A stretch of DNA of 64,000 bases from Terriglobia bacterium. GTDB taxonomy: Bacteria; Acidobacteriota; Terriglobia; Bryobacterales; Bryobacteraceae. A model generated the notes under the pieces. That model had not been told where the DNA came from. It made no database searches and worked only from the letters and a program-made list of their open reading frames with translations. Below are positions 1 to 64,000 of this stretch, in pieces. Made by a program: the position numbers and the translations under genes. The first letter of the stretch is position 1; each line of letters starts with the position of its first letter. The stretch spans positions 944,824 to 1,008,823 of the forward strand of contig CAVXJP010000008.1 of the NCBI GenBank assembly GCA_963762135.1, written 5' to 3'.

Positions 1-51
1 CGGCTCCAGGGCGGCGCAGGGATGACGCCGCCCGATCTGAAGACCTGCCGA

Positions 52-1950
52 TTACGGTGCCTGATCCGAGGCCGCGCTCCCAATGGCGAGGGTGGTTTGT
101 GCGTTGCAGGAGTTGCTCGCGCACAGCGTCAGACCGAGCGTCCCGGCGGTGGCGGTGGATGGGATTTCGACGTTGACCTGGTAGAGGCCCGCGAAGTTGG
201 GCGCCAGACCGCTGAAGCTCACGGTGAGTGGCACAACGTCTAGATAGGCGGCGAAGGTAGCATCCGCCATGCTCAGCGGAGACGCGGGTGCGGCCTCTCC
301 ATCCACGACCGGAGGCGAAACGGTGCCGCCTCCAGTGAAATAGACCGCAACGGTCTCTCCCGGTAGGGCCGGATTGCCGGCGGTGACCAGCGAGTAGTCC
401 GATGCGTGAAGGACGGCTCCCGGACCGATACCGTTGGCGCCGGCCGAGAAAACTCCGACGGACGTCCCGTGGACAAGCGGCGTGAGTGTGGCCGAGTTCC
501 CATTATTGGTTTTTACCGTGATTGCGGCGATCTGCTGCCCGCTGAGCGAGTAGGGCATGACGACGGAGACCGTGGTGGGCGTAACGGAAATCAACGGGGC
601 GTAGGTGGAGTTGACCTGGACGCGGACGCCGTCGAGCGTCGTCTGCAAGGGGAACGAGTCTGCGACGCTGATTTTGTCGGCGAATCCCGAACCGTTGATC
701 GTAATGATCTCGCCGGGGGAGACGCCGGCGGTGAACAGTGCGTAGCTGGCCGCGTTCTGGATGCCAACCGGGTTGACGTAGACGCCGTTGCCACTGCTGG
801 TGAATTGCGGAGCTCTCATGGCGAGGAAGACGCCAAGATAGGGTCCCACGCCGAAGCCGAGCCGGATGGATCCGTCGGCGCTGAGGAAGTACTGTTTATG
901 ATTGGTGTCATCAGTGTAGCCGGTTCCCGAGTCGGTGGGATATTGGAAATCGTTAGTGTAATCGGTCGTACGTGGAATGAACGCCGACGCCTGTCGCTTG
1001 TGATCCAGGATTAAGCCGTCGTGGGCATAGAACGATCCATAGAATGTGTCCAGGTATGCGGGGCCGGAGTTCTGGACATTCGAAGTGTCGTAACTCATTC
1101 CCGCCTGATAGTAGAGTCCGCTCATCTCCGTGGGCGCGCCGGGCGTATCGTTGGACGGCGTCCTGATGCCGATCCAGAAATCCAGGTAGTTATCCGAGCC
1201 GCCGAAGATCAGGTTGCCGTCGGGGGAAACGAAGAACGTATGATTCCCGTAGATCGCCGGGTTCCCCGAAGTCGAGAACTTCATCTGGCCGACCCCGGAG
1301 CTGAACGAATAGCTGATGCCGGATTGCGTGAACTTGATCGGTGTGGAACTCCCTCCCGCGTAGGCGGTGAGGGCGGCCGATCCGATGCCGCCGTTCCCAT
1401 CGGCGGAGAAGGTCGCGAGCGCGTCGTAAGGATTGGAACTGCCGGGGACGTTGAAATAGGCCATCGTGTAGTTGCCCTGGACGTCAGACACGGTGGCGTT
1501 GTGGGACTGGGTGGCGACGAAGATGTCGTTGAAGGCGGGTCCGGAGGGGGTGGCCACCTCGGTGGTGCTTCCGATGAAACTGCCGCCCGACACCGAACCG
1601 AAGATCTGAACGCCCGTCGTGTTAGGGTTCTGGAGATAGCCGAAACCGCTGGCCGAGATCCGGTAGACGCCTTGGGTGGTGAAGTTGCCCGATCCCTGGC
1701 TCGAGTCTCGCGCATAGCCGTTCATGGTGTAGCTGCCCGCGCCGTCGAAGGTGATCACCCCGTCCAGGATGATGGCCCGCGTGATGCTACCGGAACCGTA
1801 GGTTGTGTCGGTGTAAAACGTCACATGCCGGAAAAGGTAGTCCCCGTTGAGCATGGAATTCCCACTGCCGTCGAATGACTGGGCCTGCGCGGTGGAAAAG
1901 ATCCCGGCAGTGAAAAGGGCGGCCCATGCCGCCAAGTGGATGCGTCGCAT
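52..1950 (-). CDS. Secreted protein with two C-terminal TIGR03437-type (Solibacter uncharacterized C-terminal) repeats
   Basis: 632-aa ORF. Signal peptide MRRIHLAAWAALFTAGIFSTAQAQ. Two C-terminal Ig-like repeats with the motifs QNAASY..GVSPGEIITING and GLAPNFAGLYQVNVEIP. Confidence 0.7.
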   Translation of the reverse strand: MRRIHLAAWAALFTAGIFSTAQAQSFDGSGNSMLNGDYLFRHVTFYTDTTYGSGSITRAIILDGVITFDGAGSYTMNGYARDSSQGSGNFTTQGVYRISASGFGYLQNPNTTGVQIFGSVSGGSFIGSTTEVATPSGPAFNDIFVATQSHNATVSDVQGNYTMAYFNVPGSSNPYDALATFSADGNGGIGSAALTAYAGGSSTPIKFTQSGISYSFSSGVGQMKFSTSGNPAIYGNHTFFVSPDGNLIFGGSDNYLDFWIGIRTPSNDTPGAPTEMSGLYYQAGMSYDTSNVQNSGPAYLDTFYGSFYAHDGLILDHKRQASAFIPRTTDYTNDFQYPTDSGTGYTDDTNHKQYFLSADGSIRLGFGVGPYLGVFLAMRAPQFTSSGNGVYVNPVGIQNAASYALFTAGVSPGEIITINGSGFADKISVADSFPLQTTLDGVRVQVNSTYAPLISVTPTTVSVVMPYSLSGQQIAAITVKTNNGNSATLTPLVHGTSVGVFSAGANGIGPGAVLHASDYSLVTAGNPALPGETVAVYFTGGGTVSPPVVDGEAAPASPLSMADATFAAYLDVVPLTVSFSGLAPNFAGLYQVNVEIPSTATAGTLGLTLCASNSCNAQTTLAIGSAASDQAP

Positions 1951-2080
1951 AAATTAAGACTCCCCTACTATACTCGCTACTACAATGATCGACTTGACGC
2001 GGTTTGGCGGCGCGCCAGGTACAACTCGCGGGGCAACGATAAGAACTCTTTACAATAAAGGTCCCCAGGGTCGTCTAGTC

Positions 2081-3194
2081 ATGTCTCCCGCTGAGCTGCT
2101 CCATTCGATCGATACCCAGGCGCTCTGGTGCGACAAGATCGGCGCGCCCATGTACGCACGGCTGCTGGAGGGGGTGTCGACGGACATGCGTGCCGACGCG
2201 AACCGCTCCGGCGCGTTGTGGCGCATTCTCGATGCTTATCCGACCGAAGATGCCCGCTCATTGTTGCCTGCCCGGTTACTGAGCGCATTGCATGGGCTGG
2301 TACTTGCTGGGGAGATGCCGGAGATCGCAAAATGGTTTCCTTCCGCGGGAGGTGGGGCATCTCCGGACCGTGTCTGGCCGGGCGTGCGGGGCGAGTTGGA
2401 GTGCATGGCGGAGCGGATTCGGGAGGTCCTTCCGGCCACGGTGCAGACCAATGAAATCGGGCGGTGCCGGGCCCTGTTGCCAGGATTCCTCTACCTCGCC
2501 AAGGCGGTGGCGATGCCGCTGCGGCTGCTGGAGATCGGGACCAGCGCGGGACTGAATCTGGCGTGGGATCAATATCGGTATCAGATCGGGGAGTCCGGTT
2601 GGGGCGATCCGGCATCACCAGTGCAGCTCGCCGACGAGTACGCGACGCGATGGGATCCGCCAGCGGTGGACGTGCGGATTCATTCGCGGCAGGGCTGCGA
2701 CCTCAATCCGATTGATCCGGTAACGCCGGAGGGGCGGGCACGGCTGCTATCGTTCGTGTGGCCGGAGAAGCTGGAGCGCTTCCGCCAGCTTGACGCCGCG
2801 ATTCGGCTGCGCCAGTCAGGCGGACATCGAGCCCGAAGATCGAATTGGAGCTGGCCGGCGGCGTCGATTGGGTGGCGCGGAAATTGGCAGAGGCACCGGC
2901 GGTAGGCGTCGCGACCGTCCTGTTTCATTCGGTGATGCTGCCGTATTTAAGTGATGCGGACCAGTCGGAGCTCCGGCGATTTGCTGTATCGAGGCGGGGG
3001 AACGGGCGACCGAGCGGGCTCCGCTGGCGTGGCTGTCCATGGAGCCGGAGGGCGGATTCGGCGCGCCGGTGAAGGGGCAGGAAAAAGAACGGGAGCCGGT
3101 GGTTGATCTGGTGTTGTGGCGCGGCGGAACTCCGGAGCGGGTGCGGGTCGCGACGACCAGCTTTCACGGGACGCACGTCGAGGTTCTATTGTGA
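2081..3194 (+). CDS. DUF2332 family protein, split over three reading frames (two frameshifts)
   Basis: LLEIGTSAGLNLAWDQYRY and VATVLFHSVMLPYLS motifs. The ORF continues in another frame at about 2810-2850 and again at about 2990, ending HGTHVEVLL* at 3194. Confidence 0.55.
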
Positions 3195-3215
3195 TGGGGA
3201 TCGGGACGGGGCGGG

Positions 3216-3923
3216 CTAGGGGCGCTTGAAATACCACAGCCAGAAATACTGATTGCCGGCGCCGTAGGTATAGCGCAGCTCAAAGCCGCAGCGCTCGGCC
3301 ATGGCGCGTGCGGCATCTTCATCGAAGCCGACGCCGTGCCAGGTGTCGCGCGGATTGACGCGATTGTCCTTGGTATAGCCCTGCACCTGGAACTTGAATA
3401 GCTTTCCCGGCTTCAGCAGGCGGTGCACTTCGCGGACGTAATTCTCAATCACCTCGGCGCTGGGGATGTGCTGAAAAACGACCGCGGAATAGCCGAAGTC
3501 GAACTCACCGGAGGGGAGCATCGAAAGATCGTAGCCGTTATTGTGATGGACGTGCGCGTTGGGCCGGTCGGCCAGCGCCTTCGTCGCTTCCTGGACCATC
3601 TGCTGGCTGACGTCGACCGCGTGCACTTCGCCGAACAGGCCCGAGAGCGCGCGGGTCAGGCGTCCGGCGCCGCAGCCGATCTCGACGATCTTCATCTGGC
3701 TGGGGTCCATGCCCTGGTAGATATTTTCGGTGTCGCTGAGGATGTCCTGGTCGATGGCAAGCTGGCCGGAGGCGAAGAAATCTTCGTCGGTCCAGTCCGT
3801 GCGGCCCGTATCGACGTAGTGGCGCGCGTTCTCGCGGGCGCGTTCGTCCCAATCGCGGCTCATACGGCGCGAGAGTTTCCAGCGGGCTATGCGGTCTGCC
3901 AGTCCGAACATCCTTCGATTCAA
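3216..3923 (-). CDS. Class I SAM-dependent methyltransferase
   Basis: 235-aa ORF with SAM-binding motif I VEIGCGAGRLTRAL. Confidence 0.75.
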   Translation of the reverse strand: MNRRMFGLADRIARWKLSRRMSRDWDERARENARHYVDTGRTDWTDEDFFASGQLAIDQDILSDTENIYQGMDPSQMKIVEIGCGAGRLTRALSGLFGEVHAVDVSQQMVQEATKALADRPNAHVHHNNGYDLSMLPSGEFDFGYSAVVFQHIPSAEVIENYVREVHRLLKPGKLFKFQVQGYTKDNRVNPRDTWHGVGFDEDAARAMAERCGFELRYTYGAGNQYFWLWYFKRP

Positions 3924-3951
3924 TTCCTGCTTGATGATTCCCGCGCGGGTT

Positions 3952-4359
3952 CTATTTGAGCGCGGAGAAGGCGGTGGGGTCGAGCCACACGCGATCTACC
4001 TTCTGCACCAGCGCGCCGTCGACTTCCGATTCGGCTTTCTTTTTCTGCCACTCGGGGTCGGCTTGGAAATCGGCCCAATGCTGTTCGGCGACCTTGCGGC
4101 TGGGGTGCTTCAGGATGTAAATCAGCGTGTTCGGCATATCCTCCGGCACGAAGTAACCAACGCTCACCATGCCGTGGCGGTTGAAGATGCGGATGGTGTG
4201 GTCCCGGAAGCGGGCCTTGAGGGCGTCCAGCTTGCCTTCGTTCGTGTGATAGGTGCGGAGTTCGTAGACCTCGGCCGAGGCCAGCGAAGCCAGCATTCCC
4301 AGGGCGAGCAACAGGGTCCCAATTCGGGCGCCAATTCGGGCAAGGATACGGTGCGTCAT
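3952..4359 (-). CDS. NIPSNAP family protein with signal peptide
   Basis: Start chosen at MTHRILARIG. VYELRTYHTNEGKLDALKARFRDHTIRIFNRHGM is typical of NIPSNAP. Confidence 0.65.
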   Translation of the reverse strand: MTHRILARIGARIGTLLLALGMLASLASAEVYELRTYHTNEGKLDALKARFRDHTIRIFNRHGMVSVGYFVPEDMPNTLIYILKHPSRKVAEQHWADFQADPEWQKKKAESEVDGALVQKVDRVWLDPTAFSALK

Positions 4360-4451
4360 GATCGTCCAGTGTACCGCGATCGGGCGCGGAATCGGCCCGC
4401 GCACGCCCGGGTCCCGCTGCATCGCAGTTGCGCCCGAGGTTACGCTGAAGC

Positions 4452-5216
4452 ATGGTCGAGGGCGGGGCAAAGGTCGGGCGCATCCGAATTTATCCGATTA
4501 AGGCATTGGATCCGGTGGAGGTTGGCGAGGCGCGCGTGCTGGCGGCGGGAGGATTCGAAAATGACCGGCGCTGGGCGCTGGTCGATTCCGGCGGCAACTT
4601 TATCAATGGGAAGCGAAATGCGGCGGTGCACGGGATTCGCGCGAGCTATGACCTCGCCTCTATAGAGGTGTCGTTTGGAGGGGCGGTATATTCCCTGACG
4701 CGACAGGTCCCGGAGATCGAAGCGGACCTGTCCACGCTACTGGGCGAGCCGGTCCACTTGCGGGAGAATCCAAAGGCTGGATTTCCGGATGATACCGATT
4801 CGCCGGGTCCGACGCTGGTTTCGACTGAATCGTTGGAAGCGGTGGCGGGGTGGTTCGGGTGGGACGTGGAGCAGGCTCGGCTGCGATTCCGCGCGAACAT
4901 TGAGATCGCGGGCGTGGAGCCGTTCTGGGAGGATCGGCTGTACGGCGCCGACGTTCGCCTGGGAGACGTGACGTTGACTGCGGTGAATGCCTGCCAGCGT
5001 TGCATCGTGCCTTCGCGGGACCCCCAGCCCGCTGCCATGCCGCCCGCAATGGAGAAGCAGTTCGCGAAACGCTTCGCCGAACTGAGGGAGCGGCACCTGC
5101 CGGCTTGGGCGGATCCGGGCGACTTCAGCCACTATTACCGGTTCGCCGTGAATACCCGGGCGAGCGCAGATCAGGCCGGGAAGTCGATCCGCGCCGACGA
5201 TCCCGTTTCCGTCTAG
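4452..5216 (+). CDS. MOSC domain-containing protein
   Basis: N-terminal beta-barrel motif VGRIRIYPIKALD and the conserved cysteine region CQRCIVPSRDP. Confidence 0.7.
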   Translation: MVEGGAKVGRIRIYPIKALDPVEVGEARVLAAGGFENDRRWALVDSGGNFINGKRNAAVHGIRASYDLASIEVSFGGAVYSLTRQVPEIEADLSTLLGEPVHLRENPKAGFPDDTDSPGPTLVSTESLEAVAGWFGWDVEQARLRFRANIEIAGVEPFWEDRLYGADVRLGDVTLTAVNACQRCIVPSRDPQPAAMPPAMEKQFAKRFAELRERHLPAWADPGDFSHYYRFAVNTRASADQAGKSIRADDPVSV

Positions 5217-5340
5217 ACGCGGGCCTGGGGATTCAACGGCGCGCGAAATCTGCTAGGGTGCCACGTGTAAGATGCGACGTGTAGGATACGACGTATACCC
5301 GAAGCGTTTTCCCTTCTGAATTTCCCAAACGAGGCACTCG

Positions 5341-5898
5341 ATGAACCGATCGAAATACGCACTTCCCGTAATCGCCGTGGCGATGCTGCTGGCCTGGATC
5401 AACTTGCGCGGGCAACAGGAGCCGGCGCTCACTGCGATGGACTATGTGGAGATCGAACAACTGATCTATCGCTACGCGCACGCCATCGATACCTGCGCGA
5501 ACAACGGCTATGACTATGCCGACCTCTACACGCCGGACGGCACCTTCACCGATAACGTGACCGATGAAGGCTATGGACAAGGAGGGCTGGTTCGGGCGCA
5601 TGGGCGCGAGGAACTGGCGCAAGCCGCCGGCGGAGGTGAGCTGGGTTGCAAGGACGTCGGCTGGAACGGCTGGAGCCACCTGCTGCTGAATCCGGTGATT
5701 ACGCCCGCGCCCGGTGGCGCTCGAGGGCGCACCTATCTGGTGACGATCGGGGCGAACGGGCCGAACTCGGTGGAGCGCTTCGGCGGCTATGAGGATTTCT
5801 ACGTCAAGACCGACGAGGGGTGGCGCATCAAATCCCGAACACACGTACGGAACAAGGCCTGGCACAATCCGCTGTTGCAGTCGCCGGATTTGAATTAA
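5341..5898 (+). CDS. SnoaL-like / NTF2 family protein, secreted
   Basis: 185-aa ORF. Signal peptide, then the EIEQLIYRYAHAIDT pattern typical of SnoaL_4/NTF2-like folds. Confidence 0.55.
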   Translation: MNRSKYALPVIAVAMLLAWINLRGQQEPALTAMDYVEIEQLIYRYAHAIDTCANNGYDYADLYTPDGTFTDNVTDEGYGQGGLVRAHGREELAQAAGGGELGCKDVGWNGWSHLLLNPVITPAPGGARGRTYLVTIGANGPNSVERFGGYEDFYVKTDEGWRIKSRTHVRNKAWHNPLLQSPDLN

Positions 5899-5971
5899 GG
5901 TGACTTGAATTGATGCACGGCGGCTCGGCGCGCGATGGATGCAACATCTGCCATGCGCCTCGGTCCAGTGG

Positions 5972-7597
5972 CTATTCTTCCGCGGTGTACACGACCCGCC
6001 CGCCCACCATCGTCAACGTCGGGCGAATGTTCTTGATCTCGGCCTCCGGCACGGTCATGTAGTCCTGATTCAGTACGATCAGGTCCGCCTGCTTGCCGAC
6101 CTCCAGGGAGCCGAGCGCGTCTTCCTGAGAAAACAGATAGGCATTGGATCGCGTGTGAGCCGTAAGCGCCTCTTCGCGCGTCAGCGTCTGGTCGAGCACA
6201 TGGTTGCCGCCGGCGTCGAGACCGCTCACCACCCATCCCAGCGTCACGAACGGGCTGTAGTGCGAAACGATCGTCGCATCCGTGCCGAGTCCGAAGATGA
6301 TCCCACTGTCCGCGATATCCCGAAGCGGCATGGGAGCGGCAGCCTGCATCGCGGCGCCGTGAACGCCCAGCGTCATGCCCAGCGCTTTCGCCCGCTTGAT
6401 ATTGGCCGGCGAGATGTCATAGACGTGGCCGAGCGTCCAACGCAGGCCAGTGATCGGTTGGGTTTCATTCACCGTTTCCAAAGTGTCAAGCAGATCGGTG
6501 ACTGCGGAGTTGTTGATCACATGTTCGTGAACATGCCATCCGGCCTTCGCGGCCGCCGTCGCCAACTTGCCGTATTCGTTCATGATCTCGGCGGGCCAGG
6601 GATCGGGGCGGGGCGCCAAATCGAAGAACGGCCGATAGAGCGTCTCCGCCAATCCATAAACCCCGAACTGGCCGTCGAACTGGTTGGGCTTGGTGCTCTC
6701 GATGAGCTTCGCCGCTTCCGCCGCCGAGTCGGGATCGGTCGCATTCACGGGTAGGATCTCCCATAACCGAACCGGGAGCGGCCCTTGTGCGGCGCGCTCG
6801 GCCAGCAACGGCGAACGGCTCAGGCTATAGATGCCAGTGAGCCCGACGGCGTTCATCTCCTGCAGGAAGTCGGTCAGGTTTTGCTCGCGCTGCTCGGGGG
6901 AGGGTGTTGGCATCGCGTCGTAGAGCGCTGTCGGCGGTTGAAACGAGACCAGCCCCGCAGCGCTCCGGCGAGCTCCATCGGCAGGATCCAATCCAACGGC
7001 CTGAAGCGCCAGCGTATTGGCGTACACCTGGCTGTAGCCTTCCTGAACGAACAGCGGATTGTCCGGCGCGACCCCGTCCAGTTCCTCCAGCGTGAAGCCG
7101 CCTGGGGCGTCGGCAAACTGGCGTGGCGTCCAACCGCCCTGCACCATGATCCAGTCGCCGGGGTGGAGGCTCGCCGCCTTGTCCGCTAGAATCTTCAGCG
7201 CCTCGGCGCGCGAGCTGACCCCTTCAAAGCGCGCTTGCTGGTGCCATCGATCCACCGCGCGCGTGAAGTGGAAATGATTGTCGATCAGGCCCGGGATGAC
7301 GGTGGCGCCCTCAACGTTGATGACCCGGGTGGCGGGGCCCGCGTACTGCGCCATCTCGTCGCTGCCGCCGGTGGCGATGATGCGGCCATCCTGGATCGCC
7401 AGCGCTTCGACCACGCCGAAGGTCTCATCGACGGTCAGGACTTTGCCGTTCGTCACCACGGTGTCCGCGGTGACCGCATTCTGCTGCGAGCAGGCCGCCG
7501 TTCCGAGGACCACCGCGGCAGCGGCGAACGCGAGGCTCCAGTTCTCGAGCCGCTTTCGCAAGTTGTATCCGCCGAGTTCGGTGTGGGCGATCTGCAT
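5972..7597 (-). CDS. Amidohydrolase family (Amidohydro_3) metallo-hydrolase, probable lipoprotein
   Basis: 541 aa. GLIDNHFHF metal-binding motif. N-terminal LGTAAC lipobox-like signal. Confidence 0.75.
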   Translation of the reverse strand: MQIAHTELGGYNLRKRLENWSLAFAAAAVVLGTAACSQQNAVTADTVVTNGKVLTVDETFGVVEALAIQDGRIIATGGSDEMAQYAGPATRVINVEGATVIPGLIDNHFHFTRAVDRWHQQARFEGVSSRAEALKILADKAASLHPGDWIMVQGGWTPRQFADAPGGFTLEELDGVAPDNPLFVQEGYSQVYANTLALQAVGLDPADGARRSAAGLVSFQPPTALYDAMPTPSPEQREQNLTDFLQEMNAVGLTGIYSLSRSPLLAERAAQGPLPVRLWEILPVNATDPDSAAEAAKLIESTKPNQFDGQFGVYGLAETLYRPFFDLAPRPDPWPAEIMNEYGKLATAAAKAGWHVHEHVINNSAVTDLLDTLETVNETQPITGLRWTLGHVYDISPANIKRAKALGMTLGVHGAAMQAAAPMPLRDIADSGIIFGLGTDATIVSHYSPFVTLGWVVSGLDAGGNHVLDQTLTREEALTAHTRSNAYLFSQEDALGSLEVGKQADLIVLNQDYMTVPEAEIKNIRPTLTMVGGRVVYTAEE

Positions 7598-8054
7598 GAA
7601 ATTCTACCTCTGCATCTGAAGCCGGTGACGGGCTAAGGGAGCGCGAGGATCCCGAAGGGATGCGCCATCCACCGTTCCACCAGGATACTGGAGCGGCTGG
7701 ATTCCGGGCACGGCAAGTGACAGGGAAGGTCTGCGGTGCACATCCTAAATCATTAGACGGGCCTAGAGCTGATCGATGGGACGAATGGAGCTGCATCGCC
7801 TTTCGCCTGTACGCAAGAAACATTCCCCAGATCCGCCGACTCCTCATACCCCATTTAGGATCAGCATTTTACTGATTCCAGGAACGATCAAAAAGGATTT
7901 CCTGGCACGTGTGTCGGCGCCACTGTCGGCAAGTTAGCCAGAAACCGCGTTCTGGAATAACTATGCGGTAAACTTCCCACAACCCGACTTCCGGCCGCGC
8001 TGCTATCCTGAAACTAACGTTCCGGTTTGCCGCAAGTAGAACTGAACGAACACA

Positions 8055-9302
8055 TTGATGCAGCATTTTTCCGACCTCAATCTTTGCTCCGCGTTGCGGA
8101 ACAACCTCGAGAAGAACGAATTCGTCACTCCAACGCCGGTCCAGGCGCAGGCCATCCCGCCACTCATGGAAGGGCGCGACGTCGTGGCGACCGCGCAGAC
8201 CGGCACGGGCAAGACTCTGGCGTTCTCGATTCCCCTCATTGAAGCGCTCGCCGCCGTTCCCCGCGCCAAAAAAGTCAAAGTCCTGATTCTCAGCCCCACA
8301 CGGGAACTTGCCATTCAGATCGATGAGGCATTCCGGGAACTCGCCCATGGCATGCGCATCGGCACTGCCGTGGTTGTGGGCGGCATGAGCGAGGCCAATC
8401 AATTGCGCGACATTAAGGCCGGGGCCGAAGTAGTGATCGCGACGCCGGGCCGTCTCTGTGACTATCTGGACCGGAGGCTGATCGATCTTTCCGGCGCCAC
8501 CACCGTGGTTCTGGACGAGGCCGATCGGATGCTCGATATGGGCTTCTTGCCCTCGCTGCGCATCATCTTCGATAAGGTTCCCAAGCAACGCCACACCATG
8601 CTGTTCTCGGCGACGATGGGGCAATCGGTGGCGGGCCTGGTCGCCAGCTACGTGCGCGATCCGGTATGGATCGAAGTGGAGGCGTGCGCGGAAACGTCCG
8701 CCGCGATTGATTTCTTCTGTTATGAAGTCGCGCAGGGTTCCAAGTTTGATCTGCTTGAGTATCTGCTGAAGCATGAGGAAGGCTCATTCCTGGTCTTCGT
8801 AGCCACCAAAGAGGGCGCCGACAGGCTCACCATGTTTCTGGAGCGTGGGCGGCACAAAGTTGCCTCGATCCACGGCGGACGCTCGCAGAGCCACAGGAAC
8901 AAAGCCCTGCAGGGCTTCAAGGACGGTGTTTACCGCGTACTGGTGGCCACCGACGTGGCAGCGCGCGGGATTCATGTGGATGACATCGCGCATGTCGTGA
9001 ACTACGATTTGCCGCAGGAGCCGGAAAACTTCGTTCATCGCGTCGGGCGCACGGGCCGTGCCGGCGCAAGGGGCGCCTCCTGGACCTTTGTGACCCCGCA
9101 CGAACACTCCGACGTACGCAGCTATGAGCGCGCGCTGGGGATTCAGGTGCAGTGGCGGGAATTGCCGCCGCTGCCGAGGCCGATCGGAAAGATCGACGAT
9201 CTGGATGCGTTTCTGGCTTCGATGGGCGCCAGCCAGCTGTCGGGCAACGAGCCGAAGCCGGCAACCAAGAGAAGCCCGCCGCGCAGCCGGCGGCGTCGCT
9301 GA
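8055..9302 (+). CDS. DEAD-box ATP-dependent RNA helicase (RhlE-like)
   Basis: Motifs AQTGTGKT, DEAD, SAT, HRVGRTGRAG. Basic C-terminal tail. Confidence 0.9.
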   Translation: MMQHFSDLNLCSALRNNLEKNEFVTPTPVQAQAIPPLMEGRDVVATAQTGTGKTLAFSIPLIEALAAVPRAKKVKVLILSPTRELAIQIDEAFRELAHGMRIGTAVVVGGMSEANQLRDIKAGAEVVIATPGRLCDYLDRRLIDLSGATTVVLDEADRMLDMGFLPSLRIIFDKVPKQRHTMLFSATMGQSVAGLVASYVRDPVWIEVEACAETSAAIDFFCYEVAQGSKFDLLEYLLKHEEGSFLVFVATKEGADRLTMFLERGRHKVASIHGGRSQSHRNKALQGFKDGVYRVLVATDVAARGIHVDDIAHVVNYDLPQEPENFVHRVGRTGRAGARGASWTFVTPHEHSDVRSYERALGIQVQWRELPPLPRPIGKIDDLDAFLASMGASQLSGNEPKPATKRSPPRSRRRR

Positions 9303-9578
9303 ATGTGTTGTCCAGAAGTCCGGTTTCGGCAAGCTGGCTGACGGACCCCATTAACACATTCGATTTGGTGATCGCTCCCGGGGTTATCGCTCCTGGATTG
9401 TTGGCAATCCACAAGTCGATACGGCGTTAGGGGAAATATTTCCGAGTTGCCGCGCTTGGCTTTCGGATCGTCAGAAACACGCTCCTCTAGAGGATTTCCG
9501 CTCCAGGGTTACGGCCCTCGGTTTGGTCCGCGACGTCGCTTGCCGTTGCGCAAGGCCTTGAAAGAAGGGAAGGGATTT

Positions 9579-9654
9579 TGGTGGACGGCATGGGGATCGA
9601 ACCCACGACCTCAGCATTGCGAACGCTGCGCTCTCCCAACTGAGCTAGCCGCCC
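9579..9654 (-). tRNA. tRNA-Ala (anticodon CGC)
   Basis: Hand-folded 76-nt cloverleaf GGGCGGC..GCCGTCC-A-CCA. It has the G3:U70 pair, anticodon loop TTCGCAA, T-loop GGTTCGATCC and an encoded CCA. Confidence 0.9.
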
Positions 9655-9865
9655 ACAGCGAAGACTTACACCTTAAGAATAGCACGTGAGGGCAAGGATT
9701 CGACCCTGTGAGGTGAGCCTTTGGGAGGCCGGATTCGGCCGAATCGGAGCCCGCGGCCGGGTTCGGCGGAGCCCGCGGGGCGGCGCATTGCGAACTGGTT
9801 ACAGAAGTGGGAAATTGCGCGGGGAATGTTGCTAACCCCCGGGGAAACGAAGGAAACTAGAGAAA

Positions 9866-11800
9866 GTGTCCACACCCAAGTCCCCCAGCCCCGTACGCGA
9901 GCCCGCAGATCGCTGGACCCTTCAGGAAGCCTCCGAACTCTACGATGTAGAGCGTTGGGGTAAAGGCTATTTTTCCGTTGGCAAGAACGGCCAGCTCTGG
10001 GTCCATCCGGAGAAGGATCCCAGCCGTTCCATCGACCTCAAGGAACTGGTCGACAACCTGCAGAAGCGCGGCATCAGCCTCCCGATTCTGGTCCGCTTCG
10101 GGCAGATTTTGAAGCACCGGCTCGGAGAGATGCACGAGGCGTTCACCAACGCGATCCAGGAGGCCAACTATAAGGGCCGCTACTGCTGCGTGTATCCAAT
10201 TAAAGTGAACCAGCAGTGCCAGGTGGTGGAAGAGATCTTTGAATACGGGCGCCCCTACCAGTTCGGCCTGGAAGCGGGTTCCAAGCCCGAGCTGCTGGCG
10301 GTCCTGGCGATTGCCGACAACGATACGCCGATCATCTGTAACGGGTTCAAGGACAGCGAGTACATCCAGCTCGCGATGATGGCCAAGAAGATCGGCCGGA
10401 AGATCATTCCCGTAGTGGAGAAATACACCGAGCTGGATCTGATCCTGGAGCATTCGCGGGAGATGGGCGTGCGGCCGTCGATCGGGCTGCGGATCAAGCT
10501 GGCCAGCCGGGGCTCGGGACGCTGGAAATCGTCGGGCGGGTATCGCTCCAAGTTCGGGCTCACGCTGGTCGAGGCGCTGAGCGCGCTGGAGCAGCTCAAG
10601 GCGCTCGGGATGGAGGATTGCCTCGAGCTGCTGCACTTCCACCTGGGCAGCCAGATCACCAATATCCGGCAGATCAAGGCCGCGGTCACCGAGGGCGCGC
10701 GAGTCTACGCCGAACTGCGGCAGCACGGGGCCGGCCTGAAATATATGGATGTCGGCGGCGGACTGGGGATCGACTATGACGGCTCGCAGACCGACTTCGA
10801 GTCCAGCGTGAACTATACGCTGCAGGAATACGCCAACGACGTCGTCTATCACATCCAGACCGTGTGCGACGAGTGCGAGGTGCCGCACCCGTCGATCATC
10901 ACCGAGAGCGGGCGGGCCGTGGCCGCCTACCATAGCGTTTTGCTTTTCAATGTCCTGGGAGTTTCAGGATTTGCGGATGGAGAAGCGATCCCCGACGTTC
11001 CGGGCGAGGATGTCGAGGCGCCTCTAAAGGATCTGCAGGCGACGCTGGATGGGCTGACCAAGAAGAATCTGCTGGAGAGCTACCACGACGCACAGCAGGC
11101 CCTGGATGCTTCGCTGAATCTGTTCAGCTTGGGGTATCTGCCGCTGGAGCAGCGCTGCTGGGCCGAGAGTGCCTATTGGACGATCTGCCGGCGAATCCAG
11201 AAGCTCGCGGCGACGCTGGACTTCTTTCCCGAGGAGCTCGAAGGGCTCGATAGTATGCTCTCGGATACCTATTTCTGCAACTTCTCTCTGTTTCAGAGCA
11301 TGCCCGATAGCTGGGCGGTGAAGCAGCTATTCCCGATCCTGCCGATTCACCGGCTGGACGAGCAGCCGGTGCGGCACGCGGTCCTGGGAGACATTTCCTG
11401 CGATTCGGACGGGAAAGTGGATCAGTTTATTGATCGGCGTGACGTGAAGAAGACCCTGCCGCTGCATCTGTTTACGGGCGAGCCCTATGTGCTGGGCGCG
11501 TTCCTGGTGGGTGCCTATCAGGAGATCTTGGGCGACCTGCACAACCTATTCGGCGATACCAATGCCGTGCACGTGAGCCTGGATGAGGGCGGCCGGGTTG
11601 CGCTGGACGCGGTGATTGAGGGCGATACGGTCCATGAGGTTCTGGATTACGTGCAGTTCGACTCCAAGACGCTGGTGAAGCAGTTCCGCCGTTCGGTGGA
11701 GGAGGCGGTGCGTGCCGACCGGATCACCTTTGAGGAGTCCGGCCGCCTGCTGAAGTTCTACGAAGACGGGCTGGACGGGTACACCTACCTGGAGCAGTGA
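9866..11800 (+). CDS. speA: Biosynthetic arginine decarboxylase
   Basis: 644 aa. WGKGYFSVG, CVYPIKVNQQ and EAGSKPEL are characteristic SpeA motifs. GTG start. Confidence 0.9.
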   Translation: MSTPKSPSPVREPADRWTLQEASELYDVERWGKGYFSVGKNGQLWVHPEKDPSRSIDLKELVDNLQKRGISLPILVRFGQILKHRLGEMHEAFTNAIQEANYKGRYCCVYPIKVNQQCQVVEEIFEYGRPYQFGLEAGSKPELLAVLAIADNDTPIICNGFKDSEYIQLAMMAKKIGRKIIPVVEKYTELDLILEHSREMGVRPSIGLRIKLASRGSGRWKSSGGYRSKFGLTLVEALSALEQLKALGMEDCLELLHFHLGSQITNIRQIKAAVTEGARVYAELRQHGAGLKYMDVGGGLGIDYDGSQTDFESSVNYTLQEYANDVVYHIQTVCDECEVPHPSIITESGRAVAAYHSVLLFNVLGVSGFADGEAIPDVPGEDVEAPLKDLQATLDGLTKKNLLESYHDAQQALDASLNLFSLGYLPLEQRCWAESAYWTICRRIQKLAATLDFFPEELEGLDSMLSDTYFCNFSLFQSMPDSWAVKQLFPILPIHRLDEQPVRHAVLGDISCDSDGKVDQFIDRRDVKKTLPLHLFTGEPYVLGAFLVGAYQEILGDLHNLFGDTNAVHVSLDEGGRVALDAVIEGDTVHEVLDYVQFDSKTLVKQFRRSVEEAVRADRITFEESGRLLKFYEDGLDGYTYLEQ

Positions 11801-12074
11801 TCCCCAGAAGGCAGAGCACAGAATTCAGAGCTCTTCAGAACCGCAACCCGAGGAGGGTGGGCTTCAAGCCCGCGCGGCACTTCAGCGTCGCCAACCGTCG
11901 CCTTCAGAACCCCGAGCCGTCTTGAGCTCCAAAGCATTTGGGTGAAACCCCGCAAGCATGGCCCGGCTCGCGCCGATTGCCGCAAGCCGTGCGGGCGGAG
12001 TTCGGGTCGGTTCTGCTGAAAACACAGTTGTTTCCCGCATCCGGTCTTGGCAACCGGTTTGCATTTCTCCTGGC

Positions 12075-13229
12075 ATGGGTCAAATCGTAGCTGCTATGGC
12101 GACCATGCATGCGCCGCAATTATTCACGCGGCCGCCGGAGGAAGATCCAGCCCAACTGGATGCAGGGATCGCCGCGATGGGCAAGTTGGGGGAATACCTC
12201 GACGAGACGAAGCCGGACGCACTGATCATTTTTGCCAGTGACCATCTGGAATCGTTTTTCCTGAAGTCGGTGCCGACGTTTGAGGTGGTGTCCGGAACCC
12301 ATGCGAACGCCGTTTTCGCGGGCCGCACCTGGAACCCTCCGATCCATCAGCGCCTGGCTGAGGATCTGCTGGACGAATTGGTGGACCGCGACTTCGATAT
12401 GTCCTATTCGCAGGAGTGCGAGCTGGGGCATTCGTTCGCGGCGCCGTTTGAGTGGGTGCTGGGGAAGCGCGATATTCCTGTGGTTCCGATTTTCGTGAAT
12501 ACCTATCTGCCTCCATTGCCGAAGGCTCGCCGTTGCGCGGCGCTGGGCAAAGCGATCGCCAATATTGTTGCGGGACGGAAGGAACGGGTCGCGGTGCTGG
12601 CCAGCGGCGGGATGTCGCACTATCCGGGAACGATCCGTTATTACGAGCCGGCGTATGAGTTCGATCGCTGGTGCATCACCGAACTCGAGAACGGCTACAG
12701 CGATTCGTTCCTGGATCTGACGCCGCAGCAGCTGGACGAGGTCGGCAACACGGAGATGTTGCCCTGGGCGGTGGTGCTGGGCGCGGTCGGGCAGCAACAC
12801 ATGGAGCTTCTGAGCTATCAGCCGACGCTCCATCATGGTCATGCGGTTTCGATTTTCCGTCCCGGTCCGCCAGCGGAGTGGAAACCGAAGCAGCCGCCCT
12901 ATTCATTCCTGAATGATCCGCACGAGTATTACAAGCATCCGTCTCTGTCGGCGTTCCGGTTGAATCAGCTGCTCTATGATTCGCGCCACAAGCCGGTGCT
13001 GCGGAAGCGGCTGCTGTCGAATCCGGCGGAGGTCGCTGCGGAGTATGACCTGAATCCGGACCAGACCCGGGTCGTCATGGACACGATGCGGCTATCCAAC
13101 AACGGGACGGACCGGCCCGCGCGCGATGCCGATCCGCTGGTGGCGATGGGCGCTCACCCGGTCGGCGCGCTGATGGCGATCCACGTCTTGCAGGCTGAAC
13201 AGCGCCGTATGCAGAAACCCGCGGCCTAA
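12075..13229 (+). CDS. Class III extradiol ring-cleavage dioxygenase (LigB-like with C-terminal LigA-like domain)
   Basis: Start at MGQIVAAMATMHAPQLF. The LigB core is followed by a LigA-like tail (LNQLLYDSRHKPVLRKRLLSNP). Confidence 0.65.
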   Translation: MGQIVAAMATMHAPQLFTRPPEEDPAQLDAGIAAMGKLGEYLDETKPDALIIFASDHLESFFLKSVPTFEVVSGTHANAVFAGRTWNPPIHQRLAEDLLDELVDRDFDMSYSQECELGHSFAAPFEWVLGKRDIPVVPIFVNTYLPPLPKARRCAALGKAIANIVAGRKERVAVLASGGMSHYPGTIRYYEPAYEFDRWCITELENGYSDSFLDLTPQQLDEVGNTEMLPWAVVLGAVGQQHMELLSYQPTLHHGHAVSIFRPGPPAEWKPKQPPYSFLNDPHEYYKHPSLSAFRLNQLLYDSRHKPVLRKRLLSNPAEVAAEYDLNPDQTRVVMDTMRLSNNGTDRPARDADPLVAMGAHPVGALMAIHVLQAEQRRMQKPAA

Positions 13230-13326
13230 CGCTCCCCGAAGGCCTAATAACAGAGAAAAGCGAAGACGAAACGATGGGCCGGCTCTGATGCCAGCCCATC
13301 GTGTGTTTATGGGCAGAGGCGGGCGG

Positions 13327-14016
13327 TTACTGGCTTGCCTTCCGGACGCGCTTGGCGGTGTTCTCCAGCTCGATGACGCGGGGAAACAGGACTTCATTTT
13401 CGATCCGGCAGTGGAGGTCCAGAGCTGTTTGCAGATCTCGCAGGCCGTCATCCAGATGGCGCAAGTCTCCCGATTCCGCCGCCAGATTGTGCTGCTCGCA
13501 GAACCCGCGGAGGTCTTCCATGACGCTCAATTCCTCATCATGATCCCGGGTGAGCATCGAGACCGGGTTTCGGATCGAGCCGAAGGAAGGCCGTTCGAGC
13601 GGCGATCCGGTCTCCACGGCGCGTTCGAGAGCGACGGCGGCTGGGAACAGGACCTGTTCTTCCCCCTGGAGATGCCCGGTCAGGGCGGTGCGCAGCCGGG
13701 CCAGTCCGGCGGCGATCGGGGCGAGGGAGGGATTGGCGGGGGAAACCCCATCGTTTGCGCGGAAGGCCAAATCCTCTAGGAAGGGAAGCTCGGTAGTGGT
13801 CCAACGGGCGTGATCGGCGCAAAGGTGATCCACCAGCTCAGCTAGAGACGCGGATTTCCAGTAGGCTAGCGGGTCCCCGGTTTCTCCTGAAGGAGGGTGC
13901 TCTTCCGTAGATATCCCTACCTCGGAAACCCCCTCTTCTGCGTGATACGACGCACCTGATCCGCTCGAAGTCGCCCAGGCAGGGTTTTCCATACTGTCTT
14001 TCTTCACCCTCATCAC
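13327..14016 (-). CDS. Hemerythrin-like di-iron protein (RIC/YtfE-type C-terminal domain)
   Basis: HLCADHARW, GEEQVLFPA, RDHDEE and IENEVLFPRV align to the four YtfE hemerythrin helices. The start may be the internal Met at 13992. Confidence 0.65.
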   Translation of the reverse strand: MMRVKKDSMENPAWATSSGSGASYHAEEGVSEVGISTEEHPPSGETGDPLAYWKSASLAELVDHLCADHARWTTTELPFLEDLAFRANDGVSPANPSLAPIAAGLARLRTALTGHLQGEEQVLFPAAVALERAVETGSPLERPSFGSIRNPVSMLTRDHDEELSVMEDLRGFCEQHNLAAESGDLRHLDDGLRDLQTALDLHCRIENEVLFPRVIELENTAKRVRKASQ

Positions 14017-14277
14017 CGCTAACCAGCACTAAATTTATCCAATAAATCCGGTGCAATCCAACTGCCGAAGGGATTCTCAGGCCGGGATTTTCGGGTGCCG
14101 GGTTTCCAAAAAATAAGAACTTTACCCCGGGAGCTTCGCAATCCTCTATAATCTCTTGGAAGAAAACAAGTTCTGGCAAGCCACTTGGTCCCCACAAGCG
14201 GAGTCACAGATCGGTATCGCCGCCCGGCATCGGGCGCGCCCCGGGCCAAGCTGCGCCAGAAGGCGCGACGGGCTTAG

Positions 14278-15558
14278 GTGTGGTCACCCAATTGCAGGAC
14301 CAGGGCTCGTTCAAAAGGATGCGGTAGGGGTAAGACTGTGAATCAAAAAACAGATCCGAATCAGATTTCCCAGATGCCGGGGAACTCGTCGGCGGATCCC
14401 GCTGCGACGGATGTCCGGTTCCGGGAACTCTTGGAGGCGGCTCCAGACGCCATCATGCAGGTGGACGAGAAAGGCCAGATCGTGCTCCTCAACCGGGTTA
14501 CCGAAAAGATGTTCGGTTACCGCCGGGAGGAACTGCTGGGTCAGAGGGTGGAAATCCTGGTGCCAGCCGCCTCCCGTTCCTCGCATGGGGTTCGGCGCGA
14601 TGGATATCGCCAGCGTCCGGTAACGCGCACGATGGGCGCGGGACTGGCCTTGGAGGGACAGCGAAAGGACGGAACGCTGTTTCCAGTGGAGATCAGCCTG
14701 AGCCCCTCGGGTTCGGCGCAGGAGTTTCGCGTTACCGCGATCATCCGGGATACCACCGAGCGCAAGCAGGCTGAAGACAAGCTGCGGGCGGTTCGGGAAA
14801 AATACGTCGAAAAGCTCAGCGAGCAGAACCAGGAATTGGAGCTGCGCAATCGGGAGATCGAGAAGGCGAACCGGCTGAAGAGCGAATTCCTGGCCAGCAT
14901 GAGCCATGAGCTGCGCACGCCACTGCATACGATCATTGGATTCTCCGAATTGCTGGCCGAGGAGCTCGAGGGGCCGTTGAACCAGAAACAGCGGCGTTTT
15001 GTCGACCATATCCACACCGATTCCCTGCATCTGCTGGAATTGATTAACGACATCCTCGATCTCAGCAAGATTGAGGCGGGGCGGCTGGATTTGCGTCCGG
15101 AAGTCTTCGATTTTTCAGGGGTTCTTGCTGAGTCGGTCAATTCCATCCGTACGCTGGCCGACGCCAAGAGCTTGAATCTGGAAACCGAGGTGGAACTCCG
15201 CACGGCACTGACGGCGGACCGGCTGCGGGTGAAGCAGATTCTGGTCAACCTGCTCAGCAATGCGGTGAAGTTCACGCCGGACGAGGGAAGCATCCGGGTT
15301 CATGCGCTGGAGAGCGATGGGAATCTGATTGTCTCCGTTTCCGACACCGGGATTGGAATTGCCCCGGATGATCTGGAGGCGATTTTTCAGGAGTTTCATC
15401 AGGCCGGCGTCACGACCAAGGGGGTCCGGGAAGGGACCGGCCTGGGACTGGCGATCACGAAACACCTGATCGAGCTTCACGGTGGAACGATCTCGGTGGA
15501 GAGTACGCCGGGCGAGGGAAGCACGTTCCAGATGGTGCTGCCGATGGAGAGGCCCTAG
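14278..15558 (+). CDS. PAS-domain sensor histidine kinase
   Basis: PAS region, HisKA H-box SHELRTPL, HATPase_c G-boxes. The start is uncertain (GTG at 14338 is possible). Confidence 0.85.
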   Translation: MWSPNCRTRARSKGCGRGKTVNQKTDPNQISQMPGNSSADPAATDVRFRELLEAAPDAIMQVDEKGQIVLLNRVTEKMFGYRREELLGQRVEILVPAASRSSHGVRRDGYRQRPVTRTMGAGLALEGQRKDGTLFPVEISLSPSGSAQEFRVTAIIRDTTERKQAEDKLRAVREKYVEKLSEQNQELELRNREIEKANRLKSEFLASMSHELRTPLHTIIGFSELLAEELEGPLNQKQRRFVDHIHTDSLHLLELINDILDLSKIEAGRLDLRPEVFDFSGVLAESVNSIRTLADAKSLNLETEVELRTALTADRLRVKQILVNLLSNAVKFTPDEGSIRVHALESDGNLIVSVSDTGIGIAPDDLEAIFQEFHQAGVTTKGVREGTGLGLAITKHLIELHGGTISVESTPGEGSTFQMVLPMERP

Positions 15559-15563
15559 ATGGC

Positions 15564-15944
15564 ATGAGCAACGTGGCTCAAGAAAAAACCGTACTGGTCG
15601 TCGACGATAACCCCAATGGCCGGGAACTGGTCCGAACGGTTTTAGAGAAGCTGGGCTACCAGGTTCACGAAGCCCCGGATGGCCGGGCGGGAATGGAGGC
15701 GGCCGGCAGGTTGCGTCCCGACCTGATCGTTCTGGATCTGCACATGCCGGGGCTGACCGGTTTCGAGGTGATCGCGCTCCTGCGTCAGTCCGACGACTTC
15801 GCCGCCACGCCGGTACTCGCCCTGACGGCCAGCGCGATGATGGGAGACCGGGAGCGGGCTCTGGCGGCCGGCTTTACCGGCTATGTGACCAAACCGATTC
15901 GCCTGGCGGATCTAAGGAGCGAAGTGGAGCGCCTGCTGGCGTAG
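15564..15944 (+). CDS. Single-domain response regulator (receiver)
   Basis: 126 aa. VLVVDDN..DLIVLDLHMPG..KP receiver pattern. Confidence 0.85.
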   Translation: MSNVAQEKTVLVVDDNPNGRELVRTVLEKLGYQVHEAPDGRAGMEAAGRLRPDLIVLDLHMPGLTGFEVIALLRQSDDFAATPVLALTASAMMGDRERALAAGFTGYVTKPIRLADLRSEVERLLA

Positions 15945-15969
15945 CCTCGCTGTAAGAAAGGGAAGTGCA

Positions 15970-17421
<1,452 letters not shown>

Positions 17422-17457
17422 TCGATCCGCGGCCCCGGCATGTGACCGGATGTCGAC

Positions 17458-18324
17458 TCAAACGCTGATCACCGGACAGGGCGAGTGGCGGATGATCCCA
17501 TAGGACTGGGTCCGCAGCCGGCCGAGTGACTCGTGCACCAGACCGCGGCCGATCACCACAAGGTCCGCGTTATGGCGTTTGCCCTCGGCTTCCAGAACCA
17601 CCGCCGGGTCGCCGGCTTCGATGCAAAGCGGCGCGTCGATGCCCGCCGACGTCAACATATCCTCGATCTTCCTCCGGGCGTCGCTGGCGAGTTCATCCTC
17701 CAGGTTCCGGTTCAGCGCGGCCTCCGGCCAAGACTCCACGCCGGTAACGGCATGGACAACGCGGAGCGTCGCGCCGACGGTCTTGGCAAGAGTGCCGGCC
17801 CACTGCACTACGGGGATGGTCTTTTCGGTGCCGTCGAAGGCGCAAACCACGTTTCGGACCGGCCGGTGGGCGCCGACCTCGGGCTCTTCCACGTGCGCCG
17901 CGGTCCACACCGGACACTCTGCGTCATGCAACACCTTGGCGGTCACCGAGCCGAGCAACAAGGAGCGAAATGGCCCGTAGCCGTGCGTGGGCATCATGAT
18001 TAGGTCAATGCCGTTCGCGTGAGCGTACTCGGTGATCACTTCTCCGGGTTCGCCAATCTTGGTGACGCGCGAGACGGGAATGCCGGACAGCTCCGAGGTG
18101 AAGGTTCCCTTCAGCCGGGTATCCAGATCCTCCCGCAGTTCCTCCATGTCGACCGTGACCGCGGCGCCCGCCTCGGCGACGCCCAGCTGCCAAAGCGGCG
18201 CCAGCGCGCTGATCAGCGTGACCTGGGCATTAAAAGTTTTGGCGAAATCCTTGACGAAGGGTACAGCCGCGGTGCAACGTTCCGAAAAATCCACTGGGAA
18301 CAAAATATGTTTGACGGTCAGCAC
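17458..18324 (-). CDS. Tandem universal stress protein (UspA family)
   Basis: Two Usp domains (KHILFPVDFS.. and ..VVIGRG..GSV). GTG start preceded by GGAGGAGG-N6. Confidence 0.75.
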   Translation of the reverse strand: MLTVKHILFPVDFSERCTAAVPFVKDFAKTFNAQVTLISALAPLWQLGVAEAGAAVTVDMEELREDLDTRLKGTFTSELSGIPVSRVTKIGEPGEVITEYAHANGIDLIMMPTHGYGPFRSLLLGSVTAKVLHDAECPVWTAAHVEEPEVGAHRPVRNVVCAFDGTEKTIPVVQWAGTLAKTVGATLRVVHAVTGVESWPEAALNRNLEDELASDARRKIEDMLTSAGIDAPLCIEAGDPAVVLEAEGKRHNADLVVIGRGLVHESLGRLRTQSYGIIRHSPCPVISV

Positions 18325-18458
18325 GTCATTCCTCCTCCGGGCGTCGACGAGCAAATACAGAAGCCCGGCCTCTCTCCGGATAGGGCCATCCCTCTTCCGT
18401 GAGCCCGCGCTCTCTTCCCCCATGCTTTGCGTTCGTCAGAACGTCCGCACCTAAACGT

Positions 18459-18474
18459 AGCAATTCCTCGACCA
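18459..18474 (-). promoter_or_regulatory. Candidate sigma-54 (-24/-12) promoter upstream of usp
   Basis: The minus strand reads TGGTCGAGGAATTGCT (TGG-N9-TTGCT, i.e. GG-N10-GC spacing), about 135 nt upstream of the usp GTG. An NtrC-like activator gene lies next door. Confidence 0.3.
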
Positions 18475-18715
18475 TCCTAGTCGTTCGTGGGAGTCGGCGA
18501 CAAGCCATGTCGCTTTGCCGATGGATCCTGGTTCTCATGGTGGTGAGAGGCGGGCCGTGGCCGGGAGAAACCGGGCCGAAAAGGCGGAACTTACCGGCGG
18601 CGTCCTCCGCCTAAGCGAAACAGATTAAATCGATCTTGTTTCATCCTCAGGTAGCCAAACTATGACACACTAGCTAGATTAGGCCAGCGGCCGGATCCGG
18701 ACGGTCCCAAATTCG

Positions 18716-19768
18716 ATGGACGGCAAGAAAGTACAGCAATATCAGTTCCTCGACAAGCTGGGGGAAGGCGGGATGGGAGAGATCTATCGCGCCCAGGATA
18801 CCCGCCTGAACCGGTTTGTGGCGATCAAGTGTTTGACTGCGGCTAAGACGGGCGATACGGAACGCCGCAGGCGCTTCATTCAGGAAGCCCAGGCCGCCTC
18901 CGCGCTGAACCATCCGAATATTATCACCATCCATGACATTCTGTCGGAGAACGGCGCCGACTACCTGGTGATGGAGTACGTGCAGGGGCACACGTTCGTG
19001 GAAGAGATCCCCAAGGGCGGTCTGCGGGTGCCACAGGTCATCAAGATGGGCATCCAGATGGCCGACGCCCTGCAAGCCGCGCACGCGGCGGGCATCATCC
19101 ATCGCGACCTGAAGCCGGCCAACTTCATGGTGACCTCCACCGGGCTGGTGAAGATTCTGGATTTCGGTTTGGCGAAGCTGACCGATTCCTCGCCGATGGG
19201 CGGGGACGCCGACGACGCCACCAAGACGATCGCCGAAGCGCCGCTGACCGTGGAAGGCTCCATCATCGGGACCGTCAGCTATATGTCGCCGGAGCAGGCG
19301 CAGGGCCAGAAGGTGGATGCGCGCTCCGATATCTTTTCCTTTGGCGTCGTGCTGTACGAGATGATCACCGGCGAACGCGCGTTCCGGGGGGACTCCGCCG
19401 TCAGCACCTTGACCGCGATTCTGCGCGATGAGGTCAAGCCGATTGCCGAATCCAATCCGGATGTGCCGGATGAGCTCGATGATATCGTCTGGCGCTGCTT
19501 GCGCAAAGATCCGGATGAGCGCTTCCAGTCAATGAAGGAAGTGCATGCGGCGCTTTCGTTGATGCGGCACGAGTCGGAATCGGCGCTGATGCATCGGGAG
19601 CAGTTGGCGAATGCCAGCGCCAACCCGGGACCACGCAGCGGGGTTCGCGGGCCGCTTTCGTCTTCGCGGATCCGGCCACTCTTCTTCTTCTTCTTCTTCT
19701 TCAGGCGCCGGGCAGCCGCCGGCCGAGCAAGCAGCCTCCGGAGGGATGCTGTTCGGACTTCCCAATAA
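18716..19768 (+). CDS. Hanks-type Ser/Thr protein kinase (catalytic domain). The tail is probably frameshifted into the downstream ORF.
   Basis: GEGGMGEIY, VAIK, HRDLKPAN, DFGLA, SPEQ motifs. The in-frame tail is an implausible poly-Phe across a (CTT)n repeat. Confidence 0.8.
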   Translation: MDGKKVQQYQFLDKLGEGGMGEIYRAQDTRLNRFVAIKCLTAAKTGDTERRRRFIQEAQAASALNHPNIITIHDILSENGADYLVMEYVQGHTFVEEIPKGGLRVPQVIKMGIQMADALQAAHAAGIIHRDLKPANFMVTSTGLVKILDFGLAKLTDSSPMGGDADDATKTIAEAPLTVEGSIIGTVSYMSPEQAQGQKVDARSDIFSFGVVLYEMITGERAFRGDSAVSTLTAILRDEVKPIAESNPDVPDELDDIVWRCLRKDPDERFQSMKEVHAALSLMRHESESALMHREQLANASANPGPRSGVRGPLSSSRIRPLFFFFFFFRRRAAAGRASSLRRDAVRTSQ

Positions 19769-20891
19769 GGTTGTACTGGGGAGCATGGTCGGCATTCTCC
19801 TGCTGGTGATTCTGGTGATGTCGTTCCGTGACGGATCGTCGGATTCAGGCACAACCGAGCAGGCCGCTACCGACGCCGAGGCCGCGCAAATGATGAGCGA
19901 CGCGGCCGCCGATGAATTGGCCGGCGCAACCTTGACCAACCCGATCATCATCGCGATGGTCGAAGCCGAGGTTCCCTCGGAAGTGATTCTCAGTCAGATT
20001 AAGAACTCGCCGACGGATTTCAGTTTGCTACCCACCGATATCATTTCGCTGACCGCGGCCGGAGTGCCGGGTTTCATGATTGAAGCGATGCGAGATCCGT
20101 CGTCGATCCCCGACGTTCCCTTCATTCCGGAAGGGTCCGCCGATGCGAAGGCGTCCGCCAAGGGAACTGCTCCGAAGGATGCCCCCAAAGCTCCGGTGAA
20201 GCAGGAAAAGGCGGCGACGAAGTCGAGTTCTCCCACGCAGACGGCGAAAAATACGAAATCTTCCCCGGCACCCGCCAAGTCGGCGCCGACCCCGGCGCAA
20301 GCCGAGAATACCAAGGCGAAGTCCGCGGAACCTGAGGAGGTCGAGGAAGCCCGGTCAAAGGCGAATCAGGTGCGCGCGCAGATCGCGATGGCCCTGGCCC
20401 GAGCCAAGAGCGTCGCTCCGGAGACCGCCGAGGCGAATCCGAACGAACTGGAGCTGGCGCCGGCCGCTCCGCGGATGCGTCAGGTGACGCTGAAGGACGG
20501 GATGCCGGTAAAGATCCGGCTCTCGGCGGATGTGCCGAACGACACCAAGAAGGGCGCGACGCTGCGATTCGTGGTCGGCGCGGAAGTGCTGGCCGACGGC
20601 GCGGTGGTGCTGCGTCCGGGTGCACCCGTGGTGGGGGAGATTTCAAAGGAGCCGAGCCGTGGATTTCTGTTCGGCGGGTCGGACATGATGCTGACGCTGG
20701 GGTCTGCGACGGGTGTGGACGGCAGCAAGATCAAGCTCCGCGCGCTTCCCAAGAAGAATTCAGATGGGGAAACGGAACGTCCGGTAAAGACGGGAACTCC
20801 GGCGCCCGCCGATGGCCTCGCGGCGAATGCGGGCACCGAGTACATTGCCTATGTCGACGGGGACGCTCAGATCGAAGTCCCCGCCGAGTAG
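19611..20891 (+). CDS. Membrane-anchored extracytoplasmic region, likely the C-terminal part of the 18716 kinase or a separate gene starting at 19746
   Basis: Poly-Ser linker, TM helix VVLGSMVGILLLVILVM, an AGV-type helical repeat, a K/A/P-rich low-complexity stretch and a C-terminal beta domain. Confidence 0.5.
   Translation: MPAPTRDHAAGFAGRFRLRGSGHSSSSSSSSGAGQPPAEQAASGGMLFGLPNKVVLGSMVGILLLVILVMSFRDGSSDSGTTEQAATDAEAAQMMSDAAADELAGATLTNPIIIAMVEAEVPSEVILSQIKNSPTDFSLLPTDIISLTAAGVPGFMIEAMRDPSSIPDVPFIPEGSADAKASAKGTAPKDAPKAPVKQEKAATKSSSPTQTAKNTKSSPAPAKSAPTPAQAENTKAKSAEPEEVEEARSKANQVRAQIAMALARAKSVAPETAEANPNELELAPAAPRMRQVTLKDGMPVKIRLSADVPNDTKKGATLRFVVGAEVLADGAVVLRPGAPVVGEISKEPSRGFLFGGSDMMLTLGSATGVDGSKIKLRALPKKNSDGETERPVKTGTPAPADGLAANAGTEYIAYVDGDAQIEVPAE
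19680..19702 (+). repeat. (CTT)7 trinucleotide microsatellite
   Basis: tcttcttcttcttcttcttcttc read directly. It encodes poly-Ser in the 19611 frame and poly-Phe in the kinase frame. Confidence 0.9.
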
Positions 20892-20911
20892 AGGTTTGTT
20901 CTCGGGACGGC

Positions 20912-21844
20912 CTAGAATGTCGTCGGCGAGTCGGTGAGGAAGGTGAGCACGGATTCCGAGGGAACCTTCACGTGCTGGGGATCCAGGAAGACCTGTGCGC
21001 CCGCGCCCACTCCGGCTCCGGTCGCGGCGCCGATGGCCGCGCCTTTCCCGCCTCCGGCAATTCCACCAATGATGGCGCCGAGAGCGCCGACCGCGGCAGC
21101 GGACTTCGCCGTCCTGGCTCCGCGCGAGCCGCTGGACTGCGCGACGTCGGTGGAGTTAATCGTCACCGGCTTTCCATCCATGGTCACCGAGACGAGGCGT
21201 AGCGTCAGGGACGTGCGACCGCGAATGCGTCCGGACTGCTCGGCATCATAGAGTTCTACGGTGGCATCCGCGCCGCGATCCGCGATCACTTTCCCGTTTA
21301 GGGTGAGCGGTTCCGCCAAACTGGCGCGGAAGGTATTGCCGACCTGGTCCATGTCCGAGTCAATGCTGTCGATCAGCCGAACCACGATCTCGGTGCCGGA
21401 GGGGAGTTCCTGCTTGGAACCTTCGTTGACCATCCTCGACAGGATCCGTTCGCTGACCCCTGCCTGACTCAGCTCAATGACGCGGGCCGCGTTGGCGGTG
21501 AACTGGCCGGGCCGTTTCGTCATCAGGTTCAGAATGAAGTCGTCCGCGAAGCCTGCCTTCACCAGCCGGACGACGGAGTCGGTGTTCAGCGGTTCGGTCG
21601 GCTGTGTGCTGGACTGGATGGCGGCGTCAATAATCTGCTGATTGACGCCCTGGGTCTTCATATCAATCAGGCTGGAGACGTCCGTGGATAGGTTCTCTCC
21701 CTGTTCCTTCACCATATTGAGGACAAAGGATTCACTCAGCCCGGATTTCGCCAGTTTGATCAGGTCTTCATTCGATAGCGTTTGCGCCGCGAGCAATCCC
21801 GCGGTGAGCGCGATCCCAGCCAATGCCTTCAATAAAGTTCTCAT
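20912..21844 (-). CDS. Secreted protein with AG[VF]-type helical repeats and a C-terminal glycine-zipper segment
   Basis: Signal peptide MRTLLKALAGIALTAGLLAAQT. Repeats LIKLAKSGLSESFVLNMV / VVRLVKAGFADDFILNLM. GAIIGGIAGGGKGAAIGAATGAGVGAG tail. Confidence 0.6.
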   Translation of the reverse strand: MRTLLKALAGIALTAGLLAAQTLSNEDLIKLAKSGLSESFVLNMVKEQGENLSTDVSSLIDMKTQGVNQQIIDAAIQSSTQPTEPLNTDSVVRLVKAGFADDFILNLMTKRPGQFTANAARVIELSQAGVSERILSRMVNEGSKQELPSGTEIVVRLIDSIDSDMDQVGNTFRASLAEPLTLNGKVIADRGADATVELYDAEQSGRIRGRTSLTLRLVSVTMDGKPVTINSTDVAQSSGSRGARTAKSAAAVGALGAIIGGIAGGGKGAAIGAATGAGVGAGAQVFLDPQHVKVPSESVLTFLTDSPTTF

Positions 21845-21985
21845 AGAACCACCATAGCCCTCCAACGTGTTTGATGCGAGGGAATTGTGGCGCGTTTCAG
21901 TCTTTGGATCTTCGTCGTATATTCGCCATCTCCGCAGACGTGAGGGCTTATACGGCGGCGCTGTACTGGCGGACTCGCCCTGGGG

Positions 21986-22750
21986 TTAGTCCCGAACCAG
22001 ATCCAGGCGGATGGCGTGCCGCACGAGCTCAGCCGTGGATTTGGCATCCAGAATCCGCATAATTTCGTATTTATGGGACTCGGCCGTGCGCGGCGAGATG
22101 CCCAGCAGGGAGGCAACCTGTTTCATGGTGTGTCCCTCGCCCACCAGTTGGAGGATCTCGCGCTGGCGCGGGGTCAGCTGGGAGCCGCGTTCCTGGGGCG
22201 CCCGCTCGGCCTGCATCATCAGTTCGATGACGTCCTTGGCAATCAGCGAGGTCAGGAACTGACCCCCCTGGCTAACCTGCTGGATCGCCTCGATCAATTC
22301 TTCGCTGGGGGAGGTCTTGAGCACGTACCCGCGCGCTCCGGCGCGGAACGCCTTCACGGCCAGCGCCGGCTCGTTGTACATGGTGAGCGCGACGATATTG
22401 GCGTCCGGTTGGTCCTTGCGGATCTGCTGGATCGCGTCGATGCCATTCAACAGAGGCATCGAGACATCCGTCACAATCACGTCGGGGCGGAGTTCGGCCG
22501 CGGCGGCCACCAAGGCCCGTCCGTCCGAGACAACTCCCGTCAGATCGAAGGTGGTCCTCAACAGGGCGGCGAGCCCGGCGGCGACCACGGCATGGTCGTC
22601 CGCCAGCAGGACCCGAAGCGTGGAGTTATCGGCGTCCGGAGTCGTTTCCCGGCGGAGGGAATCCGGGGGGGCGCCAGTGGGTGGTTCCGTTGCCACCGTT
22701 GCATCGGTGGGCGTAAGGGTTGATGTGGATTCGTGTGTGGGCAGTGTCAT
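21986..22750 (-). CDS. NarL/LuxR-family response regulator
   Basis: REC domain (VLLADDH..DVIVTDVSMP) and a LuxR HTH (LTPRQREILQLVGEGHTMKQVA). Start taken at MTLPTHEST. Confidence 0.85.
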   Translation of the reverse strand: MTLPTHESTSTLTPTDATVATEPPTGAPPDSLRRETTPDADNSTLRVLLADDHAVVAAGLAALLRTTFDLTGVVSDGRALVAAAAELRPDVIVTDVSMPLLNGIDAIQQIRKDQPDANIVALTMYNEPALAVKAFRAGARGYVLKTSPSEELIEAIQQVSQGGQFLTSLIAKDVIELMMQAERAPQERGSQLTPRQREILQLVGEGHTMKQVASLLGISPRTAESHKYEIMRILDAKSTAELVRHAIRLDLVRD

Positions 22751-23137
22751 CACGTGGATCTTTCTTGCTGCATTGCAGCACGTTAGCCTGAGGTTACCTC
22801 TTTTTGGCAAAGGATGCCAGTCCGCTTTCCGGAGCGCGGCTTGGTGGGGGACGACGACGCAATCCCTATACGGGCATACTCCATCTGGCAGAGCCCTGCC
22901 CGTGCAGTCAGTGCAGCCCCGAGGGAACCAGCGCCGAGATAGCACCGGTAGTTTCCTGGCCTCGGAGTGGACTCGCTGGAGTGGAATCGTCCTGATTTTG
23001 ATGGCGAAGATCCAGGATTTTCGCCATCAATGTTACCCCCCTTTGGGGGGGGAAGAAATACTCACTTTTTCGGATTAAATTCGCGTGCCTTAAAGTGGAT
23101 AATCTAGTATGCTTTTCGGCGGGCGGAGTTCATCGTT

Positions 23138-23779
23138 GTGATGCAGGGGCGTTCTCTCCAACGTGGGTCCGGTCCGCGCGGGCATTCCTCTCGCCCGCGG
23201 CCGATCCGTGTCACCAAGCCGGAGCAACTGGTGAAACAGGTTCGTTTGGGTTGCCCGGTGGCGATCGAAATCCTGTATGACAACGTCCACGAGATCGCCC
23301 GGCCGTATTTACGGTGGCGGCTGGGGGAGTTGGCTGGGGACGAGTTTGAGGATTGCATCCATGAAGCATTCCTGGCGGCTCTGGAGGCGATTCAGGCCGA
23401 AGCGATTCGTGATCCCGCACGTTTGCGGTCCTTCATTCAGACGATCGTGCGCCACAAAGCGACGATGGTGATCCGCAAGGCGAGCCGTGACCGCCGGCAA
23501 CTGGACGTGCAGGAATGTCTGCACCTGATTGATCAGGCCCCGGGTCAGGAGCGGATGCTCATGATCTCCGAGCGTGGCCAACTGCTGCAACATTTCCTGA
23601 AGCAATTGAGCCCCATGGAACGGGAAATTCTGATTCGTTTCTACCTGAGTGGGCACTCCCGCGAGAGGATTTGCCGCGACTTGGAACTCACTCCCACCCA
23701 GTTTCGGCTGCGGAAGTCGCGGGCGAAGGCGCGGTTGACTCGCATCGTCTCCGAGAGCGTGGCAGACCGGGAATCCTGA
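23138..23779 (+). CDS. Sigma-70 family (ECF-like) RNA polymerase sigma factor
   Basis: Region 2-like FEDCIHEAFLAALEAI and region 4 LSPMEREILIRFYLSGHSRERICRDLELT. Confidence 0.7.
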   Translation: MMQGRSLQRGSGPRGHSSRPRPIRVTKPEQLVKQVRLGCPVAIEILYDNVHEIARPYLRWRLGELAGDEFEDCIHEAFLAALEAIQAEAIRDPARLRSFIQTIVRHKATMVIRKASRDRRQLDVQECLHLIDQAPGQERMLMISERGQLLQHFLKQLSPMEREILIRFYLSGHSRERICRDLELTPTQFRLRKSRAKARLTRIVSESVADRES

Positions 23780-23923
23780 CCGGGAGCTGCTAACCACCTT
23801 CCATTTCCTGTCCCCGGTTACCATTCACCGGCTGTTCGCGCCTCTCCTTTAGGACGCGGAAGGGTGGGGACCCGGCTGTCCCAATCCCCCTGCAAGGTAG
23901 GATGAACCGAGGAGCAAAATCGC

Positions 23924-26236
23924 GTGGCCTCACAAGGGAGTGGCAAAGTCGAGACAGCGGGGCTGGCGCCGGCCGGAGAGATCTGGCGGGACGCATTCAC
24001 CGAACGCGCCATGGAAATCAGCCGGACGGGCGCCTGGCTATGGGAGCTGGATTCCGATGAACTGGTGATCCACCCCGCGACCGCCCGCCTGCTCGGGCTG
24101 CCCGAGCAGGCCCAAACCGTTCCCATCGCGACGGTGCTCGATTTGGTGCATCGCGATGATCTCCCTGAAGTACAGGCTCGTTTCTGGAACGCCCGCGAGG
24201 GGCAAGCCTCCTATGAGATCGAGTTCCGGTTGGTGATCAACAATTCCGTCAACTGGGTCCGAAGCCGGGCAGGGATTGAACGGGACGAGAATGGCCGCCC
24301 GGTGCGCATGGTCGGCATGATGGTGGAACTCCGCCCTCGGCGGGAGGCGGAGGCGGAGTCGGAGTCCCCCAATACCCAATTGCTCTATCAGACGCTTTTG
24401 AACGAGTTGGACGGGGTGGTTTGGGAACTCGACCCGGACACCATGATGTTCACGTTCGTGAGCGCTGCGGCGAGCCGGATTCTGGGTTATCCGGAACGCC
24501 AATGGTTGGAGGAACAGGGCTTTTACTGCAATCATGTTCATCCGGACGATCAGGAACGGGTGGTCGATGCCTACCGTCAGGCGATCGCGCGGCAGCAGGA
24601 TCATCACTTCGAGTGTCGAATGCTTACGTCCTCAGGGTCGGAGGTCTGGATGCAAACCCGGCTGCGCGCGCAGCGGAACGGGCCCCGTCTCAGCGTGTAC
24701 GGCGTGATGCTGGATCTTTCTTCCCGGCGTCTTGGCGAGGAGGCGCTGCTCGAGAGCGAGGAACGCTTTCGAACCGTCTTCGAACGGAACACCGCCGGAA
24801 TTGCGTTGATTAACGCCAATAGCACCTTCCGGCGTGTCAATCAGGCGTTTTGTGACTTGACGGGCAGAACCGAAGACGAACTGCGTGGGCTCACGTTCTC
24901 CGACATCACCCACCCGGACGATGCAAGGCGCCTGAAGGATTGCCGCGTGAAGACCCTGGAGGGGAGCGGAAGCGCCCAAGGGGAATACCGCGTGATTCGC
25001 CCGGACGGAGAAGTGCGCTGGTTGCGCATCGCTGGGACCTTCATGCGGGTGGAGGGAGAAGTGACCTCTTCCCTGCTCACCGCGACCGATGTCACCGTCG
25101 AGAAAAAGATCGCCGCGTCCATCAAGGAGAGCGAGGAATTCTTTCGGAGCGTCGCCGATCTTGCGCCTGTGCATCTCTGGCTCGTGGATCAGCAGGGCAC
25201 AGCCCATTTTATGAATCGGGCCATGCGAGATTTCTTTGGACAGGGAACGCAAGGCTGGACCTATGAAGAACGCGTCGCGGTAGTTCACCCCGAGGACCGC
25301 CGGGTGGGTTACGAGAGAATGCAGGAGATGCTCCAGACCGGGATCCCGGTGGAGCATGAGTTGCGCGCGCTGAACGCCCAAGGAAGCTACCGCTGGCTCC
25401 TGGTGCGGCTGGTTCCACGCAAGGGACCGGACGGGCAATCGTTGGGATACCTCGGCTGCGCGATTGACATCAGCGCACGCAAGGAAGCCGAACAGGCGCT
25501 CTCGGTGGCCCACAAGCGTCTGGCCGAACAACTGCTGCAGGGCAAGGGGCTGGAGGAGGAGCTTCGGAACCTCAGCGAACGGTTGATCCGGGCGCAGGAG
25601 GATGAGCGCCGGCGGATCGCCCGGGACTTGCACGATGATCTGGGGCAGCGCGTGGCGGCGCTTGGATATGCCCTGTTTGGCTTGAAGAAGGCCAGCGCCC
25701 AGGACAATGTGCCGGCGCTGACGCAGATTCGCAAAGTTGAAGAGGATATCGCCGCGCTCGGGGTCGACATCCGCCATCTGTCGCATCGATTGCATCCGGC
25801 CATGCTGGAGTTGGGCGCTCTGTCGACCGTGATCGGCAGCCTGGCCAAGGAACTGGAGCCATCCGGACTGCACGTTTCCGCGACGATCAACGTTCTGGAC
25901 GAAGAGGTCCCGCCGCCGGTGGCTCTGGGCGCCTACCGCATTGTGCAGGAGGCGCTGAATAATGTCATCAAACACGCCGGCGTGTCCTCAGCCACGCTGA
26001 AGGTGCAGCAGGAAGTCGGTGACGAAGAAGACGGGACTCCATCGCTTTACATTGAAGTGGCCGATGCCGGCGCTGGATTCGACCCCAAGCTCCGCGGCGG
26101 GGCAGGGCTTGGATTGGTGAGTATTCGGGAGCGCGTGCGGTCCCTTCGCGGCACGTCCCGTTTCCTGAGCCACCCCGGTGAAGGGACTCGGATCGAGGTT
26201 CGCATTCCGCTCCAGCAGTCTGGTGATGAGAGCTAG
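23924..26236 (+). CDS. Multi-PAS sensor histidine kinase (HisKA_3 / NarX-LiaS type)
   Basis: Several PAS/PAC repeats, H-box ARDLHDDLGQ, HATPase_c. Cognate type for the LuxR-family regulator at 21986. Confidence 0.85.
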   Translation: MASQGSGKVETAGLAPAGEIWRDAFTERAMEISRTGAWLWELDSDELVIHPATARLLGLPEQAQTVPIATVLDLVHRDDLPEVQARFWNAREGQASYEIEFRLVINNSVNWVRSRAGIERDENGRPVRMVGMMVELRPRREAEAESESPNTQLLYQTLLNELDGVVWELDPDTMMFTFVSAAASRILGYPERQWLEEQGFYCNHVHPDDQERVVDAYRQAIARQQDHHFECRMLTSSGSEVWMQTRLRAQRNGPRLSVYGVMLDLSSRRLGEEALLESEERFRTVFERNTAGIALINANSTFRRVNQAFCDLTGRTEDELRGLTFSDITHPDDARRLKDCRVKTLEGSGSAQGEYRVIRPDGEVRWLRIAGTFMRVEGEVTSSLLTATDVTVEKKIAASIKESEEFFRSVADLAPVHLWLVDQQGTAHFMNRAMRDFFGQGTQGWTYEERVAVVHPEDRRVGYERMQEMLQTGIPVEHELRALNAQGSYRWLLVRLVPRKGPDGQSLGYLGCAIDISARKEAEQALSVAHKRLAEQLLQGKGLEEELRNLSERLIRAQEDERRRIARDLHDDLGQRVAALGYALFGLKKASAQDNVPALTQIRKVEEDIAALGVDIRHLSHRLHPAMLELGALSTVIGSLAKELEPSGLHVSATINVLDEEVPPPVALGAYRIVQEALNNVIKHAGVSSATLKVQQEVGDEEDGTPSLYIEVADAGAGFDPKLRGGAGLGLVSIRERVRSLRGTSRFLSHPGEGTRIEVRIPLQQSGDES

Positions 26237-26393
26237 CCCGGAAGCGACGGTCGCGAACCGGGCGGGTCCGCGGCGGCGTTTCGAGGGCGTGCCAGAGCGC
26301 CCGGGGCTGCTTGTAAGGGAGCCCGCAGCTAGCTGCACAGAGGCCCGCAGCTACGTGCAATAGAGCGCATGCGGCTACGTGCAAAAATGATAC

Positions 26394-26969
26394 TTGCGAT
26401 CCGCCACTCATCTTTTAACGGTTCTGACCTGGGACCGCCGCGGTATTGTTGCCGCGATTAGCGCCACGTTGGCCGAACTCGACGTCGAATTGATGGAGCT
26501 CAGCCAGACGGTCATCCACGATTACTTCACGATCACGCTGGTGGTCGCCATCCCGGGGCAGTCCGGGCTCGAGAAAACCCTGGCGGAGTCGGTGCGGAGC
26601 CGGGTCGGCGAGGGCGCGGCGGTCACGCTGGTGCCGTTTCAGGCCCGGGAAGTGGCTCGGCAGGGCGACCGTTACGTCTTGACCGCGGGGGGAGAGGCGA
26701 ACACCAGTGTCATCCACGCACTCAGCGAACTGGTTGCCGAGCGCGGCGGGAACTTCCTGGAACTCAATTGCCAGTTGACGGGCGGCCGGGTGGCAATTGT
26801 GGCCGAGATCGATCTGCCTCCCGATGTTGCCCTGGACCAGCTCCAGATTGACCTGCAGCATGTCGGGGAAGTCGCGGGGCTGCAAGTGCGCCTCCAGCAT
26901 CAGCGGCTCTTCACGGCGACCAACGAGGTCGCGTTTCACTGGTTGGCGGGCCGGAGGGCCACGGCATGA
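26394..26969 (+). CDS. Tandem ACT domain protein (GcvR-like)
   Basis: RRGIVAAISATLAELDVELMEL and a second ACT-like half. Its stop overlaps the start of the UPF0210 gene. TTG start is uncertain. Confidence 0.6.
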   Translation: MRSATHLLTVLTWDRRGIVAAISATLAELDVELMELSQTVIHDYFTITLVVAIPGQSGLEKTLAESVRSRVGEGAAVTLVPFQAREVARQGDRYVLTAGGEANTSVIHALSELVAERGGNFLELNCQLTGGRVAIVAEIDLPPDVALDQLQIDLQHVGEVAGLQVRLQHQRLFTATNEVAFHWLAGRRATA

Positions 26970-28345
26970 TACGGGGAAAGGCGATCGCCGAGACGATCCG
27001 GATGTTCCAGGAAGAGAATCTGGACGTCCGCACCGTCACGTTGGGGCTCAACCTGGAGAGTTGTTCGACTCCGTCGCTGAGCCATCTGCTGGACAAGATC
27101 CACGCGACGATCTCTCAGCGGGCGGGCAGCCTGGTGCAGGCCACCCGGGCGATTGAACGCCGCTACGGAATTCCGGTGGTGAATAAGCGGATCTCGGTCA
27201 CGCCGATCGCCAGCGTCGCGGCCGGACATAAGCGGGATGCCCTGGTGCAGGTGGCGCGGCGAATGGATCAGTCCGCGGCCGAGGTCGGCGTCGACCTGAT
27301 CGGCGGATTCGGCGCCTTCGTGCAGAAGGCCATGACGCCCACCGCCGCCGAACTGTTTGACAGCCTGCCACAGGCGCTATCGGAAACTCACCGGGTCTGT
27401 TCCGGGATCAACGTCGCTTCCAACCGCGCCGGGATCAACATGGACGCGGTACTCAAGGCCGGCCATACGATTCGGGCGATGGCGGAGGCGGATCGCGCCC
27501 ACAGCGGATTTGCCTGCGCCAAGCTGGTGGTCTTTGCCAACATGCCGGACGATAACCCGTTCATGGCGGGGGCGACCCACGGCACCGGGGAGGCCGAAGC
27601 CGTGGTTCACATCGGCGTCTCGGGTCCGGGCGTGGTGAAGCGCGCTCTGCAGCGCCTGATTGAGGAGGCGGGTCCGGAGAACCTGACCCTCTCGGATCTG
27701 GCCGAAGAGATCAAAATCACCGCGTTCCGCATTACGCGTGTCGGGGAACTGATTGGGCACGAATTGGCCGAGGCGCTCGGGATCCATTTCGGCATCGTTG
27801 ATCTTTCGTTGGCGCCGACTCCCAAGGTGGGCGATTCGATCGGCGAGATCCTGCAGCAGTTGGGGATCGCGAAAATTGGCGCTCCCGGATCGACGGCCGC
27901 GCTCGCCCTGCTGAATGATGCGGTGAAGAAGGGTGGAGCCTTCGCCAGCAGCAGCGTCGGCGGACTCAGCGGGGCTTTCATCCCGGTGATGGAGGATCAG
28001 ACCCTGGCGCAGGCGGCGGCCGAGGGCAGCCTGACACTGGAGAAGCTCGAGGCGATGACCAGCGTCTGCAGCGTGGGCCTCGACATGATTCCGATCCCGG
28101 GGGATACTCCGGGCGAGACGATCGCGGCGATCCTGGCCGATGAGATGGCCATCGGGGTGGTGAACAACAAGACCACCGCGGCGCGGTTAATCCCGGTGCC
28201 GGGCAAGAAGGCGGGGGAGTACGTCAGCTTCGGTGGGTTGTTCGGGGAGAGTGTGATAATGCCGGTACGCGAAGTGGGCGCTTCGGATGCGTTTGTCCGT
28301 TTTGCGGGACGTATTCCTGCGCCATTGCAAAGCCTTCGGAATTGA
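26966..28345 (+). CDS. UPF0210 / DUF711 (PFL-like) family protein
   Basis: 459 aa. N-terminal IRMFQEENLDVRTVTLGLNL is typical of UPF0210. The ACT partner is conserved upstream. Confidence 0.75.
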   Translation: MIRGKAIAETIRMFQEENLDVRTVTLGLNLESCSTPSLSHLLDKIHATISQRAGSLVQATRAIERRYGIPVVNKRISVTPIASVAAGHKRDALVQVARRMDQSAAEVGVDLIGGFGAFVQKAMTPTAAELFDSLPQALSETHRVCSGINVASNRAGINMDAVLKAGHTIRAMAEADRAHSGFACAKLVVFANMPDDNPFMAGATHGTGEAEAVVHIGVSGPGVVKRALQRLIEEAGPENLTLSDLAEEIKITAFRITRVGELIGHELAEALGIHFGIVDLSLAPTPKVGDSIGEILQQLGIAKIGAPGSTAALALLNDAVKKGGAFASSSVGGLSGAFIPVMEDQTLAQAAAEGSLTLEKLEAMTSVCSVGLDMIPIPGDTPGETIAAILADEMAIGVVNNKTTAARLIPVPGKKAGEYVSFGGLFGESVIMPVREVGASDAFVRFAGRIPAPLQSLRN

Positions 28346-28387
28346 GGCTAGGGAGGCCTTGCAGACGCGGTATAGTCCGTTGGTGGG

Positions 28388-29608
28388 ATGAAAATTCTGC
28401 TGGTCAACGATTATGCAACGCCGTCGGGTGGCACCGAACTGACGGTTCTGCGCCTGCGGGAGACGCTGCGGCAACGGGGCCACCAGGTGCGTCTGTTTTC
28501 CAGTACCGCCCGGCCGAACGGGCAGCCAAGTCTAGCGGACGATTCGTGTTTCGGTACCTTGACGCAGGTCCGCGGCATCACCCAGGTGTGGAACCCCGCG
28601 GCGCGGCTGCGGCTGGCGCACCTTCTGCGCGAGTTCCGTCCGGACCTGGTGCATATCCGCCTGTTTCTGAGCCAGATTTCGCCCTCGATTCTGCCACTCC
28701 TCAAGGACATCCCAACCATCTATCACACTGCCTGGTATCGATCCGTGTGTCCGCTCGGAACACGGCGGCTCCCCGACGGCAGTACTTGCGAACATCGATG
28801 TGGCCGGATCTGCGTCACCACTGGCTGCATTCCTGCCTATGCTCTGCCCAGCATGACTGTGCAGCAGCATCTGTTCCGGAGCTCACTCCCCTACATCAAC
28901 GCGGTGGTCGCCAATAGCCACGCGACGCGGAAGCGGCTCGAAGAAGGCGGGATTCCCGTTCATCAGGTGATCTGGAATGGCGTGCCGGATCGCGGGCCGC
29001 GCGGCGAATTGCAGGATCCGCCGGTCGTGAGTTTCTGCGCCAGACTGGTTCCGGAGAAAGGCGGGCGAATCTTGCTGCGCGCCTTCGCCGAACTGAAGAA
29101 GCGGGTCCCCGGGGCTCAGCTTCGGATTGCCGGCTGGGGGCCGGAGGAGTCTGTCTTAAAGCGGGAGGCGGCGCAGCACGGGATCCAGGATGCCGTCCTG
29201 TTTCTGGGGCATCTTTCTCAGGAGCAGATGCACAAGGAGTTCCGAAACGCATGGGTGCACGTCGTGCCCTCGTTGTGGGAGGAGCCGTTCGGATTGGCCG
29301 CCGCCGAGGCCCTGATGCGGGCGACGCCGGTGATCGTGAGCAATACCGGGGGGTTGGCGGAATTCGTCCAGCAGGACCGCACCGGGCACCTATGGTCTGC
29401 AGGGGATCCGGAGGAGTTGACCGAACTCATGTTTCGCACGGTCGCCTCGCGTTTGGAGAATCTGGAGATGGGCCGGCGGGCTCGGGAGTATGCCGTGCGT
29501 TACCTTGATCTGGAGTTGTTCGCGGACCGATTTGAACGACTCTACCAGTCGCTTCTGCATGGCGGCGGGAGGGAGATCGAATATCGGCGGACGGCGGGGT
29601 TGCAATGA
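28388..29608 (+). CDS. Glycosyltransferase family 4 (GT-B)
   Basis: MKILLVNDY..GG N-terminus and the EEPFGLAAAEALMRATPVIVSNTGGLAEFV E-x7-E region. Confidence 0.8.
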   Translation: MKILLVNDYATPSGGTELTVLRLRETLRQRGHQVRLFSSTARPNGQPSLADDSCFGTLTQVRGITQVWNPAARLRLAHLLREFRPDLVHIRLFLSQISPSILPLLKDIPTIYHTAWYRSVCPLGTRRLPDGSTCEHRCGRICVTTGCIPAYALPSMTVQQHLFRSSLPYINAVVANSHATRKRLEEGGIPVHQVIWNGVPDRGPRGELQDPPVVSFCARLVPEKGGRILLRAFAELKKRVPGAQLRIAGWGPEESVLKREAAQHGIQDAVLFLGHLSQEQMHKEFRNAWVHVVPSLWEEPFGLAAAEALMRATPVIVSNTGGLAEFVQQDRTGHLWSAGDPEELTELMFRTVASRLENLEMGRRAREYAVRYLDLELFADRFERLYQSLLHGGGREIEYRRTAGLQ

Positions 29609-30579
29609 TCCGCATCACCGTAGCCATGGAGGCCTACAACGAAGAGCATAATGCTCTGGCCGAACATCACGAGTCGGTCGAGGCGCTGCTTGCCCAGGAG
29701 TTCCCTCTCGATCAGGTCGAATTACTGATCATCGGCAGTCCGGAGCAATTGAAGGACTTGCAGATCCCCGCCCACTGGAATCGATTCGGCGAGGTACGCC
29801 TGGCGGAGTTGCCCGCCGAGGCCGCGCACTACTGGCAGCAGAAGAATTTCAGCGCCCGAACGGCCCACGGAGAGATTATTGCCTGGCTGGATTCCGATGT
29901 TCTGCCCGGACCGCACTGGCTGGCGGCGATCGCTTCCTCGTTTGATGGGGGCGCCGATGTGAGCGTGGGTCCATCACTGTATCGAACTCCGGACCTTCCG
30001 CCGGATTCGCCATTCATGTTGGTTGCGGCTCTGGTTTCCTGGGGATTCGTGCTGTCGTCCCGAAGCGCGCCCGGGCGGCCCGAAGCGAATTCCCTGCTAG
30101 CCCATAACGTCGCGGTCCGGCGGGAAACGGCATTGCAGGTGCCCTACCGGGAGGGAATTCGGTCTTTCCAGTCGTCTCTTTACTACTTTGACCTGGTACG
30201 GCATGGCGCGAAGTTCGTCTATCAACCCATGCAGCGAGCGGCGCACGGGATGAATTTGCGCTGGTGGGTCACGCGGCGGCATTTCCGCACCGGTTGGGAA
30301 ACCTATGAGGCTCGCAAGTGCGATGAACTGTGGCCACGGATCGCTGCGCTCGAATCCGTTCCCTGGGTTGAGCCGGTGGTATTGCGCGGAGGATTAGTAC
30401 TTCGGGATATCCGGCATTGGTTTCGATTCCGGCATGTGATGGGGATCGGCCGGTTTCGGGCGCTGGCGCTGTTGCCGCTATTGATCGTCGCATCGGCCGC
30501 GGCGCGAACTGCGGAGATGGTGGGGATGTTTGCCTTTAAGCTGGCTCCGGAACACACCGCGCACCAGGCACGCTTTTAG
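29605..30579 (+). CDS. Glycosyltransferase family 2-like membrane protein
   Basis: ITVAMEAYNEE..IIAWLDSDV (DxD-like). Start overlaps the GT4 stop. C-terminal hydrophobic segments. Confidence 0.55.
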   Translation: MIRITVAMEAYNEEHNALAEHHESVEALLAQEFPLDQVELLIIGSPEQLKDLQIPAHWNRFGEVRLAELPAEAAHYWQQKNFSARTAHGEIIAWLDSDVLPGPHWLAAIASSFDGGADVSVGPSLYRTPDLPPDSPFMLVAALVSWGFVLSSRSAPGRPEANSLLAHNVAVRRETALQVPYREGIRSFQSSLYYFDLVRHGAKFVYQPMQRAAHGMNLRWWVTRRHFRTGWETYEARKCDELWPRIAALESVPWVEPVVLRGGLVLRDIRHWFRFRHVMGIGRFRALALLPLLIVASAAARTAEMVGMFAFKLAPEHTAHQARF

Positions 30580-30620
30580 CGACCCGGCGGAAGGCGGAGA
30601 CAGTTTGCCAGGGGAACCGA

Positions 30621-31088
30621 TCAGGAACCAGCCGGCAGGTGCGTGCTCGGCTTGAGGTTCGTGGAACTCTTCGTCCGGTTGCTGGAGTGCCGTGCGGCCC
30701 AAACAAATCCAAGACTGTGATGGATTTCCTGTTTGCGGAGGGGCAAGCCGATGGCATGGAAGACGCCCGCCCTGGAGAGTTCTTCGCTGGGGGGATGTTC
30801 CGCCATGCGAAAGAATAGGATGGGTTGTGCCATGGGAGCCCAGGCATGGATCAAGTGCAGGGCATCCCTCCAGTGGAGCTTCAGCGCCTCGGGAGAAAAC
30901 ATCACGGCGACGATGTCATGCTCCCGGTTCAGCGCCCGGAGCAGATTCTGGCTGGCGGTTACGCTCAGATCCTGGGCGAAATGAACATCCCAGCCGAACT
31001 TGTCTGCCGCGATTTCCAGCTCGGCGCAGTGCGAGCATTGCTGACCCTGCCCTGCGGGTCTGTCAAGAACGACGATCACTTCTGCCAT
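30621..31088 (-). CDS. Hypothetical receiver-like (degenerate REC) protein
   Basis: The MAEVIVVLD..DIVAVMF..GVFHAIGLPLRKQEI pattern resembles a receiver fold. Weak call. Confidence 0.3.
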   Translation of the reverse strand: MAEVIVVLDRPAGQGQQCSHCAELEIAADKFGWDVHFAQDLSVTASQNLLRALNREHDIVAVMFSPEALKLHWRDALHLIHAWAPMAQPILFFRMAEHPPSEELSRAGVFHAIGLPLRKQEIHHSLGFVWAARHSSNRTKSSTNLKPSTHLPAGS

Positions 31089-31288
31089 GTGAGGTCCTGT
31101 TCTCCCCTGATTTGGAGGGGTCTCAGCCTGTGCCACCGCTATTGGGACCGTTGAAGCGGTGTTAAATATTGAGACTCCTGGTGGGAGAATTCGTTGCATC
31201 AGATTAGAGATTTTTAGGTAAACGCTAAGGTTTCTCATCGTCCTCGAATGAGGGCGGCTTTAGGGAAAAATGCAGGAGCCAAATGCCG

Positions 31289-31870
31289 TCAGGAAGGCTG
31301 CTGCAACCGCTGCATCAGCCAGGCCCGCGCGACCTTCCAGTCACGCTTCACGGTAATCTCTGACGTGCCAAGCACTTCGGCGATTTCTGGGCCCGCGAGC
31401 CCGCCGAAGAAACGCAGTTCGACGACCCGCGCCGCGCGTGGATCGGCGTCTTCCAGCGTCTGCAATGCCTGATCGAAGGCCATCAAATCGTCATAATTCC
31501 CGGCGGGATTCCAGCCTTCTACGGCTGTAAGACTTACTTGATTTTGGTCCCCGCCTCGTTTTTCGGCTTGGCGAGCCCGGGCATGATCCACCAGGATTCT
31601 CCGCATGGTCGTCGCGGCCAGGGCGAAGAAATGCGCCCGGTTGTGATAGGCCACGCCGGTGGCTTCGGTCAGGCGAAGCCACAGTTCGTTGACGAGTGCT
31701 CCCGGTTCCAGGGTGTTATCCGCGCGCTCGGCCTGGAGGTACCGCGCGGCGATTCGATGGAGATCCGGGAATACACCCTCGGCGAGCTGATTTCCCGCGC
31801 GGCTGTTGCCCTGTTGCCACTGCTCGAGCCACAACGTGATCTGCTCCGGGCTGGCCGACGGCAAGTTCAT
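31289..31870 (-). CDS. ECF sigma factor, TIGR02999-type (kinase-associated ECF group)
   Basis: ITLWLEQWQQGNSRAGNQL..LHRIAARYL..TLEPGALVNELWLRL signature and a region 4 HTH. Divergent from a Ser/Thr kinase gene. Confidence 0.8.
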   Translation of the reverse strand: MNLPSASPEQITLWLEQWQQGNSRAGNQLAEGVFPDLHRIAARYLQAERADNTLEPGALVNELWLRLTEATGVAYHNRAHFFALAATTMRRILVDHARARQAEKRGGDQNQVSLTAVEGWNPAGNYDDLMAFDQALQTLEDADPRAARVVELRFFGGLAGPEIAEVLGTSEITVKRDWKVARAWLMQRLQQPS

Positions 31871-31928
31871 GTGATTGATATGATACCGGGACCTTACGAA
31901 TTCCGCTTTACTCAGCGAGAGGGGAACT

Positions 31929-34681
31929 ATGAGCGGGTCCAAGCCCCAGCCGCCTGGGGAAGCACGATCGGAAAACGCACCAACCGAGACCCACGTCTCG
32001 CCGGAGCGGTTCGCCCGGATCCGCGAGATCTTCGAAGCCGCCCTGGAACGGCCCGCGGGCGAATGGGCGGCGTACGTCGCTGGAGCGTGTGGCGGCGACG
32101 CGAAACTCGAAAAAGAAGTCCTGGCGATGCTCGCGGCCGATGACGCGGCCGGGCCGACCGAAGTCCTGCATCACCCTGCGGCGCGAGCCAGATTCCGCGC
32201 CCCTCCAGCCATGTCGTCCAGCGCGCCGGATGAAGGACGCTTCCCCGCGGGAGCCAATCTCGCCGGACGCTATCGCATCTTAGGATTGCTGGGCCGGGGC
32301 GGCATGGGCGAGGTCTATCGGGCCTTCGACGCCAAGCTCGACCAGACGGTGGCACTGAAGTTCCTGCCCGAATCGATGGCGCGCAACCCGCGCCTCCTCG
32401 AGCGCTTCCGCGGGGAAGTTCGGATGGCCCGCCAGGTCTCGCACCGCAACGTCTGCCGCGTCTACGACCTCGGCGAGTTCGAGGACATGCCGTTCCTCAC
32501 CATGGAGTATGTCGATGGCGAGGATCTGCGCGGCCTGCTGCGCCGCATCGGCCGCCTGCCGGGGGACAAGGCCCTGGAGATCGCACGTAAACTTTGCGCC
32601 GGGCTCGCCGCCGCCCACGAAAAGGGCATCCTCCATCGCGACCTGAAGCCGGCCAACATCATGATCGACGGCCAGGGCCAGGTCCGCATCATGGACTTCG
32701 GACTCGCCGCCGTCGCCGACGCGATCCCCGGCGCCGACATCCGCAGCGGCACCCCCGCCTACATGGCCCCCGAGCAACTGGCGGGCAAAGAAGTCACCGT
32801 TCAAAGTGACATCTATTCGCTGGGTCTCCTGCTGTACGAAATCTTCACCGGCCAGCCCGCCCACAAAGGAGCCGACCGCTCCGCCACCCCGCCGACCGCG
32901 ACCAGCGTCGTGAAGGAAATCGACCCGGTGGTCGAGCGCGTGATTGAACGGTGCCTCGATCCCAACCCGGCCAATCGTCCGGAATCGGCGCTGGCGTTGG
33001 CTCGGATGTTGCCCGGTGGCGATCCGCTCGCCGAAGCGCTTGCGGCGGGCGATACCCCGACTCCCGCGATGGTGGCCTCGTCGGACGATGTCGGCAAGCT
33101 CCCAGTCTGGGCGCTGTCCGCGTGTATGGGATTCGTCGTGGTTGCGCTGGCCGTACTCATGTACTGGAGCGGCGGGAGCTACCTGAATGCCACCCCGACG
33201 CCTTACGCCCCGCAAGTCCTGGAGCAGCGCGCCCGCGACTTCATCGCCGAGTTCGGTTACCCCGATCCGCCTGCCGACTGGGATCTGCGCTTTGAAACGG
33301 ACGTCCAATATCGCGACTGGGCCGCCCGGAACGAAGACCAGCAAGAGGCTCGTCAACTGGCCGAGCAGGGCCGTCCCGCTCCGATGCTGGTCACCTATTC
33401 CCAGAGTCCGCTACCTATGCTGCCGGCGGATCCCTTGGGACAAATCTCTGAATCGGATCCCGCCCGCATCCCGGGTTGGATCGATCTGACGCAGGACCTG
33501 CGGGGCCGCTTGACCTATTTCCTGGCTGTCCCGGAACGCGGCGAAAAAGCTTTGCCGAACCCGGTGGGATGGGCGCAGCTCTTCGAAGCCGCCGGACTGG
33601 AGATCGGCCGGTGGAAGGCGACCGGGCCACAGGAAACTCCGCCGGTCGCGTTCGACGCGCAGGCTGCCTGGACCGGCACGTATCCCGGCGCACCCGATAT
33701 CCCTTTGCGCATCGAGGCCGCGACCTGGAAGGGACGGCCGGTGTTCGTTCGAAATCTTCGGGCCCTGGCGTCCGGAACGCGCCGCCCCGCAAGCCCCTGT
33801 TCTTACCGGGCTCGGGCCGCTGCTCGTCATAGGCTTCCTGTTCGCGCCGCTGTTCGCATTTCTGAATCTGCGGGCTGGGCGCGGCGACCTGCACGGGGCC
33901 TTCCGGCTGGGCGCGTACTGTTTCACCATGCTTTTGCTGGCGATCGTATTCCGCAGCCATTTCGCGGGTGCGCTTGGCAGATATGGAACAAAAATCGCGG
34001 CATCGCTGTTCTCGGGTGCGGCTGTGTGGAGCGTCTATATGGCTGTGGAGCCATTCCTGCGGAAGCGCTGGCCGCATGCCCTGGTAAGTTGGACCCGGCT
34101 CCTGGCGGGCAAGCTGCGCGACCCCCTGGTGGGCGGACATATTCTCGTTGGGGTCTCCCTGGGGCTGCTGATCAATCTGGTGAATCTGGCCTACCGGCAA
34201 TTCCGTGGAACCCTGGAACTCCTGCAGGACCCGGCGGCGGTAACACCGGTCGGAATGGTGGTCGCCGACATCCGGGATCATGGCCCTGGTGCCCCTGGTT
34301 TCTTTGGCGATGTTATTGGTCTTCCTTCTGGTGCGCGCCGTCACCCGCAATACCTGGGTGGCAACCACGGCGCTGCTCGGGGTAATGCTGAGCATGACTC
34401 TATTCGCGCCCCCACAGAACCCGATCACCCAAATGCCGTTTGGGGCGACCCTGTTCGTTGCCCTCTTCCTGTTCGCCGTCCTTCGATTTGGGATCGTCAC
34501 GGGCGCCGGGTTCATGCTCGCCGAGGGCATCACTTACGCTCCCTTCACCTCTGATTTCTCGGCCTGGTTCGCGCCCGCTGCCTGGGTGCACGTCGTGTTC
34601 CTGGCCGGGATAGCTGCCTGGGGCTTCCGCAACGCGCTCGCGGGTCGCAAGGTGTGGCAAGGGCCAATGCTCGAAGGGTAA
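31929..34681 (+). CDS. Membrane Ser/Thr protein kinase (paralog of 34691), interrupted by at least 2 frameshifts
   Basis: Kinase motifs GRGGMGEVY, HRDLKPAN, DFGLA. The reading frame changes at about 33750 and about 34270. The C-terminal polytopic domain continues in ORFs 33928 and 34280. Confidence 0.8.
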
Positions 34682-34690
34682 AGGTCGACC

Positions 34691-37369
34691 ATGGCAGAAC
34701 CAAACGAGCAACCCACTGTCACCCAAACCGGCTCCAGGAAACCGGGTTCGGTGACCCCGCAGCGGTTCGCGCAGATCCGGGCGATCTTCGAAGCTTCGCT
34801 GGAGCGGCCCGCGGGCGAATGGAAAGCCTATGTCGCCGGAGCCTGTGGCGGAGATTCGGAATTAGAAAAAGAAGTCCTGGCGATGCTGGCGGCCGACGAC
34901 GCGGCGGGGCCTACCGAGTTATTGAATCATCCGGTGAGCCCCGGCTCTGCGCCCCCATCCAGCCATCCGTCGAGCGCGCCCGATGAAGGTCGCTTCCCGG
35001 CCGGGACGGTGTTGGTCGGGCGCTACCGGATCCTGGGAATGCTCGGCAAGGGCGGCATGGGCGAGGTCTATCGCGCCTTTGACCTGATCCTGAATCAGAC
35101 CGTTGCGTTGAAATTCCTCTCTGACACCCACTTCAGCGATGCCGCGCTCGTGCGGTTTCGGAATGAGGTTCGTATTGCGCGGCAGGTCTCGCATCCCAAC
35201 GTGTGCCGCGTGTATGACCTCGGGATGGCGGAAGGGATGCACTTCCTCTCGATGGAGTACATCGATGGCGAGGACCTGGCTTCGCTGTTGCGACGCATCG
35301 GGCGACTGCCGCAGGACAAGGCCATCGAGTTCACCCGCAAGATCTGCGCTGGACTCGGGGCGGCGCACGATCGCGGCGTGCTCCATCGCGACCTGAAGCC
35401 AGCCAACATCATGATCGATGGGCGGGGGCAGCCCCGCCTCACGGACTTCGGGCTCGCGGGGTTGGCGGAAGAGATCCCGCTGAGCGACCTCCGCAGCGGC
35501 ACGCCGGCCTACATGTCGCCGGAGCAGAAAGCGGGCAAGGAAGTCACCGTACGCAGCGATATCTACTCGCTCGGTTTGGTGATGCATGAGATGTTCCTGG
35601 GCCAGAAGCGCGATAAGGAATCGCAGACCTCGCCGACCGACATCGTGAAAGATCTCGACCCGGCCATCGAGCGTCTGATCCTGCGGTGCCTGGAAGAAGA
35701 ACCGTCGCGGCGGCCCGCCTCGGCGTTGCGTGTCGCGATGTCGCTGCCCGGCGGCGATCCGATTGCGGCGGCTCTGGCTGCAGGCGAAACGCCCTCGCCG
35801 GAGATGGTCGCGGCGTCGCAGGAGAAGGAAGGCTTCCAGCCTCTCACGGCGGTGTTGTGCTTTGCCGGGATTGTCGTCTGCCTGCTGTTGGGGATCTTCT
35901 TCGCGCAGAGGATCGGATTCCTGGCGCACACCCCGCTACCGCTCGCGCCGGACGTTCTGGCGGATCGCGCGCAACAGTTTCTCGCAACGATCGGATACAC
36001 CACTTCTCCCGCCGACACGGCCTGGAGTCTGTCCTGCTGCGATCGCAGCAACGAGGACAATTTGAAGAAGATGGATGCGGCGACACGGGATAAGGTGCTC
36101 GCCAGCCACCGTCCTCCGGTGATCCATTTCTGGTACCGCCAATCGTTGCAGCCGTTCGGAGCCGGGGATGGCGCCTACGGACGTCCCACGGAAACCTCGC
36201 CACCGAACTCTGAGCCGGGAATGATCCTGGTGGACCTGGACGCCACCGGCCGCCTGCTAAGCCTGCAAGTGGAGCCGTGGACGGATCAACCCGCCCAATC
36301 CGCAGTGCCGTGGAGCGACTTCTTCGATGCCGCCGGCCTGGATTTCTCTCGATTCCATGCGGTGACGCCCAGCGGCGTGCCTCCTATGGCGATTGATGAG
36401 CAGTTCGCCTGGCAGGGACCGGACGGGGATCGTGCCGAACCGGTGACGATTCAAGCAGCGTCCTGGCGGGGCCGGCCCGTCTTGTTCGAGACCCGCGAGG
36501 TCGTCGGCGCCACGCCACAGGGCGTGCCGCTTAGCGTAGGACTCACCGTCCTGGGTATTCTGGGCCTCGTGATCAGTATCGCGGGCTGGCGTGTTTGGCG
36601 CTCCGGCCGATTGGATCGGCGTGGCGCCGTCGTCCTCACATCCTCAGTGGTTGTCGCGGCGATCGCGGGAGGCTCTGCACCCACGATATTCCTGCTGGCC
36701 GGCCTGATCGGGCTGGTTTACGCGAGTATCGAACCCTTCGCCCGTCGTTACTGGCCCGATTCACTCATTTCGTGGAGCCGCGTCTGCCAGGGGCAATGGC
36801 GCAACCCCTTGGTGGCGTCCCATGTGCTGGTGGCTATTTTGGCTGGCGCCGCCGCTTCCTACGTCGTCTTTCCTTGGATCAATTGGTTGATTTCTCCCCT
36901 GCCTTCGAACGCGAACGGAGAAGCAGCTCTGCCGAACATCGGTTCCATACCCTTCCTGATGGCAAACGTCAGCCTGGGCGTCTTTTCCGCAACGATGTAT
37001 CTGACTATGGTGATCCTGGCGCGGCTCGCGTTCCGGAGGCTTTGGGTCGCGGACTTTCTGGCGGCAGTGGGCCTGGTTGCCGTGTCTTTTTACGCGCTCT
37101 ACTATGTCGCTCCGGACCAGCGTATTTGGATCGGCGCGCTGCTCGTCATCCCGTCGCTGGTGTGGATCGTCATGATGCGGCACTTCGGATTCCTCACCCT
37201 GTTGGTGATTTGGATTGCCTTTGTCGAAATGGGCATCGTGCCGCTGAAAATCTCCGGCTGGGGGGCGGAACGAGTCATCGCGCTCCACATGATCCCGATC
37301 GCCGTCGCCGCCTGGTGCTTATGGGTGATCCTCAGCGCGCGGAGCCGCATGCCCGATGGTGAGGTCTGA
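34691..37369 (+). CDS. Membrane Ser/Thr protein kinase with extracytoplasmic domain and C-terminal polytopic membrane domain
   Basis: Intact 892-aa ORF. Same architecture, and long stretches of clearly similar nucleotide sequence, compared with the upstream paralog. Confidence 0.9.
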   Translation: MAEPNEQPTVTQTGSRKPGSVTPQRFAQIRAIFEASLERPAGEWKAYVAGACGGDSELEKEVLAMLAADDAAGPTELLNHPVSPGSAPPSSHPSSAPDEGRFPAGTVLVGRYRILGMLGKGGMGEVYRAFDLILNQTVALKFLSDTHFSDAALVRFRNEVRIARQVSHPNVCRVYDLGMAEGMHFLSMEYIDGEDLASLLRRIGRLPQDKAIEFTRKICAGLGAAHDRGVLHRDLKPANIMIDGRGQPRLTDFGLAGLAEEIPLSDLRSGTPAYMSPEQKAGKEVTVRSDIYSLGLVMHEMFLGQKRDKESQTSPTDIVKDLDPAIERLILRCLEEEPSRRPASALRVAMSLPGGDPIAAALAAGETPSPEMVAASQEKEGFQPLTAVLCFAGIVVCLLLGIFFAQRIGFLAHTPLPLAPDVLADRAQQFLATIGYTTSPADTAWSLSCCDRSNEDNLKKMDAATRDKVLASHRPPVIHFWYRQSLQPFGAGDGAYGRPTETSPPNSEPGMILVDLDATGRLLSLQVEPWTDQPAQSAVPWSDFFDAAGLDFSRFHAVTPSGVPPMAIDEQFAWQGPDGDRAEPVTIQAASWRGRPVLFETREVVGATPQGVPLSVGLTVLGILGLVISIAGWRVWRSGRLDRRGAVVLTSSVVVAAIAGGSAPTIFLLAGLIGLVYASIEPFARRYWPDSLISWSRVCQGQWRNPLVASHVLVAILAGAAASYVVFPWINWLISPLPSNANGEAALPNIGSIPFLMANVSLGVFSATMYLTMVILARLAFRRLWVADFLAAVGLVAVSFYALYYVAPDQRIWIGALLVIPSLVWIVMMRHFGFLTLLVIWIAFVEMGIVPLKISGWGAERVIALHMIPIAVAAWCLWVILSARSRMPDGEV

Positions 37370-37467
37370 TCTCGTGAGGGTGTCGCATTGCGCCCGCCTG
37401 CGATAGACTCTTTTAACGTTCGTTCTTCACCGTTGACCCGGCCCGGCCGGCCGCAAAAAGGAGGCTT

Positions 37468-38649
37468 ATGCGACGCTGCTTCGTTCCGATTTTCTCTTTC
37501 CTGGTCTTTTTTCTTATGTTGCCGAGCGCGGTCCCCTTGGCCGCGCAGACGCTTCCCCCCGGCGTCGTGGAGCCGTTCAAGGTCGGGACGTTCCTGATCC
37601 ATGACGAGCCCACCGTGGGCGTGGTCCTGCGCGACCGCATCGTCGTCGATCTCAAGGCGGCCAACGCCGAACTGCAACTGGATCCCGCTTATCCCAAGAT
37701 CCCGATGCCGGCCGACATGCTGGAACTGATCGGGCGCTACGAATACGGCCTGAAGCCGCGCCTCTATGAACTCGTAAACCACCTGGTCGAGAGTGGGCAG
37801 GCCGACGTCGCCGATGCATCGCGGGCGTCCGAGGGTCCGGACTACTTCTATGCGGTCGGGGAGATCCGCATCCTGCCGCCGATTATGTATCCCGGCAAGA
37901 TCATGAATGCCGCGGTGAACTTCTATACGCACGTGAATGAGACGGGCACGCCGGAGCAGATCGCCGAGGCCCGGCGCCAGCGGCGCGAAAATCGTGGCAT
38001 CCCGTACCTGTTCCTGAAGCCCTCGCGCGGAGCGGTGATCGGCGATGGCCAGCCGGTCAAGATCCCTTATGGCCGTGATGAGACCGATTGGGAAGTGGAG
38101 CTCGGAACGGTGATCGGGCGCGCGGCCAAATACGTCAGCGCCAAGGATGCGGCGAACTACATCTTCGGCTACCTGGTCGACATCGATATTTCCGATCGTG
38201 GCGGACGTCCTCCGGGAGGCGCGCCGTTCAACCTCGACTGGTTCGTCGGCAAGGGGCATGACACCTTCGCGCCGATGGGTCCGTGGATCGTCCCGAAGGA
38301 GTTCTACGGCGATCCGATGGAGAAGCTCCACCAGACGCTGAACGTCGACGGCGAGCAGATGCAGGAGGCTCGCGCGGGGGACATGATCCATTCGCTGTAT
38401 GAGCTGATCGAGTTTGCCTCGTCGGTCACCACGCTGTATCCGGGCGATGTGCTGAGCAACGGGACCTCGGGCGGGACCGGCATGGGTACGGCGGTGCGTG
38501 GCGAGCAGCGCTTCCTCAAGCCCGGCGAGACGATCGAGGCGACCATCGACGGCATCGGCACGCTGCACATCCCGGTCGAGGCCGGCGATGAACCCCCTGG
38601 AGAGAATGGCGCTCGGCTGCCACCCGTCAGCACCTATCGCAATCAGTAG
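37468..38649 (+). CDS. Fumarylacetoacetate hydrolase (FAH) family protein with signal peptide
   Basis: FAH C-terminal core (WEVELGTVIG.., PGDVLSNGTSGG) preceded by MRRCFVPIFSFLVFFLMLPSAVPLAAQ. Confidence 0.75.
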   Translation: MRRCFVPIFSFLVFFLMLPSAVPLAAQTLPPGVVEPFKVGTFLIHDEPTVGVVLRDRIVVDLKAANAELQLDPAYPKIPMPADMLELIGRYEYGLKPRLYELVNHLVESGQADVADASRASEGPDYFYAVGEIRILPPIMYPGKIMNAAVNFYTHVNETGTPEQIAEARRQRRENRGIPYLFLKPSRGAVIGDGQPVKIPYGRDETDWEVELGTVIGRAAKYVSAKDAANYIFGYLVDIDISDRGGRPPGGAPFNLDWFVGKGHDTFAPMGPWIVPKEFYGDPMEKLHQTLNVDGEQMQEARAGDMIHSLYELIEFASSVTTLYPGDVLSNGTSGGTGMGTAVRGEQRFLKPGETIEATIDGIGTLHIPVEAGDEPPGENGARLPPVSTYRNQ

Positions 38650-38849
38650 TCTTTATCAGTAGTCCGCGTGATTGGCGACATCGGTTCCTTCCACCGAGTG
38701 CCATGAAGTGTTTCTGCCGGAGCTGGGCGAGGTGGTCTGCCGGTTCTCGCCAGCGTGTGCGATCCCCCTCCTCAGGGCGCCCGAGGGTCTAGTTTGAACG
38801 ACGGCTTGTCTTGTAAAGGGTACGACGTCGTCTGTGATAGGCTTGGCGG

Positions 38850-41800
38850 ATGGCTCTCCGCGCGATCCTTCTGGGCATGCTGGTCGCCGTGCTGCTTTCC
38901 GGGCAATCGACGAAAGTGGAATTAGCCGTCGAACTGGAGGACGCGGCGGGCCGGCCGGTTCCGGACGCCTCGGTCCGGCTGACCAATGTGGCGACGGCGG
39001 TGACGCGCACCGTTCCCTCCACTTCCGAGGGCGAAGCCCGGTTTCTGGGCCTGCCGGCCGGTGAATATCGCATTACGGTCACCAAGGACGGGTACGCAAC
39101 ACTTGAGCGCAGCGGGATCACATTGCAGGTCGGTGGCGAACCGACCATCGAACTGACGCTTTCGCCGGGCGAGGTCAGCCAGACAATTCAGGTCACCGCC
39201 GATACGCCGCTGCTGGACAGCACCAACGGCACCGTGTCCTTCACTGTCGACCAGACGCGCGTGGAAAAGCTCCCGCTGAACGGGCGCAACTATATCCAGC
39301 TCATCGCGCTATCCCCGGGCGTCACTTTGCCTCCCGGCAGCAGCTTTCCGCGCATCAACGGCAGCCGCCCGCGCACCAGCGAATACATCTACGACGGCAT
39401 CAGCGTGCTGCAGCCCGAGCCGGGTCAGGTCCCCTTCGATCCGATCATCGACGCGATCGACGAGTTCCGCGTGGAGGTGAACAGCTACTCGGCTGAATTT
39501 GGACGATCCAACGGCGGCATCATCATGGTGAACCAGAAGTCGGGGTCCAATCAGGTCCACGGCACGCTGTTTGAGTTCCTCCGGAATGAGGCCTTGAACG
39601 CGCGCAACCTGTTCGCCACCGGCGCGTCCACCAAGCCCCGGTTCCGCCGCAATCAATACGGGTTTGTGCTGGGCGGCCCGATCCAGAAAAACCGAACCTT
39701 CTTCTTCACGGCCTGGCAGGGAACGCGCCTGGATACGGGCGTCGTGCGAACCAGCACGGTCCCGACCCTCGCCGAGCGCAGCGGCATCTTCAACGTCCCG
39801 ATCTATGATCCCGCCTCGACCGCGCAGACCGCCGCCGGCTATGTGCGAAGCGCGTTCGCCGATAACCGCATTCCGGTGTCGCGACTGGATCCGGTGGCGA
39901 TGGCGGCACTGGCGCGCTACCCTCTGCCGACCTCGGCCGCTTCGGCGAACAACTATCGTCGCTTCGGCAGCAATAAAACCGCGCAGGATCAATTTGACGT
40001 ACGAATGGATCGTTATTTTTCCGAATCGCAGCGGATCTTCGCGCGCTACACGTTTTTCCGCGACGGCAGCAATCCCCTGACGCCGCTGCCGGACGGAAGC
40101 GGCAACATTCCTTCGGGGATCATCGCGAATTCGCTCACGCGCGCCCACAGCCTGGCCACCGAGCATAGCTGGACCATCTCGCCGACGGTGCTGAATCAGC
40201 TCCGCTTTGGCTACACGGATCGTTCGCTGAACCGGACGGCGGTCAACGGGCCGATCTATCAGCTCACCGGATTGCAACAGCTCGGGGCGCCGCTGAACGC
40301 GATCGGCCAGTTCAGTACGTCGGTCACCCAGTGGGTCGACAACTTTTCCTGGATCAAGGGCGGACACAGCTTGAAGGCCGGCGCCGACATTCGCCTGGAA
40401 CACTTGAACGTCCTGCAGCCGCCGGCGCCCAACGGCCAGTACAGCTTCACCAATATCTTTTCCTCGGGTCTGGATTCGTCCGGGACGCCGCTGCCGGGAA
40501 CGGGAAACAGCGTCGCTTCGTTCCTGCTGGGGCAGGTGGATCGCTACAGCATTGATATCCAGCCGCAGATCATCCGCCCCCGGGCTCGCATCGCGGAGTT
40601 TTTCCTGCAGGACGATTGGAAGGCCACCAGCCGACTGAGCCTGAACATCGGGCTGCGCTACACGTTGAACTTCCCGTCGACGGTGCAAGGCGGACGCGGA
40701 GCGGTCTTCAACCTCAATACGCAGAAGCTGGATTTTCTGGGCGTCAACGGATTCCCCAATGCCGCGCGGAACCTGTCCAAGTCGGGTTTTGGGCCGCGCG
40801 TCGGGCTGGCCTACCGGATTGGGAACAACTCGGTTGTGCGCTCCGGCTACGGGCTGACCTGGATCGAGATGGCGGGTATCACCACGCCGTTCACCACGCC
40901 TCTATTCCCGTTCATCCAGAATCTTTCGCAGCAGACGCAGGACAATATCTCGCCGGCGTTCGTGCTGCGGAACGGACCCACGGCACAGCCGCAGCCGATC
41001 GGGCCCAATGCCGGGCTGGGGCAAGGCGTCTTCGGCGTGCAGCGGAACAACGGCAGCGGCTACGCCCAGCAATGGAACTTCACCTTGCAGCACACCTTCG
41101 GCGCCAACTGGAGCCTGGAGGCCGGGTACCTGGGATCCAAGCTGACGCGGCTCGGCGTGCCGGATATTAATTTGAATCAGCTGACGGTGGACCAGCTCGC
41201 GCTGGGCAGCAAGCTGATCCAGCAGGTCGCGAATCCATACTACGGGCAGATCCCGGCGACCTCCACCATCGGCGGTCCCACGGTGGCTCTGGCGCAGCTG
41301 TTGCGTCCCTATCCGGAGTACACCACCGTCTCGCTCTACCGGAACAACATCGGCAACTCGACCTATCACTCCTTCCAGACCAGCCTGCAGCACCGCTTCG
41401 CGATCGGGCTGACCTTCAGCGCTTCCTATACGTTTTCGCGCCTGATCGACGACGCCGGGCAAGTGTTCAACGCCGCCATCCTCACCGGTCCGGTGACGAA
41501 CTTCAACGCTGCCGATTCGCACAACAAGCGCCTCGAAAAGGACGTCTCCACGGGCAATATTCCGAACGTCTTCTCGGCGGGGTTGGTGTATCAGCTCCCC
41601 CGGTTCCGCAACGTGCTGGCGCGGGGTTGGGAGATCTCGGGCATCGCGCGTTTCCAGTCCGGGAGCCCGCTGCCGGTGGTTCAGGCGACCAACTTCAACG
41701 CCTTCGCCGGCTTCGGCATTCAGCGTCCGAACCGCATCGCCGACCCGACCCTGCCCGCCAACCTCCGCTCCACCAGCGAATGGTTCAATACGGCGGCGTT

Positions 41801-42065
41801 TACCGAGGCTCCGCAATTCACGCTGGGCACGAGCTCGCGGAATCCCGTGATCGGGCCGGGCTACAAGACGCTGGATTTGATGATCGGCCGCACCTTCGCC
41901 CTCAGCGAAACCAAGAACCTCGAGTTCCGCCTCGAGGCCTTCAACGTGACCAACACGGCTTCCCTGGGGAATCCGAATACGACCTTCGGCTCGCCAGGCT
42001 TTGGGTCGATCACCTCAGCAAACGATCCCCGGGTGTTCGAGGCGGTGGCTAAGATTCACTTCTAA
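38850..42065 (+). CDS. TonB-dependent receptor with N-terminal carboxypeptidase-regulatory-like domain
   Basis: 1071 aa. Signal peptide, CarboxypepD_reg-type beta-sandwich, plug region (LNGRNY, SEYIYDGISV) and a terminal aromatic residue (..KIHF*). Confidence 0.85.
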   Translation: MALRAILLGMLVAVLLSGQSTKVELAVELEDAAGRPVPDASVRLTNVATAVTRTVPSTSEGEARFLGLPAGEYRITVTKDGYATLERSGITLQVGGEPTIELTLSPGEVSQTIQVTADTPLLDSTNGTVSFTVDQTRVEKLPLNGRNYIQLIALSPGVTLPPGSSFPRINGSRPRTSEYIYDGISVLQPEPGQVPFDPIIDAIDEFRVEVNSYSAEFGRSNGGIIMVNQKSGSNQVHGTLFEFLRNEALNARNLFATGASTKPRFRRNQYGFVLGGPIQKNRTFFFTAWQGTRLDTGVVRTSTVPTLAERSGIFNVPIYDPASTAQTAAGYVRSAFADNRIPVSRLDPVAMAALARYPLPTSAASANNYRRFGSNKTAQDQFDVRMDRYFSESQRIFARYTFFRDGSNPLTPLPDGSGNIPSGIIANSLTRAHSLATEHSWTISPTVLNQLRFGYTDRSLNRTAVNGPIYQLTGLQQLGAPLNAIGQFSTSVTQWVDNFSWIKGGHSLKAGADIRLEHLNVLQPPAPNGQYSFTNIFSSGLDSSGTPLPGTGNSVASFLLGQVDRYSIDIQPQIIRPRARIAEFFLQDDWKATSRLSLNIGLRYTLNFPSTVQGGRGAVFNLNTQKLDFLGVNGFPNAARNLSKSGFGPRVGLAYRIGNNSVVRSGYGLTWIEMAGITTPFTTPLFPFIQNLSQQTQDNISPAFVLRNGPTAQPQPIGPNAGLGQGVFGVQRNNGSGYAQQWNFTLQHTFGANWSLEAGYLGSKLTRLGVPDINLNQLTVDQLALGSKLIQQVANPYYGQIPATSTIGGPTVALAQLLRPYPEYTTVSLYRNNIGNSTYHSFQTSLQHRFAIGLTFSASYTFSRLIDDAGQVFNAAILTGPVTNFNAADSHNKRLEKDVSTGNIPNVFSAGLVYQLPRFRNVLARGWEISGIARFQSGSPLPVVQATNFNAFAGFGIQRPNRIADPTLPANLRSTSEWFNTAAFTEAPQFTLGTSSRNPVIGPGYKTLDLMIGRTFALSETKNLEFRLEAFNVTNTASLGNPNTTFGSPGFGSITSANDPRVFEAVAKIHF

Positions 42066-42083
42066 GAGGATTGCTGCGGAGTG

Positions 42084-42131
<48 letters not shown>

Positions 42132-42182
42132 AATCAAAGCACGAAGAATCAGTAAGATGGCGTCAAGGGCTACCGAGTATCA

Positions 42183-43110
42183 CTAAGTGTCCCCGCGCTT
42201 GCGTTTTAGGCCCCTTTCGTTCTTCCGCTGTGCGCTCCGTGATATTCCGTCTGTGTCGGTAGTAGGCACGTTATTAGGCACAGTCGCGCGCTTCCTTCGG
42301 CGCCACTCGCGCTGCCTGGTTGTTCTACTGCAGCGATCATGCGCCTCCTTGTTGGCGCTGTAGTCTGTGACATCCATCCATTTGCCGCAGAGCCTGCACT
42401 GCCTCGGCCGGCGTTCCCCGGTTACGACTTGTGAAAATTGGAGCCAAATTGCAGCAAGCAGATTGCTGGGAACCAGCTTCGCGCGCGATGAACCGTCCCG
42501 GCCGGCCACCAATTGCAGCGATACATGAGGGGTGACGATCACCTTCTCGGGTTTGTCTCTCCTTAGTTGCCGCACAGTGCCCGGCCAAAGATGCCCGTTT
42601 ATCGATTTTCGGAGCAATCCTTGGGCGTGCTGGAGCGGTTTTGTGAGAGTGATCTCATGGGCTTTGATTTCCTCCTGCGAGGAAACGCCTCAGGATCCGC
42701 GTGTTGCCTTCCTGGACCCGCTCCCATAATTTGAAATACCGCTGAAACTCCTGGACTTCAAAAAACCAATCGGAGAAAGGCTCCCCAATGCCTCCCGCGA
42801 AGTGGACCAGCCCAACGCCAAGTGCACCGAACCGATTTGCGATCTTCAAAAGTCCGGCCGGAGTCAGTTCGGCATTGACGAAATCAAGATATGCGTAATC
42901 GCTTTCTGACCTCGCCCTGTTGATCTCTATCTCAAGTTCTCGAATTGCTCCAGTACCCTTCGATGGGCCGTCAGGGATCGTCACAAGGAAGCGTTCCTCG
43001 GGCTGATTGCCGGGAGCATCCCGAATCCCTTTCCTCCACATATAGCCATCATTCGATATCCACTGGCGTGAAGGTTCGTATGCGTCTGTCCGGTCCTTGC
43101 GTTCGGTCAT
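42183..43110 (-). CDS. Hypothetical protein with C-terminal Cys-rich/basic tail (one frameshift near 42620-42660)
   Basis: ORFs 42655-43110 and 42183-42617 are contiguous on the same strand. CRLCGKW..HDRC motif. Confidence 0.4.
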
Positions 43111-43135
43111 GGGTCCTCAATTTTCCCTTTCCGAT

Positions 43136-43179
43136 GTAGACGCAAATGTAGACGAGAAATTGTATAGAAATGCGTCTAC
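43136..43179. promoter_or_regulatory. Operator-like repeats in a divergent promoter region
   Basis: GTAGACGCAAAT GTAGACGAGAAAT TGTATAGAAAT GCGTCTAC. 9-bp inverted repeat GTAGACGCA/TGCGTCTAC plus direct GTAGACG copies. Confidence 0.4.
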
Positions 43180-43310
43180 CTGGATGATACGCTGTGTTTG
43201 TCGTTGCAGTCAATAGTTCGCCATGGGCGATCTGATTGCATAGGGGCGTACCGGCGTCGAGCAGTGCCCGGGATCATCCGGGAGAAGTCTACCCAGAAGG
43301 AGTAACAGCC

Positions 43311-43493
43311 ATGAATGAGAAGCGCTATACCGTTCGCGAACTCTCCGAACGGACCAATATGAGCAAAGGGTTTTGGCGGAAACAGATCAACCTTGGCAAC
43401 ATCGAGGCCGAATACTTCGGGCGGTCGGTTCGGGTCACGGAAGCCGCGCTCAATGACTATTTGGAGCGTCAACAGCAGAAGCGGGCCGCCTAA
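43311..43493 (+). CDS. Excisionase-family / MerR-like helix-turn-helix protein
   Basis: YTVRELSERTNMSKGFWRKQI..IEAEYFGRSVRVTEAALNDYL. GAAGGAG RBS 8 nt upstream. Confidence 0.65.
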   Translation: MNEKRYTVRELSERTNMSKGFWRKQINLGNIEAEYFGRSVRVTEAALNDYLERQQQKRAA

Positions 43494-43753
43494 TGAAGGT
43501 TCTCGCACATGATGGGACCTATCTTGGCGACTATTCCGAGGAAACAGTAAGTCGAATCATCGAGCAGGGCCTCGGTCACTGCCACAAACGGTATGTTCGG
43601 CTCGTGCCCGAGGCGCGCCAAGAGCGCGGGAACTCGCTTCGGCGAGGCTACGTAGGCTCCAATGCGCTACGGCTGGATGGCCAGAACATACATTGCGCAG
43701 AGACGAGAGAGAACCCCCGCGGTTGCTGGACATTTGGAAGGGAGCGACGATGA
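43493..43753 (+). CDS. Hypothetical protein
   Basis: 86-aa ORF. Its ATG overlaps the preceding stop (TAATG). Confidence 0.35.
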   Translation: MKVLAHDGTYLGDYSEETVSRIIEQGLGHCHKRYVRLVPEARQERGNSLRRGYVGSNALRLDGQNIHCAETRENPRGCWTFGRERR

Positions 43754-43920
43754 TTAAGCCAATTCAGCGCGAACGCTCGGAATACCACTTACGCTGCTGG
43801 AGGTGCGCGGCTGAGCTCGCCCTTGATGCCGCAGACGTCGACGGGGCCGCCGGCCGGGCGCAGTGTCCGCATTGCGGCGCGAGGCTGGATGTTAACTGGC
43901 GAGAGGCGGCGCGCGGGTGA
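43750..43920 (+). CDS. Small zinc-ribbon protein
   Basis: CWRC..x21..CPHCG pattern. Overlapping start and stop codons with neighbours. Confidence 0.4.
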   Translation: MIKPIQRERSEYHLRCWRCAAELALDAADVDGAAGRAQCPHCGARLDVNWREAARG

Positions 43921-44510
43921 CGGCCACGGATCAAATCCATGATAGGCCGATCGAGCATTATCTGGAATCCCGCGGCTTTGAGCGGGCGCGGAACCGCTGG
44001 CGCTGCCAATTCCACGATGACCGGCGACCGTCGTGCACGGTCCGGGGAAATCGTCTCCGGTGTTGGGTCTGTAACGAAGCCTGGTCTGCGATTGACCTCG
44101 AAATGAAGCTTTCCGGTTGCACGCTTCAGGCAGCGATCGCGGAGGTCGCCGCATTCTTCGGCATCGAAACTGTGCGGTTATCGGCAGCAGAGCGCGCGCG
44201 GTATGCGGAGAATCGAAAGGCGGCTGCGGTCATGGCGGAACGGCTCGCGGACTTCCACGCCGGCCTATTACTGGAGCTCGATTCGGAACTTGAGGGCAGC
44301 GAGGATCCCGAGCCCCTCTCTGATATCCATGCGGAGCGGTACCGGATCACAACGGCCACACCCGAACAAATTGTTGACCGCTGGCAGGCCACAGGCGGCG
44401 CTGAGCGCGATCGTGTCGCCTCGATGGGGCGTGAGGACCGGGAACATGCCGAGGCGGTGACCTGGGCCATCGTGAGCATGCTGGCGACCGTCCAGGCGGA
44501 GGCGGCTTGA
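43917..44510 (+). CDS. CHC2 (DnaG-type) zinc-finger primase-like protein
   Basis: CQFHDDRRPSCTV..LRCWVCNEAWSAIDL matches the CxxH..CxxC primase zinc-finger layout. Confidence 0.6.
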   Translation: MTATDQIHDRPIEHYLESRGFERARNRWRCQFHDDRRPSCTVRGNRLRCWVCNEAWSAIDLEMKLSGCTLQAAIAEVAAFFGIETVRLSAAERARYAENRKAAAVMAERLADFHAGLLLELDSELEGSEDPEPLSDIHAERYRITTATPEQIVDRWQATGGAERDRVASMGREDREHAEAVTWAIVSMLATVQAEAA

Positions 44511-44573
44511 CTCTTTCACCAGAGCGATTTCTCCCCACTCTGCAGCGCAGTGGGACAGTTGAGGCGCTGACGA

Positions 44574-45495
44574 ATGGCGACCGGATCGCCAGTATTCGGG
44601 CTGTCTGCGGAATATGCGAATGAGCGGCCGGAGTGGATCTTTCCGCAATTCTTGACGGAGGGAACAGTGACGCTCCTAACCGGCGATGCCGGTTCCGGAA
44701 AGAGTACGTTCGCCTCCCATGTTGCGGATTGCGTCTCGCAGACGCGGCCCGTCCTAATGCTCGACCGGGAAAACCCGGCTTGGATTGTAAATGAGCGGCT
44801 GACGCGCCTCGGGATCGTTGACGGCGTGAATCTCAAAATTTGGGGCGGCTGGTGCGAGGATGAGCCTCCTGGCCCGTCATCACCGACGATTATCAGTTGG
44901 ACGGGAATCTTGCAACCCAAAGCCGCTCCTGATCTTTGATTCGCTTAGTGCCTTCAATGAGGGCGATGAAAACGACGCGCGCAACATACGGGGCTTCATG
45001 CAGGGGTTTCGCCGGCTTGCCGATATCGGCGGCACGGTTCTGACGCTGCATCACAGCGGCAAGGGCGAAACGACGAAAGACTATCGCGGGTCGAGCGACC
45101 TGAAAGCTTCCATCGACGCCGGGTTTCACCTGGCCAACTTCGGCGAAGGCCGGCTCGAACGGCTGCGCCTGCGCCCGTGGAAATGCCGCTGGGGAGTGGT
45201 AAGCGATTTGATACTCACCTATAGCGATGGTGAGTTCTCCGCGGGAACTGAGGGCGGCAGCGCGACCGTAACGGACCTGCTGAACGGACTCCTACGGGCG
45301 CATCCGAACATCACGACGGGGGAATTTGAGGCCCTCGCAATGGCGCAAGGGCTGGGGCGTGACCGGGCCCGGAGATTCCTCAAAAACGGCGTCGATATGG
45401 GGACGATTAGAAGCGAATCTGGCGCGGGCCGGAAGGTGCTTTACGCATGCGCGGGAAATGATCCGCTAGCGGATAACCCGCGGTTCAGCGGATAG
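44574..45495 (+). CDS. RepA/AAA_25-like RecA-fold replication ATPase (one frameshift near 44900)
   Basis: Walker A LLTGDAGSGKST, Walker B-like PLLIFDSLSAF, LTLHHSGKG. Continues in ORF 44860. Confidence 0.65.
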
Positions 45496-45630
45496 CCTCG
45501 CGGAATGACTGTAAGTTGCTGAATCTACATATCCGCTGATTCGCGGGCGGGGTATTCGCGAGGTCAAAAAAAGCACTATTCGCTGAAATCGCGGGGCTCT
45601 ATATAGAGCCCGCATCAGCGGATGCCGCGA
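45484..45630. repeat. Iteron-like repeats and an 18-bp perfect palindrome (candidate ori or pac region)
   Basis: Four copies, in both orientations, of CCGCTGA..TCGCGG-type units. GGGCTCTATATAGAGCCC at 45594-45611. Confidence 0.5.
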
Positions 45631-45645
45631 AACGGAGATTAGCGA

Positions 45646-45939
45646 TTGGATTTGAAACGCAGAAACGGGAGCCGGAAGAACGGGAGCCCGGAACATACCC
45701 GCATCGCGCAGGCGGCGATCAGGGCCCGGGCGAGACTTCGGGATTTGGGGAACGTCGACGGCGTGCCCGAATGGTTGAGCGCGGAACTTCTCGCAATGGC
45801 GAGCCAATTGACCGTGGCGCTCAAGGCGCGGAGAGATAGGCCGGGGGGAGCGAGCGGCGTAGGGTCCAAGAAGCCCTCGCGACAGCCACCCCTAAATAAA
45901 AAGGCGCCGTCAAGATCCGATTATCAACCCCAAATCTGA
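45646..45939 (+). CDS. Small basic protein translationally coupled to the large terminase gene
   Basis: 97-aa Arg/Lys-rich ORF. Its TGA stop is immediately followed by the terminase ATG. TTG start is uncertain. Confidence 0.35.
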   Translation: MDLKRRNGSRKNGSPEHTRIAQAAIRARARLRDLGNVDGVPEWLSAELLAMASQLTVALKARRDRPGGASGVGSKKPSRQPPLNKKAPSRSDYQPQI

Positions 45940-47393
45940 ATGAACGAACTACTCCATGACGAACTCGAAGGTTGGATGTCCAGCATCGAGGCGGAAGAAG
46001 GGAGCCGGGCCCGTAGGCTCGCTCTCGCGTCCGACACGCGGCCGGTCTGGGTCCAAGGGTACGAAGCCCTCGGATTCGAGCCGCGGCCGTCTCAGGCGGC
46101 ATTCCACGCCGGCACGGCCTTCTATCGGGGCTTCTCCGGGCCGGTCGGATCGGGCAAATCTCAGGCGCTCGCGAATGAAGCGTTGCGGCTCGCGTATGAG
46201 AACCCGGGGTTACCTGGAATGCTGGCGGCTCCGACGTTTCCACTTTGCGAGATGCCACGCGCGCGCACTTCCTCGACCTGCTGCAGGCATTGGGCGTGCC
46301 TTATGACTTCCGGAAGTCGGACAACGAGCTACGGCTGGTGGATACCGGGTCGGTGGTTCGGTTTCGCTCGCTGGACAATCCCGAGCGGCTGATCGGGCCT
46401 AACTTGGCATGGGCCGGCCTCGATGAGCTTACGTACTCGAAAGAGGATGCCTGGCGGCGCGTAATTGCTCGCGTTCGCCATAAGCAGGCGCGGAAGCTCG
46501 GAGTATGTGCGGTGTGGACGCCGAAGGGCTTCGATTGGGTTTATGGGCGGTTTGTTGGTCCGGATCGCAACGAGCAATACGAAGCCTATCTCGCCAAGCC
46601 GGGCGAGAATGCGGAGGGCTTGCGGCCGGGTTATTACGAAGACCTGAAGACGGACTACGATGAGCGGTTCTATCGGCAGGAGGTTCTAGGCGAGTACCTG
46701 AGCGTATTCGCGGGTCAGGTCTATCACGCGTTCGATCGCGCGGAGAACGTGCGGCGGCTGGACTTCGACCGGCGGCACCCCTTGGTGTGGAGCCTTGATT
46801 TCAACGTTGACCCGATGGCTTCGGTGATCGGGCAAATTGTCGGCAATGAGCTCCGGATCCTGGAGGAGATCGTTCTCCCCAACAGCAACACGCCCGAAGC
46901 GTGCCGAGTCTTTGGCGAGCGAATGAGCAAATACCTGGACGAGGCAAGAACGGGCATTGCCGGCCACGTCGAGGTTCCGGTTCGCGTCTATGGCGATTCA
47001 ACCGGCCGGCGGAGGCAGACCTCCGCGGGCGCTGACTCTTCCGATTGGCGACTGGTTAGGGATTGGTTTGCGGAGCATGCCGCGGATCACCCGATGGATT
47101 TCATGGTTCCATCCGTCAATCCGCCCGTAAAGTTCCGCGTGCATTCCACCAATGCACTCTTGCGCAACGCTCAGGGCGTGCGTCGGTTGTTCATCGATCC
47201 AAGCTGCCGGGAGTTGATCGCGGACTATGAGCAAGTCGCATGGAAAGCCGATGCGGCGGGGAACAGCATCGGTGATATCGACAAGGTGAAAAATCCCAAG
47301 CGGACGCATGTGAGCGATGCCGCGGGCTACGTGATCGCTCGGGAATTCGGGCTTCGGACGTATGGCGGCATCGGCACGGAGATGGTCCTGTAA
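45940..47393 (+). CDS. terL: Phage terminase large subunit (one frameshift near 46245)
   Basis: Walker A GPVGSGKS, Walker B AWAGLDE, nuclease acidic motifs WSLDFNVDP, YGDSTG, HVSDAAGY. Confidence 0.85.
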
Positions 47394-47428
47394 TCGAGCA
47401 TTATCGGAAGCCAAGAAAGGACAGGTAT

Positions 47429-47812
47429 ATGAGTGAACGCAAGCTGACGAAGAAGCTGCAGACCTCGCTGTGCAACGCCCTTGCCGCGGGGCTGCCCATG
47501 CAGATCGCCGTGAACTTCGTCGGTGTGCATAAGCGGACGGTTTACCGCTGGATCCAGCGGGGCCAGCAGGAAGACGAAGGCACGTATCACGATTTCGTTC
47601 TGGCGATTGAGGCGGCGCTCGCGAAGGTTCAGGAGAAGTACCTCAACATCATCCTGGCGGCGGCGGAAAAGAACTGGACCGCGGCGGCCTGGTATCTGGA
47701 GCGGCGATGGCCGATGCACTGGGGCAAGTATCGGCAGGTGGATAAGCCGGCGGCGGGCAATGCGCCGATGCCACCACTGAAAGCGGCGGATGAGAAGGAG
47801 AACGATGAGTAA
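47429..47812 (+). CDS. Small-terminase-like HTH protein
   Basis: HTH VGVHKRTVYRWIQRG and a W..AAAWYLERRWP..WGK motif, as seen in small terminase / HTH packaging proteins. Confidence 0.5.
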   Translation: MSERKLTKKLQTSLCNALAAGLPMQIAVNFVGVHKRTVYRWIQRGQQEDEGTYHDFVLAIEAALAKVQEKYLNIILAAAEKNWTAAAWYLERRWPMHWGKYRQVDKPAAGNAPMPPLKAADEKENDE

Positions 47813-48507
47813 CGCAACAACAGCAAAAGAACCGAAGCCGGCCGAAACGCCGGCTTTTGATTTGGCGGCCACACCCACGCTGCATCTGGTCACGCAAGGC
47901 GACCCGGCGGAGCGAATCCAGAAGGCGCTCGCACAAGCATGGAAGGCCGCGGGTGAAGTTCCCGCGGTCAAGAAAGCTACTGCGGAGCATGATGCGGCTA
48001 CCAATGAGCGGCAGCGATTGCAGCGGGCTTGGACGACGCTAAACGAGACCTCGCGTGGTCTATTGGAGCAACTGAACTCGATTAGCGAGGACTATCTAGG
48101 CGAAGTAATCGACACGGCGGCCGAGGGCAAAAAGCCGGACCCCATAAAAGCTCACCCGCGTCGCGGGGTTGCAGAAAGAACACGAGTTGATCGGGTGGGC
48201 CTTACATCAAGTCGCGGTGGTCCGCATGCCGCTTGCGGAGATCGCGGAACTTCGCGCGGAGTCGCACAAGTGCGGCGCGGTTGCCGCGGCCCTTAAGGCG
48301 CACGCCCATCAGCGCGTTGCCGCGCGAATGGAAAGCCTGCGCGGGGCAGTCGAAGAAGAAGGCGAGCTGCCCATCAACTTCAAGTCCGGAGCAACCGGCC
48401 AAATCATGGCCCATTCCGGACGGGAAGCCGAGCGCGCGCAGGAGCTATGGCGGCGGGCGGACGAACTCGAACGGCGTTTTAAGGACATGCAGAAAGGAAC
48501 GAAGTAA
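47805..48507 (+). CDS. Hypothetical coiled-coil protein (one frameshift near 48160)
   Basis: Starts MSNATTAKEP with a GAAGGAG RBS. Continues in ORF 48169. Confidence 0.4.
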
Positions 48508-48509
48508 CT

Positions 48510-48699
48510 ATGAGCGAAAAAGTGAATTTATCGGCGCTCACCGATGACCAACTGAAGGAGTTGGGCGGCAACGTCGCGGCGGGAAGCCGAGCGGCGGCGC
48601 GACAAGATCGAGATGGAAGACATCAAGATTGGCATGGATGACGAAACGAGTAAGCGCGCATGGGCTGAGGTCCGGCGGGCTTTAGGGGAGGGCAGATAG
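48510..48699 (+). CDS. Small hypothetical protein (net 1-nt indel)
   Basis: MSEKVNLSALTDDQLKELGG.. The length is not a multiple of 3. Ends ..ALGEGR* immediately before the next ATG. Confidence 0.3.
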
Positions 48700-49027
48700 A
48701 TGCGGGATCAACGCGAATACTGGGCCGCGGTTCGAGCGCAGGAACGGCAGCTTGAAGAGTCAAATCCGGGGGCCCGCTGCGTTTTCATCGCGTCCATGGG
48801 CGACGAGCGGAATCCGGCCGTGGGCCCTGCCGGGATCATTGTGGAGGCGACTTTTTACAACGCGGCGCGGCACATGGTTCGACGGCTCCCATCGGCTCGC
48901 GACATCCGAAGAGATCGACGCCTATCGGGAGGATCAAGAGCGGCGCAGAGCGGCACTGCGCGCCGAAGAGCTCCGGGCCAAGGGGATCGTAGCCGTGGGC
49001 GTTCCGCCTCTACCGCCGGCCGCATGA
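48700..49027 (+). CDS. Small hypothetical protein (one frameshift near 48880)
   Basis: MRDQREYWAAVRAQERQLEE.. continues as ..SHRLATSEEIDAYREDQERRRAAL in ORF 48752. Confidence 0.3.
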
Positions 49028-49119
49028 GGTTAGCCCACCGTCCGCTACTGGGGCCCGCTGTTTCTCCTTTATCGCGGGCCCCGATTTTTACCACCGATAA
49101 CCAAACCGAATCGACACCG

Positions 49120-49647
49120 ATGAAACGACCCACGGAAGAAATCATTGAGATCTTCGCCGATGCGGCTCGCAGAGGCGCCCATCTTGAGGTTGCCGCGGAC
49201 CTGGCTCAGGTCCCGGTAGAGCGTGCGCGGGCCTGGCTCTATTGGGGCGAGACCGCCCGGCGTGGTTCATCCTTCAACCGGTTCTACTGGGCCTGGAAGC
49301 AAGCCGAGGCCGAATTTGAGGCCCGATGCGTCCGCGGACTGCGGGACGGCGCGGAGGGCTGGCAGCGATTCGCGCGGCTCTTGGCGGAAAGATCACCCGA
49401 GCGGTGGGGGAAGGAGGCGGAGCGGTGTAAGGATGACCTGTTGTGCATGAGCAATAGAGGGGAGCGCGTCCGGACTGGGCCTCGCTCGACGGCGCGGCAA
49501 GGCTCACAGGGTCCCCCGGATGCCTCCCCGCCACCACGATTCCGAAGTCCCCGGGGCGCTTCTCCTTATGATGTTGATATGGTTGACATTCCATGCCTCA
49601 TGCTCTTGTCGTTTAGCATCAACACTTTACGTTTGACCGGGAGGTAG
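49120..49647 (+). CDS. Second small-terminase-like HTH protein (paralog of 47429). The 3' end is uncertain.
   Basis: Same layout: HTH region, then W..FARLLAERSPERWGK. Confidence 0.4.
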   Translation: MKRPTEEIIEIFADAARRGAHLEVAADLAQVPVERARAWLYWGETARRGSSFNRFYWAWKQAEAEFEARCVRGLRDGAEGWQRFARLLAERSPERWGKEAERCKDDLLCMSNRGERVRTGPRSTARQGSQGPPDASPPPRFRSPRGASPYDVDMVDIPCLMLLSFSINTLRLTGR

Positions 49648-49752
49648 ATAACTGATACATTATGTATACAGTTCGTTGTACCTAGAGATTGCAGAGCTTT
49701 CCACGTGGGCGACGATTCTGGCCGCCTTTACAGAAGAAAGCCAATGGGGAGT

Positions 49753-49836
49753 AGGAAGGTGGCGGAGTCGAACCGCTATCCCGCCAAGAGCATCGCGTTC
49801 ATAAGACGCCTTCTAAGCACCGGCTAGTCACCTTCC
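49753..49836 (-). tRNA. Non-canonical tRNA-like gene with 8/4 acceptor/T-stem geometry, long variable arm, anticodon UAU (allo-tRNA-like)
   Basis: Hand fold: GGAAGGTG-A-CTAGC CGGT GCTTAG-AA-GGCGT CTTATGA ACGCG-ATGCTCTTGGCGGGATA-GCGG TTCGACT CCGC-CACCTTCC-T. Acceptor stem is 8 bp. T stem is 4 bp with a canonical TTCGACT loop. Confidence 0.6.
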
Positions 49837-49844
49837 GCAGAAAA

Positions 49845-49872
49845 AGTATGATTCGGCCCTACTCGTGGTAAA
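49845..49872 (-). promoter_or_regulatory. Candidate promoter for the tRNA-like gene
   Basis: The minus strand reads TTTACC-N16-CATACT. The -10 ends 8 nt before the first base of the acceptor stem. Confidence 0.3.
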
Positions 49873-50013
49873 GGGGCCAGCTTGGCGCGTATGCAAAATG
49901 ATGCTGACACGCGCCCCTTATTGGGTCAATGAGTTTGGCCGATGAGTTGCTAGTAATATTGTTGCACTTTGTTAATTGGTAGAAGTGCGCGAGACGGGGA
50001 GTGGATTCTTTAT

Positions 50014-50393
50014 ATGGGTAGTGTTGCTGTACCTCTTCCACAAGGAATCGGTAGTCCGAGCTTTAGTCAGACTTTGAAATTAGTTGGGTTGCCGACTGAG
50101 GCACCCAGTGCTCACCATGAGCAATTGGCCACAAGTGCTGAGCAGGCTCTGGTTCAGGGGACGATCGCGCAGGTAATTGAAGGACTGGTTCGCCGAGCGC
50201 TGGAGGCGCGTAGGAGGGGATCGAGTTTTTCGCGGTGCGCAGGGAAGTGTTCCGTGAGTATTTCGCGGCGATTCGGGCTATGGGGGACCTTCTCCAAGTA
50301 ATCGTCCCACGCCGGTCGGTTGACCGGCTGATCGCGGAGTCACTCTGCAACTTAGAAGCTTTCATTTCAGGGACGATGCTATTCAGAAATTAG
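50014..50393 (+). CDS. Hypothetical protein (possible frameshift near 50215)
   Basis: First ORF of the lower-GC plus-strand cluster. The alternative frame after 50217 reads GIEFFAVRREVFREYFAAIRAMGDLL.., which is more protein-like. Confidence 0.3.
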
Positions 50394-50464
50394 GCACTGA
50401 CTTCTCTCAACGCGGACTTTTCACTGTCTGGACACTTAGGAAAATTAACGACCTTGCTAAGGAA

Positions 50465-50758
50465 ATGGCCGATAGTCCCTCTTCCGGTGGAGATGAAGCT
50501 ATCGCGGCACGAGAGATGGATCTGGAATTCGCGATGAAAGCGATTTGGACACGTTTTCATGTTGACTGTTTAATCATGGCTATGAAGACGGGAAAGCCGA
50601 TTTATCCGGGTGTCGTCGAGCCCATGCGTGATGGCTTACGGGCTGCCGTTGATGCATATGCGGCCATCCGTCAAGCTCTAGATTTGCGGTCTGCGCCTAC
50701 CGTTGAACCTGAGTTGACAGACCTTCAATGGACGGATGAAGATCAAGACATGGGTTGA
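50465..50758 (+). CDS. Hypothetical protein, candidate antitoxin for the downstream MazF-like toxin
   Basis: 97-aa ORF ending 55 nt upstream of the toxin gene. Acidic C-terminus (TDLQWTDEDQDMG). No recognisable AbrB/RHH motif. Confidence 0.4.
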   Translation: MADSPSSGGDEAIAAREMDLEFAMKAIWTRFHVDCLIMAMKTGKPIYPGVVEPMRDGLRAAVDAYAAIRQALDLRSAPTVEPELTDLQWTDEDQDMG

Positions 50759-50812
50759 GGATTCCATGCATAGCAACTGACTGCAGCAGGACGTTTTTGA
50801 GCATTTTGAGAG

Positions 50813-51184
50813 ATGCCTATAGAACAAGGGGAAATCTATTGGGTTGATATTCCCGCACATCAGACAGAGGGCTCCGAGCAATATGGGCGGCGTCCCTGCA
50901 TAGTGATGTCACGGAATACGATCAACTCGCGACTCAACACGGTGGTCGTAGTACCAATGAGCAGTCAGGGCGTCCAAAACCAACCGCCATTTCGAATCCT
51001 CATCCCAATAGCGGAAATTACGAAGGACGTCGGTTGCAATAGTGATCTAAAGCCCAGCGTAGCGAAGACGGATCAGGCGCGAGTCATAGCCCAAAGTCGG
51101 CTCCAGCAAAGGATTGGAAAATTATCACAAACTGCAACTATTGCCGTAGGTCTTGGGCTCGCATACGTATTTGACATTCGATAA
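50813..51184 (+). CDS. MazF/PemK/Kid-family type II toxin (endoribonuclease)
   Basis: GEIYWVDIP..G.E..GRRPCIVMS...N..L.TVVVVPMSS...........SVAKTDQARVI...RL...IGKL is the classic PemK/MazF pattern. Confidence 0.8.
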   Translation: MPIEQGEIYWVDIPAHQTEGSEQYGRRPCIVMSRNTINSRLNTVVVVPMSSQGVQNQPPFRILIPIAEITKDVGCNSDLKPSVAKTDQARVIAQSRLQQRIGKLSQTATIAVGLGLAYVFDIR

Positions 51185-51216
51185 TCGGGGGTTATCGGAT
51201 CCCAAATCGGACCCAG

Positions 51217-51423
51217 TTGCCGGTTGACCAGCAGGGAGAGCATCGGTACTGCGAATCCCCAATTGCCACGGTCTTCATAGGCGATGTCGCGGCGCTTGCG
51301 CCTGACGGCAGCCAGCTTAATGCCATCTCTTACAGCTGTGGAACTTGTCGAAAGGCGATCAGCGTTCAAATCGATCCGATTGCGATCAAAGCCGATATTG
51401 TTGACGAAATCACAGGCCGGTAG
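51217..51423 (+). CDS. Possible small ORF downstream of the toxin
   Basis: 68 codons with a TTG start. Overlaps the integrase stop by 14 nt. Coding status is uncertain. Confidence 0.2.
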   Translation: MPVDQQGEHRYCESPIATVFIGDVAALAPDGSQLNAISYSCGTCRKAISVQIDPIAIKADIVDEITGR

Positions 51424-52420
51424 AGGAAAGCGCGTTGCTCCGGAACAGGCTCGCCTCGCGCGTATAGCGCAACACCATCGCTAGGGACCGGTGGCCGGTC
51501 TGCCGCATGATCGCCTTGAGGTTCGCGCCTCCGGTGGCGGCGCTGGTGACGAATCCCGCGCGTAGCGAGTGGCCGGCGAATTTGGCCTTGTCCCGATCCG
51601 CAGGCAGGAGCTTTTTAACGATCATGGCGACGGCACGGCCGCTCAGTCGGTCCTTAAGCCTGCCACCCTTCGCCACGGCGCGGAAGATGGCGCCCTGAGC
51701 GATCCCTGAGGCGTCGAGCCATTCCTGGAGGGCTCGGACAGGGCAGGCGGTCGAATGGGGCAGCGCGGGTACGCCAATACGGCGCCCACGGCCCTCCTGG
51801 TCGGTCTTGGACCGGCGGAGGACGATCACAAGGCCCTCGCTGGTGTGTTCGAGGTCTGCAACGTCCAGCGCGACCAATTCCGAGCGGCGGAAGGCCCCGG
51901 CGAAGCCGATCAGCAGCAGGGCGCGGTCCCTCTTGCCTATGAGGGTATCCGGGAGCTTCGAGACGATCTCGCGAACGTCTGAGGCCAGCAAGGGCGCTTT
52001 CTGTTCCTGGGCGGTTCCATGCGTGCGGCGGATTCCCTTGAGGACGGAGCGCACGGCTTCGTGTCCGGTGGGAGATTCGAGGCCGCGGAGCTTGTGAGTT
52101 TGGCTGATGGAGGTTAGGCGGCGCTGCAGCGTGGCGACCTTCAGCTTTCCGGCCTGGTCCGCGATATAGGCGGCCACGGTTCCGGGGGATGCCGGCAGCG
52201 GCGATAGGTCCCGTTCGGCGCACCACTCGCTGAAGATGCGCCAGTCGGTACGGTAGCCGCGGACGGTGGATTCTGCCCGGCTGGAGCGCGCATATTCACG
52301 TGCGCGCTCCGCCTCGGGCGAGTAGAGGGATAGTTCGGCGTGTTGGGTTTGAGGTTGCGCCAGCGCGCTCACTGTTGCATTTCCTTTCTGGCTTGAAGGA
52401 TCTCCTTCAGGGAGGACCAC
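51410..52420 (-). CDS. Tyrosine recombinase / site-specific integrase (second integrase of the element)
   Basis: SAM-like N-domain (TVRGYRTDWRIFSEWC) and catalytic residues in ..RRSE.., HSLRAGF.., LRYTRE. The likely real start is the GTG at 52372. Confidence 0.85.
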   Translation of the reverse strand: MVLPEGDPSSQKGNATVSALAQPQTQHAELSLYSPEAERAREYARSSRAESTVRGYRTDWRIFSEWCAERDLSPLPASPGTVAAYIADQAGKLKVATLQRRLTSISQTHKLRGLESPTGHEAVRSVLKGIRRTHGTAQEQKAPLLASDVREIVSKLPDTLIGKRDRALLLIGFAGAFRRSELVALDVADLEHTSEGLVIVLRRSKTDQEGRGRRIGVPALPHSTACPVRALQEWLDASGIAQGAIFRAVAKGGRLKDRLSGRAVAMIVKKLLPADRDKAKFAGHSLRAGFVTSAATGGANLKAIMRQTGHRSLAMVLRYTREASLFRSNALSSTGL

Positions 52421-52473
52421 CCGAGGTCATCACGGCGGCGCGGCGGCAAATCCTCGATAGTGGCTGATTTCAT
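52369..52473 (-). CDS. 34-codon ORF translationally coupled to the integrase
   Basis: AAGGAG-N5-ATG RBS. Its stop overlaps the integrase GTG (caGTGA). Confidence 0.35.
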   Translation of the reverse strand: MKSATIEDLPPRRRDDLGWSSLKEILQARKEMQQ

Positions 52474-52526
52474 TGGTTCTCCTTTTTTGCGCCGATAACT
52501 TGATTTAATCGGCGTGTGTTAGCATT

Positions 52527-52547
52527 ATGCGTGAGGCCCTCACGCAT
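52527..52547. promoter_or_regulatory. Perfect palindrome ATGCGTGAG-GCC-CTCACGCAT with a third ATGCGTA half-site at 52554
   Basis: Read directly. Lies in the divergent region between the integrase-side ORF and the 52590 ORF. Confidence 0.45.
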
Positions 52548-52589
52548 GTCAAGATGCGTAACCCCCTCAGGCGTACATAGGCTACAGGG

Positions 52590-52785
52590 GTGGCAAAGAA
52601 GAAAAGGGAATTTACCTCGATGACGGAAATGCTTGAGTTCTTTCGGGAGACCGGGCGGCAGGGCGGCAAGATCGGCGGCAAAGCACGCGCGAAGAAGCTC
52701 ACCAAGAAACAGCGCAGCGAATCCGCCAAGAAAAGCGGCTCAGGCTCGATCGGAAGAAGGCCAAAAAGAAGGCCAAGGCCAATAA
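52590..52785 (+). CDS. Small basic protein (GGKARAKKLT..QRSE.AKKAAQAR type), 1-nt A-run indel
   Basis: Removing one A from the run at 52731-52734 restores ..SAKKAAQARSEEGQKEGQGQ*. Confidence 0.4.
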
Positions 52786-52787
52786 GA

Positions 52788-53322
52788 ATGGGAAAGGTGA
52801 TGAGTAGGGAGACGCAGGTATACAAACCGTCCCCAGAAGAACGGCTGGCCGGAATCGAACACGTGGCTTATGAATACTCGAACTTCGTTCGAGCTCACGT
52901 GTTCCTAGGAACCGGCGCACCCCAGGGGTGGACCTATGGCCGTGATCACGGGAAACGCCTTCCTGCTCAGTTGCCGGCAGTTGGCGGAATTTTTCGGGGC
53001 GCCGACGGAGAAGCCAGATATTCTGGCTGTCCACTATACGAATCGCGGCCCAGTGGAGTTTGCAGAATTCGGCAAATGGCGGAAAGCCCTAAATGCTCAG
53101 CTCGCGCATCTGAGCTACGAGCGGGTCAATAATCCACAGGCGGATCTCACTGCCACGGTCACAAGGCGGAACTATCATGAGCTTCGCAAAGCATTCCATA
53201 AGTTTTTGTGCCGTGTTAAGTGCGGGGATCACGTGAAAGAGTTCCAGCGATGCCTAGCCGCGCGGCAGAAGGTCGTCCAGGTGAGGCTTTTGGATGAATC
53301 TATACGGAAGTTGAGGGCCTAA
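52788..53322 (+). CDS. Hypothetical protein (one frameshift near 52930)
   Basis: MGKVMSRETQVYKPSPEERLAGIEHVAYEY.. continues as ..ITGNAFLLSCRQLAEFFG.. in ORF 52936. Confidence 0.35.
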
Positions 53323-53324
53323 GA

Positions 53325-54541
53325 ATGGGAGTCTATAAGCGCAAAGTATTCGGCCTACGGGTGGTACAAGTTCGTTTGGCGGGGCCAGACGATCCGGGAG
53401 AGCACCAAACAGACCAATAAGCGTGTGGCTGAAACGATGGAATCCGCGCGGCGAACGCAACTCGCCAAGGGCGAAGTGGGTATCAGAGACTTGAAGCCGG
53501 CACCCACGCTACGCCAACTTTACGCAGAAGGACTTCCTGCCCTACTGCCGGCTTGCCTACAAGCCGAAACCGAATCACCTGACGCACTACAAGAACGGCA
53601 CACGCGCGCTCCTAACGTTCGAGAAGATCGCCTCAAAGAAGCTCGATGAAATCACCGCGGAAGACATCACTGCTTATGTCCAGTTTCGGCAGGGGGCGGT
53701 GTTCAAGGTATCGACTGTGACCCGTGAGCTCGAATGCTGCAGCGGCGCATGTTCGCCGCTGGTCGATGGAATGGGGCAAGACGATCAAGGCACTCCCCAA
53801 GGTCCGAATGCTATCGGGCGAAGCGCATCGCGAACGCGTCCTGAGCCATGCCGAGGAGCGGAAGTATCTCGAAGCGACTGCCGAACTCGGACAGTCCATT
53901 GAGGCGGCATATGGGGCGGCCCTGACAGGGATACGTGCGACACAACGTGCTGGTGCAACCCCCCATCAAGCCAAGCAGATCCCTACCGGCTGCGCGACGC
54001 GGCCACGATTCACATCGATTGCGGCCTGCGGCCGGCGGAGTGTTTCAGCCTGCGATGGGAGAACGTCCTGGAGGATTCGCTAGAAATCCTCGAAGGCAAG
54101 ACCAAGAACGCGCGGCGGCGGATTCCGTTTTCTGAGCGTGTCGGAGCAATCCTCACGATGCGCAGGGCCGCGAGGATGGAATCCGATTGGGTCTTCCCGG
54201 CGCCTACCAAGAGCGGCCACATCGAGCCGTCATCGCTGCGCAAGCCTCACGTGAACGCCTGCAAGGCCGCAAAGGTTGAGCAATTCGACCTCTACACATT
54301 CAGGCATACGTGCCTGACGCGCTGGGCAGCCTCGGGGATGGATCCCTGGACGGTTCGTTACCTGGCCGGCCATTCCGATATGAACATCACGCGGCGATAC
54401 GTTCACCCGCAGGCCGATGCGATCCGCGCGGCGATGAAGCGGGCACGAGCTACGCCCGAGGTTCAGGGTGGGCACGTTCCCGGGCACAGTGGAAAATCAG
54501 ACCAAATGCAGGATAGTGCAGAGGGACCCGCAGTAAATTGA
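53325..54541 (+). CDS. int: Tyrosine integrase next to tRNA-Arg (about 5 frameshifts)
   Basis: Pieces in three frames: MGVYKRK.., KFVWRGQTIRESTKQTNKRVAE.., YKNGTRALLTFEKI.., EWGKTIKALPKVRMLSGEAHRERVL.., LRPAECFSLRWENV.., FRHTCLTRWA.., LAGHSDMNITRRYVH. Confidence 0.8.
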
Positions 54542-54555
54542 ATCTACTTGGGTTA

Positions 54556-54634
<79 letters not shown>

Positions 54635-54902
54635 AAGGGGGTTATGTTCCGCTCGAAACCTTCCGTGCGGAACACTTCGAAGGTAGCACACTCGGCGGCG
54701 GCACGGCTAGATTTTTCCATGCGGCGATGGGGCTCCATCCGGTGTGCCTTGAATGCGCTCATACGGTGGGATGCGATAAGCTATGCATGGATTTTTCGAG
54801 GGCTCCCCGCCTGGCACAACGAACCGTTGGCCGCCTCCGGGCGGGACCTCTGCCTGGCCGATGATGCCGGGCACCGAAGACAATATAAGGGAGTTCGCAA
54901 TT

Positions 54903-55754
54903 ATGAGAAAAAGCAATAGCCAATGGATGGCGCTGTGCGCGTTGGTGCTGGTCGCCGCCGCGCCGGCCTTCGCGCAAAAGGAGATCTACAACACGGTGAA
55001 GAGCAAGCTTGCCGCCGGAGAACAGGTGTTCGGGGGCACGGTGCTGACCGGCGATCCGGAGATCTATTGCGCCATGGCGAACTCGGGCTGGGATTTCCTG
55101 TGGATCGAGATGCAGCACTCGCCGCTGACCTATCAGGAGGTCGCGCACATGATCGCCCATTGCCCGGACGCCACCGCGATCCCCTTTATCCGCGTGCCGG
55201 ACGCCACGCCCGGCGACATCCAGAAAGCGGTCGACATCGGGGCGCTGGGAGTCATTGTCCCGATGGTCCAGGATGTCCAGGAAGTGCTTGATGCGGTTCG
55301 GTTTGCCAAGTATCCGCCGATGGGGGAGCGGAGCCAGGGCAACGGCCAGTACGGCCAGATCTGGGGCCGCAGCTATCGCCAGACCGCCAATGACAACGTC
55401 ATGATTGTCGGGATGGTGGAGAATCCCAAGGGCGTCGACATCGCCGACCAGATCGCCGCAGTGGACGGGGTGGACGTGGTTTTCGTCGCCTCCAGCGACC
55501 TGGGCAGCTTCAGCGGCAAGCGGCAGGGCGATCCGGAATACGAGGCGCTGGTCTCCCGGACCCGCGATGCCGTGCTGGCTGCGGGCAAGATCGTCGGCGG
55601 TCCGCAGGCCTGGCGCGACCGCGAAGGCTATCATTTCTTCCAGGGTGCTCCCGATACGGCGATCATTCGCCAGGGGACGCGCGCGGCGCTGGGGCTCGAC
55701 GGGCCGCAGCAGCCCCGGTCCGGGGTGGCTCCGATCGAGGGCCAGGAGAAGTAG
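54903..55754 (+). CDS. HpcH/HpaI-family aldolase with predicted signal peptide
   Basis: WDFLWIEMQHSP, IPFIRVP and GVIVPMV motifs. N-terminus MRKSNSQWMALCALVLVAAAPAFAQ. Confidence 0.7.
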   Translation: MRKSNSQWMALCALVLVAAAPAFAQKEIYNTVKSKLAAGEQVFGGTVLTGDPEIYCAMANSGWDFLWIEMQHSPLTYQEVAHMIAHCPDATAIPFIRVPDATPGDIQKAVDIGALGVIVPMVQDVQEVLDAVRFAKYPPMGERSQGNGQYGQIWGRSYRQTANDNVMIVGMVENPKGVDIADQIAAVDGVDVVFVASSDLGSFSGKRQGDPEYEALVSRTRDAVLAAGKIVGGPQAWRDREGYHFFQGAPDTAIIRQGTRAALGLDGPQQPRSGVAPIEGQEK

Positions 55755-55874
55755 GAGCGCTTGCGGGACCCAGAGTAGAGACCATTTCTCCAGGGAAATG
55801 TTCTCGAATAAGTCTCTGTAGTTCAGTTGCTTGCCGGGGTCGAGGCGGAATCGCGCCTCGATCTTCCACAACTG

Positions 55875-55901
55875 TTGACAAGTTTCCCGCGCTCCTATAC
55901 T
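55875..55901 (+). promoter_or_regulatory. Candidate sigma-70 promoter upstream of the str operon
   Basis: TTGACA-N15-TATACT read directly. The spacer is short, but an indel in this error-prone assembly is possible. Confidence 0.35.
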
Positions 55902-56278
55902 CTACTAAGAGTATTTGGCGAGTTGATCTTCTGCTCCCGAGCTACCACTCCTCTTGCGGCCTGAGTGAGAGATGACTGGTAACAGTCAATCAAATCAAGG
56001 GTTTGAGGAGTCCGGCCGAGAGTCGGTCCCGCTGCTCTGACGGATTCTACGCCGTCAGCGGTATGGACTTGTCCGGAGTCTAACTACCATCTGTAAGTCG
56101 AAATTGGCGCCGAAGGGGATTCCCTGCGCCGGTTTTCGCGTGCAACGGAAGTTTTTTTGAGTTGAAAAGAGCCTGAGGGCCTCCTGCGCTCTAAGCGCCT
56201 GGAAATCGAGAGACGCCGCGTGGTTTGCGCGCTTTCGCCGGGCAGAGCCGAGGAAGGTCGCCAAGGAGAGTTTGCTTC

Positions 56279-56659
56279 GTGCCAACGTTTAATCAATTGG
56301 TTCGCAAGGGGCGGGTCCCCCAGCGCTATAAGACCGCCAGCCCGGCGCTGCAGAAGTGTCCGCAGCGGCGCGGCGTGTGTACTCGTGTGTACACCACGAC
56401 GCCAAAGAAGCCGAATTCGGCGCTGCGGAAGGTCGCCCGTGTGCGGCTGACCAACGGGATCGAGGTCACGACCTATATCCCGGGTGTCGGTCACAACCTG
56501 CAGGAGCACTCGATTGTGCTGATCCGCGGCGGCCGTGTGAAGGATCTGCCGGGTGTGCGCTATCACGTGGTGCGCGGCACGCTGGATACGTCCGGCGTGA
56601 ATGACCGGAAGCAGTCGCGGTCCAAGTACGGCGCCAAGCGGCCGAAGGCGGCCAAGTAG
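56279..56659 (+). CDS. rpsL: 30S ribosomal protein S12
   Basis: [28 protein letters not shown].. GTG start. Confidence 0.95.
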
Positions 56660-56681
56660 GAGCGGAGTCTAGGAAAACACC

Positions 56682-57150
<469 letters not shown>

Positions 57151-57279
57151 GGCGTGTTGCAGGGTAAGCCGGCACGGTAAGACCGGCGAGGAACGAAGGC
57201 AGGACGCGAAGCGACACCAGAAAGATTGGACGGGCTCCGTTGGCCGCGGTAACCGCTGAGGGCACAGGGAGCAATTGAA

Positions 57280-59376
<2,097 letters not shown>

Positions 59377-59417
59377 ATTTACCAAGGTTTTAAGCTTAGG
59401 GAGAGCAAGTAACCACC

Positions 59418-60605
59418 ATGGCGAAGGAAAAATTTGACCGGAGCAAGCCGCAGTGCAACATCGGGACGATTGGTCACATTGACCACGGGAAGACGACGTT
59501 GACGGCGGCGATCACGCAGACGCTGGCCAAGCACAATCCGAAGAACACGTTCCGGAGCTTTGATTCGATCGACAACGCTCCGGAGGAGAAGGCGCGCGGC
59601 ATTACGATCGCGGCGGCGCACGTCGAGTATGAGACGGCCAACCGTCACTATGCGCACGTGGATTGCCCGGGTCACGCCGACTACATCAAGAACATGATCA
59701 CCGGCGCGGCGCAGATGGACGGCGCGATTCTGGTGGTGGCGGCGACCGACGGACCGATGCCGCAGACGCGCGAGCACATTCTGCTGGCTCGCCAGGTGGG
59801 TGTGCCTTACATCGTGGTGGCGCTGAACAAGGTCGACATGGTCGACGATCCGGAACTGCTGGAACTGGTGGAGCTGGAAGTTCGCGAGCTGCTGTCGAGC
59901 TACGATTTCCCGGGCGACGACGTGCCGGTGATCAAGGTCAGCGCGCTGGGAGCGCTGAACGGCGAAGAGAAGTGGATGGCGACCATCGATGAGCTGATGG
60001 AGGCCGTCGACGAGTACATTCCGCAGCCGCAGCGCGACACCGACAAGCCGTTCCTGATGCCGATCGAAGACATCTTCTCGATTCAGGGTCGCGGCACGGT
60101 GGTGACGGGCCGTATCGAGCAGGGCATTTGTAAGGTCGGCGAGGAAATGGAGATCGTCGGGTTCCGCGACACGCGCAAGACGGTCGTCACCGGCGTCGAG
60201 ATGTTCAAGAAGCTGCTGGACGAAGGCCGGGCCGGCGACAACGTGGGTCTGCTGCTGCGCGGCATCGACAAGGACGACGTCGAGCGCGGGCAGGTGATTG
60301 CGAAGCCGGGTTCGATCAAGCCGCACAAGAAGTTCAAGGGCGAAGTCTACGTTCTGTCGAAGGACGAGGGCGGCCGCCACACGCCGTTCTTCAAGGGCTA
60401 TCGTCCGCAGTTCTACTTCCGGACGACGGACGTGACGGGTGTCGCGACGCTGCCCGAGGGCATGGAAATGGTGATGCCGGGCGATAACGTGACGCTCGAG
60501 ATCGAGCTGATCACGCCGGTGGCCATGGACAAGGGCTTGCGGTTCGCGATCCGCGAGGGCGGCCGTACGGTCGGCGCCGGAACCGTGACCGAGATTGTCG
60601 AATAG
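59418..60605 (+). CDS. tuf: Elongation factor Tu
   Basis: Intact 395-aa [21 protein letters not shown] motifs. Confidence 0.97.
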
Positions 60606-60727
60606 TTCGCATGTTCGGTGCGGCCTGCTGAATGCGGCGGGCCGCCACCAACAATGGCAAGCGCAACAAGAGAATCGCAGCAGTAAGTAAACGCAGCAGT
60701 GAGTAAACAAAGACTGGCTGAAAACGA

Positions 60728-61058
60728 ATGAGTAGCTTAAAAGAACGTATCCGGATTCGCTTAAAGGCCTACGATCATCGTGTGCTGGATCAATCCACCG
60801 GCGAGATCGTGGATACGGCCAAGCGGACCGGCGCCAGCGTGGCGGGGCCCATTCCGCTGCCGACGGTGCGCAACACCTATACGGTGCTGCGTTCGCCGCA
60901 CGTGGATAAAAAGAGCCGCGAGCAGTTTGAGATGCGGACCCACAAGCGCTTGCTGGATATTCTTGGAGCCGACGCAGGACACGGTGGATGCGCTGATGAA
61001 GCTGGATCTGCCGGCCGGCGTGGATGTGGAAATTAAGGCCTTCGGCCGCGGCAAGTAA
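60728..61058 (+). CDS. rpsJ: 30S ribosomal protein S10 (one inserted base near 60965)
   Basis: ..[26 protein letters not shown] | [24 protein letters not shown]. Confidence 0.9.
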
Positions 61059-61207
61059 GCCGGGTCGGTTGGGTCAAGACGAGTCGCTCAAGGGCGGCAC
61101 GTTCAAGGAATAAACTCGCCCGGCGGAAGTTTGCCGGGTGGCCGGCCGGATGCCGAGCCGGTCCGGGAAAAGCCGGAAGGGGATCCTTCCGGGTTGGAGT
61201 GATCACG

Positions 61208-61844
61208 ATGAGCCCAGGGATTATTGGGAAAAAGATCGGAATGACGCAGGTGTTCAGCGAGGACGGCCGGGTAGTGCCGGTGACGCTGCTGAAGGCCGGG
61301 CCCGTGCGTGGTGGTGCAGCGCAAGACGCCGGCGACCGACGGCTACGACGCGGTCCAGCTTGGACTGATGGAGTATGCCAAGAAGTCGCGGCAGACCAAG
61401 CCTGCGCTGGGGCACCTGGCGAAATCCGGGGCCGAGGGCGTCAAGTACCTTCGCGAATTCCGTCTGGACGGTGTGAGCAACGGCGACCTGAAGCCGGGCG
61501 ACAAAGTCCTGGCCGATGAGTTCAAGCCGAAGGAAAAGGTCGATGTGATCGGCACCAGCAAGGGCCGCGGATTCGCGGGCGTTGTGAAGCGCCACGGCTT
61601 CGCCGGCTCCGACGATACCCACGGCTCGATGTTCCATCGCGCGCCCGGTTCGATCGGCGCCTCGAGCTTCCCCTCCCGCGTGTTCCCCGGAATGCGCATG
61701 GGCGGCCGGATGGGCAACGAGCGGGTGACCGTGAAGAATCTGGAGATCGTCGAGGTCGACGCCGAGGACAACGTGATCATGGTCAAAGGCGCCGTACCGG
61801 GCCCCAATGGCGGCTACGTCGTGCTGAGGAGGTCGAAGCGATAG
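61208..61844 (+). CDS. rplC: 50S ribosomal protein L3 (one frameshift near 61300)
   Basis: [32 protein letters not shown] | [19 protein letters not shown].. Confidence 0.9.
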
Positions 61845-61846
61845 TC

Positions 61847-62473
61847 ATGCCGAGCGTAGACGTTATCGATTTGAGCAATCAGAAGGTCGGCACCCTGGAG
61901 CTGGCCGAGTCGGTGTTTGGCGCACCGGTGAATGAGCATTTGCTGTATGAGGCCGTGCGGCATTATATGGCCTCGCAGCGCCGCGGCACCGCCGCGACCA
62001 AGACGCGGGGACGCGTGGCCGGATCCGGCAAGAAGCTGTGGCGGCAGAAGGGGACCGGCCGCGCCCGTATGGGTTCGATCCGGAGTCCTCTGTGGCGGCA
62101 CGGCGGCACGACCCACGGACCGCAGCCGCGCGACTATTCCTACCGGCTGCCGCGCAAGATGCAGCTCGGCGCGCTGCGCAGCGCGCTTTCGGCTAAGCTT
62201 CGCGACGGCGAACTTCGCGTGGTGAAAGACTTCGCGATCGCCGGGCCGAAGACCAAACTGATGCGGGCGGCGCTGAATACGCTCGAAGCGGCCAAGACCG
62301 TGCTGCTGGTGGATAACTCCGGCGAGCAGAACGTGACTCTTTCGAGCCGCAACCTGCCGGGCGTCAAGCTGGTGGCCAGCCGCGAGGTCAATGTGTATGA
62401 CCTGCTGGGCCATCGCCAGGTGCTGATGAGCGAAGCGGCGGCCCAGAAACTCTCGGAGGCGCTAGCCCAATGA
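61847..62473 (+). CDS. rplD: 50S ribosomal protein L4
   Basis: 208 aa. GSGKKLWRQKGTGRARMGSIRSPLWRHGG. Confidence 0.95.
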   Translation: MPSVDVIDLSNQKVGTLELAESVFGAPVNEHLLYEAVRHYMASQRRGTAATKTRGRVAGSGKKLWRQKGTGRARMGSIRSPLWRHGGTTHGPQPRDYSYRLPRKMQLGALRSALSAKLRDGELRVVKDFAIAGPKTKLMRAALNTLEAAKTVLLVDNSGEQNVTLSSRNLPGVKLVASREVNVYDLLGHRQVLMSEAAAQKLSEALAQ

Positions 62474-62760
62474 ACACTATTTATACAGTCATCCGGCGTC
62501 CGATCATCACCGAGAAGGGCGTCACCAAGAAAGAGTCCGAGCGGACCATGTGCTTTGAAGTCGCCGTGGGCGCCAACAAAACCCAGATCCGGCAGGCGGT
62601 CGAGAAGCTGTTCAACGTGAAGGTTGACCAGGTCCGGACCACCACGGCGGCGGGCAAGTTGCGCCGGCAGGGCCGGTTTGCCGGCTATCGGTCGGATTGG
62701 AAGAAGGCCTACGTGAAGTTGAAGGCCGGGCAAAAGGTTCCCGAGTACGCGGAAGCCTAG
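62470..62760 (+). CDS. rplW: 50S ribosomal protein L23
   Basis: 96 aa. VIRRPIITEKG.. with the expected operon position. Confidence 0.93.
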   Translation: MNTIYTVIRRPIITEKGVTKKESERTMCFEVAVGANKTQIRQAVEKLFNVKVDQVRTTTAAGKLRRQGRFAGYRSDWKKAYVKLKAGQKVPEYAEA

Positions 62761-62804
62761 GGCGGCCGGATAAGGGAATTTGAGAGTTTTAGCGGAGAGG
62801 CATC

Positions 62805-63638
62805 ATGCCGATTAAGTCTTACAAGCCGACCACGCCGACGCGCCGTTTCCAAACGGTGGTCACGCGCAAGGAACTGTCCAACAAGAAGCCGGAAAAGACT
62901 CTGGTCGAGGGCAAAAAGCGCAGCGGCGGCCGCAACAACTATGGCCGGATTGCCATTCGGTTCCGTGGCGGCGGTCACAAGCAGGCCTATCGAATCATCG
63001 ATTTCAAGCGCGATAAGGCCGGTGTGCCGGCCAAGGTTGCCTCGATCGAGTACGATCCGAACCGCAGCGCCCGTATCGCTCTGCTGCACTATGTGGATGG
63101 CGAGAAGCGCTACATCCTGGCGCCGGCGGGTCTGGAGGTCGGGCGCATGGTGATGTCCGGTCCGGAAGCCGACATTCTGCCGGGCAACGCTCTGCCGATC
63201 GATAACATCCCGGCCGGTACGCTGATTCACAACGTGGAGCTGAAGCCGGGCAAGGGCGGCCAGATGGTTCGCTCGGCCGGCGTGCAGGCGCAGTTGGTTT
63301 CAAAAGAAGGCGGCTATGCGCTGATCAAGCTGCCGTCGGGCGAAGTCCGGCGGATTCTGTCGGCCTGCGCGGCGACGGTCGGTGTGGTCGGCAATGCCGA
63401 GCACGAGAATGTCAGCCTGGGGAAAGCCGGCCGCAAGCGCTGGCTGGGCCGCCGTCCGCACAACCGCGGCGTCGTGATGAACCCGGTGGACCACCCGCAC
63501 GGCGGTGGTGAGGGCCGGACCTCGGGCGGCCGCCATCCGGTGACCCCGTGGGGCAAGCCGACCCGCGGCTTCAAGACGCGCAACAATAAGCGCACCGACA
63601 AATGGATCGTGACGCGCAAAGGGAAGAAGCGCCGGTAA
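62805..63638 (+). CDS. rplB: 50S ribosomal protein L2
   Basis: 277 aa. [15 protein letters not shown].., [13 protein letters not shown]. Confidence 0.97.
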
Positions 63639-63666
63639 TTTCGGCTAGGTAAAAGGGAATCAATCA

Positions 63667-63945
63667 ATGAGCCGTTCGTTATATAAGGGACCGTTTACCG
63701 ACGACCACTTGATGAAGAAGCTGGAGGCGATGAGTGCGCAGCCCAAGAAGCAGGTGATTCGCACCTGGTCGCGGCGCTCGACCATCAGTCCTGAATTCAT
63801 CGGCCATACGTTGGGTGTGCACAACGGCAAGAAGTTTATCCCCGTTTACGTCACCGAGAACATGGTGGGACACAAGCTGGGCGAGTTCGCCCCCACGCGG
63901 ACGTTCAAGGGACACGTTGCCAAGGAGAAGTCGTCGCGTTCGTAG
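63667..63945 (+). CDS. rpsS: 30S ribosomal protein S19
   Basis: 92 aa. [47 protein letters not shown]. Confidence 0.97.
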
Positions 63946-63973
63946 TCGGCGCGCCGGGCAGGAGTGAATTGAG

Positions 63974-64000
63974 ATGGAAGCCAGAGCAGAAGCGCGATAT
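63974..64000 (+). CDS. rplV: 50S ribosomal protein L22, 5' end only (runs off the window)
   Basis: MEARAEARY.. at the expected position after rpsS. Confidence 0.7.

Follow-up and report, generated by a model that had tools for sequence, protein, structure and literature searches.

Twelve base pairs is the canonical length of a tRNA acceptor branch, and natural tRNAs that depart from the universal 7/5 architecture are few, allo-tRNAs being among them. The minor tRNA-Ile that reads AUA codons has a LAU anticodon or, in a few bacteria, a UAU one; a canonical tRNA-Ile(UAU) has a 7/5 cloverleaf, a short variable loop, A73 and A37. Phages and integrative elements carry tRNA genes that match their own codon usage. 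According to Mukai et al. 2017 (PMC5389517), allo-tRNA(UAU) is, of the allo-tRNA groups, the most abundant, is found in soil Acidobacteria and is linked to toxin-antitoxin systems and transposable elements. The same text describes a UAU-group cloverleaf slightly unlike the standard allo-tRNA and an allo-tRNA(UAU) pseudogene in Edaphobacter C40, and reports that six allo-tRNA(UAU) species converted to CUA gave no amber suppression in E. coli, two of them being toxic.

We identified an 84-nt gene of the allo-tRNA(UAU) family at 49753..49836 on the minus strand of a 64-kb stretch of bacterial DNA (the window) by sequence, covariance model and family alignment. Sequence relationships place the host genome in Bryobacterales (Acidobacteriota): among named relatives, the window arginine decarboxylase is closest to Bryobacterales/Bryobacteraceae proteins (80-81% identity), and the homologues residing in assembled genomes are from Bryobacteraceae MAGs. 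Read along the minus strand, the sequence forms an 8-bp acceptor stem, GGAAGGUG / CACCUUCC (49836-49829 / 49761-49754), and a D arm CUAGC-CGGU-GCU(U)AG (49827-49813) of five pairs with one bulged U and the D loop CGGU (49822-49819). These are followed by an anticodon stem GGCGU / ACGCG (49810-49806 / 49798-49794) with 4 Watson-Crick pairs and a G·G, an anticodon loop CUUAUGA (49805-49799) with the anticodon UAU (49803-49801), a 17-nt variable region (49793-49777), and a T arm GCGG-UUCGACU-CCGC with a 4-bp stem (49776-49762). All of the cloverleaf parts claimed in the preliminary description were thus found on this strand where it had placed them. The acceptor (8/8) and T-stem (4/4) pairs are complete, and the variable stem, with C·A, U·G, C-G and U·G, is weak. 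The discriminator is U (49753) with no CCA after it; CCA is encoded by both host tRNAs in the window.

Taken by itself the window sequence is weak evidence for a tRNA-like gene, and its homologues are decisive. The minimum-free-energy fold was no better than that of shuffled sequence (z = -1.09). ARAGORN made no call at 49753-49836, Rfam at gathering thresholds had no match there, and the Rfam tRNA model left the copy unmatched. The Rfam tRNA-Sec model (RF01852) reached 27.3 bits (E 0.0016, 301-nt search) against a threshold of 47, which among the window copy, L123 (35.8 bits) and L145 (52.1 bits) was passed by the L145 homologue only. ARAGORN called six homologues tRNA-Ile(tat) and left the window copy and L121 uncalled. 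A covariance model trained on seven homologues, drawn from other genomes and metagenomes and excluding the window sequence, did find the gene, at 75.2 bits (E 4.1e-16, 64-kb search), and the next best match in the 64 kb scored 18 bits. Between the element that carries the gene and the homologous loci the shared DNA is the 84-nt RNA alone (79-81% identity), in unrelated contexts. The locus at 49753-49836 is not a chance fold.

Searches for further relatives were largely negative. The RNA gave no blastn matches, or chance matches of 21-24 nt, in PLSDB plasmids and INPHARED phages, and pattern scans of IMG/VR yielded no family member among the matches listed. The IMG/VR viral loci listed scored ≤40 bits with model R1, as generic long-arm tRNAs are expected to, and two pattern-scan matches (L122 and L130) were due to chance. 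A protein-database search for further copies with a spurious ORF overlapping the tRNA found no matches, and exact look-ups of the window MazF and TonB-receptor proteins returned no contigs.

The family alignment comprises eight distinct members, the window copy included. Across these members 94.2% of pair positions are paired, as compared with 38-54% when the partners are slid, and nine pairs spread over the acceptor, D, anticodon and T helices exhibit two-sided changes, a result reached by 0/500 shuffles. These two-sided base changes are evidence of selection on the 8/4 fold and on the UAU loop. The window copy has A-U at acceptor pair 4 and U-A at pair 7 where the others have G-C and C-G, so pairing was kept after divergence. 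Compensatory changes had been proposed as a check on both the 8th acceptor pair and the T stem, and they occur in the second of these: two T pairs covary, as do acceptor pairs 4 and 7, whereas the 8th acceptor pair, G-C in 7/8 members, never covaries. The 8th pair is therefore supported by its conservation and by the exclusion of the canonical 7/5 alternative, whose fifth T pair (columns 65-81) forms in 0/8 members. In L137, L141 and L142 folding without constraints gives the 8/4 cloverleaf as the minimum-energy structure.

The D stem of the family has 5 bp and is 100% paired, with two pairs changed on both sides, and its loop, CGGU or UGGC, retains GG throughout. The anticodon stem also has 5 bp, with a sixth pair that does not form. 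UAU is invariant in the eight aligned members and in a second L145 copy, within a 7-nt loop of the form Y-U-UAU-R-A above a stem that changes on both sides. The variable region is 17-20 nt long, with a 4-bp stem and tetraloop that is 87.5% paired and shows one-sided changes only. U55 is near-universal in tRNA T loops; 7/8 members have the T loop UUCGACU or UUCAACU, and L145 has UCCGAUC, with C in place of U55. The discriminator is U in the window copy and L145 and G in the other members.

We hold with high confidence that 49753-49836 truly belongs to the allo-tRNA(UAU) family, its 8-bp acceptor stem being stacked on a 4-bp T stem. By the description in Mukai et al. 2017, the gene and allo-tRNA(UAU) have in common the 8/4 branch, a D arm of tRNA-Sec type with a tetraloop, an extended variable region, G or U as discriminator, and the UAU anticodon. 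They also share an acidobacterial host, stem-destabilising changes in some copies, and the proximity of toxin-antitoxin genes, transposases and mobile elements. This match places the gene in an already described group. Even its sub-threshold tRNA-Sec match follows the route by which, on that account, the allo-tRNA class was discovered. The anticodon stem of 5 bp differs from the longer stem of standard allo-tRNAs; since the UAU cloverleaf was published as slightly different, the shorter stem does not exclude the family from the UAU subgroup. The preliminary description had assigned the gene to a rare class; the 8/4 allo-tRNA assignment holds, and UAU is its commonest published group. It had further taken the gene for an AUA-reading tRNA carried as element cargo, of which the class and the cargo status are borne out; the published inactivity of the CUA variants counts against AUA reading.

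The nearest Rfam relative is bacterial tRNA-Sec, RF01852 being the best Rfam match for the window copy (27.3 bits) and for the L145 homologue (52.1 bits). The likeness lies in the 8-bp acceptor, the long D stem with a YGGU tetraloop, and the long variable arm. Bacterial tRNA-Sec differs in having a 13-bp (8/5) branch, the anticodon UCA and a 6-bp anticodon stem, as compared with 12 bp (8/4), UAU and 5 bp in the family. On its UAU anticodon, its 8/4 branch and its score of 27.3 bits against a threshold of 47, we rejected the window gene as a bacterial tRNA-Sec. The better family members share the loop form C-U-UAU-A-A with AUA-reading tRNA-Ile. They differ from minor tRNA-Ile in the 8/4 rather than 7/5 branch, the long variable arm, G/U73 rather than A73, and the missing CCA, and the window copy differs further in having G37. 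A canonical tRNA-Ile(UAU) was likewise rejected (no Rfam tRNA match; 8/4 branch, 17-nt variable region, U73 and G37). Like the cargo tRNAs of phages and elements, the gene rides on an integrated element of phage- or satellite-like type, and its anticodon matches AUA, a codon that the host uses very seldom (0.87 per 1000 codons) and the element more often (4.05 per 1000). As a rule, cargo tRNAs have the canonical form and are easily recognised. The allo-tRNA(UAU) family is absent among the IMG/VR matches listed, and its decoding activity is putative.

The gene lies inside a 12.47-kb element integrated at tRNA-Arg. The allo-tRNA is bracketed by an exact direct repeat of 48 bp (42084-42131 = 54556-54603) that copies the 3' part of the tRNA-Arg, in agreement with the earlier claim that the gene is cargo of a mobile element. 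The distal att repeat (42084..42131) marks the far element end and the proximal one (54556..54603) lies within tRNA-Arg(ACG) (54558-54634, minus strand, ARAGORN/Rfam). Pfam identified phage- or satellite-like genes at 43917..47812 on the plus strand: a CHC2 primase zinc ribbon (43917-44510), an AAA_25 ATPase split in two (44574-44939, 44860-45495), a large terminase split in two (45940-46392, 46245-47393) and an Sf6-like small terminase/HTH (47429-47812). The integrase beside tRNA-Arg (PF00589, 53724..54541, plus strand) is also split, into ORFs at 53724-54083 and 54158-54541, and PF00589 matches the C-terminal ORF only (profile positions 90-169). An intact tyrosine recombinase of 336 aa (PF00589, E 3.3e-16) lies at 51410..52420 on the minus strand. 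The housekeeping genes of the window are intact with full-length Pfam matches and the split genes are confined to the element, which argues for real decay there and does not bear out the earlier remark that the assembly is indel-prone.

Within the element the composition profile reveals a low-GC block at 49600..51400 (GC 0.50-0.54 vs 0.59-0.67 on either side) that contains the allo-tRNA, a gene-poor spacer of ~630 nt, an ORF in the antitoxin position and MazF; this block was probably acquired in one piece as a cassette. The PemK/MazF-type toxin is full length (50813..51184, plus strand; PF02452, E 3.4e-25, profile 1-108/109) and lies 977 nt from the allo-tRNA. The putative antitoxin, assigned by position in the ORF list, is a 97-aa ORF (50465..50758, plus strand) in divergent orientation to the allo-tRNA; it lies 55 nt upstream of MazF and has no Pfam family at E≤0.01. 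A consensus scan of the minus strand found no promoter-like site and no convincing terminator for the allo-tRNA. We rejected the allo-tRNA as the att site of the second recombinase: its 3' 21-mer has no second copy in the window at ≤3 mismatches, and the tRNA-Arg repeat is the only att-type repeat in the window. An inverted repeat that touches the variable region (49371-49387 / 49781-49797) was judged a chance occurrence.

The association of allo-tRNA(UAU) with toxin-antitoxin systems and transposable elements is already published, and the homologous loci include a MazE antitoxin in L135 and, in L121, a restriction-modification gene together with an IS1595 transposase. In addition we found a conserved gene neighbourhood of the family, MOD-A + MOD-B. 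In six loci MOD-B, a gene of 230 aa, lies directly upstream of the tRNA; in L135 (= L146), L137 and L142 the genes overlap, the MOD-B stop UAG being tRNA nucleotides 11-13, and in L140 and L141 the ORF stops before the tRNA. MOD-B has no sequence match in Pfam, PADLOC or PDB, and a Foldseek search of PDB with its AlphaFold model (pLDDT 87.7) gave nothing above TM 0.33. The upstream protein, MOD-A, has a sub-threshold match to OST-HTH/LOTUS, a predicted RNA-binding domain, in 5/5 homologues. Both genes are absent from the window by tblastn. Neither the MOD-A/MOD-B linkage nor a relaxed avoidance of AUA is mentioned in the available portions of Mukai et al. 2017 or of the 2020 review.

We measured AUA usage as observed over expected from third-position composition. 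The ratio is 0.13 in host genes, 0.27 in the other genes of the element and 0.50 in other low-GC accessory genes, as compared with 0.89 in the MOD-B genes of six loci and 0.77 in the window MazF, where AUA accounts for 4/13 Ile codons. Compared with the remaining low-GC accessory genes, MOD-B is enriched in AUA (Fisher, odds ratio 2.6, p = 0.003, among MOD-B genes that are related to one another), and the value for MazF alone is p = 0.10. AUA stands at different positions in different MOD-B homologues, which means that simple inheritance does not account for it. The signal from AUA usage is weak, given the p value for MazF, the kinship of the MOD-B genes, and the finding that no gene exceeds the AUA expectation from its own composition.

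AUA is near-absent in host genes and not avoided beside allo-tRNA(UAU), which suggests an element-borne adaptor specific for AUA. We infer a transcript that would mature in the way of a tRNA, with a 5' end made by RNase P, 3' trimming and CCA addition, and would then be charged and offer its UAU loop to AUA codons. Such an adaptor might supply AUA decoding to neighbouring accessory genes such as MazF, or it might mis-decode AUA as Ser. An AUA-directed tRNA role is a tentative reading, to which we give a little under even weight; the inactivity in E. coli of the six CUA-converted UAU-group RNAs (PMC5389517), the unencoded CCA in a genome where both host tRNAs of the window encode it, and the weak AUA signal all count against decoding. 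Conversion to CUA would itself remove any recognition by IleRS that depends on the anticodon. As an improbable reading, allo-tRNA(UAU) would act as an element-encoded AUA-specific adaptor that gates AUA-tolerant neighbours, a codon-gated addiction or defence switch. The gated gene would be MazF in the window and, elsewhere, MOD-B with its stop codon inside the tRNA. If so, toxin or module output would hinge on a private non-canonical tRNA or be corrupted by it, and where the genes overlap, the upstream mRNA would also lose its stop codon when the tRNA matures.

Perhaps the window copy is an inactive relic, an allo-tRNA(UAU) pseudogene with no present function in a degenerating element, which we regard as somewhat unlikely, although the preliminary description's caveat of a decayed copy is a reasonable one. 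It is among the weaker family members and departs from the family consensus at four points: the bulged U of the D stem, the G·G that tops the anticodon stem, the C·A of the variable stem, and G37, which follows U36 where better members have A37. If the additional T at 49815-49816 (GCTTAG, as against GCTAG in the consensus) were taken out, the D stem would match the family consensus perfectly. Its cloverleaf, at -23.7 kcal/mol vs -29.8 for a competing fold, lies 6 above its own minimum and is the least stable in the family except for L121, the homologue that ARAGORN rejects along with it while taking six others. Copies of the family do decay, as L121, with three broken acceptor pairs, and L143, without a T arm, clearly have, and a pseudogene is published from Edaphobacter C40 (PMC5389517). 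The integrase, large terminase and AAA_25 genes around the copy are split while the housekeeping genes are intact, and on its strand the consensus scan turned up nothing promoter-like. Against a relic stand the perfect acceptor (8/8) and T (4/4) stems, two acceptor pairs in which both bases differ from those of the other members, and intact anticodon, T and D loops. G37 is shared with L121 and L123 and is therefore a subclade trait rather than a private lesion, and the neighbouring MazF and tyrosine recombinase genes are intact.

The RNA may instead be non-decoding, its tRNA shape serving as a protein-binding, decoy or processing element: a decoy or regulator of a tRNA-directed toxin, a partner of MOD-A/MOD-B, or an RNase P/Z signal at the end of an mRNA. 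We consider this rather unlikely. Inactivity of UAU-group members in E. coli translation (PMC5389517) and the unencoded CCA would fit it, as would the recurrence of the family beside toxin-antitoxin genes and the RNA-binding domain predicted below threshold in the five MOD-A homologues. Because the MOD-B stop lies inside the tRNA in L135 (= L146), L137 and L142, RNase P cleavage there would leave a non-stop mRNA, but in L140 and L141 the ORF ends ahead of the tRNA. The window copy lacks both MOD genes, so a MOD partnership cannot be general, and the strict Y-U-UAU-R-A loop and 12-bp branch are not obviously explained, although a protein partner that reads the loop could account for them. The remaining alternative, that the cloverleaf arose by chance or that assembly errors have deformed an ordinary 7/5 tRNA, would suit a fold no stabler than shuffled sequence and the silence of ARAGORN and of Rfam at gathering thresholds, but it is effectively refuted, and extremely improbable, given the E of 4e-16 with a window-free model, conservation (79-81% identity) that stops exactly at the RNA's ends in unrelated contexts, failure of 7/5 pairing in 8/8 members, and intact housekeeping genes that speak against a generally indel-prone assembly.

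The locus adds a copy of allo-tRNA(UAU) in a long Bryobacterales contig, together with its MazF cassette and its tRNA-Arg-integrated element. The family analysis provides support from two-sided changes for the 8/4 fold and the UAU loop, and the MOD-A/MOD-B neighbourhood. That AUA is not avoided in the neighbouring genes is a testable lead. If AUA is decoded or mis-decoded by these RNAs, mobile elements would carry unusual tRNAs to control their own genes, and the family would offer a natural chassis for genetic-code engineering.

The candidate is an 84-nt gene at 49753-49836 on the minus strand, where we found every cloverleaf part listed in the preliminary description: GGAAGGUG-A-CUAGC-CGGU-GCUUAG-AA-GGCGU-CUUAUGA-ACGCG-AUGCUCUUGGCGGGAUA-GCGG-UUCGACU-CCGC-CACCUUCC-U. 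The 8-bp acceptor stem (GGAAGGUG as 5' strand, CACCUUCC as 3' strand) is combined with a 4-bp T stem (GCGG/CCGC, loop UUCGACU), a D stem of 5 bp in which a single U is bulged (loop CGGU), and a 17-nt variable region (AUGCUCUUGGCGGGAUA). The anticodon stem has four Watson-Crick pairs and one G·G, and carries the 7-nt loop CUUAUGA with anticodon UAU. The discriminator is U and no CCA is encoded. The only tRNA genes that ARAGORN called in the window are those for tRNA-Ala and tRNA-Arg, and Rfam at gathering thresholds returned the same two genes and not the candidate. In a permissive local Rfam scan (301 nt) the tRNA-Sec model scored 27.3 bits on the candidate (threshold 47; E 0.0016). Its minimum-energy fold is not better than that of shuffled sequence (z = -1.09), and nothing in the candidate sequence by itself told it apart from a fortuitous fold.

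Pattern searches in public collections identified close relatives in two Bryobacteraceae MAGs (loci L121 and L123) and in peat metagenomes (L125 and L135, both identical to L123). When the whole 12.47-kb element holding the candidate was used as a blastn query (window 42000-55000), the only segment in common with the relatives' loci was exactly the 84-nt RNA (79-81% identity), as expected of a self-contained, conserved RNA gene whose surroundings are unrelated. The L135 copy overlaps the 3' end of a 230-aa ORF. A search for homologues of the ORF protein, and then through their contigs, yielded further, more divergent RNA copies straight after the ORF (L137, L140, L141, L142 and L145) and a decayed copy (L143), while L138 and L139 hold more distant ORF/module homologues with no tRNA. 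ARAGORN called six homologues tRNA-Ile(tat), leaving the window copy and L121 uncalled, and one homologue, in L145, exceeded the Rfam tRNA-Sec threshold (52.1 bits). The 8/4 cloverleaf is the unconstrained minimum-energy fold in L137, L141 and L142.

We tested eight distinct allo-tRNA(UAU) members (alignment A2) on the 8/4 cloverleaf and found standard pairs at 94.2% of pair positions, compared to 85.8 ± 1.2% in column shuffles (0/500 match the observed value) and 38-54% after partner sliding. Nine pairs show two-sided changes: acceptor pairs 4 and 7, two in the D stem, three in the anticodon stem and two in the T stem. The preliminary description had proposed to look for compensatory changes in the T stem and the 8th acceptor pair; the T stem has them, while the 8th pair never covaries and is G-C in 7/8 members. 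The fifth T pair required by a 7/5 arrangement is unpaired in all eight, so the 8/4 split is backed by exclusion and conservation, and the canonical arrangement was dropped. A covariance model built with the window sequence left out (R2) matched the candidate at 75.2 bits (E 4.1e-16, both strands of the 64-kb window); the second-best match in the window reached 18 bits. The candidate is real and its fold is under selection in the family, and the homologue fold, the R2 score and the exclusion of 7/5 uphold its reading as an allo-tRNA-like gene of the 8/4 type whose anticodon is UAU. The family also retains the 12-bp acceptor/T stack, a T loop UUCRACU (7/8 members), a D loop with GG for the elbow and a 7-nt anticodon loop Y-U-UAU-R-A, in which UAU is invariant while the stem beneath changes on both sides. 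These data show that allo-tRNA(UAU) genes have kept the features required of a tRNA.

Allo-tRNAs are defined by an acceptor branch split 8/4 or 9/3, a D arm resembling that of tRNA-Sec, a long variable arm and G73 or U73 (Mukai et al., NAR 2017, PMC5389517). The candidate fits all defining features tested except the longer anticodon stem. In the published description UAU is the most abundant group, its cloverleaf departs slightly from the standard form with stem-destabilising mutations, and in acidobacterial sequences it lies near toxin-antitoxin and transposon-related genes (PMC5389517). Identity as tRNA-Sec was dropped because the anticodon is UAU, the acceptor branch has 12 bp where tRNA-Sec has 13, and the score is below threshold; canonical tRNA-Ile was likewise rejected. 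The class, the UAU group and its toxin-antitoxin and mobile-element association are already published; new here are one more member, the family-level two-sided changes, the linkage to two neighbouring genes (MOD-A and MOD-B) and relaxed AUA avoidance. Other metagenome contigs carry canonical 7/5 tRNAs with a long variable arm, G73 and the loop CUUAUGA (UAU, G37): L126 752-840, L127 2173-2259, L128 1298-1383, L134 177-261 and L136 1367-1452, and also L129 and L133. These have a Ser/Leu-type body with an Ile AUA anticodon, are labelled tRNA-Ile(tat) by ARAGORN, and could represent AUA recoding or another unusual tRNA class. An AT-rich, phage-like array (L131 39-1767) packs 16 tRNA genes into 1.8 kb, among them a long-variable-arm tRNA(UAU) at 419-510 whose long D stem is closed by a CGG(U) loop.

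Compared with the family consensus, the window copy has an extra U in the D-stem 3' strand, G·G instead of G-C as the outer anticodon-stem pair, and a weak variable stem (C·A, U·G, C-G, U·G). G37 occurs in the window copy, L121 and L123, and A37 in the other five members. The cloverleaf has an energy of -23.7 kcal/mol versus -29.8 for a competing fold, while the other members except L121 range from -28 to -37.5 kcal/mol. Its acceptor and T stems are perfect, and two acceptor pairs differ two-sidedly from most relatives, indicating that pairing was maintained after divergence. L121 has three broken acceptor pairs. In L143 (1139-2744) the module and tRNA have decayed together: MOD-B is broken into two ORFs of 102 and 126 aa, and the tRNA lacks the T arm and 3' acceptor strand. 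The window copy is a somewhat degraded or variant member and not a wreck like L121 or L143; we consider it possible, though on the unlikely side, that it is an inactive relic.

Carriage on a mobile element was borne out by a 48-bp exact direct repeat (42084-42131 and 54556-54603) that copies the 3' part of tRNA-Arg(ACG) and bounds the 12.47-kb integrated element. The integrase adjoining tRNA-Arg, the AAA_25 ATPase and the large terminase are split; a second tyrosine recombinase is intact, and a CHC2 primase domain (zinc ribbon), an Sf6-like small terminase, a full-length PemK/MazF toxin (50813-51184) and a 97-aa ORF in the antitoxin position before it are also present. With its primase, ATPase, terminases, two recombinases and MazF, the element resembles a phage satellite or a prophage that has become defective. 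Housekeeping genes outside it are intact with full-length Pfam matches, which argues for real decay of the element and against the indel-prone assembly suspected earlier; the element appears to be decaying. The allo-tRNA, a gene-poor spacer of ~630 nt, the ORF in the antitoxin position and MazF are exactly what a low-GC block at 49600-51400 holds (GC 0.50-0.54, versus 0.59-0.67 on both flanks), which suggests that they came together as a separately acquired cassette. A small protein segment, Cys-rich and zinc-ribbon-like but with no Pfam match, is conserved between window 51250-51420 (+) and L121 5303-5473 (-) (44% identity over 57 aa, tblastx E 8e-12), the two loci with an allo-tRNA but no MOD-A/MOD-B; in L121 it lies just upstream of an IS1595 transposase. 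The closest named relatives of the window's arginine decarboxylase are Bryobacterales (80-81% identity), from which we judge the host to be a member of this order (Acidobacteriota), in agreement with the MAGs in which RNA homologues were found. Elsewhere in the window (18716-20891), a 350-aa Ser/Thr protein kinase ORF shares 158 nt with a 426-aa ORF in another frame that has no Pfam match, which may reflect either a frameshift or a true overlap.

In the homologous loci the allo-tRNA adjoins a MazE antitoxin (L135/L146) or an Eco57I-type restriction-modification gene and IS1595 transposase (L121), and an IS1595 transposase lies nearby in L137. The conserved MOD-A and MOD-B pair precedes the tRNA in L135 (1004-2608, equal to L146 5161-6765), L142 (464-2093), L145 (2143-3781) and the decayed L143, and MOD-B alone precedes it in L137 (4001-4778), L140 (4001-4806) and L141 (366-1157), with no MOD-A called on those contigs. 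MOD-A (~280 aa) has a sub-threshold N-terminal OST-HTH/LOTUS match in 5/5 homologues (best E 3e-4). MOD-B (~235 aa) is confidently predicted to form two α/β domains (AlphaFold pLDDT 87.7), with no informative PDB match by structure or sequence and no Pfam match. MOD-B ends inside the tRNA in L135/L146, L137 and L142, where its stop codon UAG coincides with tRNA nucleotides 11-13 (D stem), so RNase P cleavage at G1 would take the stop codon off the mRNA; the ORF of L140 and L141 stops just upstream of the tRNA. L145 has two differing allo-tRNA(UAU) genes, one on each side of the module (1070-1158 and 3698-3781). The upstream one, whose variable stem has 6 bp and whose T loop is unusual (AUCGUGU), is drawable as 9/3 or 8/4. 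The module is absent from the window and informs the function of the family, not of the window copy. A non-decoding role tied to toxin-antitoxin or MOD-A/MOD-B genes (protein-binding, decoy or processing) seems to us still less probable than a relic. As explanations of the candidate, chance and artefact are effectively excluded.

Host genes hardly use AUA (0.87 per 1000 codons). Observed/expected usage, with expectation from third-position composition, is 0.13 in host genes, 0.27 in other genes of the element, 0.50 in other low-GC accessory genes, 0.77 in the window MazF (4/13 Ile codons; p = 0.10 alone) and 0.89 in MOD-B directly upstream of the tRNA in six loci (L146 6001-6693, L137 4001-4708, L140 4001-4708, L141 366-1067, L142 1319-2023 and L145 3001-3720; MazF, at 50813-51184, completes the sample of adjoining genes). 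MOD-B differs from the other low-GC accessory genes with an odds ratio of 2.6 (p = 0.003, Fisher test ignoring relatedness). AUA positions are not the same between MOD-B homologues, and AUA occupies 8/12 Ile codons in L142. This is suggestive, in a small sample of related genes, that AUA is not avoided beside allo-tRNA(UAU) as it is in host genes and in the other accessory genes.

The tRNA features kept by the family and the AUA usage of neighbouring genes lead us to favour, tentatively, an AUA-directed adaptor role. Against it stand the weak codon statistics, G37 in the window-copy subclade, and the absence of an encoded CCA, whereas both host tRNAs in the window carry one. In addition, six UAU members converted to CUA were inactive in E. 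coli amber suppression and two were toxic (PMC5389517), although CUA variants would also abolish any anticodon-dependent IleRS recognition. A 2020 review adds nothing further on allo-tRNA(UAU) function, and a literature search found no later functional work. In this role the RNAs would be element-borne adaptors that either provide for the translation of AUA or misread it as Ser.
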